Positions 1 through 32,000 of a DNA stretch of 32,000 bases are shown one piece after another; the stretch's first letter is position 1, and the number at the start of each line of letters is the position of its first letter. Source of the stretch: Ruminococcus albus 7 = DSM 20455 (lineage in GTDB: Bacteria; Bacillota; Clostridia; Oscillospirales; Ruminococcaceae); NCBI RefSeq assembly GCF_000179635.2, contig NC_014825.1, positions 120,001 through 152,000 of the forward strand, given 5' to 3'. The position numbers and the translations under genes were made by a program. The notes under the pieces were generated by a model, which was given only the letters and a program-made list of their open reading frames with translations, made no database searches and was not told the DNA's origin.

Positions 1-126
1 AGCCTCACGAAGCTCGGTAAGCGTTACGGAAAGAAGAAACTTGAAGCCGCCTGTGAGCGTATGCTGGCGTTCTCATCTTCGCCTTCGATACGCACGATAA
101 CAACGCTGCTGAAAAACAACAAAGAG
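1..126 (+). pseudogene. istA: IS21-family transposase IstA, C-terminal region, upstream piece (gene begins left of the window; split by the IS66 insertion)
   Basis: The frame is open from nt 1 (SLTKLGKRYGKKKLEAACERMLAFSSSPSIRTITTLLKNNKE). IstA-like sequence stops exactly at the IS66 end (127). The same frame resumes at 3964 once one TSD copy is removed. Confidence 0.65.
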
Positions 127-162
127 GTCCCCGCCCAACAACCCACCACCCACCAAAACACA

Positions 163-188
163 GATCCCCGAACTTCGGTTCGGGGATC
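163..188 (-). terminator. Stem-loop just downstream of tnpC (putative intrinsic terminator inside the IS66 end)
   Basis: Perfect 11-bp stem GATCCCCGAAC/GTTCGGGGATC with a 4-nt loop, 2 nt after the tnpC stop. On the minus strand it is followed by TGTGTTTTGG. Confidence 0.5.
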
Positions 189-190
189 AC

Positions 191-1786
191 TCATATTGCT
201 TTACAGATTTTCTGCACAGATTCGTTCCAAGGCAGGAGTTCTTCCAGAATATCCGGATTTGTCAGGAACGCCATGCTTGGCAGTACAGTGAGAAGCAGTT
301 CAAAATATTTGAACACATCAAGTCCGTTTGCCTTAGCAGTTTCAACGATGCTGTAGATATCAGCACTTGCTTTAGCTCCTTTAGGCGTGTCACTGAAAAG
401 CCAGTTTTTTCTGCCGACCGTAAAAGGTCTGATAGCATTTTCGGCGGCATTGTTCGAGATCGCACAGTCACCGTCTTTGAAGTAGTTTCCGAGAAATTCC
501 CGTCTCTTGAAAGCATATTCAAATGCCTTTCCAAGCTGCGTTTTCGGAAGAACTGTCGGTGCTATCTTTTCAGCCCATGACCAGAAAGCCTCAAACACAG
601 GCTTTTCCTGCGTCAGACGCTTATTAAAACGTTCTTCGGTTGTAAGTCTGTCAAGTTCCGCCTCTATCGCAAACAGCTTGTCGCAGAAGTCTCTGCCTGT
701 CCTGGCTATGCTGTCTTCGTTGTCCACGACAATGGCTTCGTGGAACTTTCTGCGAACATGAGCCCAGCAATTGCAGTGCGTGACTTTTGTGAGTTTGTTG
801 TAGCCCGCATAACCGTCTGTGTGAAGGTATCCGCTGAAGTCTCCGAGAAATGCTTTCGGCACATCTCCTGATCTCGATTTATTGTAATCATAGATCACTA
901 TCTGTCTTGCGGAAAGCTTGCCTGTGCGGTATCCCCACATATACTGCTTGCTGTTGTCGGAAACATCTTTTTCCCTGAGAACTTTGACGTAAGTCTCATC
1001 GCAGTGCAGAACTTTTTCTTTCAGCATTTCCTCTTTCAGTCTTGCGACAAATCGGCTGAAATAATCCTCGCTGCACCTGATGATCCAGTTTGCCATTGTT
1101 GTTCTTGAAAGCGCATATCCAAGGCGTTCCCAGTCCTTTTCCTGACGATACAGCGGCATTGCGTTGACATACTTCTGGTAGATCACCCATGATACTGTTG
1201 ATGCTGATGCAAGCGAATGCGGCAGCACAGGTGCAGGCACAAGTCCGTGAAGAAATACGGGCATATTCTTTTTCTCACATTTCTTGCAGCTGTATGTATT
1301 GCTGTAATACTTCTTTACGATCAGCTTTGCAGGTATCAGTTCAACTTCTTCACGAATGTATTTCTTGCCGATGGCCTTCATCTGTGAACCGCAGCGAGGG
1401 CATATCTGCTCGTTTTCCGGAACAGTGCAGGTGATGATCTCAGTATCGATATTCTTAATGATCTCATCACGCCTGGTCTTTGAGCTTTTTCTGACATAGC
1501 CCTTGACGGTCTTTTTTACAGGTTCTTCGGGATTTTCAGCGTATTCCTGTTCTGCTTCGTTGAAGAAGGATTGCTGTCCTTCGTCTACTGTATGCTCGCT
1601 CGATTTCCCGAATATTCGATGTTTGGAGAGTATCAGTGCTTCCAGGTAGATATGATTGTCCTTTCGGAGGCACTCATTCTCTACTTCTAATTTATCAATT
1701 TTCTTGTCACGTTTTTTGATCTCGTTTTCAAGCATAGCGATGTATTCTGCGTCAGTCATATTGCCTTTCTCTATCACCGTACTCAC
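191..1786 (-). CDS. tnpC: IS66-family transposase TnpC (ORF3)
   Basis: 531 aa. It has an N-terminal coiled-coil (EYIAMLENEIKKRDKKIDKLEVENECL), a zinc-finger pair CPRCG...CKKC, and core motifs HCDETY, LHTDGYAGY and CWAHVRRKF typical of IS66 TnpC. Confidence 0.92.
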   Translation of the reverse strand: MSTVIEKGNMTDAEYIAMLENEIKKRDKKIDKLEVENECLRKDNHIYLEALILSKHRIFGKSSEHTVDEGQQSFFNEAEQEYAENPEEPVKKTVKGYVRKSSKTRRDEIIKNIDTEIITCTVPENEQICPRCGSQMKAIGKKYIREEVELIPAKLIVKKYYSNTYSCKKCEKKNMPVFLHGLVPAPVLPHSLASASTVSWVIYQKYVNAMPLYRQEKDWERLGYALSRTTMANWIIRCSEDYFSRFVARLKEEMLKEKVLHCDETYVKVLREKDVSDNSKQYMWGYRTGKLSARQIVIYDYNKSRSGDVPKAFLGDFSGYLHTDGYAGYNKLTKVTHCNCWAHVRRKFHEAIVVDNEDSIARTGRDFCDKLFAIEAELDRLTTEERFNKRLTQEKPVFEAFWSWAEKIAPTVLPKTQLGKAFEYAFKRREFLGNYFKDGDCAISNNAAENAIRPFTVGRKNWLFSDTPKGAKASADIYSIVETAKANGLDVFKYFELLLTVLPSMAFLTNPDILEELLPWNESVQKICKAI

Positions 1787-1989
1787 CTCCGAAAACTCAA
1801 AATATCACTGTATACATTTTACCACAAAAAGCCCGAAAAGTCCAGCAAAACCGTACCTTTCGGGCATAGAAATATTGTCAACAATGATGTGCATTTTTTA
1901 TGTTGGATTTTCAGCATATCGAGCCTGTTTTTGCCGGTTTTATCGCTGTCTTCTGCTCGATCGACAGCCCTTTGATTATTTCGCCCCTT

Positions 1990-2099
1990 GGAACGCACCA
2001 ATCCGCAACAAGGAAAACGGTAATCCGAAACAAGGAACGCACCAATCCTAAACGAGGAACGCATCAATCCGCAGCAAGGAACGCACTTCCCGATGAGGT
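1990..2099. repeat. Five tandem 22-bp subterminal repeats (putative IstA binding sites) of the mini-IS21
   Basis: The units are GGAACGCACCAATCCGCAACAA, GGAAAACGGTAATCCGAAACAA, GGAACGCACCAATCCTAAACGA, GGAACGCATCAATCCGCAGCAA and GGAACGCACTTCCCGATGAGGT, head to tail, starting 17 nt from the element end. Confidence 0.85.
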
Positions 2100-2114
2100 C
2101 ATATCTGAATAAAT

Positions 2115-2173
2115 GTTTTCACTGCTTCCGCTGGGATGGAGCGAAGCGGAATGGATGCGGAAGCAGTGAAAAC
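2115..2173 (-). terminator. Long stem-loop downstream of the small ORF of the mini-IS21
   Basis: 17-bp perfect inverted repeat GTTTTCACTGCTTCCGC (2115-2131) / GCGGAAGCAGTGAAAAC (2157-2173) with a 25-nt loop. On the minus strand it is followed by ATTTATTC. A terminator function is inferred only. Confidence 0.4.
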
Positions 2174-2253
2174 GGCGGCGCGTCTCGCCGGTTCTCTCCG
2201 CAGTGAGCTCATCTGAAACTATCAGACAGGCTCATGCCAAATGCGAACGCTGC

Positions 2254-2448
2254 TCACATTTCAGGATAATCAATGTTATTTTTGTCCAAGATGGATCTGA
2301 GCTCGTCAATGTACGCATACAGCCTCTGAATCTCGATCCAGTTGCCGTGACAAAGGCGGTCAGCCTCTTCCAGTTCGTGGCGGGTCAGCTCATAATCCTC
2401 CCATTTCAGGCATTTATGATCCTTGCTGAAAGCGCAATAATCTTCCAT
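2254..2448 (-). CDS. Conserved 64-aa Cys/His-containing protein coupled to istB (uncharacterised third gene of this IS21 lineage)
   Basis: MEDYCAFSKDHKCLKWEDYELTRHELEEADRLCHGNWIEIQRLY... matches the ORF at 4820-5014 at 52 of 64 positions. Its start overlaps the upstream istB-like stop (TAATG). Confidence 0.7.
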   Translation of the reverse strand: MEDYCAFSKDHKCLKWEDYELTRHELEEADRLCHGNWIEIQRLYAYIDELRSILDKNNIDYPEM

Positions 2449-3071
2449 TATGACTCTGCCCCCTTTGCCTGCAATTCACGCATATTGATGTCACCGGAGT
2501 ACACCCACGCAGCAGTATGTACGATCCTGTCCATGATCGCATCGGCGTGGATACCACCGCCCAATCGGCTGTGCCAGTCTTCACGTTTGTACTGCGTGCA
2601 GAAAATCGTGGAAGTGCAGTCGTAACGGCGTTCGATCAGCTCAAAGATGAAGTGCTGTTCGCTCTCCGTCATGTCATTGAGCAGCCATTCGTCAAGGATC
2701 AGCAGACGGTAGCCGCTGAACTTTTTCAGGAGCTTGGCTCTGCCGTGTACATCAAGCGATGCCTCACTAAGTAGCTGCATCAGATCGGGAACACGGATAT
2801 ATCTTGTGCGGAACCCTTGCATACAAGCCTGCCTTCCGATAGCGCACGCAAGGTAGCTCTTACCGGAACCGGTGAACCCATTGAACACGACCGGCTGGTT
2901 CTTTTCAATAAAGCCGCAGTTTCCGAGCGTAAGGATCATATCTCTGTCCAGCCCGCGCTTTTCATAGTATACATTTACAAGCGCAGCATGCCTAGATGCT
3001 GCGATAGCTCTCTGCGACATATTTGCCTGCCGAAGCTCAAGAACGAGCTTCACATTGATCTTGTCCGCCAT
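2448..3071 (-). CDS. In-frame IstA(N-terminal HTH)-IstB(ATPase) fusion protein of the deleted IS21 element
   Basis: AAGGAGG lies 8 nt before the ATG at 3071. The N-terminus MADKINVKLVLELRQANMSQRAIAASRH looks like an IstA HTH. The rest aligns with IstB from about residue 75 (GFTGSGKSY Walker A, LLILDEW Walker B, IFCTQY). Confidence 0.75.
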   Translation of the reverse strand: MADKINVKLVLELRQANMSQRAIAASRHAALVNVYYEKRGLDRDMILTLGNCGFIEKNQPVVFNGFTGSGKSYLACAIGRQACMQGFRTRYIRVPDLMQLLSEASLDVHGRAKLLKKFSGYRLLILDEWLLNDMTESEQHFIFELIERRYDCTSTIFCTQYKREDWHSRLGGGIHADAIMDRIVHTAAWVYSGDINMRELQAKGAES

Positions 3072-3127
3072 ATTTATGGCCTCCTTCATGTATATTCGAG
3101 GCATAGCCTCTACCTATATTATACACG

Positions 3128-3224
3128 AAGTGCGTTCCTTGCGCGAATTACTGCGTTCCTTGTGCGGTTTGGCGTTTTCCTTGCCGTGGATCGATGTTTT
3201 CCTTCCGGCGGATTGATGTTTTCC
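3128..3224. repeat. Five 21-22-bp subterminal repeats at the other end of the mini-IS21 (inverted relative to 1990-2099)
   Basis: Revcomp reads GGAAAACATCAATCCGCCGGAA, GGAAAACATCGATCCACGGCAA, GGAAAACGCCAAACCGCACAA, GGAACGCAGTAATTCGCGCAA, GGAACGCACTT..., again starting 17 nt from the terminus. Confidence 0.85.
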
Positions 3225-3238
3225 GGAGCGCGGAATAA

Positions 3239-3541
3239 TCACCCTTCAAGCAGCCAACGGAATTCCTGCCTGGTTATCTGTTTTGCTTCATTTGAATCCC
3301 TTGGCCATTTGTACTTACCGTTCTCCAGGCGCTTGTACAGCAACACAAAACCGTCCTCCTCCCAGAGCAGAGCCTTGATGCGATCACAGCGTTTTCCGCA
3401 GAACAAAAACAAGCTCCCCGAGAACACGTCAAGCTGAAAATTCTGCTGAACGATAGCAGCCAGACCGTCTATTGCTTTGCGCATATCTGTATATCCGCAC
3501 ACGATGTAGACATGCTCTGCACGGCTTATATCTCCGATCAT
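3239..3541 (-). CDS. tnpB: IS66 TnpB (ORF2), C-terminally truncated by the mini-IS21 insertion
   Basis: 100 aa. VYIVCGYTDMRKAIDGLAAIV...LFLFCGKRCDRIKALLWEEDGFVLLYKRLE is the classic IS66 Orf2 pattern. The stop TGA is supplied by the inserted element terminus. Removing the insert restores ...RWLLEGLSIEQKTAIKPAKTGSIC, with the stop at 1911-1913. Confidence 0.9.
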   Translation of the reverse strand: MIGDISRAEHVYIVCGYTDMRKAIDGLAAIVQQNFQLDVFSGSLFLFCGKRCDRIKALLWEEDGFVLLYKRLENGKYKWPRDSNEAKQITRQEFRWLLEG

Positions 3542-3873
3542 CTCAGTACTCCCAGCAGCCGTCTGAGTGTAGATTCATTAAAATCATCAGGCAGAAATAT
3601 TTTCACATCACCTACGGATATTTCTATTTTCTCTGCTGTAATTTCTGTTCCTGCGATCGGTTCTACAGGTACTATGTCATGCTGTTCGATCTCATTACAT
3701 ACCGCCAGCCGCACTCTTTTCAGCCTGTAATAATATGTCTTGAGATTGATACCATTCTCCCTGCACCAGTCAGTTACGGTAAGCCCGCTTTCATTTCGCT
3801 GTCTGACCATTTCTGCCCACTTCGACAGTTTAACTTCCTTTTTTACCTTTGCTATCTCATTCATTCTGATCAT
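3538..3873 (-). CDS. tnpA: IS66 TnpA (ORF1), HTH protein
   Basis: 111 aa. It overlaps tnpB by 4 nt (ATGA). LSKWAEMVRQRNESGLTVTDWCRENGINLKTYYYRLKRV is the typical IS66 ORF1 HTH. Confidence 0.85.
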   Translation of the reverse strand: MIRMNEIAKVKKEVKLSKWAEMVRQRNESGLTVTDWCRENGINLKTYYYRLKRVRLAVCNEIEQHDIVPVEPIAGTEITAEKIEISVGDVKIFLPDDFNESTLRRLLGVLR

Positions 3874-3963
3874 CTCCTGTTAGACTTCCTTAGTTACTTC
3901 TAGTTTAGTCTATTTGGACTTCGTTGGATAGGGTGGGGGCTTTTTAGGCGGTTACACAAAGAG

Positions 3964-4056
3964 CCTGACAAGCCCACGGAAAAGACCGATGATAGAAACA
4001 AATATGGCATCACACGCGGTGCCGCCTACTGGAGAAAGGTAGGTGGCAGCAAATGA
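3964..4056 (+). pseudogene. istA: IstA C-terminal tail (continuation of 1-126 after the IS66 insertion)
   Basis: It is in frame with 1-126 across the insertion: [30 protein letters not shown]-stop. The TGA at 4054-4056 overlaps the istB ATG at 4053 (ATGA), the usual istA/istB coupling. Confidence 0.65.
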
Positions 4057-4820
4057 TCAACAGCACCATTGAGCGTTTGAGAGCCATGAAGATGAATTCG
4101 ATGGCTGCCGAGCTTGAACGTCAGCTTGAAGATGCCGACAGCTACAAACAGCTTGGTTTCGAGGATAGACTATCTTTGCTTGTTGATGCCGAATGGAACC
4201 GCAGGCAGAACAACAAGCTCGTAAGATACATCAGGAACGCTCATTTCTCCGATGCTAATGCAACCATTGAAGGTATTGAATACATTGAGGACAGACATCT
4301 CGACAAAGGCAAAATGCTTCGATTTGCGACCTGCAATTATGTTGACGAGGGCAGGCATATTATCCTTATGGGTGCATCAGGTAATGGCAAGACATATATT
4401 GCCTGCGCCCTTGGAAACGCAGCCTGCCGCAAGTTTAAGTCGGTGCGCTACATAAGACTTCCCGAGCTGCTTGATGAACTTTCTATTGCAAGAACAAACG
4501 GGGAATTTGCCAAGGTCATCAAGGCTTACAGGAAGGTTGATCTGCTGATCCTCGATGAATGGCTTATTCGCAAGCTTGCTCCGAATGATGCCTACAATCT
4601 GCTGGAGATCATCGAAGCAAGGATCGAAAAGTCGATGATTTTTTGCACACAGTACCATGCCGAGGGCTGGTACGAACGCATAAATCCCGATCCCGAAAAC
4701 GACAGTCCGATATCCGATGCGATAATCGACAGGATAATCAATACCGCATATCCGGTAATGATCGATGGTGAAATATCCATGAGAAAACGTCATGGGCTTC
4801 CGGAAGGAGCTGAACCGTGA
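4053..4820 (+). CDS. istB: IS21-family helper ATPase IstB
   Basis: 255 aa with Walker [10 protein letters not shown], Walker B LLILDEW, IFCTQY and DAIIDRI motifs, and an IstB-type N-terminal helical region ([19 protein letters not shown]). Confidence 0.92.
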
Positions 4821-5014
4821 TGAATGATTACTGTGCTTTCAGCAAGGATCACACGTGCCTGAAATGGGAGGATTATCTGCTCACCCGTCACGAGCTTGAA
4901 GAGGCTGATGATCTGTGTCATGGCAACTGGATAGAGATTCAGAGGCTGTATGAGTATATCGACCGGCTCAAGGCTATTCTTGATGAGAATGAGATAGACT
5001 ATCCAAAGATCTGA
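4820..5014 (+). CDS. Conserved 64/65-aa Cys/His-containing protein coupled to istB (paralogue of 2254-2448)
   Basis: The ATG at 4820 overlaps the istB stop (TGATG); a GTG at 4817 is also possible. [44 protein letters not shown]... is ~81% identical to the copy in the mini-IS21. Confidence 0.7.
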   Translation: MNDYCAFSKDHTCLKWEDYLLTRHELEEADDLCHGNWIEIQRLYEYIDRLKAILDENEIDYPKI

Positions 5015-5110
5015 TTAACTTTAACGGGGAGCCTGTCTGGTTTGATATAATCCCCTTAGAGTAGACACACGAAAAAACAAAAATCGTGAAAAACTCTAGG
5101 GGGTTATTTT

Positions 5111-5794
5111 ATGTCACGAAGAAAACTGACAGATGAAGAAAGAATTCAAGCAGTGCAAGAATATCTTTCAGGAAAAGGGAGCTATGCATCAATAGCCAAG
5201 AAATATGGGGTTACAAAAGAAACGTTTAGACAAATGGTAGTTTTCGCAAAAACAGATGGAATAGAATCGGTCAGGATCAGCCATACAAAGAAACGGTATT
5301 CAGCGAAAACTAAGTTGAAAGCAGTAACTGAATATCTTGACTGTAAAGGAAGTCAAGTAGAGATATGCCGAAAGTATCATATTTCATCCACAAGTGTTTT
5401 AAGAAAGTGGATTTCATGTTATAATAGCGGTAAGGACTTTAAAGAGCGCACACGCTCGGAAAGAGGAATTACCATGAACAAAGGCAGAAAAACAACACAG
5501 GAGGAACGTGCGGAGATCGTAGCGTTCTGCATTGAGAACGGCAAGGATTATGGGCTTGCGATGGAGAAATACGGCGTATCCTATCAGCAGATCTATTCCT
5601 GGGTACGCAAGTATGAAGCAAAAGGAGTGGAGGGACTCACAGACCGACGTGGCAAGGCAAAGTCGGAAGATGCGCTCACAGAAGCAGACAGGCTTCGTAT
5701 GGAAAACAAGATACTGCAAGCCAAGCTGAAAGATATGGAAATGGAGAATAAGCTGCTAAAAAAACTCAGGGAGCTTCAAGGGGGTGGTCACTGA
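5111..5794 (+). CDS. IS3-family OrfA (multi-HTH DNA-binding protein with C-terminal leucine zipper)
   Basis: 227 aa with repeated HTH segments (EYLSGKGSYASIAKKYGV, EYLDCKGSQVEICRKYHI, GKDYGLAMEKYGVSYQQIYSWVRKY) and a coiled coil ENKILQAKLKDMEMENKLLKKL. Confidence 0.88.
   Translation: MSRRKLTDEERIQAVQEYLSGKGSYASIAKKYGVTKETFRQMVVFAKTDGIESVRISHTKKRYSAKTKLKAVTEYLDCKGSQVEICRKYHISSTSVLRKWISCYNSGKDFKERTRSERGITMNKGRKTTQEERAEIVAFCIENGKDYGLAMEKYGVSYQQIYSWVRKYEAKGVEGLTDRRGKAKSEDALTEADRLRMENKILQAKLKDMEMENKLLKKLRELQGGGH
5758..5764 (+). promoter_or_regulatory. Programmed -1 ribosomal frameshift site (A7) joining orfA to orfB
   Basis: CTA AAA AAA CTC in the orfA frame. The -1 frame (orfB frame; 5836 = orfA frame minus 1) has no stop from 5758 to the orfB ATG. 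Confidence 0.7.
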
Positions 5795-5835
5795 GCGGAG
5801 TACGAAACGAGGACAAGTATATTGCGATCAGATAC

Positions 5836-6684
5836 ATGAATGAAGCAGAGCATTATCCGATTCAGAAGCTCTGTGCTGCTGTTCACGTCGCACGCTCTGC
5901 ATATTACAAATGGCTGAAAAGGAAGCAGAGTTTAAGCCAGAAAGTCAATGAACAGCTTGTAGAATGGATCAAACAACACTATGAAGAACGCAATGGTATC
6001 TTAGGGTACCGTCAGATGACAGTCGTAATCAACCGTGAGCATGACGTGCATTACAACAAGAAACGGATTTACAGATTAATGCAGATTCTTCATCTGAAAT
6101 CAGTCACCCGTGTCAAGAAGAATACATATATTCCGTCAACACCGCAGATCACAGCGGAGAATATTCTGAACAGAGATTTCCACGCAGATAAGCCGAATGA
6201 GAAGTGGCTCACCGATGTGACAGAGTTCAAATACTATGTCGGTTCGGTCATCAAGAAGTTGTATCTGAGTGCAATTCTGGATCTTTATGACAGACGCATC
6301 GTAGCTTACAAAATCGGTGACAGCAATAACAATCATCTTGTATTTTCCACATTTGACGAAGCGATAGAACACAATCCTGATGCCCACCCGATCTTCCACA
6401 GTGACAGAGGTTTTCAGTATACCAACAAAACATTTCACAAAAAACTTGTAGATGCAGGAATGATACAGAGTATGTCCCGAGTCGGAAGATGCATAGATAA
6501 CGGACCGATGGAAGGCTGGTGGGGCGTTCTGAAATCCGAGATGTACTACCTTCGTAAGTTTACAGATAAAACCAGTCTGATCGCAGCGATTGAAGAATAC
6601 ATCAGATACTACAACACTGGTCGGTATCAAATCAAACTGAACAGCATGACACCGATGGAGTTTCACCGGGCGTATGCTGCGTGA
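5836..6684 (+). CDS. IS3-family OrfB, DDE transposase catalytic domain (expressed as an OrfAB fusion)
   Basis: 282 aa with the DDE(35)E pattern WLTDVTEF ... HSDRGFQYT ... NGPMEGWWGVLKSE. Confidence 0.92.
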   Translation: MNEAEHYPIQKLCAAVHVARSAYYKWLKRKQSLSQKVNEQLVEWIKQHYEERNGILGYRQMTVVINREHDVHYNKKRIYRLMQILHLKSVTRVKKNTYIPSTPQITAENILNRDFHADKPNEKWLTDVTEFKYYVGSVIKKLYLSAILDLYDRRIVAYKIGDSNNNHLVFSTFDEAIEHNPDAHPIFHSDRGFQYTNKTFHKKLVDAGMIQSMSRVGRCIDNGPMEGWWGVLKSEMYYLRKFTDKTSLIAAIEEYIRYYNTGRYQIKLNSMTPMEFHRAYAA

Positions 6685-6695
6685 CCGGGCGCCGC

Positions 6696-6750
6696 GGCAT
6701 TTCACTTTCTTCGTTCGTCGCTACGCTCCTCACTACGAAAGTGAAATGCC
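6696..6750 (+). repeat. 14-bp perfect inverted repeat / stem-loop just 3' of orfB, inside the IS3 right arm
   Basis: GGCATTTCACTTTC (6696-6709) pairs with GAAAGTGAAATGCC (6737-6750), with a 27-nt loop. No T-tract follows, so the function is unclear. Confidence 0.5.
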
Positions 6751-6861
6751 AATTACTGCTAACAAATAGCAGCCTGCACATATTGCACAGACTGCTTTTG
6801 GTCACAACATAGAATATTTTTGTTTTTTACACTGTCTATTTGACAGGGGGCGGGTCAGTTA

Positions 6862-7263
6862 ATGGTTTCAGGCAGGCTCTTTTCTTGCCGGGCAGTGCCC
6901 GTGGGCAGTCAGCGGCGAGATGTGGCAAAATATCCGTGCAGCTGTGGCAGTGTGGGCGGTATATACAGTATTCTCGGATATTTCAGCCACATGGGTGCGG
7001 GCTCCATCACGTCGAATGTGAAGTCCGACAAGAAGAATGTTATAGTCCGTGACGGTAGCGAAAAAGTCGAGACAGGCATAAAGAAGTATGGTGCTATGAT
7101 AGGCGACTATGTTGAGGTAGGCTGTAATGCGGTATGCAATCCGGGTACTGTAATTGGTAGACATAGTAATGTTTATCCGACTTCCTGTGTAAGGGGCGTT
7201 GTGCCTGCTGATTCGATTTGGAAGGATAATGGGGAGATCATTCATAAAGAGGATAGGGATTAA
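6862..7263 (+). pseudogene. 5'-truncated left-handed beta-helix (hexapeptide-repeat) transferase fragment
   Basis: From about 6958 the frame reads ILGYFSHMGAGSITSNVKSDKKNVIV...GAMIGDYVEVGCNAVCNPGTVIGRHSNVYPTSCVRGVVPADSIW, typical of the C-terminal LbH part of sugar-nucleotidyl/acetyltransferases. The first ~30 codons are not LbH-like and abut the IS nest. The true junction is unresolved. Confidence 0.6.
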
Positions 7264-7411
7264 TTAAGATTCCTCATTTCTCCAATGAGAATATTTTGAG
7301 AAATTCACAAAAAAACATAAATGGCTCCCGTATCACGATGATTGGTGCGGGGTAGCTATTGTAGCATATCACACTAAATTTATCTGAATAATCAGTAACC
7401 TATCATGTATA

Positions 7412-7492
7412 GACCGCCTTATTTGTCAGGTTCCTATATATGTGAAACACCACGGTTGCGGGAGCATTCGCTGCCCTGACAAATATGCGGTC
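7412..7492. repeat. Imperfect 18/19-bp inverted repeat enclosing 44 bp, upstream of the 7573 promoter
   Basis: GACCGCCTTATTTGTCAGG (7412-7430) pairs with CCTGACAAATATGCGGTC (7475-7492) over 11 + 6 bp, with a small internal bulge. Confidence 0.6.
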
Positions 7493-7572
7493 AGCTTGAC
7501 CAATCAGAGTGCTTGTGCGACAAAATACGGTCATTTCCAGAGGAGAAATTGGGTGAGCAGTTTCATAAGCAG

Positions 7573-7601
7573 TTGACAAACCGCCGCTGATACGATATAA
7601 T
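7573..7601 (+). promoter_or_regulatory. Consensus sigma-A-type promoter for the 7637 gene
   Basis: TTGACA (7573-7578), a 17-nt spacer, then TATAAT (7596-7601), ending 36 nt upstream of the ATG. Confidence 0.7.
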
Positions 7602-7636
7602 TATAGTACAGACTATAACCATTGGAGGTAATCATC

Positions 7637-8059
7637 ATGCCAAGAAAGAAGAAAACAGTAACAACATCTGTTGCTGAGACTGTAAATGAAACCGTGAAGG
7701 CTCCTGTCAAAGAAAATGTTGCAGAAGTTGCTGCACCTGTTGATGAAAAGCCTGCAAAGAAGCCTGCCGCAAAGAGAACTCCTGCTAAGAAGTCCTCAGC
7801 AGGAAAAGCTAAAACTACAACCAGCAGCACCGAAAAGACTGCCAAGACAGCAACGACTGCGGCAGCACCGAAGGAGATCATCAAGCTCCAGCTCGGCAGT
7901 GATGAATACGATATTTCCGAAATAAAGAAAGCTGTTGAAGCCGATTACAAGGACAAATTCAATGGCAAGATTAAGACGGTCGATATTTATGTTAAGCCGG
8001 AGGATAAGGCGGCATACTATGTTATCAATTCCGATTTTTCGGATAAAATCGATCTTTGA
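7637..8059 (+). CDS. Lys/Ala/Pro/Thr-rich (histone H1-like tail) protein with a small conserved C-terminal domain; function unknown
   Basis: GGAGG lies 8 nt before the ATG at 7637. The N-terminal ~80 aa are low complexity (PAKKPAAKRTPAKKSSAGKAKTTT). The C-terminal ~60 aa are globular (IKLQLGSDEYDISEIKKAVEADYKDKFNGKIKTVDIYVKPEDKAAYYVIN). Confidence 0.7.
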   Translation: MPRKKKTVTTSVAETVNETVKAPVKENVAEVAAPVDEKPAKKPAAKRTPAKKSSAGKAKTTTSSTEKTAKTATTAAAPKEIIKLQLGSDEYDISEIKKAVEADYKDKFNGKIKTVDIYVKPEDKAAYYVINSDFSDKIDL

Positions 8060-8131
8060 TAATGCAGGAATCGTAGTATTATTCACTGTTGTAAGAAACG
8101 GTCAACCGCTAATCCGGCCGACCGTCCTTTC

Positions 8132-9454
8132 TTACCTTTGAATTTCAATCACAAATTTATCCTGAACAACCTTCAGCTTCAAATTTCTGACATACCGATT
8201 GCAGAAATTCTCCATTTCCTTTTTGGTAGCCGTGACCCTTGTGGCTTCATATATCTGCTGAGTAAGCTCCATGGGATTCTGACCGATAAGCGTAGGAAAA
8301 TGCTTTTCAAGCTCGGCAAAGAGCACCGCTTTTTTCATTTCCTCCGTACCTGCGGAACAGAAATCGTCTATCGCACAGTAATAGATACCATGCTGTGACA
8401 GTGCTTCTTTTATTGCCGAACCGCACTTTTCATACTCATACATTACAAGAAATTGGGCGTTCGGCAGGCTTTCGATAAGTCCCCAAAAGTCGGAATCGCT
8501 CGAAACGATAATGAACGATGTTATGCCATCACGGTAAAAGTCCGTGACAACGCTTGCGGTCATTCGCACGTCAACAAGGGATTTCCTGTCGGATACTCGC
8601 TCTATCTCGATATGCTCGGTGGGTATCTGCGTAAACTTTGAGAGCCAGTCCCAGCCTGCGGTAGTGTTCGGATCGTCATAGAGCGTTATTTTTTCAATCT
8701 TGGCTAATTCGTCCTGATTTAAGCCTTTCAGAACACTATACAGCTTGAAGGGGTTTGAATTCTCGCAGTCAACGGCAATAGCCGTTTTGGCTGAATCATC
8801 AATAAATTCGTAAATATTATTTCGTGTTTCATCGTCTGCATCACGGTATTTCGTGTAGTCGGAAAAAATATCGCCGTGCTGCTCATAAACTAATTTTAGA
8901 AATTTTCTGTCGGTGTAAATTATGTTTCCCCGATCTTCCGGTGTCCAATGTATAAACATTTGAAACGGGTAATGTTCTATGTTCGCCATGTACTTTGCAA
9001 ACTCGTCCCGAAGCACCTGCGGGCGCTGGTACTTTGGTATATAGAACAGATCTCGGATATAATCCCAGTTCACCCAATCGTAAAATAGGTGTGAGCACTT
9101 ATCAATATTTTCGTTTATCAGCTTTGTGAGATCCGTCATATATTTTTCAGAACGGTAATTTGCCTGAATAATCGTGAACCCCCACTTTTCAAGCTGCTTG
9201 ATGTTGTCGTGGTCGTACCATTCCAGAGTGTGAAGATTTTTAAGATCATAGTGCATGGCTGTGTCTGTTTTCTTGAATTTCTGCATAAGGGTCGTCCGCA
9301 GCTTGCACAAATATCGAATTACGGTAGCGCTACGGTCGGCATAAAGTTTGCCCAGAAGCTCACTGCACTCGGCAAAATGAGTTTCAAGAATATCCTTGCG
9401 GACTCCGATCATATATGAGATAGTAGTTACTACTTCTTTTGTATAAACTGTCAA
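8132..9454 (-). CDS. NYN/LabA-like (PIN-fold) domain protein with a large uncharacterised N-terminal region
   Basis: 440 aa. The NYN-type pattern is AIAVDCENSNP ... SLVDVRMTASVV ... FIIVSSDSDFWGLIESL. The annotated start is a TTG with AAGAGGA ~10 nt upstream; an in-frame ATG at codon 15 is an alternative. Confidence 0.7.
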   Translation of the reverse strand: MTVYTKEVVTTISYMIGVRKDILETHFAECSELLGKLYADRSATVIRYLCKLRTTLMQKFKKTDTAMHYDLKNLHTLEWYDHDNIKQLEKWGFTIIQANYRSEKYMTDLTKLINENIDKCSHLFYDWVNWDYIRDLFYIPKYQRPQVLRDEFAKYMANIEHYPFQMFIHWTPEDRGNIIYTDRKFLKLVYEQHGDIFSDYTKYRDADDETRNNIYEFIDDSAKTAIAVDCENSNPFKLYSVLKGLNQDELAKIEKITLYDDPNTTAGWDWLSKFTQIPTEHIEIERVSDRKSLVDVRMTASVVTDFYRDGITSFIIVSSDSDFWGLIESLPNAQFLVMYEYEKCGSAIKEALSQHGIYYCAIDDFCSAGTEEMKKAVLFAELEKHFPTLIGQNPMELTQQIYEATRVTATKKEMENFCNRYVRNLKLKVVQDKFVIEIQR

Positions 9455-9460
9455 TATTCA

Positions 9461-9724
9461 TCATCCTCTTTCATCATCTGTATTTGCTATGTGCTTGTCA
9501 ATAACAGCGATAATCTGTTGCAGCCTGCTCTCGCCGATGCCCTTTATTGTGGCAATGTCGGCTTTCAGGCTATCATAATCAATGCTCTGTGATTCGGCAG
9601 CACCGTACCCCTGCGCATAAACATTCTGCACGAACTGCTCCATTTCAGTGCGGTTCATAGCTTTTATTCGCTTGTAAAGGGTACGGTCTATCAGCTGTTC
9701 TTTTTCGTTTTCCATTGCGTTCAC
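9461..9724 (-). CDS. Small hypothetical protein with a helix-hairpin-helix-like motif, first gene of the operon with the NYN protein
   Basis: 87 aa. GGAGG lies 8 nt before the ATG. IKGIGESRLQQIIAVI resembles an HhH motif. It ends 6 nt before the NYN gene start. Confidence 0.6.
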   Translation of the reverse strand: MNAMENEKEQLIDRTLYKRIKAMNRTEMEQFVQNVYAQGYGAAESQSIDYDSLKADIATIKGIGESRLQQIIAVIDKHIANTDDERG

Positions 9725-9745
9725 CTCCGATCTGCTCTTATAAAT

Positions 9746-9774
9746 ATTATACCATAACCGGAGGTATTATTCAA
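9746..9774 (-). promoter_or_regulatory. Near-consensus promoter for the 9724<-8132 operon
   Basis: The minus strand reads TTGAAT, a 17-nt spacer, then TATAAT (plus-strand ATTCAA at 9769-9774 and ATTATA at 9746-9751). Confidence 0.6.
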
Positions 9775-9859
9775 TGAAAAGACGGTGAAATAAAGCTATA
9801 GCTGCGAAAACAAACCATGAAATCTTTTTTAGCAAAAGCAGCCGGCACGTTTTTTTGTG

Positions 9860-11251
9860 TCAGCGTTTCTTTCTCTTTTTTCTCGCCTCCTGCTCCCTGC
9901 GCTGACGTTCTTCCTCAATAAGTTCCGCAACATAATCACGCTTCGACAGCCTGTCGTAAGTGTCCAAAATATCTTGGTATACAGCATACTTCTGCTTGCA
10001 GCCTTCAAGTTTTTCCTTGAGGGCTGCTATTTTTCTGCCTGAAATTGCGGCACGTTCTCGGAGGGTATCAACATCTGACATTGTTAGCAGACCGTTATTT
10101 TGCATAGCCAGCCTGCAAACTGACAACTTGCTTTGCTCCGTGGCAGACAACTCGGTCTTATGTGCAAGGGTATAGTAAGTCTGCGACTGCTCCAGCAGGC
10201 TCATCATTTTGTTGTACTCCATGATTTGCTGATTTATCTCAGCCTTATATTTTTCAGACAGAGTTTTCTGCTCCTTAGCCTTGTACTCCAGATCACTGAG
10301 CGAATGAATATTTTCCTTGTTCATGACGGACATCTGTGCTGACAGCTTGTAAACATCAAGGTCGTTACCAGCTGAGTATGGCAATTCACTGTTTTGCTTT
10401 CTCGGAACTTTTCTGTGCTGGTCTGCAAGCACACGAACATCTCCGATTACAGAGGCATAGGCTGCCCTCAATTCTGCGTCGCTGTCATGCGAAGGTGCAG
10501 TACCCTCACCCACTTCACGATACTGTATGCGTGTGACAAGGCTTTCTTCGGTGTACTCCTCTCCGAGCGTTTTGGTTCTTACAAAGCGAAGCTGTCCCGG
10601 TGCTTTGATGGATATATACTTCCCGCGCTTTATCTCATAGCCCAGCCCTTCAAGAGCCTGCAACAGTTCATCAAGCGAATTAACTGTGGGTATCAGCTTG
10701 TCGATCTCTTCACGAATCTGCTGTTTCCACGAAGTGCCGTTCTTTTTATGTTCCCATTCGTTGTACTGCATAGAATGACCCTTGTCCTCAAAGTGAAGTG
10801 CAGGAGTAATACCTAAAGCCCGGCATACACCGTTTGCGTGTTCACGGACATACCGCAAAGTTGCTTGGTTGTCGTTATACTTGCGTCCGGAAATGGAGTA
10901 AGAATTTAGTATGATATGACAATGTGTGTGCGAAGTATTTGTATGAGTTGCGATGACCGCCTGAGCATCGTCACCAAAAGTGTTACGCACGAAAGCCATA
11001 GCTACCTTCTGAGCGTACTCGGGCGTGACATTTTCCGAATCTGCAAAACTCATGATGTAGTGGATAGCTTTGACAGGAGTTTTCCCCTCTCTATTGATAG
11101 GTTCATCATAACTGCGGCGAGTGTAGAACTCATAAATCATCTTCATCTGCAAATATGCGTCCTGCGCATCAGTTGTGCAATTTATGGAGGTCGCTAACAC
11201 CATGCCCTCGGTTTTTTCGGGATTTAATATGTAGGCTATGCTTTTGTTCAC
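9860..11251 (-). CDS. Mobilisation relaxase (MobA/VirD2-type relaxase domain)
   Basis: 463 aa. It has the HxDxxxxHxH-type histidine cluster ATHTNTSHTHCHIILNS, NPEKT near the N-terminus and a long coiled-coil C-terminus. The GTG start overlaps the mobC stop (GTGA). See the finding on the N-terminus. Confidence 0.88.
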   Translation of the reverse strand: MNKSIAYILNPEKTEGMVLATSINCTTDAQDAYLQMKMIYEFYTRRSYDEPINREGKTPVKAIHYIMSFADSENVTPEYAQKVAMAFVRNTFGDDAQAVIATHTNTSHTHCHIILNSYSISGRKYNDNQATLRYVREHANGVCRALGITPALHFEDKGHSMQYNEWEHKKNGTSWKQQIREEIDKLIPTVNSLDELLQALEGLGYEIKRGKYISIKAPGQLRFVRTKTLGEEYTEESLVTRIQYREVGEGTAPSHDSDAELRAAYASVIGDVRVLADQHRKVPRKQNSELPYSAGNDLDVYKLSAQMSVMNKENIHSLSDLEYKAKEQKTLSEKYKAEINQQIMEYNKMMSLLEQSQTYYTLAHKTELSATEQSKLSVCRLAMQNNGLLTMSDVDTLRERAAISGRKIAALKEKLEGCKQKYAVYQDILDTYDRLSKRDYVAELIEEERQRREQEARKKRKKR

Positions 11252-11577
11252 TGTTCCGTGAATGGATTTTGACTTAACGTATGGGATAGCTTGGACACTT
11301 CCTCTCTTAGTTTTTCAACGTCCCCTGCGTAGATGTTGTTCGTTTCATTTGCCTTTTTAGCGATCTGGTTGATATTGTTGGAAATTATTCTCATGCCGTT
11401 CAGGAGGGGGATAAACTTTTCCATGTCATAATAATTCATCTCTCCATGAACAGCCATGTGTCTTATGTACGTTCCTGTTTTCGTGTGACAGACGGCAGCC
11501 CTGCGTTCTACCTCCGCCCATTCTTCAAGTGAAAAGTCTATCTCCTTGCGATGCACCTGTTTGTATTTTCTTGCCAT
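11248..11577 (-). CDS. mobC: MobC-family relaxosome accessory protein
   Basis: 109 aa with a ribbon-helix-helix-like N-terminus (IDFSLEEWAEVERRAAV) and GMRIISNNINQIAKKAN, the typical MobC motif. It lies immediately upstream of, and overlaps, the relaxase. Confidence 0.85.
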   Translation of the reverse strand: MARKYKQVHRKEIDFSLEEWAEVERRAAVCHTKTGTYIRHMAVHGEMNYYDMEKFIPLLNGMRIISNNINQIAKKANETNNIYAGDVEKLREEVSKLSHTLSQNPFTEQ

Positions 11578-11696
11578 AATTCATGACTCCTTTCATTTCT
11601 ATGAAAATAATTACTGCTTCCCGAGAGGGGGCAACAGTTAAGGGTGACGGGTTCCATTAACAGCCAAATTGCAGGGGGGTACGACTGCGATTTGGA

Positions 11697-11725
11697 AGAA
11701 AGAGCCAAAGAATACGGCTCTTTCT
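11697..11725. repeat. 10-bp-stem hairpin in the mobC upstream region (candidate oriT inverted repeat)
   Basis: AGAAAGAGCC (11697-11706) pairs with GGCTCTTTCT (11716-11725) around a 9-nt loop. It is followed by GTACTTGCTGGCTGTGTGCGCTTAA, which contains a GTGCGC core. Confidence 0.35.
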
Positions 11726-11756
11726 GTACTTGCTGGCTGTGTGCGCTTAAAAAATA

Positions 11757-11781
11757 TATGGATTCCGAAAAATCCATTTTT
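11757..11781 (+). terminator. Terminator-like hairpin with no obvious upstream gene
   Basis: ATGGATT-CCGAAA-AATCCAT is followed by TTTTT. The A/T-rich left flank would make it bidirectional. Confidence 0.4.
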
Positions 11782-11842
11782 TAGCCTATTTGAACTTACC
11801 CCCACACATTATTTTTCGCTGCAAAAACAGACGAAATTTTTA

Positions 11843-12025
11843 CCCCTTTCATAAGTTAGGGGTCGGTAGACAGGATTTTTTACGTCACCTAAAACAAAAT
11901 CATGAAAATAACCATACAGGCACGATGCAAACTTGCCGATGCTTGTGCAATTATACAAAATTTCCAAAAACTCGCCTTCCAGACCTCAAAAAAATGGCTT
12001 CCCGACCCCTAACTTATGAGAGGGG
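11843..12025. repeat. 24-bp inverted repeat pair flanking 135 bp
   Basis: CCCCTTTCATAAGTTAGGGGTCGG (11843-11866) versus the revcomp of 12002-12025, CCCCTCTCATAAGTTAGGGGTCGG, matches at 23 of 24 positions. Confidence 0.8.
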
Positions 12026-12120
12026 CAGAAATGCCGATGATATTTTATCGCTGAAATATTATTTAGCTTGCCTGTTTTATCTGCCCCACTCAAATACAAA
12101 AAATGTTAAGGGAGGCTGAT

Positions 12121-12744
12121 ATGTCAAATATCTTTCAGGACATAAAGGATAGGATCGACCTGAAAGACCTTGTAAGGTATTACGGTTTAAATGTTGACCG
12201 GGGCGGATTTGCTTGCTGCCCCTTTCACAACGAACGCAACCCTTCCTTTAAAGTCTATGAAGATCATTATCACTGTTTCGGGTGCGGTGCGCACGGGGAC
12301 CACACAGACTTTGTTGAGAAGCTCTACGGGGTATCGAACATTGAAGCTGCAAAAAAAATCAGTCACGACTTCGGGCTGGGGCTTTGCGACGGGGAAATAG
12401 CCATCCCCGCAAAACGCAAAAAGCTCCGACCCCCTAAAGATGAAGGATTTGAATTGTGGGTGAAAGAATCGGTACCTCTGCTGATTGAGTATAAAAAGCT
12501 GCTGCAATATTGGGGCAAAATCTACGACCCCCGCAGTCCGATAGATAAAGTTGATGAGCGGTATATTGAGAGCGTCCACAATCGCGGGTACGCAGAATAT
12601 TTCCTCGATCAGCTGCTCTACGGTACCGAGAACGAAAAACGTGCGATGTACGAAACGGACAGGGACTACCCTTTGACAGTAAAAATCCGGCTGGACAGTT
12701 TGGACACCGTCTGCCGGAATGCGTGTAAATCTAAAGCAATATAA
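12121..12744 (+). CDS. CHC2 zinc-finger (DnaG-type primase zinc-binding) domain protein, no Toprim domain
   Basis: GGGAGG lies 6-7 nt before the ATG at 12121. The CHC2 finger is CCPFHNERNPSFKVYEDHYHCFGCGAHGD. The protein is 207 aa. Confidence 0.8.
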   Translation: MSNIFQDIKDRIDLKDLVRYYGLNVDRGGFACCPFHNERNPSFKVYEDHYHCFGCGAHGDHTDFVEKLYGVSNIEAAKKISHDFGLGLCDGEIAIPAKRKKLRPPKDEGFELWVKESVPLLIEYKKLLQYWGKIYDPRSPIDKVDERYIESVHNRGYAEYFLDQLLYGTENEKRAMYETDRDYPLTVKIRLDSLDTVCRNACKSKAI

Positions 12745-12760
12745 ATGGAGGACTAATAAA

Positions 12761-12862
12761 ATGATGAAGTTTCTTATAGGTGCGGTATTCTGCGGGTCGG
12801 GAGCTTTCTTCCCGTTCCTGCTGGTCGATGATGACATGGAGGTCGTGTCCGATGAAGTTTGA
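12761..12862 (+). CDS. Possible 33-aa hydrophobic/acidic micro-protein
   Basis: GGAGGA (12747-12752) lies 8 nt before the ATG. The product is MMKFLIGAVFCGSGAFFPFLLVDDDMEVVSDEV. It overlaps the next ATG (12852) by 11 nt. It could instead be a remnant of a decayed gene. Confidence 0.3.
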   Translation: MMKFLIGAVFCGSGAFFPFLLVDDDMEVVSDEV

Positions 12863-13244
12863 AAATCGTGACACCGAAGTGTTCATGTACCTTGTTCGGA
12901 TATTTGTTGCGGACAAGCACAACTACCTGCTGCCGACAACGGAGCATTACAAGGTGAATCCGAACAAAACGCTGCTCGGGTATTACGACGATGAATATAT
13001 CTACCTTATGCCGAGCGTCCTGCTGGGAATGTGCGATGATTATCTCACGAAGATAGGCAGACCTAAGATAAATATTCAGAAGGTTCTGAACACTCTGTTC
13101 AGGGCGAACCTCATAAAAGTCGGCTGGGTGATGCGCAAGGATCTTCGCTACCGCCCCGAAAAGCGTATCGGAAACACACGACGCAGATATATCACCTTCA
13201 TCAGAAGGGAGCTTAGAAAAGAGAGGGAAGATAGCAATGACTAA
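12852..13244 (+). CDS. Hypothetical basic protein (start uncertain; the ORF is open from 12780)
   Basis: MKFENRDTEVFMYLVRIF...RRRYITFIRRELRKEREDSND. GGAGG lies 11 nt before the ATG at 12852. I recognise no family. Confidence 0.5.
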   Translation: MKFENRDTEVFMYLVRIFVADKHNYLLPTTEHYKVNPNKTLLGYYDDEYIYLMPSVLLGMCDDYLTKIGRPKINIQKVLNTLFRANLIKVGWVMRKDLRYRPEKRIGNTRRRYITFIRRELRKEREDSND

Positions 13245-13422
13245 CGAAAAGCTGAGATACCAGATGATACTCGCGGGCGTGAGTCTGACCGAACTTGCCG
13301 AGAAGATGGGCATTACCGATGAGGAGATGGTGGCGAAGATGAACACCGAAATGTCTGTTATGGAAAAGTTCAAAGTGGCGTCCGCGATCTCCGATATTAT
13401 CGTGGAAAGAGGCGATGACTAA
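13237..13422 (+). CDS. Small HTH-like protein
   Basis: 61 aa. GVSLTELAEKMGITDEEMVAKMN looks like a helix-turn-helix. It overlaps both neighbours (8 nt upstream; ATGA-type 1-nt overlap downstream). Confidence 0.55.
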   Translation: MTNEKLRYQMILAGVSLTELAEKMGITDEEMVAKMNTEMSVMEKFKVASAISDIIVERGDD

Positions 13423-13667
13423 TGGATACACGAGAATTTACCAAAGAGCTTGCAAGCCGCAAGGGTATCTCGGAACAGTCGGCGTACCGCTACATAAATT
13501 CGGTGATGGACGTGCTTCGGCAGGTTCTGACCGAGGGTGAGGAAGTGAGGGTCGGCAGCTTCGGACGCTTTACGGTCGTTACCGATCTTTCGGGGGATAA
13601 GACCGTAATGTTCTGTTCGGCGAAATCGCTGAAGCAGGCGGTAAATGCGGGCGAGGGAATGATCTGA
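13422..13667 (+). CDS. HU/IHF-fold DNA-binding protein with a shortened beta-arm
   Basis: 81 aa. FTKELASRKGISEQSAYRYINSVMDVLRQVLTEGEEVRVGSFGRFTV ... SAKSLKQAVN follows the HU pattern, but the arm segment (R-x-G-R-N-P) is missing. Confidence 0.7.
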   Translation: MDTREFTKELASRKGISEQSAYRYINSVMDVLRQVLTEGEEVRVGSFGRFTVVTDLSGDKTVMFCSAKSLKQAVNAGEGMI

Positions 13668-13783
13668 ACACCGACGCGGTTTCGGTCAAGGTAAATGAAA
13701 ACGGGAGAATGATATTCAACTTCAAGGGGATACGCTCCTATCATGGTGAAAAACTTTGAGCAGCTGACAGCTTTCTCAACAAT

Positions 13784-13813
13784 AAAAAAGAGGACTGCAA
13801 CTCGGCAGCCCTC
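13784..13813 (-). terminator. Intrinsic terminator for the DUF4314-like gene
   Basis: The minus strand reads GAGGGCTGC-CGAGTT-GCAGTCCTC (9-bp stem, one mismatch) followed by TTTTTTATTG. Confidence 0.65.
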
Positions 13814-13942
13814 ACATTGTTTGAGAAATATATTACAGCATAAGTTTGTACCCTATCAGTCATCGTGATTATATTACAGCTATGCCCAAGCATTTATGTA
13901 ATCGTGAAATACACTGATGGGTACAAATGATTGTTACAGCGT

Positions 13943-14131
13943 TCAAGCCGCAAGCTCGAAGATTTTTAAAAGCTGTTCCTCGGAGAATCTTCCCTGACCC
14001 CCATCGCTCCAGTCAACAAAGATCTGGTCAAAATCATCAATGTAGACTATTGTTGCTGTTGAGCCGATGGGTCTGCTCCCGTCGAAATCCTTGATGAGTT
14101 TTACCGTCATACCTACTGTTATTTTTTCCAT
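13943..14131 (-). CDS. DUF4314-like small protein
   Basis: 62 aa. VGMTVKLIKDFDGSRPIGSTATIVYIDDFDQIFVDWSDGG matches my recollection of the DUF4314 pattern (G..V.L...pi..G..GtV..iDD.GqI.V.WdnG). GGGAGG lies 8 nt before the ATG. Confidence 0.7.
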   Translation of the reverse strand: MEKITVGMTVKLIKDFDGSRPIGSTATIVYIDDFDQIFVDWSDGGQGRFSEEQLLKIFELAA

Positions 14132-14176
14132 TTTACTGCCTCCCGAAAAGTGTTTGCTGTGACAAACAGCTTTATC

Positions 14177-14205
14177 ATTATACTACATCATACGGGTTGT
14201 GTCAA
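14177..14205 (-). promoter_or_regulatory. Perfect consensus promoter for the DUF4314-like gene
   Basis: The minus strand reads TTGACA, a 17-nt spacer, then TATAAT (plus-strand TGTCAA at 14200-14205 and ATTATA at 14177-14182). Confidence 0.7.
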
Positions 14206-14230
14206 TCGGCGATCCGACGATTTTTCACGG

Positions 14231-14328
14231 CAAAAGAAAGGGGGCTGCCACGCAGCAGCCCCACGATCTCCGAGCCGAAGCTCGATTGCCCTTTTGCCAA
14301 ATGCCGTTCGTCCATACGGCATCGCCCA
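14231..14328 (-). ncRNA. Candidate ~100-nt small RNA (stand-alone promoter-to-terminator unit)
   Basis: It is bounded by the TTGACA-N17-TATACT promoter (14335-14363) and the terminator GGGGCTGC-TGCGTG-GCAGCCCC + CTTTCTTTTG (14262-14231). It contains two more hairpins: ATGCCGT/ACGGCAT (14301-14322) and CGAGC-UUCG-GCUCG (14271-14284). There is no SD-preceded ORF. Confidence 0.45.
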
Positions 14329-14334
14329 AAGAAT

Positions 14335-14363
14335 AGTATATCACTTCGGGTAACGGTTGTCAA
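14335..14363 (-). promoter_or_regulatory. Near-consensus promoter driving the candidate sRNA
   Basis: The minus strand reads TTGACA (14363-14358), a 17-nt spacer, then TATACT (14340-14335). Confidence 0.6.
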
Positions 14364-14535
14364 GTGGGTATTGATGAATTTTGAGCATAATTTCGGAACG
14401 GTTCGTCCGACCCTAAGAAAAAACTATACGAATAACATTACCATAATACCCTTTGCCCTGCACTTTTGATTGCAAGTCGAGTTATTGACATTCTATGAAA
14501 ATTGCGTTAAATTTCCGATTTCATAAGAATTACTC

Positions 14536-14564
14536 TTGACTTTTAGCACTTTAAAGTGTAAAAT
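14536..14564 (+). promoter_or_regulatory. Near-consensus promoter of the recombinase operon
   Basis: TTGACT (14536-14541), a 17-nt spacer, then TAAAAT (14559-14564). Confidence 0.65.
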
Positions 14565-14613
14565 CAAAATAGCAAAGGGGAACACTCCCCGAATACACGG
14601 GGAAGGAGGTTAA

Positions 14614-14718
14614 ATGCACAAAAAGATAGTAACTGCGGCTATTAGCCGAGTGACCGAAAACAGCGGCAAGTTTGTTGAAACAGCACCTGCCTACCTTATT
14701 ATAAAGGGGGCGGTATGA
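14614..14718 (+). CDS. 34-aa micro-ORF, translationally coupled to the next gene
   Basis: The strong SD GGAAGGAGGT ends 4 nt before the ATG at 14614. The product is MHKKIVTAAISRVTENSGKFVETAPAYLIIKGAV. Its TGA overlaps the ATG at 14715 (ATGA). Confidence 0.5.
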   Translation: MHKKIVTAAISRVTENSGKFVETAPAYLIIKGAV

Positions 14719-14951
14719 TGAAAACTCTGCTCTATGGACAAGCCGAATACTATTACGCCATCAGCTGCCAAATGACGCGCAGACTCGAACAGCAAGGTAT
14801 TATCACCGCCGATCAGCGCAGGCGGATCGACGAGCTTGACCGCAAGTCAATCTATGAAATGTATCCGTCGGTTGACGATCTGGAAACCGAAACAAGCGGC
14901 AGCGAAAATGCTGACGATGATAATAACGCCGATAACGATACGGCTTCATGA
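14715..14951 (+). CDS. Small hypothetical protein with an acidic tail, upstream of the serine recombinases
   Basis: 78 aa: MMKTLLYGQAEYYYAISCQMTRRLEQQGIITADQRRRIDELDRKSIYE... followed by a D/E/N-rich tail. I recognise no family. Confidence 0.55.
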   Translation: MMKTLLYGQAEYYYAISCQMTRRLEQQGIITADQRRRIDELDRKSIYEMYPSVDDLETETSGSENADDDNNADNDTAS

Positions 14952-15009
14952 GCGCCTAATATTATGCGGAGCAGGTCAAGCGCCTGTTCCGTATATAAAA
15001 ATATGAAAG

Positions 15010-15070
15010 GTCAACTGTTTTGTAGCAAGGCTGTCAACCGTATTGTAAGGAGCTTGTCAACTGTTCCGTT
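15010..15070 (+). repeat. Three phased direct repeats (23-bp period) upstream of the first serine recombinase
   Basis: GTCAACTGTTTTGTA (15010), GTCAACCGTATTGTA (15033) and GTCAACTGTTCCGTT (15056). A related GTCAAGCGCCTGTTCCGT lies at 14975. Confidence 0.6.
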
Positions 15071-15098
15071 GGAATGAATAAGAAGGGAGAAATTTGGT

Positions 15099-16622
15099 AT
15101 GAACAACATGATAGTAGTACCTGCGGCTGCAAAGGTTCAGCGAGGGCTGACAAGGGTGGCAGCTTATTGCAGAGTATCCACAAGTCAGGAGAATCAGGAA
15201 CATTCTTATGAAGCGCAGGTGCGGTACTTCACCAACCTGTACCGCAGTTCATCGACCGAAACGTTTGTCGGTATCTATGCCGACGAGGGTATTTCGGGAA
15301 CGAGCCTTGACAAGCGCACCGAGTTTCAGAGAATGATAAACGACTGCCGTGCGGGAAAGATCGACCGCATAGTTACAAAATCGGTCAGCCGATTTGCCCG
15401 AAATACAAAGGACTGCCTTGAAACTCTTCGTGAGCTGAAAGCACTTGGAGTGACCGTGGCTTTCGAGAAAGAGAATATTGACACTTCAAGGCTCTCGGAC
15501 GAAATGATGATTACGGTCATGGGTGGTCTGGCTCAGGAGGAATCACATTCCATTTCAAGGAATGTCCGCTGGAGCATACAGCGTAAAATGGCAAACGGTA
15601 CTTTCCGACACGCAAGGGTGCCTTACGGTTATGCTAAAGACGATGAAACGGGAAATCTTATCGTTGACCCCGAACAGGCGGAGATCATTCGCAGGATATT
15701 CAATATGTATGTGAACGGCACGGGTGCGCACAAGATCGCCCTCACGCTCAATGATGAAAAGATACCCTCGCCTACGGGGATCGCGTGGAACAAGAAAACT
15801 ATACTGAAAATTCTTGACAACGAGAAGTACACTGGCGATACCATGTGGCAGAAAACCTACTCCGAGTTCATGGGAGAAAAGTTCAAGCCAAATCACGGGC
15901 AGGCGGCGAAATACTACATTGAGGGCAGTCACGAAGCTATTATCAGTAAGGAGCTTTTCGAGATGGCGGCTAAGGTGAAAAAGAAAGCCGCGCCCAAGAG
16001 CTTCGAGAAGAACAATACTCCGTTCAGGAAAAAGCTGATCTGCAGAAAATGCGGTCATACCTACACCTTTATTTCCTCTAAGCGTCGTAATTACTGGCAA
16101 TGTAACTGCCGAAGTGCAATAGATAAGCCTTGTGATAACAGAGTGCTGTATAATGATGAACTGGAATCCGCTTTCACGGCATTGTGTGACAAGCTCCATG
16201 TTCACGGTACCGTTATCCTCGGCAAGTGTGCCGAGCAGCTTGCGGAACTGCAAAGACTTGAACAGTTCGGAACGGCAGAGGGCGTTAAGCGAATGAAGGA
16301 GCTTTCCGACCTCAAAGACCAAAAGCAGCGGTTCAGGGGACTGTATGACAAGCACTTCATCTCGGAGGAAAAGTATCAGCAGCAGATAGGCGAGATAGAC
16401 CTAAAGATTGAAAGGCTGTCGCGGGAAATGTCGCGGCTGTCGGGAGCTAATGACGGAATTAGCGGCGAGATAAATACGCTGCTGGAGATGTTCGAGGATT
16501 ACGAAGGTTCTGACGATGATAAAAAGGAGATTATCGAATCGGCACTTGAAAAAATTACGTTTGTGGACGAAACGCTGACATTCCGCCTGCAATGCGGTCT
16601 TGAATTTACAGAGGTGGTGTAA
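15099..16622 (+). CDS. Large serine recombinase (resolvase catalytic domain + recombinase domain + zinc ribbon + coiled coil)
   Basis: 507 aa. It has VAAYCRVSTSQENQEHSYEAQ (catalytic Ser motif), VTKSVSRFARNT, PYGY, a C..C...C..C zinc ribbon (CRKCGH...WQCNC) and a C-terminal coiled coil. Confidence 0.92.
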   Translation: MNNMIVVPAAAKVQRGLTRVAAYCRVSTSQENQEHSYEAQVRYFTNLYRSSSTETFVGIYADEGISGTSLDKRTEFQRMINDCRAGKIDRIVTKSVSRFARNTKDCLETLRELKALGVTVAFEKENIDTSRLSDEMMITVMGGLAQEESHSISRNVRWSIQRKMANGTFRHARVPYGYAKDDETGNLIVDPEQAEIIRRIFNMYVNGTGAHKIALTLNDEKIPSPTGIAWNKKTILKILDNEKYTGDTMWQKTYSEFMGEKFKPNHGQAAKYYIEGSHEAIISKELFEMAAKVKKKAAPKSFEKNNTPFRKKLICRKCGHTYTFISSKRRNYWQCNCRSAIDKPCDNRVLYNDELESAFTALCDKLHVHGTVILGKCAEQLAELQRLEQFGTAEGVKRMKELSDLKDQKQRFRGLYDKHFISEEKYQQQIGEIDLKIERLSREMSRLSGANDGISGEINTLLEMFEDYEGSDDDKKEIIESALEKITFVDETLTFRLQCGLEFTEVV

Positions 16623-16624
16623 TT

Positions 16625-17500
16625 ATGGCAGTAAGAAAAACGCCGTATGGGTACATAATAGCGAACGGCAGAATCGCAGTCGATGCTGAGGAAGCAGAGG
16701 TCATCAAGCGTATCTTTTCCGATCGTATCAGCGGTCTTTCGGGCGTGAAGATAGGCGCGGCGCTCTTTGCCGAGCATATCGAGCCATTCACCGAAAGCGA
16801 GAAAAAAGCGGCTGACAGGATTTATTCCATTCTGAATGACGAACGATACTGCGGAGCTGACGACTATCCAACGATAATAAGCGAGGAAACCTTTGCCGCT
16901 TCAAGAGCCAGCATGAATAAAAAGACCTTTGGAAAAGAGCCTGACACCTACACTATACTCCGCAAGATGTCGTTCTGCTCCGAGTGCGGCAAGAACCTGG
17001 CACATTTCTCCGATCAGACAAGAGAGCTGCGTTGGCGCTGTACCAAAAAGGGCTGTATCAATTCCAAACCGAGAATAACAGATGTTGATTTCACAGCTTC
17101 GGTACTTGAAGTTCTGAACGCTGTCATTGAAACTCCCGAAATGCTTGACACGGGAGAACAGCTCACCGAATATGTTCCCGATGATAAAGTGGCAGCGATA
17201 GAAGCCGAATTGAAAGAACTGTTTGCGGCTGTCCCGATAGATCATGAGCGGGTCAAAGCCAAAGTGTATGAATTAGCAACAGCGAAGTACAACTGCTGCA
17301 CTTATAATCGCATACCTTATATAACAGAGGAACTTGTGCATATTATTCAAGGCTTTACGCCCTCGGAAGAGATCAACAAGCAAATGCTCACAAAGACTGT
17401 TGAGAAGATAACATTTGATAAAAACAAAGTGATAACCGTTACTTTCAAAAACGGCAGAAAAATAGCGGCAAAGGAGGGAGAAATATGTCAAGACCGATAG
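16625..17500 (+). CDS. Recombinase-domain protein lacking the N-terminal serine catalytic (resolvase) domain
   Basis: 291 aa. It starts directly at the recombinase-domain motif (KTPYGYIIANGRIAVDAEEAEVIKRIF) and has the zinc ribbon CSECGK...WRCTKKGC. There is no YxRVS/SR.(A)R catalytic motif. GAGGTGG lies 7 nt before the ATG. Confidence 0.8.
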   Translation: MAVRKTPYGYIIANGRIAVDAEEAEVIKRIFSDRISGLSGVKIGAALFAEHIEPFTESEKKAADRIYSILNDERYCGADDYPTIISEETFAASRASMNKKTFGKEPDTYTILRKMSFCSECGKNLAHFSDQTRELRWRCTKKGCINSKPRITDVDFTASVLEVLNAVIETPEMLDTGEQLTEYVPDDKVAAIEAELKELFAAVPIDHERVKAKVYELATAKYNCCTYNRIPYITEELVHIIQGFTPSEEINKQMLTKTVEKITFDKNKVITVTFKNGRKIAAKEGEICQDR

Positions 17501-19122
17501 AAGCGGCTTCAAACGTCAAGATAATTCCTGCAATGTCCTCGGAGGAGTTGAAACAGGCAAAGTACAGGCAGACGAGAGTCGCGGCTTACTGTAGAGTATC
17601 TACCGATCATGAGGAGCAGGCGAACAGTTACAAGGTGCAGATAGATTACTACACGAACCTCATAAATTCCAACTCCGAGTGGACAATGGCTGGTATCTAT
17701 GCTGACGAGGGTATCAGCGGAACGCAGACCAAGAACCGCAAGGAGTTCAACAAAATGATACGCAAGTGCCGGCAGAAAAAGATAGACCTTGTGCTCTGTA
17801 AGTCTATATCCCGTTTTGCCCGAAACACCGTGGACTGCCTTGAATATATCCGCGAGCTGCGCCTGCTGGGTATCGGCGTTATCTTTGAAAAAGAGAACAT
17901 AAACACCCTTGCTATGAACAGCGAGTTTATTATATCGCTGTACGGGTCGTTCGCTCAGGCGGAGTCGGAATCAATAAGCAAGAACGTTTCATGGGGAATA
18001 GAAAAATCTTTCAAGGAAGGGAAAGTAAAATATGTCATGGACAAGACCCTCGGATACCGCATGGGCGAGGACGGCAAGCCATACATTGTCGAGGAAGAAG
18101 CCGAGATCGTGCGGCGCATATATCGTATGTTCCTCGACGGTCTGAGTATGCAGAGGATAGCCGACATAATGCAGGCGGAGGGGGCTGCCCGAAGAAGCGG
18201 CTGCACTACATGGAACCGCAGCAACGTCAATTATATTCTCAAAAACGAGAAGTACGCGGGTGACGCTATCCTGCAAAAGAGCTATACGATTGACTGCATC
18301 ACTCACAAGCGGGTCAAAAACAACGGCGAGAAGAACAAGTACATTCTGCATGACTGTCACCCTGCGATAATCGACCGAGACACCTACAACCGCACTCAGC
18401 AAGAACTTACAAGGCGCTGTACGATAAAGCAGCGCAGCGATAAAGCCGTGACAGCTCAGGGGCGGTACGCCAGCAAGTATGCTCTGACCGACATAATGAT
18501 CTGCGGCGAGTGCGGCACACCTTACCGTCGCGTAGTGTGGAACTCTCATGGGAAAAAGCTGCCCGTCTGGAGATGTATCAACCGCCTTGATCACGGCAAC
18601 AGATACTGCAAGCATTCCCCGTCGCTAAATGAGGAACACTTACAGCAAGCGATAATTGATGCTATAAACACAGCATATACACATAATACGGCGTTTCTGC
18701 AAAGCATGGAGAACAATATTTCCATTGTTTTGAACGATGAGGACAAGAACAACACCGAACGGGTCAGAATAGAAAGCCGCCTTGCGGAGATAGACAAGGC
18801 TCGTGACGACCTGATACATCTTGTAACAAGCGGTTCGGTCGGAGAGGATTCTCTCGACAAGGAGTTTGAAGCCCTGAACGACGAGGAAAGCTACCTGAAA
18901 ACACAGCTTGAAGCTATGAAAAGTCAGACCGAGAAGCGTGATGAAGTACGGTACTCCATAATGTCGGCGGTCGAGGGCATTGGAGAAATGGAGAACACTA
19001 TGGTCGATTACGATGAAGTTGCGGTCAGGAAGATGATCGAGTGCATAAAGGTTTTGTCAAAGACCGAAATACTGATCATTTTCAAGGGCGGTTATGAATG
19101 TAATGCCGTTGTGGAAAAGTGA
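17485..19122 (+). CDS. Large serine recombinase
   Basis: 545 aa. It has VAAYCRVSTDHEEQANSYKVQ, CKSISRFARNT, GYRMGEDGKPYIVEEEAEIVRRIY, the zinc ribbon CGECG...WRC and a coiled-coil tail. It overlaps the previous gene by 16 nt. Confidence 0.92.
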   Translation: MSRPIEAASNVKIIPAMSSEELKQAKYRQTRVAAYCRVSTDHEEQANSYKVQIDYYTNLINSNSEWTMAGIYADEGISGTQTKNRKEFNKMIRKCRQKKIDLVLCKSISRFARNTVDCLEYIRELRLLGIGVIFEKENINTLAMNSEFIISLYGSFAQAESESISKNVSWGIEKSFKEGKVKYVMDKTLGYRMGEDGKPYIVEEEAEIVRRIYRMFLDGLSMQRIADIMQAEGAARRSGCTTWNRSNVNYILKNEKYAGDAILQKSYTIDCITHKRVKNNGEKNKYILHDCHPAIIDRDTYNRTQQELTRRCTIKQRSDKAVTAQGRYASKYALTDIMICGECGTPYRRVVWNSHGKKLPVWRCINRLDHGNRYCKHSPSLNEEHLQQAIIDAINTAYTHNTAFLQSMENNISIVLNDEDKNNTERVRIESRLAEIDKARDDLIHLVTSGSVGEDSLDKEFEALNDEESYLKTQLEAMKSQTEKRDEVRYSIMSAVEGIGEMENTMVDYDEVAVRKMIECIKVLSKTEILIIFKGGYECNAVVEK

Positions 19123-19129
19123 ATAATAA

Positions 19130-19168
19130 CAGCCTGCGTTCTTGCGTATCAGTAAGCGGCGCAGGCTG
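19130..19168 (+). terminator. Hairpin after the recombinase operon
   Basis: CAGCCTGCG (19130-19138) pairs with CGCAGGCTG (19160-19168), 8 nt after the stop. It is followed by only TTT, so this is a weak terminator. Confidence 0.5.
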
Positions 19169-19351
19169 TTTCCGTCTTAGGGCAAGTATACGGCACTTTT
19201 GATTTTTGGCATGACAAAAAACGTCCGAAAGCAGAGCCGTCAAACGTTCGTAAAACTCTCAATTTTGCACTTCAACCCGAAAAAAGTATGCAAATACACA
19301 GCTTTTTCAGGACTGATTTGACCACCCGTTTACGTTAAAGACAAAGAAATC

Positions 19352-20431
19352 TTACCAACTGAACATATCCATGCAAGCCCTTTTACGTTCAAAGTTGGAG
19401 TGAACATAAAGCCGCATTGTCAGTTCTACGCTGCTGTGTCCGAGTATCTCCGACAACGTTTTAACATCGAAGCCCAGCTCAATCGCTCTGCTTGCCCAGC
19501 CGTGGCGCAGGGCATGATAATGGATATGTGGCAGCCCCAGCTTCTTTAAAAGCCTTGAAAAACGGTACTGCATGGCTCTCGGCTCCATAGGCTTGTCCTT
19601 CCCGGTCAGCAGAAAACAGCCGTCATCAGCCTTGAATGACCGGAGCATTTCTATCATACATTCGGGGATAGGTATAATGCGGCGTGATTTCTCGCTTTTC
19701 GGCTCGCTGATAATGAGCTTGGTTTTGCCGCCGCCCTCATGGTTCTGTATGCGCTGCATGGTCTTTTTCACGGTCAGTGTGCGGTAATCAAGGTCGATGT
19801 CTGCCCATGTAAGAGCGCACAGCTCGCCTACACGAAGCCCGGTGTACATGGTGAGGGCAATACCCATGCCGGCAAGAGTGGGCTTTTCCGTTATGTACGA
19901 TTTCAGCTTGTTTTCCTCGTCCTTGGTGAGCAGACGCACCTCCTTCGACTGCTTCTTGGGCATTGTGATACCGTCAAATACGTTTTTAAAGCCGTATTCC
20001 CGTGCGGCATACTTGAACATCGACTTCATCAGCACAAGAATATCCGAAACATAGCGGCTTGAAAGCCCATTGCCGATCTTGGCGTTCATGAAGCCGTATA
20101 TCTCCTTGCTGCCGACAGCACAGCAGTTCATAGCTCCGAACGACGGTATTATGTGCTTTTTTAGCTTCAACCGATAGTTTTCAAGCGTGGATTCTTTGAC
20201 ACGATTCTGCACCGACAGCAGCCACTCTGCCGCAAGGGTGGCTATTGTCATTTTCGATGCCGGAATGTTCGGAACAGCGGAAAACTGCGTCAATTCGTGC
20301 TTTCTGCGAACTTCTTCCGCTGTCGCACCATAGTATGATTTGTACCTGCGCTTGCCGTTCTCGTCCTTGCCGAGGTAGACCCGCCCCTCGTATCGCCCGT
20401 CCTTGCGGGCATAGATGTTTAGTGTATTCAT
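19352..20431 (-). CDS. int: Tyrosine integrase, Tn916-Int-like, with an AP2/arm-type N-terminal DNA-binding domain; catalytic residues intact
   Basis: 359 aa. The N-terminus is YARKDGRYEGRVYLGKDENGKRRYKSYYGATAEE. The catalytic set is YTGLRVGE (Arg), SEPKSEKS (Lys), HALRH, LGHSS and RLYVHS (Tyr). Confidence 0.9.
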   Translation of the reverse strand: MNTLNIYARKDGRYEGRVYLGKDENGKRRYKSYYGATAEEVRRKHELTQFSAVPNIPASKMTIATLAAEWLLSVQNRVKESTLENYRLKLKKHIIPSFGAMNCCAVGSKEIYGFMNAKIGNGLSSRYVSDILVLMKSMFKYAAREYGFKNVFDGITMPKKQSKEVRLLTKDEENKLKSYITEKPTLAGMGIALTMYTGLRVGELCALTWADIDLDYRTLTVKKTMQRIQNHEGGGKTKLIISEPKSEKSRRIIPIPECMIEMLRSFKADDGCFLLTGKDKPMEPRAMQYRFSRLLKKLGLPHIHYHALRHGWASRAIELGFDVKTLSEILGHSSVELTMRLYVHSNFERKRACMDMFSW

Positions 20432-20526
20432 TTGTTTTTCTCCTTCAAAAATCCACTTAAATTGTCTGCTTTGTTAAAATAATAATTGTGTTTCCAATTT
20501 GTTAATCATTTTTGCTGTCTAAACTA

Positions 20527-20555
20527 TTGACTTTCCATGTGAAATTTGATATAAT
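20527..20555 (+). promoter_or_regulatory. Consensus promoter upstream of the tandem recombinase-like genes
   Basis: TTGACT (20527-20532), a 17-nt spacer, then TATAAT (20550-20555), in a very AT-rich 238-bp divergent intergenic region. Confidence 0.65.
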
Positions 20556-20669
20556 TTTATTAAGAACGATATGTATATAAGTCTATTTTCTACATAAAGT
20601 TATTCTATATTATATCATTTTTTGGTTGACTTTAAATTGAGAGCTTTATGAATGTTTTCGGAGGTGTGA

Positions 20670-21587
20670 ATGAGTATTGTCAAGGAACAAATACTGGTGA
20701 ACGATATGACAGTCTCCGATTTGTTTGAAGAATGGCTGGCAAGTAAAACAATAAGGTCGGATACAGCAAACAATTACAGGATCAAATACAGACGGTATCT
20801 TGAAAGAATACTTGGTGGCATCAAGGTCAACGACATCACGGCAGAAAAATGGAAGGAGCTTGAAACGGAAATTTCAAACGGCACTGATTCAAGGGGCGAT
20901 TCTCTTACGCTTACCGGTATCCGATCTTTGTTTCAGATGCTTCGTTCAATTTTCACTTACGGAACGAAAAACTATGGCTTGAACTACCCTATGGGAGAAA
21001 CCAATCTGCCGGAGGATAGGTATACCTCTGAGACTGTTTTTTCTCCGCACGAAGTAGAGATACTCAGAAAATCTGTCAAGCCGTACAAACCCGATCATCT
21101 TGGGATCATGCTCTGCATCTATACGGGAATACAGCTCGGCGAACTTTGCGGTGCCAAATGGGGCGACTTTGATACTGACGAAAGGGTGTTGAGGATTCGG
21201 CGTTCATTGGCAAGGGAGCATGATAAGGAAAATGATAACAAAACCGTTCTGAGGCTGACCGAATACGGAAACGAAAGAACCGCCCGAAATCTTCATATCC
21301 CCGACTGGATAAACGATCAGCTCATACTGCTGAAGCGTATACATGATGACAACGAAATGTTTATCCCAGGAAAAAGCGGAAGGTGTGAGCCTGTTATCTT
21401 TGTAAGCTACAGCTATACGGGATTTCTTGATAAAGCCGGCGTGAAATACAGATCGTTTACAGCCACACGGAACACATATATAAAGGTATCTGTTGAAAAC
21501 GGCATGAGCTCGGAAGAACTGAGCCTTCTGCTTGGCGATCCGAGCGAGGAGTACACAAGGAAAAAATACTATGATAAAGTGAAATGA
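20670..21587 (+). CDS. Tyrosine-recombinase-like protein with substituted catalytic residues (likely non-catalytic)
   Basis: 305 aa. GGAGG lies 5 nt before the ATG. It has a SAM-like core-binding N-domain. YTGIQLGE replaces YTGLRVGE (Arg to Gln), FTATRNTY replaces HALRH, and LGDPSE replaces LGHSS. Confidence 0.8.
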   Translation: MSIVKEQILVNDMTVSDLFEEWLASKTIRSDTANNYRIKYRRYLERILGGIKVNDITAEKWKELETEISNGTDSRGDSLTLTGIRSLFQMLRSIFTYGTKNYGLNYPMGETNLPEDRYTSETVFSPHEVEILRKSVKPYKPDHLGIMLCIYTGIQLGELCGAKWGDFDTDERVLRIRRSLAREHDKENDNKTVLRLTEYGNERTARNLHIPDWINDQLILLKRIHDDNEMFIPGKSGRCEPVIFVSYSYTGFLDKAGVKYRSFTATRNTYIKVSVENGMSSEELSLLLGDPSEEYTRKKYYDKVK

Positions 21588-21590
21588 TAA

Positions 21591-22535
21591 ATGGAAAATA
21601 AAGAAACGACCAATATGACATTTCGGGAACTGTTTGATAGATGGCACAAGGAACGAAGCGAATCGGTGACAGAGACCACAAGCAAGGTGTATCGTTCTTA
21701 CCTCAACAAATACATTCCCGATGATTTAAAGAATCGTTCGGTGAACAGCATCGACTTTGACGAATGGAAAAGTATAAAAAATGAAATGCTGAACGGCAAA
21801 GCTCCGAACGGTTCAAAGGTGGTGTCAAGCACCGCAAGAATGGCTCTCGGAGTTTATCACGCGGTATTTATATACGGAAAAAGAAATTTTGGTCTGAAAA
21901 ACCCTGCTGACGGAGAATCGATAAATTACAGAGATATACGTTCAATTACCGTGTTTACCGAAAAAGAGGTAAGAAAGCTGCGAAAGGCGGTAAAGCCTTA
22001 CGACGTGGTTCACCTCGGCATAATGCTTTGCCTGTACACGGGAGCTGAAGTAAACGAGATCTGTGCTGTCAGGTGGGGAGACTTAGACCTAAAAAATAAT
22101 CTTTTGAAAATACGCGGAGTGGTAGAAAAAATCAATAAAAGGTCAAAAAAGGAAAAGAATAATCTCATAGTTGTTGAAATCACCGAAAAAAAGAACAGTC
22201 GAGAGCTGCCGATACCCACATGGATAGCCGAACAGCTGAAAATAATGGAGCCTATGCACGACGATGATGAGAACTTTCTCACCGGCGAAGAGGGATGCGC
22301 ATATCCTATGACTTTTCGAGGTCAATATGTGGCTTTCGTCAAAGCTGCCAGAGTGCAGAAACGATCCATAAGTGCTCTGCGCCACACCTTTGCAATGACC
22401 TGTGTTAAGAAAAATGTCGAGGTCGGGACGCTGAGCGAGATGCTCGGGCATAAAAAGGTCAGTGATACGCTCAGAATGTATTACAGAAAGCAGATGACGG
22501 ATAAACGTGAGATAGTCGAAAATTTGTACGAATAG
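21591..22535 (+). CDS. Tyrosine-recombinase-like protein, paralogue of 20670-21587, Arg-I substituted
   Basis: 314 aa. HLGIMLCLYTGAEVNEICAVRWGDLD has Arg to Glu, and SALRHTF has the first His changed to Ser. LGHKK and RMYYRK are retained. It starts 4 nt after the previous stop. Confidence 0.8.
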   Translation: MENKETTNMTFRELFDRWHKERSESVTETTSKVYRSYLNKYIPDDLKNRSVNSIDFDEWKSIKNEMLNGKAPNGSKVVSSTARMALGVYHAVFIYGKRNFGLKNPADGESINYRDIRSITVFTEKEVRKLRKAVKPYDVVHLGIMLCLYTGAEVNEICAVRWGDLDLKNNLLKIRGVVEKINKRSKKEKNNLIVVEITEKKNSRELPIPTWIAEQLKIMEPMHDDDENFLTGEEGCAYPMTFRGQYVAFVKAARVQKRSISALRHTFAMTCVKKNVEVGTLSEMLGHKKVSDTLRMYYRKQMTDKREIVENLYE

Positions 22536-22624
22536 TGCTTTCTGTGACAGTTTTGAGAAACGCTGATGAAAGGCTTGAAACAATACATTAGAACCGGTTG
22601 AAAACTTTCGGGAAGTGTGATATA

Positions 22625-23530
22625 ATGAATAAAGCAAAAACGCCGAATGAACAACCTGATAATTTGGTTTATCTCAAAGAAACTCCTGCTGAAAGAACTT
22701 TGTTCGGATTTCTTACGATACTTATTGGACTTGGTATCTTCGGCTGTGTGGCTATCACCTTGGTCGGTATCAGCAGGTCGGGAAATATGAGTTTCTTCGC
22801 CAGAATGAAAAATACGGTCAGGTCATGGAATTCCGACTACTATGATATTCGGACAGACGCACCCGAAAAGGATACTATTATAATAGGTACACCATTGAGA
22901 AAGACCACACCTGATGTGCGTAGGATAACCGCCGATCTTCATGAGGACAGCAGCTGCGGCAGTTTTATGCCCGGTTCTTACGGAATGGCAAAGGTGTACA
23001 TTATCCCTCACAATAAAAATGCCGAACTTACGGTTGACCTTAGCTTCAATGTTTACGGTTTAGTGAAAACGGCGGACGGTCAATACATAAGGATTGATGA
23101 ATTGGAAAATGATCTTCCCGAACAGGAGAAATGCAGCAAGGCTGATAAGCTGCTTAACGGTCACATTCTTTTCTTCATGGAGAAGGAGAACGGTTACAGC
23201 GGCTTGCTGAAAGACGGGAGAATGACATACAACACAGCGGAACATCAGGAAGACCTGAACGCTAATGGAGAATACGAGGTCACGGTCTACTGGGTATGGG
23301 CTGAATACTTTGAGCAGCTTTCAAGTATAAATGCAGAGGGAGCGGTCATCAAGGATGTTTCTGAATCGGAAACGGTAAAAGAATACATAAACAGCCGCCC
23401 TGATGAGTTCTTTCTAAAGGGAGCGGGAGAAAGTGTATCGGAGATGCTGAACGACCAGTACGATAACGCAGACCTGCTCATTCATCAAAACATCGACGGA
23501 TACGGTTTTGAGATAATAGCAAATAACTGA
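22625..23530 (+). CDS. N-terminally anchored/secreted protein, family A member 1 (uncharacterised)
   Basis: A TM segment LFGFLTILIGLGIFGCVAITLVGI is followed by MSFFARMK. It is paralogous to the next gene (GHILFF, VYWVWAEYF, YDNADL motifs). The start is uncertain: ATG at 22625, or the TTG at 22598 used by the track. Confidence 0.7.
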   Translation: MNKAKTPNEQPDNLVYLKETPAERTLFGFLTILIGLGIFGCVAITLVGISRSGNMSFFARMKNTVRSWNSDYYDIRTDAPEKDTIIIGTPLRKTTPDVRRITADLHEDSSCGSFMPGSYGMAKVYIIPHNKNAELTVDLSFNVYGLVKTADGQYIRIDELENDLPEQEKCSKADKLLNGHILFFMEKENGYSGLLKDGRMTYNTAEHQEDLNANGEYEVTVYWVWAEYFEQLSSINAEGAVIKDVSESETVKEYINSRPDEFFLKGAGESVSEMLNDQYDNADLLIHQNIDGYGFEIIANN

Positions 23531-23548
23531 CAGAAAGAGGTGGAGCAG

Positions 23549-24640
23549 ATGAAAGATAACAATGATCTTACAACCAGTAACAAAATTGAAATAGCGGAAT
23601 CTGCTTCAGCCCATGCCGAAGTTCGCTTGGAGGAAGTGCGCTCTGAATACCAAAAGCGCAAAATAAAGCTGATGAAGATCAGCTGTATGGTGATTATAGT
23701 CAGCATTGTCCTTGTTTTTGCAACTCGAAGCTGGTTTACCATGTCGAGAGAGGTTGAGGGAACTGGGGCTAATATGACGGCTAACGATTTGGTATTTGAA
23801 ATAAAAACTGTCGGCTCAGTTTCTCCGAATGGCAATATTCTCGAATCATTGGGTTATAAAGATGGAACTCCAATAACAAGCGGAGCTACTTCCGCAAATG
23901 TTGGTGATATTAAATGGTTGCTTCAAGCCGACGATGATATGGCAGACGCAGGATTAAGACCTGGTACAAATGGAAATTTGAATTTTGTAATTCAGCCTGT
24001 GAATAATGACAGTTCAAAAAATCTTTCAATAAACTATAAAATCGAACTAACAGCTTATAGACTTTCTGACGATATGAAAGCACAGATAGCTGACGAAACA
24101 CAAAAAAAGCTAAATGGTCAAAATTATACAATGCCAACTGTTACAATCGATGATCTTATTCAATTATCTGATAATACTACCGATACTAATTATTCAAAAG
24201 CTATTGACTACATAAAAGGGCATATACTATTCTTTAAAAATGCTGATAATTCTGGCAGGGTATATTTTGGAGAAACGCAAACAATAACATTTAATTCGTC
24301 GGAAAATAAAGAAATACCATTACACTGGGTTTGGCCCGATACTTTGGGAAATATGGTTTTAACTGGTAATAACATCATTAATGTTTGTGCTGGAGATGAA
24401 AAAGCCGACCTTATAAGCCATATCCAGAATAATCCGGCACTCTATTTTTATTCAAATGATTTGGACGATGATATGTTAGAAAATGGAAAGATTAAATCAA
24501 ATGTTTTAGGAGACGATATTTCAGACTATTATCCAACGCTCAATTTGGCGTATAATGATGCTGATCAAGAGATTGGAGTTAATATTCAGTATATTATGAT
24601 CGAACTGATAGTTGATGGCGATGTTGTGGGTGCTGAATAA
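23549..24640 (+). CDS. N-terminally anchored/secreted protein, family A member 2, TasA/camelysin-like N-terminus
   Basis: AAAGAGGTGG lies 5-6 nt before the ATG at 23549. The TM segment ISCMVIIVSIVLVFA is followed by TRSWFTMSREVEGTGANMTANDLVFEI. It shares the motifs GHILFF, LHWVWPDT and YNDADQEIG with the upstream gene. Confidence 0.75.
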   Translation: MKDNNDLTTSNKIEIAESASAHAEVRLEEVRSEYQKRKIKLMKISCMVIIVSIVLVFATRSWFTMSREVEGTGANMTANDLVFEIKTVGSVSPNGNILESLGYKDGTPITSGATSANVGDIKWLLQADDDMADAGLRPGTNGNLNFVIQPVNNDSSKNLSINYKIELTAYRLSDDMKAQIADETQKKLNGQNYTMPTVTIDDLIQLSDNTTDTNYSKAIDYIKGHILFFKNADNSGRVYFGETQTITFNSSENKEIPLHWVWPDTLGNMVLTGNNIINVCAGDEKADLISHIQNNPALYFYSNDLDDDMLENGKIKSNVLGDDISDYYPTLNLAYNDADQEIGVNIQYIMIELIVDGDVVGAE

Positions 24641-24661
24641 TACCAAAAAGGAGGCGGCGAA

Positions 24662-25534
24662 ATGATGAAGATTAAAATAATTAATACAATAAAATCTTAT
24701 TATGAGAAGCTGTCTAAAAAACGTAAAATTCAGTTACTTGTGTCGATTTTATTAACAGTAATGATTGGCATATCGATTCCGGTTTTAGCTTGGTTTTCAA
24801 AGCAACGGAAAATGGCTGTTTTAACCAATATTAATGCTCCGTATACACTATATCTTAGTGCTGGTAATCAGGAAAGTATAGTGTATTTGGATATGTCTTC
24901 TATAGACGTTGGAACCCCTGGCAACAGAGTTACAACGCACAAGGATTATGTGTTTAGTGTTCAAGGTTCTTGGGATATTAATGAATATTATTTGCAACTT
25001 GCTCATACTACTAATATTCCGTTTAAGTATTCTGTTTACAGAGTCAATAATGACGATATATATTCAGTTTCTGAATATGAAGATCTATCAGATGTATTAA
25101 AGGGAACATCAGTTTCATATACAACTCATAGTAATGGAGAGGGTACTAGTCCGCAAACCATTTATTATACATTTAGAGCAAATGAGAATTATACATATAA
25201 CGACGCAGATAAACAATATGGTAAAGTGATGGATGCTTCTAATTATGTTAATCACGCAGGAGATCAATTGGCAGTAAAGAATTCATCAAATACATATTAC
25301 AGTCAAACATATGATGAAACCAATACTACAAGAGTTCAGAAAAACGCTGTTCCTTTGTATATGCAAGCGGGTCCAATCAAGAAAAATGCCGAAACCCCTA
25401 ATGGGCAAGATTTTTGCGATTACTATGTTTTAAGAGTTGATTGGTCTGATGCTCCAAGTCTTAGAAATGAAAAAGAAACAGATGAGATTTATATTACGGT
25501 TGTTTCTCCATCCGTGGTTAGAACAAGCGACTGA
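24662..25534 (+). CDS. N-terminally anchored/secreted protein (uncharacterised)
   Basis: AGGAGG lies 7 nt before the ATG. The TM segment LLVSILLTVMIGISIPVLAWF is followed by SKQRKMAVLTNINAPYTLYLSAG. The protein is 290 aa and Asn/Tyr/Ser-rich. Confidence 0.75.
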   Translation: MMKIKIINTIKSYYEKLSKKRKIQLLVSILLTVMIGISIPVLAWFSKQRKMAVLTNINAPYTLYLSAGNQESIVYLDMSSIDVGTPGNRVTTHKDYVFSVQGSWDINEYYLQLAHTTNIPFKYSVYRVNNDDIYSVSEYEDLSDVLKGTSVSYTTHSNGEGTSPQTIYYTFRANENYTYNDADKQYGKVMDASNYVNHAGDQLAVKNSSNTYYSQTYDETNTTRVQKNAVPLYMQAGPIKKNAETPNGQDFCDYYVLRVDWSDAPSLRNEKETDEIYITVVSPSVVRTSD

Positions 25535-25574
25535 TTTACTATAATACAAGAGATTAGAAGGGAGGCAAGTGTAA

Positions 25575-26627
25575 ATGAAAAAACGAATCCTTAGATTTTT
25601 GAAGACATATTGGATAGTAATTTGGTTAGTATTGTCAGTGTTTGTGCTTGCTTCCATAACAACTTATGCTGCCTATGTTAGAACACAAAATGTTAAGCGC
25701 GTAATAAGCACGATGGGCGGAGCAGGCAATCGTTTTTCTTCCAATCGACTTGATGAACTTGAAACAGATAATGCTGCTCATGTATTTCGCTTAATTCCTG
25801 TTCCGGGTAACGTTCATGATGGTGGAATTGATAGAGCTTTGTCAATATGCAATTACCCTCAAGGATTTGAAGCGTCATATTATGAAACAACAATTTATTA
25901 TGATCTTAAAGTAGAATTGACAGATAATCAATCATTAGCTCCGGTTTTTGAAAATGAAGCTGCTGAGCTTTTGCGTTATTATGTTGAAGAAAGTGATGGA
26001 ACGAAACATTATTTTGAAAAAGACTCGGGAACAAATAGATTTTTTCTAACAATCGGTAATCAAGAATTGAAAGGCAAAAAAACCAGTACGAACACCTATA
26101 CGATTCATTTTCCTAATGTCAATACAGGAATATACATGGATTTCTTTGCAAAGCCCTTAATTCTTGATGGAAACCAAAAAAAATCTACTGATGATTTAAA
26201 ATCTCTCGGTGCAATTATAAGTGCAGTATCTGTAGATCAAAGTGAGGATACGAACTGGTCAGGAGCTTTAGTTGAACCTAGAGCTACCGGTAAAGCTGTT
26301 ACTGACTATGATGCTTTTAATTATGTTATTAGTGGAGCAGGAGCAGGAACAATAACATTGAAATGGAAAGCAGATATGTTGGAAATCAACACTCATTACA
26401 TGGATAATGAAGGCATATCTGCCGTAGTAGATGGTCCGGAAAATGGATATTATTCACTAAAATATAATGTTACAGCAAATCAAACTAAAAACAGATATTC
26501 ATTCCAAATGTATAAAAGCACTAATTCAAATTGGAGTAGTATAACTAATTTTTCTTCAATTGCAAATGATGATAATTCAAACGATCCTTTAATTATTTTT
26601 AACTTTACGGCTTCGACATCACCTTGA
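25575..26627 (+). CDS. N-terminally anchored/secreted protein (uncharacterised)
   Basis: GGGAGG lies 9 nt before the ATG. The TM segment YWIVIWLVLSVFVLASITTYAAY is followed by VRTQNVKRVISTMGG. The protein is 350 aa. Confidence 0.75.
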   Translation: MKKRILRFLKTYWIVIWLVLSVFVLASITTYAAYVRTQNVKRVISTMGGAGNRFSSNRLDELETDNAAHVFRLIPVPGNVHDGGIDRALSICNYPQGFEASYYETTIYYDLKVELTDNQSLAPVFENEAAELLRYYVEESDGTKHYFEKDSGTNRFFLTIGNQELKGKKTSTNTYTIHFPNVNTGIYMDFFAKPLILDGNQKKSTDDLKSLGAIISAVSVDQSEDTNWSGALVEPRATGKAVTDYDAFNYVISGAGAGTITLKWKADMLEINTHYMDNEGISAVVDGPENGYYSLKYNVTANQTKNRYSFQMYKSTNSNWSSITNFSSIANDDNSNDPLIIFNFTASTSP

Positions 26628-26703
26628 TATATTGAGTGTTTTAGATACGGCTGTAATAGGGCTAATACAACTTACAATTATGTGAAAGGAAGGCTCGAAT
26701 AAC

Positions 26704-29700
26704 ATGAAAAACAAATCGAATAATAAGAGACGCTCGAATTTGTTTAAGCGTGTAGTGTGCCTTGTTTTGTCAGCTGCAATTCTTATATCAGATTCGTATA
26801 TCTTAACTGTTTTAGATGACATTGGAATAAATTTGCTTCCTGTTGTATATGCTGAGGAAACGAGAAACATTAGTACTATTAGTGAGTTGGTTCAGTATTC
26901 TAAAGAATATGATGCTTCTCATGCGAAAGATACTCTTAATATTTCTATTGCTTCCAATGGAGTTGGAACATATCAAACCTCTGATACACAGTATTCTTAT
27001 GACGAATTCATTAGTATTGGCAATAGTTCATCTAATGCATTTGAGGGAACAGTCAATATAACGGTTTTGGCTAGTTCTTATTTCAATTTTTCAAAACCAT
27101 TATTTGGATATATTAAGGATAGTGCGCAAGTAACAGTTTCAGGTGGAAGCAGTAGTGGGTATTTGGAGTTGAGAAGACCGATGACCTCAAACCTTATGCC
27201 AATTTTCGCCGAAAATGTTATTCATGATACAGATACTACAAAATATGACCCTGCTGATGAAAGTCAATATACTAATTGGAGAATTAGGATCAATTATTTT
27301 CATGAAGAAGGCGAAGCTTCGGTTGTCACTAACTTTCCAAGTGTAATTGGTCGTATTGATGATAACAGCAAATTAAGTCTTGATATTTTAAATGATGCTC
27401 AATATACAAATAATGGAGAAGAATATAAAGCTGATATTCAAGCGACAGCTTCCGGTGTAAACGCAGGATTGATTTGTGGCACATTGGGGGAGAATGCCGA
27501 AATTAAGGTATCAGTTGGCGGTTCAAACACCAATTTTTCTGTCACATCCGCAAGTGGAAATGCTGGTGGTTTGATCGGTGAAATGGAATCTGGCTCCAGA
27601 GTAATTCTTGATGGTTCAAACATAACAGGAGGTTCTAATAGAACTATAACGGCTTCAAATGGTTATGCAGGTGGTTTAGTTGGAAAAGCCACCAATGCTT
27701 CCATAGTATTTGACAACGGTTTTAACGTTAATGAACACATTAATGGCAAAAACGGTGCCGGAAGTATTGCCGGTTATTATATTAGTGGAAGCGGAACAAC
27801 ATTTGATCTTGATAAAGCACAGATTAGCTGTACAGTAACCTCAGCAAATGCCGGAGGTCTTTTTGGTGTGCTTGAAACATCAGGTGATTTTTCTTTGGCT
27901 GGAGCTAAAGATGCTGAAACAGGTGATGATTCTTATTCAATTTCTACAACTGTAGCAAATCAACCCCAAAATGCAGTTTATGGAGGATTGATTGGTTTAT
28001 ATAAAACAAGCGCACTTGTTAACACACTTACTATTGGCGAAATAGCTTTAACGACAAATGGTACTGGCAATTGTGCGGGATTAGTTGGGAAAATTGATGA
28101 CTCCAATCCTGCTTATATTACGGTTAATGGCTCTTCGGTTACAAATAACATTAAAAGCTCATTTTGCGGTGTTGTAAACAATGCCGGAAATGCAGGTCAT
28201 TTTTTGGATATAGGCGATTTTACGCTATCAGGTTCGTCTCATTCCGGTCTTGTAGGTACTATGAATTGTGGTGTTATTAGACTTACTGGAACTACTGATC
28301 TTTCAGGTACTACCAGCTCTGATGCTCAGCTTGTCAACAAGAGAGGAAATACCCTAATTTATGGAGTAGGCGATGGCAGCACAAGCGGTTGGCTTTTCAA
28401 ACGAGGAACCGCTGCCGCTGTTGATGATATTGGAAATTGGGGCGAAGTTGTTCGCGTTGCAAGTGATGGTTCAGGAGATGTTTTTGAGTTTGATTCTTCT
28501 GCGCATACTGTAACTGTGGCATCTTCAACGACTTCAATTTCAACACCAGCTCAGTTTATTGCTACTGCTGTAAATATGCAGATCAATCAGGGAGATCGTG
28601 GTGCTTTACAATTTGCTCAGGACTCAAATGATGATACTAAAACTGTATCTGATACTCTTCTCAGCAGTTTAACCACTATTTCTATATCAGGAACGATTAA
28701 TCTCGCAGGTACGGGAGTAATGGGATTAATGCGCGACGATGGCAAAAAAACCACTTTTTCCGGTAATACTGCAACTGAAACTGATGTTGCTTTTTCCGGA
28801 ACTATAAATGGTGGTGGAATTGTTAATCTTGCAATTGGTGAACCTTATGGAATAAGAGGAACATCTGCATTAACTACTAACGGCGATGGTAATGGTAGAC
28901 TTCATGGTCATGCTAAAGTAGGTTTACTTTCTGTATCTGATGATGCAACTATTTCGAGTCTTACGATTGGAGGAACAATTGATACTAAGGCTAGCATTGA
29001 AATGTACTTAGGAGGATTTGTCGGTCAATCGAAAGGTGATCTTTCTTTGACAAGTGTCACCAACACAATTAGAATAGATGGTAGCTTCAGTTCGGATAAA
29101 AGCCAGTATATTGGTGGAATGATTGGTGAAGTTGAAGGTAATGGGTCAGTTATCTCAATAAGTGGAAGTAATAAATCTGTTATTTCTTTAAATGGGCATA
29201 AAACGACCTATGCATCAAATGGAATAGGTTTTGTTGAAGACAATACAGTTACTGTAAGTTTCAGTGATTATACTTTAGGAAATACCAGTTCTACAAGTTC
29301 AGCAAGTTTATCTAATACTTCTGGTGCAGATTACGCAAGATGTGGTGGAATGATAGGTGTTATCAACGGTTCCACAAAGAATAAAACTGTCAATTTTAAT
29401 GATGTATCGATTTCCTACTATGATTTGAATTTAACAGCAAGTGAGTGTGCAGGTGGAGTTCTTGGGTATAAATGGGATAATACAGAGGTTAATATTGGTA
29501 ATACCGGAACGACAGGAATAGTTGTTTCTTACGGAGATGTTGATCAGACAGCTGTTAGTGCTGCTGGTTTGGTACACACCGCAACGGGGCATTGGGCTGT
29601 ATCAAAATTAAAAATTAATAACACTGACTTTGGTTTAATTAACACTACTAATTATGGTGTCCTTGTAAATAAAGGAGATGGACTTTTTATGGAAATAAAG

Positions 29701-32000
29701 AGTTCATCAGGTTCTAACAATGGATTTGACCTTAGTACAGGTAACACTGTAACAAACACAGGAAGTACTTTAACTGTTTATGATGAATTGGTTGCATACA
29801 GCGCTTCGGTTGATGATAGTGGGAATTCTAATGTGCTGAACAACGGTAATGGAGTTGTATCTATTCATACTGCTAGCGGAACTGTAGTTGGTGGTAAATA
29901 TTCAAATCAGATAACTTCTCCGAACAGTTTAAACAATAATAAATTCACAAGATATTATTATGATTTAGATGTTATTCGTGCAGCTGTTACATCGGGTTCA
30001 TACCCATCAGGCAGTACAACGGCTGAACAGAACGCATATAAACTGATGATGTGGAATCTTAAACAGTATGCCAGTTCCGGTATTCAGTCATATTTTACGT
30101 CTTCAAATAATGCAACAGAGCCCCTGACAGGTGATTTTGATTTATCAAAAGTATCTTATTATCCAATTAATAGAGCATCATCTGATGTTAGTATAGGTGC
30201 GGCTAGTTTTACTTTCAATAATAAGAATATAGAAGATTCTGTTGTTGCAGGAACTACCTACCGCTCAACAGTTAGTAATAATTCCCAGCATTATTTGATG
30301 CATTCCGGATTATTTAATAATGTTACTAGTAATTTAAGTATAGGTGATAATATCACATTGTCTGGTAGTATTGGTAAACATGAAAATGGGTCAGGTGCTA
30401 TAGTTACCGGCACTTTAGGCGGACTTACGGAAGGAACAACTTCGTTTTCCAATACAACAGGAAAGCTAATAACCTTAAACGGATTAACTGTCAATGCTGC
30501 TGATAACTATACTCCTGAAGGGGAATCGAGTGCGGTTACTACTTATAAACCGGTTCTGATAAACAGAATCAATAATCACGTTTCATTATCTCTTAATGGA
30601 GTAAAAACAGCTGCTAATAGCTATGTTGCTACTGGCGGCGGTGTTAATACTGCGGGTTCAAGTTTGATAGGAACGGTTGGTACAAGAGATGGAGATAATA
30701 AAGCCACCTCAGATTCAATCAGTTTAACATTTAATGATATAAGACTTGATGCGAGAACAGATTCAAACAAGAGTGTGGAGGCATTATCGGGTCTTTCAAC
30801 AGCCTATGGAACTACTCAAGGTGTATTTACAAGAGCTACTCTTTTAGAAGAGTTTATCTTTAATAACAATAGCGACTGTAAAGGAGTGTATAATTATAGA
30901 CTTTCCGAGGACTGGAATAGTTCCACAAAAGCAGCCATTCATAATGTAACTTACGGTTATGAAATAACCGGAACAAGTGAATTTGTAGGTATGCAGGATC
31001 ACTATGTAGACTTGCTGGGAAAGACTGACCCAACATCGTATGATAATACACAAGATGAAACAGAATATAGTTTTGCTGACTTTCTTCCTTATGTAGCTGT
31101 TCGAAATTATTCTGAGGCAAGTGATACACAGCGTTCAAGAGAAATAATGGTCAATCACACCAATGTTAGTATTACTGACGGCTGTGGCACGTATAATGAT
31201 CCTTATATAATTGATACTAATGGTCAGATAGAAGTTATTGCAAAGATTTTGGAACAAGGCGAAGTTAGTGATGGTTTTACTATCAATGTTCCTAATATTA
31301 CTGCTGTTTCGGGCACCAATTTCACTTATGAAACTTGGCATACCAACGATCACATTCTCTTAACGTTCAATAACGGCACCTATAAAGCGAGTACTGCAAC
31401 ATATAATCATACTACGGCACAGCTTGCAAAGTATCTTGCTGGTGCATATTATAAGATCACCAAGGTTGAAAAAGAGGGTGAAGATGATACTGTAACTTAT
31501 GAGAGTATTACAATAAGCAGCGCTTCGTTTAATGGTCTTGGCGGTACCTCTAATGAGTATGCTTTTCATGGCGTAATAGTAGGAGATACTGATACTGCAA
31601 CATATCCTCTTGTCAATAATACCGGTTCTCCGCTTATCAAAACAAGCCATGGTAGTGTTGTGAAAGATTTGAATATTAATGTCAGAAATGAGAATATCTC
31701 TAGAACACAGGAAAACAATACTCAGAAATTCGTAATTAGTGGTGGCTGCTCTAACTACGGAGCTGTTATCGGTCAGATTCTTGGTGGAGATAATATCATA
31801 GATAATGTTGCTGTAGATTTTACAGATTCAACCATTAAAGTTGAAGGTTCATCTGCAAATGTTATTCCGGTAGGCGGATATGTTGGTGTTGTAGCCAGCG
31901 GTGCCCTGATTTTCAGAGGAATGAACGGTAAAAACCATGCCGGACTTACAACAGGCATTGTTAAGGACGGTACAACAAGTATAGCTATGGATAGCACTGA
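26704..32000 (+). CDS. Giant secreted repeat protein (5' part; at least 1765 codons, runs off the window) with GLUG-like GG[LMFV][IVL]G repeats; putative surface adhesin/fibre
   Basis: It is not in the supplied ORF track. AAGGAAGG lies 9 nt before the ATG at 26704. I read every codon of this frame to 32000 and found no stop. The signal peptide is MKNKSNNKRRSNLFKRVVCLVLSAAILI...VVYA-EE. The repeats include AGGLIGE, AGGLVGK, AGGLFGV, YGGLIGL, CAGLVGK, SGLVGT, LGGFVGQ, IGGMIGE, CGGMIGV, AGGVLGY and VGGYVGV. A GCGTYNDPYIIDT module start lies near 31180. Confidence 0.9.
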   Translation, partial: MKNKSNNKRRSNLFKRVVCLVLSAAILISDSYILTVLDDIGINLLPVVYAEETRNISTISELVQYSKEYDASHAKDTLNISIASNGVGTYQTSDTQYSYDEFISIGNSSSNAFEGTVNITVLASSYFNFSKPLFGYIKDSAQVTVSGGSSSGYLELRRPMTSNLMPIFAENVIHDTDTTKYDPADESQYTNWRIRINYFHEEGEASVVTNFPSVIGRIDDNSKLSLDILNDAQYTNNGEEYKADIQATASGVNAGLICGTLGENAEIKVSVGGSNTNFSVTSASGNAGGLIGEMESGSRVILDGSNITGGSNRTITASNGYAGGLVGKATNASIVFDNGFNVNEHINGKNGAGSIAGYYISGSGTTFDLDKAQISCTVTSANAGGLFGVLETSGDFSLAGAKDAETGDDSYSISTTVANQPQNAVYGGLIGLYKTSALVNTLTIGEIALTTNGTGNCAGLVGKIDDSNPAYITVNGSSVTNNIKSSFCGVVNNAGNAGHFLDIGDFTLSGSSHSGLVGTMNCGVIRLTGTTDLSGTTSSDAQLVNKRGNTLIYGVGDGSTSGWLFKRGTAAAVDDIGNWGEVVRVASDGSGDVFEFDSSAHTVTVASSTTSISTPAQFIATAVNMQINQGDRGALQFAQDSNDDTKTVSDTLLSSLTTISISGTINLAGTGVMGLMRDDGKKTTFSGNTATETDVAFSGTINGGGIVNLAIGEPYGIRGTSALTTNGDGNGRLHGHAKVGLLSVSDDATISSLTIGGTIDTKASIEMYLGGFVGQSKGDLSLTSVTNTIRIDGSFSSDKSQYIGGMIGEVEGNGSVISISGSNKSVISLNGHKTTYASNGIGFVEDNTVTVSFSDYTLGNTSSTSSASLSNTSGADYARCGGMIGVINGSTKNKTVNFNDVSISYYDLNLTASECAGGVLGYKWDNTEVNIGNTGTTGIVVSYGDVDQTAVSAAGLVHTATGHWAVSKLKINNTDFGLINTTNYGVLVNKGDGLFMEIKSSSGSNNGFDLSTGNTVTNTGSTLTVYDELVAYSASVDDSGNSNVLNNGNGVVSIHTASGTVVGGKYSNQITSPNSLNNNKFTRYYYDLDVIRAAVTSGSYPSGSTTAEQNAYKLMMWNLKQYASSGIQSYFTSSNNATEPLTGDFDLSKVSYYPINRASSDVSIGAASFTFNNKNIEDSVVAGTTYRSTVSNNSQHYLMHSGLFNNVTSNLSIGDNITLSGSIGKHENGSGAIVTGTLGGLTEGTTSFSNTTGKLITLNGLTVNAADNYTPEGESSAVTTYKPVLINRINNHVSLSLNGVKTAANSYVATGGGVNTAGSSLIGTVGTRDGDNKATSDSISLTFNDIRLDARTDSNKSVEALSGLSTAYGTTQGVFTRATLLEEFIFNNNSDCKGVYNYRLSEDWNSSTKAAIHNVTYGYEITGTSEFVGMQDHYVDLLGKTDPTSYDNTQDETEYSFADFLPYVAVRNYSEASDTQRSREIMVNHTNVSITDGCGTYNDPYIIDTNGQIEVIAKILEQGEVSDGFTINVPNITAVSGTNFTYETWHTNDHILLTFNNGTYKASTATYNHTTAQLAKYLAGAYYKITKVEKEGEDDTVTYESITISSASFNGLGGTSNEYAFHGVIVGDTDTATYPLVNNTGSPLIKTSHGSVVKDLNINVRNENISRTQENNTQKFVISGGCSNYGAVIGQILGGDNIIDNVAVDFTDSTIKVEGSSANVIPVGGYVGVVASGALIFRGMNGKNHAGLTTGIVKDGTTSIAMDST

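Follow-up and report, generated by a model that had tools for sequence, protein, structure and literature searches.

Layout of the locus

The 32,000-nt stretch of Ruminococcus albus DNA analysed here (the window) carries three genes of the integrase family, all of them present as the initial annotation had given them (Table 1). One gene, int, runs divergently from the tandem pair ORF A and ORF B, and the pair is followed by a set of genes whose last member extends beyond the window. The four small proteins encoded there have no family match in Pfam or NCBIfam, and the downstream proteins taken together belong to no family recognisable in these two databases. For the second of the four small proteins, the structure modelled with AlphaFold (pLDDT 74) likewise gives no significant fold match in the PDB (best E-value 0.026). 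The term surface operon is used here provisionally, as it derives only from N-terminal membrane helices and protein size. Mobile-element genes are abundant in the neighbourhood of the locus.

Table 1. Features of the locus, with positions counted from the first nucleotide of the window
Feature	Position	Strand	Description
Putative invertible segment	19242-20657	.	1416 bp; comprises IR-L, int, divergent promoters and IR-R
IR-L (left inverted repeat)	19242-19265	.	AAACGTTCGTAAAACTCTCAATTT; core-type site; outer half-site TTCGTAAAA, spacer CTCTCAA, inner half-site TTTTGC(AC)
Int	19352-20431	-	359 aa; tyrosine recombinase with full catalytic set; putative invertase inside the segment
Candidate int promoter	20476-20505	-	TTAACA-N18-TATTTT; consensus match only
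Operon promoter	20527-20555	+	TTGACT-N17-(TG)TATAAT; inside the segment, directed at ORF A
IR-R (right inverted repeat)	20634-20657	.	AAATTGAGAGCTTTATGAATGTTT
ORF A	20670-21587	+	305 aa; recombinase fold, without arm domain
ORF B	21591-22535	+	314 aa; recombinase fold, without arm domain
Four small proteins	22625-23530, 23549-24640, 24662-25534, 25575-26627 (span 22625-26627)	+	predicted to be membrane-anchored or secreted
Giant protein, N-terminal 1765 aa	26704-32000	+	3425 aa in the source contig; continues past the window

The promoter that had been placed upstream of ORF A and ORF B is indeed present, matching the consensus at 11 of 12 positions and carrying a TG extension. Equivalent TTGACA-N17-TGnTATAAT sequences are found in the relatives L011, L026, L030, L033, L034, L036, L037 and L039, and the segment contains, in every lineage, a consensus promoter directed at the operon. 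The candidate int promoter stands back to back with it, and this block of sequence is kept across lineages. No unusual RNA structure was detected in the 5' UTR of ORF A (z-score 0.93). In agreement with the initial annotation, there is no credible terminator between ORF A, ORF B and the following gene; the corresponding gaps in relatives measure 3-33 nt between A and B and 9-89 nt between B and the following gene.

Inverted repeats around the integrase gene

The intact integrase and the promoter lie together between two inverted repeats, which the initial annotation overlooked and which alter what the integrase is there for. The two 24-nt repeats are identical at 21 of 24 positions, have a common 10-nt run, CTCTCAATTT, and the right one ends 12 nt upstream of the ORF A start codon. 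The site occurs twice in the 32-kb window against an expectation of 0.03, the two copies being inverted to each other; neither a third copy nor an enrichment of the half-site motif was found elsewhere in the window. Dinucleotide shuffling did not reproduce the match in any of 200 trials. The same comparison, in which the best 24-mer inverted repeat is set against 200 dinucleotide shuffles, favours the real sequence in five lineages, with no shuffle reaching it in four of them and a single one in L037.

Repeats at homologous positions are present in at least five diverged lineages, although their sequences differ from one lineage to the next. As in the lox, FRT and dif sites, each arm has an asymmetric spacer flanked by two half-sites in inverted orientation. 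The spacer varies by lineage, yet agrees across both arms: it reads CTCTCAA in the window, CTCCTGA in L036, CTCCTTA in L034 and GCCGT in L033. In L037, where the repeats are also conserved and co-varying, the left and right spacers differ by one base, which counts against an inverton. Since co-variation of the spacer on both arms is typical of partner sites of tyrosine recombinases, the locus looks like an invertible promoter with its own invertase, and we consider it probable that the segment is an inverton.

The orientation with the promoter toward the operon is the only one found in at least ten independent assemblies or lineages, and all of the approximately 40 contigs that carry Int, A or B are in this native orientation, assemblies showing the majority state only. 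A junction pattern able to match the segment in both orientations was also run against viral and metagenome contigs, yielding no match in the former and one match, in native orientation, in the latter. A contig of 1408 bp, close to the size of the segment (L038), has no break at IR-L and no sign of mixed orientation. Because every assembly shows a single orientation, the inversion is one that we infer rather than see, and if real, it would be strongly biased.

Catalytic residues and selection in Int, ORF A and ORF B

Family alignments place R, K, H, R, H and Y at the R-I, Lys, H-I, R-II, H-II and Tyr positions of Int, confirming the complete catalytic signature attributed to this gene. The protein matches PF00589 with 94.6 bits and also the SAM-like core-binding domain PF14659, and its closest resemblance is to Tn1549-type integrases. 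The arm-type N-terminus that had also been ascribed to Int is hinted at by a marginal match to PF14657 (E-value 0.052). Strong purifying selection acts on the gene (dN/dS ~0.09). No relatives of Int were found in IMG/VR.

The corresponding positions read Q, G, T, R, D and Y in ORF A and E, T, S, R, H and Y in ORF B, so that the set of R-I, K, H-I, R-II, H/W-II and Tyr is incomplete in both. In HMMER alignments, YTGIQLGE of A and YTGAEVNE of B fall on YTGVRVGE of XerA (5hxy), and SALRH of B on HVLRH. Neither these nor the family alignments reveal an intact R-I or H-I in either protein, and both residues are gone from every A and B orthologue found, at identities of 43-87%. ORF A additionally lacks the His of the LGH motif. 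The losses of R-I and H-I read earlier from the sequence are thus real and conserved across the family, but A is not stripped entirely, as its R-II (within ATRNT) and Tyr remain, as they do in most A members. B members all keep R-II, the His following it, the LGH His and the Tyr, and 11 of 12 have an acidic residue (E or D) at the R-I position. A profile search further delineates a coherent clade of approximately 20 clusters, formed at 50% identity, in which R-I and likewise H-I are lacking throughout. R-I is essential in characterised recombinases, namely R173 in Cre, R212 in lambda Int and R148 in XerD. It is very probable that A and B are non-catalytic.

Despite these losses the recombinase architecture persists. 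Both proteins match PF14659 and have no arm domain, as the initial annotation held. The PF00589 score is 51.6 bits for B and 24.9 bits for A, below the cut-off of 27.1; with 116 bits against PHROG family phrog_1 (142 bits for B), A is nevertheless a clear integrase homologue. Foldseek pairs the structure of A modelled with AlphaFold (pLDDT 82.8) with Tn1549 Int (E-value 3.7e-10), XerA, lambda Int and XerH, as well as with the repressors SroF and MrpR/YopR at E-values of 1e-5 to 5e-4. When A and B are compared by phmmer with the PDB sequences, XerA, lambda Int and Tn1549 Int are among the matches, whereas 8a0a, 8bj6 and 9rd5 are absent; the likeness to MrpR and SroF, as judged from the model, is one of fold rather than of sequence. 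We regard A and B as catalytically dead, arm-less paralogues of the integrase subfamily of Int. Their direct descent from this particular Int was considered and found to be unsupported, as its score against the A/B profile, 184 bits, equals that of many other canonical integrases. A scan of the contigs of genomes with B retrieved just generic integrases of ~26% identity, and the PLSDB plasmids gave no match.

Proposed switch and alternative readings

Comparison among relatives indicates which parts of the locus can be gained or lost. The order of A, B, the small proteins and the giant protein is preserved in relatives down to 43% identity. Where the switch exists with A and B, both always sit directly after IR-R. 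In L036 and L037, Int, repeats, promoter and operon are present without A and B, so the switch and operon can do without them. Conversely, A and B occur in strain FB2012 (L015), from which Int and the repeats are entirely absent, and remain intact in L026-L029, where Int is truncated to 34 codons; the A protein of FB2012 has moreover lost R-II (replaced by K) and Tyr, and its gene is nonetheless kept. This persistence counts against a role that hangs on Int alone, and the partnership with the intact integrase raised in the initial annotation is not an obligate one, in view of either set of genomes. A and B are accessory components.

The interpretation that we favour, with a probability of roughly 0.55, is that the locus is a self-contained invertible-promoter switch governing a surface-protein operon of R. 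albus, with A and B as DNA-binding regulators. Int would flip the 1.4-kb segment at its 24-nt inverted core-type sites. In the present orientation the promoter would drive A, B, the four small envelope proteins and the ~3400-aa protein, while in the flipped orientation it would point away from the operon. Since A and B head the operon under the switch, they would be made only in the ON state. They probably act as paired DNA-binding regulators, much as MrpR and SroF do among repressors of recombinase fold. Tuning of operon transcription is their most likely effect, and possibly they also occupy Int-type core sites, thereby biasing or locking the switch.

The components of this model differ in strength. 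The earlier suggestion that recombinase derivatives have become DNA-binding regulators is plausible, and on balance we regard such a role for A and B as rather likely. That they feed back on the switch is possible but doubtful. Still more tentative is an orientation-dependent feedback module in which A and B, made only in the ON state, being arm-less and catalytically dead, would cover the core sites of Int or poison its tetramers, thereby locking or biasing the switch and rendering the ON state heritable; this would also account for the ON orientation in every assembly. We know of no described case in which an inverton is controlled by a dominant-negative pseudo-recombinase.

Several other readings of the locus deserve consideration. 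It is conceivable, although we doubt it, that A and B are MrpR-like transcription factors of the operon or of other promoters, without effect on the switch, and that the adjacent Int cassette adds an independent level of control. Their survival beside a truncated Int or without Int and repeats, together with the retention of the further degraded FB2012 A, agrees with such a role, for which MrpR and SroF offer structural precedent. However, no candidate operator for A or B was identified, a result that also weighs against the favoured model, and the half-site motif is not enriched elsewhere in the window; both genes are dispensable in L036 and L037, and their invariable position next to IR-R when the switch is present also speaks against this reading. 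A fixed promoter is unlikely: the repeats would then not be recombination sites, and Int would either belong to a mobile element, as its integrase, active or left over, or use the two sites only for autoregulation or looping. The uniform orientation of all assemblies, the mobile-element genes that fill the neighbourhood and the kinship of Int with Tn1549-type integrases all accord with it. On the other hand, an asymmetric spacer that co-varies on both arms in five lineages is not required of simple operators, Int is under strong purifying selection with none of its catalytic residues lost, and the window holds no third copy of the site. Furthermore, recombination sites in inverted orientation lead to inversion, not excision.

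The remaining two readings concern A and B themselves. We think it very improbable that one or both are still catalytic, for instance with B contributing its retained Tyr, R-II and H-II to a mixed tetramer with Int, as an obligatory co-recombinase in the way of XerC/XerD or of TnpA/TnpB of Tn554. This would be in keeping with the residues retained by all B members and with the R-II and Tyr of most A members, but R-I is found in no member of either family, an acidic residue takes its place in B, and cassettes of Int without A and B, as well as A and B without Int, exist. Decay to pseudogenes after integrase duplication could explain why A falls under the Pfam cut-off and why it is split in two in one contig (L018); in that contig the neighbouring gene is split too, which points to a sequencing error. 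The dN/dS values of 0.18-0.23 for ORF A and 0.12-0.24 for ORF B show purifying selection on both and imply that they are not pseudogenes, the open reading frames are full-length in every lineage at 43% to 87% identity, and the substitutions are conserved rather than random. As the linkage to the same downstream operon in relatives also removes this alternative, we reject it as effectively refuted.

Significance and comparison with known systems

If the favoured model is correct, the locus would parallel the Hin layout with a recombinase of the tyrosine family, the invertase being carried inside its own 1.4-kb inverton. Standard inverton finders target short segments and would tend to miss one of this length. 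Under the control of the switch would be a very large operon for envelope proteins, so far wholly uncharacterised, in one of the major fibre degraders of the rumen, where attachment to plant material is important. The pseudo-recombinases without R-I would constitute a small coherent clade and a second independent case, beside MrpR and SroF, of a recombinase fold turned regulator. The locus would also be a natural system in which the possible gating of a DNA switch by dead paralogues could be studied.

Several tyrosine-recombinase genes are also clustered at one locus in RIT elements and, as TnpA/TnpB, in Tn554. A RIT trio consists of three catalytically intact genes that share one orientation and lie between terminal inverted repeats. 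We rejected membership in the RIT elements, since one intact gene is divergent here, two are degenerate, and the repeats enclose only int. The only NCBIfam trio match, GmtY, is negligible (E-value 0.0034, 16.7 bits versus a cut-off of 340).

In the H-segment of Salmonella, short inverted repeats surround a recombinase gene and an outward promoter for a downstream surface-structure operon, resulting in flagellar phase variation. The putative segment described here is organised alike, and a regulator is among the first operon products in both cases, FljA in Salmonella and, as we propose, A and B. Hin is a serine recombinase that needs Fis and an enhancer, whereas the recombinase here belongs to the tyrosine family and probably has an arm-type N-terminus. 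The co-transcribed regulators are here recombinase paralogues, and the inversion is deduced from sequence rather than observed. Hin has been given as an example of an invertase encoded within its own segment (PMC5903667).

The locus is also comparable to fimS, which is controlled by FimB and FimE, and to the invertons of gut bacteria, where tyrosine invertases lie beside invertible promoters. It combines a tyrosine recombinase with short inverted repeats and with a promoter that would turn a surface structure ON or OFF, and further recombinase paralogues are present. Its left and right arms also differ in a conserved way, as do the flanks of the fimS repeats. In E. coli, FimB and FimE are encoded outside the 314-bp switch and are both catalytically active, while here a 1.4-kb segment encloses the recombinase gene and the two additional paralogues have lost catalytic function. 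In gut bacteria, the invertases found near invertons are reportedly not, as a rule, under inverton control themselves (PMC11892184).

A and B resemble MrpR/YopR of SPbeta and SroF of phi3T in the fold of the core-binding and catalytic domains, in the loss of R-I and H-I and, for A, of H/W, and in the retained Tyr. MrpR, which shows the same pattern of residue loss, has no recombinase activity and is a DNA-binding repressor (PMC10516654). With recombinase-fold repressors (MrpR/YopR, PMC10516654; SroF, PDB 9rd5) and promoters with an internal invertase (Hin) on record, the initial statement that no system of this layout had been described was too strong. The present pair nevertheless differs from MrpR and SroF, as A and B are a tandem pair far closer to Tn1549/XerA-type integrases, and they reside in a bacterial surface-protein operon behind a putative switch rather than in a phage lysogeny module.

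An int-bearing segment bounded by inverted repeats

The ORFs int (the intact tyrosine recombinase), A and B (two tandem recombinase-like ORFs heading the downstream operon), named in the initial annotation, are all present and were correctly read. What that reading overlooked is a 24-nt inverted repeat (IR-L and IR-R, 21/24 matching) enclosing int and the operon promoter, the A start codon lying 12 nt beyond its right end. The promoter proposed ahead of A, TTGACT-N17-TATAAT, scores 11/12 and has a TG extension. The window proteins are ADU24251 to ADU24254 of R. albus strain 7 (replicon of 352,646 bp), and the Ruminococcus albus contig JHYT01000046.1 (GCA_000621285.1) is identical in sequence to the window.

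Features of the locus and its surroundings, in window coordinates
Feature	Position	Strand	Remarks
IS cluster	191-7263		IS66 transposase, two IstB (IS21) ATPase genes, IS3-type HTH + rve pair
Relaxase/MobC pair	9860-11577	minus	upstream of serine recombinases
Primase zinc-ribbon (primase-like) gene	12103-12744		upstream of serine recombinases
Three tandem serine-recombinase genes	15099-19122		507 aa; 291 aa (Recombinase domain only); 545 aa
Serine-recombinase terminator hairpin	19129-19169		
YhcG/DUF1016 insertion place in relatives	~19156-19169		
IR-L	19242-19265		
int	19352-20431	minus	359 aa
Extended -10	20609-20636	minus	just inside IR-R
IR-R	20634-20657		
A	20670-21587		305 aa
B	21591-22535		314 aa
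TTGAAA-N17-TGnTATAAT	22598-22627		
Four small-protein genes	22625-26627		3' of B; each with N-terminal membrane helix
Giant ORF	after small-protein genes, runs beyond window		3425 aa in source contig

Exactly two copies of the 19-nt repeat core, inverted relative to each other, are present in the 32-kb window (0.03 expected). All other Int-bearing loci have an inverted repeat at the two equivalent places, one about 75-110 nt beyond the stop codon of int and the other a short way ahead of the first gene of the operon. The repeat sequence is lineage-specific, and its left and right arms change together: with the spacer between hyphens, it reads TTCGTAAAA-CTCTCAA-TTT in the window and the related loci L011 and L030, ...-CTCCTGA-... 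in L036, GTTCGTAAAA-CTCCTTA-TTTTACG in L034 and L039, where the arms match 24/24, and TTCGCAAAAT-GCCGT-ATTT in L033. The best 24-mer inverted repeat beats essentially all 200 dinucleotide shuffles in each of five lineages. Each arm is composed of two inverted half-sites flanking an asymmetric spacer, as tyrosine-recombinase core sites are; strand exchange by Cre, Flp, Xer and lambda Int requires identical spacers in the partner sites. Inside the segment, the consensus TTGACA-N17-TGnTATAAT faces the operon in all lineages. The simplest reading, to which we give a probability of roughly 0.7, is an invertible promoter cassette carrying its own invertase, a tyrosine enzyme.

No flipped segment was found among about 40 contigs from at least 10 independent lineages or samples, in which all promoters face the operon, and a metagenome pattern scan accepting either orientation returned a single match, operon-facing, and no flipped copy. 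Since assemblies show the majority state only, this absence does not refute inversion. We infer that the segment inverts and that, if so, inversion is strongly biased. Within the segment, next to IR-R, the minus strand has a conserved extended -10 (TGATATAAT) that points towards the operon promoter from a distance of about 50 nt; these may be interfering convergent promoters, or the element may contribute to int expression.

Downstream operon and neighbouring genes

In every context recovered, A is followed by B, three or four small-protein genes and the giant gene. This arrangement persists to as low as 43% identity (Ruminococcaceae bacterium FB2012), so that the linkage of A and B to the downstream operon is conserved in relatives, with 3-33 nt separating A from B and 9-89 nt separating B from the gene that follows. 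The number of small-protein genes varies, L039 and L034 having only three between B and the giant gene. An invariant Trp-Phe follows the membrane helix in the four small proteins (W62 and F63, alignment A5), and the first two share a GHILFF...WVW motif, which may resemble SipW/TasA-type signal peptides. The family search matched none of the downstream proteins, and the AlphaFold model of the second small protein gave no significant fold match in the PDB. The conserved TTGAAA-N17-TGnTATAAT element is also seen in the A- and B-less loci L036 and L037, and its -10 overlaps the ATG annotated for the first small protein. The element may act as an internal promoter; alternatively, this start codon may be mis-called.

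The serine-recombinase trio, together with the relaxase/MobC and primase genes and an HU-like gene that also precedes the trio, is a mobilisable-element backbone. Next to the switch, the trio is present in L011, L030 and L036; L037 has a remnant of its 3' end. Several relatives (L030, L035, L036, L037) have a YhcG/DUF1016 nuclease-like gene inserted between the terminator hairpin and IR-L, and about 86 nt left of IR-L are still conserved there. An IS cluster lies near the window start.

Substituted recombinases A and B

PF00589 scores Int strongly (94.6 bits), B clearly (51.6 bits) and A at 24.9 bits, below the cut-off of 27.1 bits; the SAM-like core-binding domain is found in all three proteins. 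Despite its low score, A is a true integrase homologue, because PHROG phrog_1 matches it with 116 bits and its AlphaFold model (pLDDT 82.8, built from 11 family members) has Foldseek matches to Tn1549 Int, XerA, lambda Int, XerH and IntI. HMMER aligns YTGVRVGE of XerA with YTGIQLGE of A and YTGAEVNE of B, and HVLRH with SALRH of B. In the family alignments, the catalytic positions R-I, Lys, H-I, R-II, H-II and Tyr read R K H R H Y in Int, Q G T R D Y in A and E T S R H Y in B. R-I is Q, T or S in 10/10 A-family relatives, and E or D in 11 of the 12 B-family proteins (S in the other); no member of either family has His at H-I. R-II is nearly always retained in both, and the LGH His and Tyr in all B-family members. 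Since the losses are family-wide, the substitutions claimed by the initial annotation are confirmed, with the refinement that A retains R-II and usually Tyr.

A profile of A and B, searched against 1.84 billion representative proteins, retrieved about 20 clusters (50% identity level, 197-480 bits) that form a compact clade. All of them lack R-I, H-I and the N-terminal arm domain, and several lack Tyr. Below this clade rank integrases with the canonical R K H R H Y set, and the window Int, at 184 bits, falls within their plateau. By this measure A and B belong to the same integrase subfamily as Int, while duplication from Int is not demonstrable.

Decay into pseudogenes is rejected by the dN/dS values of 0.18-0.23 for A and 0.12-0.24 for B (Int, ~0.09; third serine recombinase, ~0.03-0.05), computed among three lineages at dS ~0.4-0.7, and by the conserved operon linkage. 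In one contig, L018 (SRR059974), sequencing frameshifts rather than decay probably explain why A and the second small-protein gene are both broken into two ORFs. The proposal that A and B are architectural partners of Int fares less well. L036 and L037, whose Int clusters with the window Int at 90% identity, have the repeats, promoter, small-protein and giant genes and lack A and B; therefore, Int does not need them, and A and B are accessory to the switch. Conversely, L026-L029 retain A, B, IR-R and promoter with Int reduced to its first 34 codons, and FB2012, which has neither Int nor a repeat, retains both ORFs. This survival favours a function beyond assisting Int.

In the mechanism that we propose, Int would flip the 1.4-kb segment, turning the operon on or off, and A and B, produced only in the ON state, would act as a non-catalytic DNA-binding pair regulating the operon and perhaps the switch too. 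By analogy, a role as DNA-binding regulators seems fairly probable; this idea of the initial annotation gains from the direct precedent of MrpR and from selection on A and B, and its overall interpretation is partly supported. Feedback on, or locking of, the switch by A and B would account for the uniform ON orientation and is unlikely, being weakened by loci without A and B that are also ON and by the persistence of A and B without Int.

Comparison with known systems

Among the Foldseek matches of the A model are SroF, a repressor of phi3T (9rd5, 9rgl), and MrpR/YopR, the master repressor of SPbeta (8a0a, 8bj6). MrpR has a recombinase fold that has lost R-I, H-I and H/W and kept Lys and Tyr; it shows no recombinase activity, and its repression works through binding to repeated operators (PMC10516654). 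A and B resemble it in fold and in the loss of R-I and H-I. No sequence kinship between A/B and MrpR is detectable, and thus the recruitment of the fold looks independent. The locus fits neither RIT trios nor XerC/XerD-type pairs. Hin, an invertase encoded within its own invertible segment (PMC5903667), has the same layout, whereas the enzyme here is a tyrosine recombinase. The closest functional analogues of the switch are fimS with FimB and FimE and the gut invertons, whose invertases lie outside the inverton (PMC11892184), while int lies inside the segment. The description that fits the locus best joins two kinds already known, an inverton and recombinase-fold regulators.

Follow-up and report, generated by a model that had tools for sequence, protein, structure and literature searches.

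What do four closely spaced genes lying ahead of a giant repeat protein gene encode in Ruminococcus albus 7, and do the hydrophobic N-termini of their products stay in the membrane or are they removed as signal peptides? The window analysed here, a stretch of 32,000 nucleotides of this genome, carries four ORFs (P1 to P4), all on the plus strand between 22625 and 26627, that match exactly the R. albus 7 proteins ADU24254-ADU24257. An initial annotation described them as a four-gene set of N-terminally anchored proteins with an aromatic motif behind the membrane helix, one with a TasA/camelysin-like N-terminus, and suggested a fibre or anchoring apparatus of an undescribed type. As described below, the observation itself is confirmed, whereas the interpretation is partly supported.

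The operon and its conservation

The features referred to in the text are as follows.

19352-22535, 359 aa (minus), 305 and 314 aa (plus): three tyrosine recombinase genes, context, directly upstream of P1
22625-23530, plus: P1, 301 aa, exact match to ADU24254
23549-24640, plus: P2, 363 aa, exact match to ADU24255
23660-23808, plus: P2 N-terminal portable module, with a homologous counterpart at the N-terminus of P0-family proteins
23781-23808, no strand assigned: mosaic break inside P2, where DNA similarity to related loci ends
24662-25534, plus: P3, 290 aa, exact match to ADU24256
25575-26627, plus: P4, 350 aa, exact match to ADU24257
26704-32000, plus: giant ORF, N-terminal 1,765 aa, open at 32000

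The most likely start codon of P1 is ATG 22625, not the TTG at 22598 that opens its ORF; that of P2 is ATG 23549, preceded by the ribosome binding site AAGAGGTGGAG, not GTG 23540. With the two starts corrected, the gaps between the four genes are 18, 21 and 40 nt, as initially reported, and the peptides quoted at the time (MSFFARMK, RSWFTMSREVEG, LAWFSKQRK and TYAAYVRTQN) are all present, together with three blocks of paralogy between genes 1 and 2. In this genome the tyrosine recombinase genes fill the slot that in other genomes is held by the gene of P0, a family described in the next section.

Of 120 related genome blocks, 27 have the order P2-P3-P4-giant, which is strict in all of them, the giant gene always coming next after P4; the genes are conserved as a unit in rumen and gut Clostridia. 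The giant repeat protein noted directly downstream is 3,425 aa long in other assemblies with the same operon. It carries a Sec-type signal ending VVYA/EE (here and below the slash marks the predicted cut) and many repeats containing GG(L/I/M)(I/V/L)G; no Pfam domain was detected over 3,308 aa. Neither LPXTG nor another wall anchor was found in it: over 2,447 aa of its sequence (P0044) LPXTG is absent, and the broader motif [LIS]PX[TAS]G occurs neither in P1-P4 nor in the 1,765 N-terminal residues that the window encodes. In agreement with the initial annotation, the window holds no LPXTG, SipW-type peptidase or ATPase homologue; it holds no P0 either, and the recombinase-linked loci have no SipW gene within 10 kb of the operon. 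P1-P4 have no match in Pfam or NCBIfam, and the same scans gave no ATPase, channel or enzyme signature in P2-P4.

P1 and the P2 ectodomain are paralogous, in line with the earlier proposal for genes 1 and 2 (BLASTP E 8e-7 over ~260 aa; hhalign of the two cores 99.4%, E 1e-21). P1 has the N-terminal hydrophobic helix and lacks the small-x-small/WF site, and is probably an uncleaved, membrane-retained paralogue of P2. In one locus (L047) a P1-family gene sits between P0 and P2. By profile comparison P3 and P4 are separate families, as hhalign detects no homology of their cores to P2 or to each other, nor any among the cores of P2, P3, P4 and P0. The four proteins are therefore not all related; three of them, P2-P4, carry an N-terminal module which related genomes link to SipW-type signal peptidases.

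The N-terminal module and its predicted cleavage site

The P2 family comprises ~990 cluster representatives with the invariant motifs PGxxG, GHILFF, WxW and YNxADQxIG. P2 itself consists of a long n-region, ~18 hydrophobic residues, the sequence TRS/WFTMSREVEGTGANMTANDLVFEI and a predicted beta-sandwich with a helical insert. Its predicted cleavage site lies directly 5' of the W codon 23732-23734, within a module that also contains the hydrophobic region and a pair of short segments resembling beta-strands. Up to the mosaic break the DNA is 79-88% similar to that of related loci, while past it the downstream genes are only ~30% identical at the protein level; at the same point the GC content drops from 0.43 to 0.33. 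P3 begins with KKRKIQL, followed by a hydrophobic region and IPVLA/WFSKQRKMAVLTNINAPYTLYL (W codon 24791-24793), and continues into a distinct ectodomain with the motifs QLAHTTN, PLYxQ and ETDxIY, while in P4 the hydrophobic region leads to ITTYA/AYVRTQNVKRVISTMGGAGNRFSSN (A33 codon 25671-25673).

In P2, P3 and P4 a basic n-region precedes the hydrophobic h-region, as in Sec-type signals, and the aromatic pair directly follows residues of the signal-peptidase type at -3 and -1, in the form A/WF in P2 and P3 (with S at -1 in the P2 of the window) and YA/AY in P4. Among 87 diverse sequences of the P2 family, position -3 is S, T, A, V or G and position -1 is A, S or G in 87/87; +1 is W in 87/87 and +2 is F in 86/87. 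In the genome blocks the -3/-1 rule is likewise obeyed by the 43 P2, by 38/38 P3 and by 75/76 P0 sequences. In the genome blocks the WF pair is found in 43/43 P2 and 38/38 P3 sequences, and in P0 the W in 75/76 and the F in 74/76, frequencies that are partly circular since the blocks were chosen by the motif itself; the neighbouring genes lie outside that selection. Conservation of the pair is far beyond chance. TasA is refractory to the general signal peptidase LepB and relies on SipW for its cleavage, owing to its P2' residue, Phe, and to the aromatic side chain at P2, a Trp (PMC10269814). The P2' residue is Phe at the frequencies given above for +2 in P2 and for the WF pair in P3 and P0, and Tyr in P4; at -2, an aromatic residue is present in P0 (Y or F in 74/76), in P4 and in some P3 sequences, and absent from the P2 and P3 of the window. 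No class III (prepilin) signal, in which a short basic leader with G at -1 is cut off on the cytoplasmic side ahead of F/M at +1 and E at +5, was seen in P1-P4 or in the family logos.

The link to SipW comes from P0, a newly recognised family with a short classical signal peptide, KKxSAxKKLIPAxxMLAxSAxMLSTSTYA/WFTMSREVEV. Profile comparison shows homology between the first 56 columns of P0 and the P2 N-terminus (hhalign 98.1%, E 8e-14), and tblastn of P0 against the window hits the P2 module (E 4e-7, 23660-23782); the relation to the P3 N-terminus is weaker (hhalign 55%, E 1.2e-4; tblastn E 1.6e-4). Two P0 proteins are named "SipW-cognate class signal peptide" in UniRef; as regards that signal family, P2 and P3 are tied to P0 by hhalign only. 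The P0 gene is frequently the first of the operon, and in 22 blocks the gene immediately ahead of P2, in the same orientation, is P0 or another one of the P0/P1/P2 type. Moreover, 53 of the 88 8-kb blocks containing P0 carry part of a conserved cluster with the content EAL, c5, SipW, membrane AAA+, DUF2357 protein, SipW and c9, in which c5 is a P0 homologue (hhalign 96%) and both peptidases pass the TIGR02228 cutoff of 51.85, with 82-93 bits, and match the SipW model NF046067 at E 2e-33. A SipW-type peptidase adjoins P0 in 24/88 blocks, and in ten blocks from other genomes the P2 operon and the SipW cluster are joined. P0 is thus genomically linked both to SipW peptidases and to P2-P3-P4-giant.

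Membership of the TasA family was sought directly. Pfam models for TasA/Peptidase_M73 matched none of P1-P4, 87 P2 relatives and 10 P0 proteins, a sequence search of the PDB gave no match, and hhalign against TasA gave E 0.06-0.7, which is not significant. The check proposed initially, TIGR04088 together with Peptidase_M73, was negative for P1-P4 and 10 relatives, and NCBIfam scans of 24 proteins gave no TIGR04088 match; for TIGR04088 this negative is weak, as the same scan missed P0 proteins publicly labelled with that model (L019). The model of P2 (pLDDT 74), a beta-sandwich with a helical insert, has no significant Foldseek match in the PDB (best E 7.5e-3, TasA outside the top 50); weak matches to a WxL-interacting protein (E 0.03-0.08) are not significant. 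The model of P4 (pLDDT 66) shows two Ig-like beta-sandwich domains after the post-site segment and gives generic Ig-like matches only. In both proteins the segments behind the predicted site are among the best conserved parts, in P4 the most conserved stretch of all, and yet they have pLDDT <50 in the monomer models, that of P4 being disordered, as expected if their folding needs a partner. The proposed likeness to TasA/CalY holds for the cleavage region, in which small-x-small is followed by an aromatic residue and Phe, in keeping with PMC10269814, and is not supported by the HMM, hhalign or P2 fold comparisons.

Competing readings of the operon

We propose, with a probability of about 0.55, that P2-P4 are SipW-processed minor subunits of a TasA-like surface fibre, that P1 is uncleaved and that the giant protein is carried or anchored by the assembly. 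P2, P3 and P4 would be exported, their N-termini acting as specialised SipW-type signal peptides rather than permanent anchors and being cut between the small residue and the aromatic pair, at TRS/WF, VLA/WF and TYA/AY, respectively. The candidate enzyme is a signal peptidase of the SipW/archaeal type, whose gene would lie at another place in the genome, and the aromatic P1'/P2' residues would keep out the general signal peptidase. The N-terminal strand of TasA intercalates into the next protomer, and TapA, with a signal peptide of 43 residues, donates its N-terminus (PMC10151520); from this analogy we infer that the exposed conserved segment (WFTMSREVEGTGANMTANDLVFEI in P2) may serve as donor strand or in beta-augmentation between subunits, as in TasA/TapA and BsaA. 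P2-P4 would then be low-copy adaptor or initiator subunits, P0, missing from this operon, the TasA-like major subunit, P1, devoid of the cleavage and donor module, a membrane-held base or anchor, and the 3,425-aa protein a displayed cargo or adhesin. Accepting this, "N-terminally anchored" would be right for gene 1 only, genes 2-4 being likely cleaved.

The N-terminus of P2 also fits another role. Its n-region is long (in the family, a median of ~40 aa ahead of the hydrophobic stretch and of 60 aa up to W) and partly conserved, and together with the conserved juxtamembrane RKxxLIK and an intramembrane F at -5 this would suit a retained transmembrane helix packing on partners. P1-P4 could on this basis form a permanent bitopic (N-in, C-out) hetero-oligomeric platform in which helices and juxtamembrane segments pack, the secreted giant protein is held, or helped to fold, non-covalently at the cell surface and WF belongs to an interfacial aromatic belt, with neither cleavage nor fibre. 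AF2 draws P2 residues 14-71 as one continuous helix across the putative site, at low confidence; the window has no peptidase, P1 clearly has no cleavage-type site and the giant protein has no wall anchor, all of which agree with such a platform. We nevertheless consider it rather doubtful, as a plain anchor needs no -3/-1 rule, kept here almost without exception, and, as TapA shows, a long signal peptide is nothing unusual in a SipW substrate. In addition, plain uncleaved anchors in unrelated families are hard to reconcile with P0, which has the same module in a short classical signal peptide, annotated as SipW-cognate and encoded next to two SipW-type peptidases.

Conservation of the unit bears on a further possibility, that P2-P4 are a chaperone-like or secretion-accessory apparatus for export and maturation of the giant protein, not structural subunits, the common module merely targeting them to one SipW-linked export site. 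The strict gene order in the 27 blocks, the joint divergence of ectodomains and giant protein across the mosaic break and two minimal loci (L012, L013) without P0 nearby are in line with it; given that P2-P4 bear no signature of an ATPase, channel or enzyme, that beta-sandwich/Ig-like ectodomains are typical of structural surface proteins and that P0 is often first in the operon, we regard it as improbable. The arrangement of four small proteins, each with a helix at its N-terminus, ahead of a non-pilin protein of very large size also recalls the FimU-PilVWX-PilY1 tip, as if P1-P4 were non-canonical type IV-like minor pilins retaining their helix, and the P4 profile matches the type IV pilin alpha-1 helix of 8tob, though not significantly (E 0.089). 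As there is no G/F/M-xxx-E signal (cleavage before F or M), as the cleavage-type residues lie at the outer, not the inner, end of the helix, and as none of the loci has PilB/PilC/PilD-type genes, this idea is already disfavoured and very improbable. We thus retain the SipW-processed fibre as our preferred reading.

Comparison with known systems

The likeness to FimU-PilVWX-PilY1 lies in the operon layout, where several small proteins that have a hydrophobic helix at the N-terminus precede a very large adhesin thought to be presented by them; unlike type IV pili, the present system lacks both a prepilin signal and genes for pilus assembly, and cleavage is predicted at the outer face of the membrane. 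With the WxL/Csc clusters of Lactobacillales it has in common several unannotated surface proteins encoded together and, as proposed here, non-covalent assembly, but not a WxL domain, DUF916 or an LPXTG partner.

Closer parallels are found in B. subtilis tapA-sipW-tasA and B. cereus sipW-tasA-calY, which likewise encode secreted beta-sandwich subunits (here predicted). In both cases the signal ends in small-x-small followed by an aromatic residue, TWA/AF in TasA and TYA/WF, VLA/WF or TYA/AY here. Shared as well are a dedicated archaeal-type signal peptidase (here linked in other genomes), a major and one or more minor or initiator subunits with a long signal peptide (43 aa in TapA; roles proposed here for P0 and P2-P4), the lack of a sortase signal and, here by analogy, a conserved N-terminal segment as donor strand. 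Unlike TasA/camelysin, P1-P4 have no sequence or significant fold match; the subunits fall into four to five families, against two in Bacillus, the peptidase genes lie outside the operon and are paired elsewhere, a 3,425-aa partner is present, and the linked cluster adds an EAL protein and a membrane AAA+/DUF2357 pair.

C. perfringens sipW-bsaA-bsaB-bsaC offers a clostridial SipW-dependent matrix or fibre in which several TasA-like paralogues of divergent sequence share one operon with a large accessory protein; its oligomers are membrane- rather than wall-anchored, without LPXTG, and heteropolymerisation through donor-strand exchange has been suggested for it. The partner here is a giant repeat protein, unlike the vWA protein BsaC, and BsaA (~23 kDa) was found by iterative TasA-family HMMs, whereas P0 and P2-P4 (290-560 aa) are not linked to the TasA family here. 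Sequences within the BsaA/TasA family differ strongly from one another, and an operon often holds more than one or two paralogues (PMC11580942). On our best reading, the R. albus proteins may resemble TasA/TapA in their working, with membership of the TasA family unsupported, and "undescribed type" appears too strong for what is probably a divergent and elaborate version of a SipW/TasA-type system.

Window locus and its surroundings

The ORF calls of the window place four tightly packed plus-strand ORFs, P1 to P4, ahead of one very long ORF, here called the giant. The first 14 kb (1-14000) is rich in mobile elements.

Features of the window
191-1786, IS66 transposase
2448-3104 and 4053-4820, two IstB-like ATPases
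5111-6684, IS3-type OrfA/OrfB
8132-9454, NYN-domain protein
9860-11577, MobA/VirD2 relaxase with MobC/NikA
12103-12744, CHC2 primase-like protein
13422-13667, small protein, putatively HU-like by sequence and position
15099-19122, serine recombinase, 291-aa recombinase-domain ORF, second serine recombinase
19352-20431, minus strand, tyrosine recombinase 1
20670-21587, plus strand, tyrosine recombinase 2
21591-22535, plus strand, tyrosine recombinase 3
22598/22625-23530, plus strand, P1 (301 aa, start ATG 22625)
23540/23549-24640, plus strand, P2 (363 aa, start ATG 23549)
24662-25534, plus strand, P3
25575-26627, plus strand, P4
26704, still open at 32000, plus strand, giant ORF

The lengths of P1 and P2 follow from homologue alignments, a ribosome-binding site before ATG 23549 and exact database matches, and with these starts the gaps of 18, 21 and 40 nt reported in the initial annotation are obtained; every peptide string quoted there is present in the window ORFs. 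ADU24254-ADU24257 of Ruminococcus albus 7 are identical to P1-P4, all four are named "hypothetical protein", and our literature search found no paper mentioning these accessions; a search of a plasmid collection gave no match to the region. A near-consensus sigma-70-type promoter-like site at 22598-22626 (TTGAAA, 17-nt spacer, TG-extended TATAAT; 11/12 matches) has a -10 box overlapping the probable P1 start codon at 22625, and may be due to chance or mark an alternative start. The small protein at 13422-13667 reads as HU-like, a PF00216 gene occupying the matching place in the related locus L001.

In other assemblies with an identical operon the giant is 3,425 aa long. This secreted protein matches no Pfam domain across 3,308 aa and carries many GG(L/I/M)(I/V/L)G-containing repeats (direct-repeat family D2, at 27564, 27981, 29112 and 29343). 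Giant sequence spans 26704-32000 of the window and L134:11130-21053 in another locus.

Word-indexed searches returned 27 relatives of P2 and 16 of P4, and an exhaustive profile search of the P2 family returned 991 cluster representatives (50% identity clusters), 335 of them at an E of 1e-30 or better. Several metagenome contigs repeat the layout of the window, running from a serine recombinase, a 286-aa ORF, a second serine recombinase and three tyrosine recombinases into P1-P2-P3-P4 and a giant of 3,500-3,700 aa. Other contigs, set among housekeeping genes, are without all recombinases and without P1, and in them P2, P3 and P4 are followed by the giant and then by a second large ORF; the large ORFs of these contigs end in neither an LPXTG motif nor a transmembrane segment. 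As the latter contigs still keep P2-P3-P4-giant, we take these four genes to be the core unit. No Rfam or tRNA match was found in the window and 16 related loci, nor any riboswitch, tRNA or att-site clue.

The related loci L001, L004 and L009 match the window DNA at 79-88% up to a sharp break at 23781-23808, which lies within P2, past its first ~88 codons and just after a conserved N-terminal module. The left block (13587-23808) holds the recombinases, P1 and the 5' part of P2; the right block is 23809-32000, GC falls from 0.43 to 0.33 across the break, and to its right there is no blastn match and protein identity is no more than about 30%. As the similarity ends at this point, the N-terminal module appears constant and the P2 ectodomain, P3, P4 and the giant appear to have been exchanged or diversified together, which suggests that they form one block under cassette-like exchange or rapid diversification. 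The idea of a shufflon or inversion driven by the three tyrosine recombinases was dropped, as there are no inverted repeats at the 23.8-kb break and no second P2 5' end in the window.

Families, folds and a cleavage-type junction

P1 and P2 are paralogues, as the initial annotation had proposed (BLASTP E 8e-7; hhalign of the ectodomains 99.4%, E 1e-21), and have the motifs PGxxG, GHILFF, WxW and Y(N/D)xAD in common. Hhalign detects no relation of the P3 and P4 cores to P2 or TasA, nor of the two to one another. None of P1-P4 matched a Pfam or NCBIfam model, the same scans assigned no family to the giant, 10 relatives, 87 P2 homologues and 10 proteins of the P0 family described below, and nothing significant came from the PDB when it was searched with single sequences or with the profiles A1, A2 and A7.

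The AlphaFold2 model of P2 (24 sequences; pLDDT 74) consists of a long N-terminal helix, a low-confidence segment at 65-82 and a beta-sandwich into which a helical element is inserted. Foldseek found no PDB match for it with an E at or below 1e-3; its best, weak matches include the donor-strand pilin CsuA/B, a WxL-interacting protein and C3, with TasA not among them. The P4 model (pLDDT 66) has a helix, a disordered stretch at 31-78 and two Ig-like sandwiches, matching generic tandem Ig-like proteins (integrin thigh/calf domains, Als3, FnBPA, Cna, a sortase shaft pilin and Fabs). The resemblance to TasA and camelysin noted earlier was thus not borne out as family membership at the sequence level, and of the expected TasA-like fold there remain the P2 beta-sandwich, devoid of a significant PDB match, and the generic Ig-like matches of P4. 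The P4 N-terminus (25575-25730) as a family profile gave a weak, non-significant alignment (E 0.089) to the alpha-1 helix of the type IV pilin 8tob, pairing SvyaaYirtqnvKRViS with IAIPQYQNYIAKSQVSRV; the type IV pilin idea that arose from this match was rejected on signal-peptide features.

P2 carries a long predicted signal peptide. In 87 diverse homologues its N-terminal region reads RKxxLIK, followed by ~18 hydrophobic residues with F at -5, S/T at -3, I at -2 and A/S/G at -1, then the aromatic pair (W in 87/87, F in 86/87) and T-M-N/S-R/K-E-V-x-G-x-G-M-x-V-T-A-x-D-L-P-F-E-I. The type I signal peptidase -3/-1 rule has no exception among the 87. With | marking the predicted cleavage point, the P3 junction is (V/T)-x-A|W-F in 38/38 and that of P4 is Y-A|x-Y, followed by an invariant KRVIST...FSS. 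As small residues occupy -3 and -1 before the pair, the aromatic pair that was initially described as following a transmembrane helix corresponds to P1'/P2' of a cleavage-type site. The segment directly after the site is the most conserved, with an alternating beta-strand-like pattern and low confidence in the monomer models. An aromatic residue at -2 (position P2 of the site) occurs in P0, in P4 and in the giant, whose signal peptide ends VVYA|EE.

P0 and a SipW-linked cluster

Species-representative genomes were scanned with a degenerate DNA pattern for WFTM(N/S)xEV, yielding 120 blocks of up to 8 kb each, which were mapped with HMMs and their neighbouring genes clustered. Almost all derive from Ruminococcus, Oscillospiraceae, Lachnospiraceae and other Clostridia, the isolates including R. 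albus 8, three R. flavefaciens strains, Eubacterium uniforme and E. ruminantium. In 88 blocks we found a new family, P0 (320-560 aa), whose signal peptide is short and of the classical Gram-positive type and whose junction is that of P2 (KKxSAxKKLIPAxxMLAxSAxMLSTSTYA|WFTMSREVEVxxIxMTATVPEDIQISLG), with a C-terminal signature VRVWLEGEDxxCxNxNAGQxWxIxLxF. Over the N-terminal 56 columns P0 is homologous to P2 (hhalign 98.1%, E 8e-14; tblastn to window 23660-23782, E 4e-7) and more weakly to P3 (hhalign E 1.2e-4), and the P0 and P2 cores show no relation detectable by hhalign. In 22 blocks the gene directly before P2 on its strand is of P0, P1 or P2 type, in most cases P0, and the full order P0-P1-P2-P3-P4-giant occurs in one (L047). 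The recombinase genes of the window (15099-22535) occupy the place of the P0 gene in other genomes, an arrangement kept in several metagenome contigs.

In 53 of the 88 P0-containing blocks the P0 neighbours belong to one conserved cluster.

Genes of the SipW-linked cluster
Gene 1, EAL protein (PF00563, E 1e-24)
Gene 2, c5, a P0 homologue (96%) with junction AYA|VSYF
Gene 3, first SipW
Gene 4, membrane AAA+ protein, ~522 aa, with GISGTGKTS and LLDEMN motifs and no Pfam match
Gene 5, DUF2357 protein, 640-775 aa
Gene 6, second SipW
Gene 7, small membrane protein

Both SipW peptidases pass the TIGR02228 cutoff (82-93 bits vs 51.85) and match NF046067 SipW at E 2e-33 to 1e-24; the motifs of the AAA+ protein look McrB-like. 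The P2-P3-P4 operon is physically joined to this cluster in ten blocks. The NTPase/DUF2357 pair is set between the two signal peptidases in ~30 blocks, and examples of the cluster beside P0 are L112:1424-8002, L091, L088, L052 and L128. We found no paper tying SipW to Ruminococcus. An HMM search for the SipW-cognate signal, suggested by the initial annotation, gave no match in P1-P4; two P0 proteins are named "SipW-cognate class signal peptide" in UniRef, and as the NCBIfam scans failed to return the model even for one of these, the negative scans of P2-P4 carry little weight.

A possible surface fibre and its main rival

Because of its Phe at P2' and Trp at P2, TasA is cut poorly by the general signal peptidase, and SipW processes it (PMC10269814); the freed N-terminal strand inserts into the next protomer, and TapA, a low-abundance initiator with a 43-residue signal peptide, donates its N-terminus (PMC10151520). 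Members of the clostridial BsaA/TasA family differ extremely in sequence, often occur as several paralogues within one operon and assemble into membrane-anchored oligomers (PMC11580942). As the features of P2-P4 and P0 fit this logic, we infer by analogy cleavage, strand donation and the following roles: P2-P4 would be SipW-processed adaptor or initiator subunits, P0 the major subunit, and the giant the displayed cargo, and P1, which as a paralogue would share the fold of P2 and which lacks both the site and the donor segment, would be a membrane-retained base.

Against SipW processing and these roles we count that no SipW gene lies in the window or within the 10 kb flanking the recombinase-linked loci, that no sequence link or significant fold link to TasA was found, and that the ectodomain families are mutually unrelated by sequence. 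The conserved n-region, juxtamembrane motif and intramembrane residues of P2 also suit a retained, partner-packing helix. The main rival is a permanent membrane platform of P1-P4 holding the giant, which we rate as less likely than SipW processing.

On a wider reading, at a probability of roughly one in five, the locus may be part of a heteropolymeric surface fibre, widespread in Oscillospiraceae and Lachnospiraceae and so far unrecognised, with a TasA-like major P0, three unrelated SipW-processed adaptors (P2-P4), an uncleaved P1 base and a ~3,400-aa cargo or tip adhesin. Two SipW peptidases, an EAL protein and a membrane-bound McrB-like AAA+/DUF2357 pair would take part in its assembly or regulation, which would make it an NTPase-associated donor-strand system with no described counterpart.

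Five unannotated families and giant domain-less proteins form a conserved locus tied to SipW-type peptidases, a concrete case of how a 3,425-aa protein that has no wall anchor is held on a Gram-positive surface. R. albus and R. flavefaciens are model fibre degraders, and how they attach to plant particles is understood only in part. Should the model of SipW-processed subunits hold, SipW/TasA-type donor-strand fibres would reach from biofilm-matrix homopolymers to multi-subunit adhesin-presenting organelles of strict rumen and gut anaerobes, the hypervariable right-hand module, from the P2 ectodomain to the giant, would be a candidate source of surface differences between strains, and the logo S/T-x-A|W-F-T-M-N/S-R/K-E-V could serve as a sequence signature in the annotation of substrates of this type. 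The working logic of the system is like that of tapA-sipW-tasA and sipW-bsaABC, from which it differs in its five new families, in a giant partner lacking a recognisable domain over 3,308 aa, in the duplicated peptidases of the cluster linked to these families, and in that cluster's additional EAL protein and McrB-like AAA+/DUF2357 pair.
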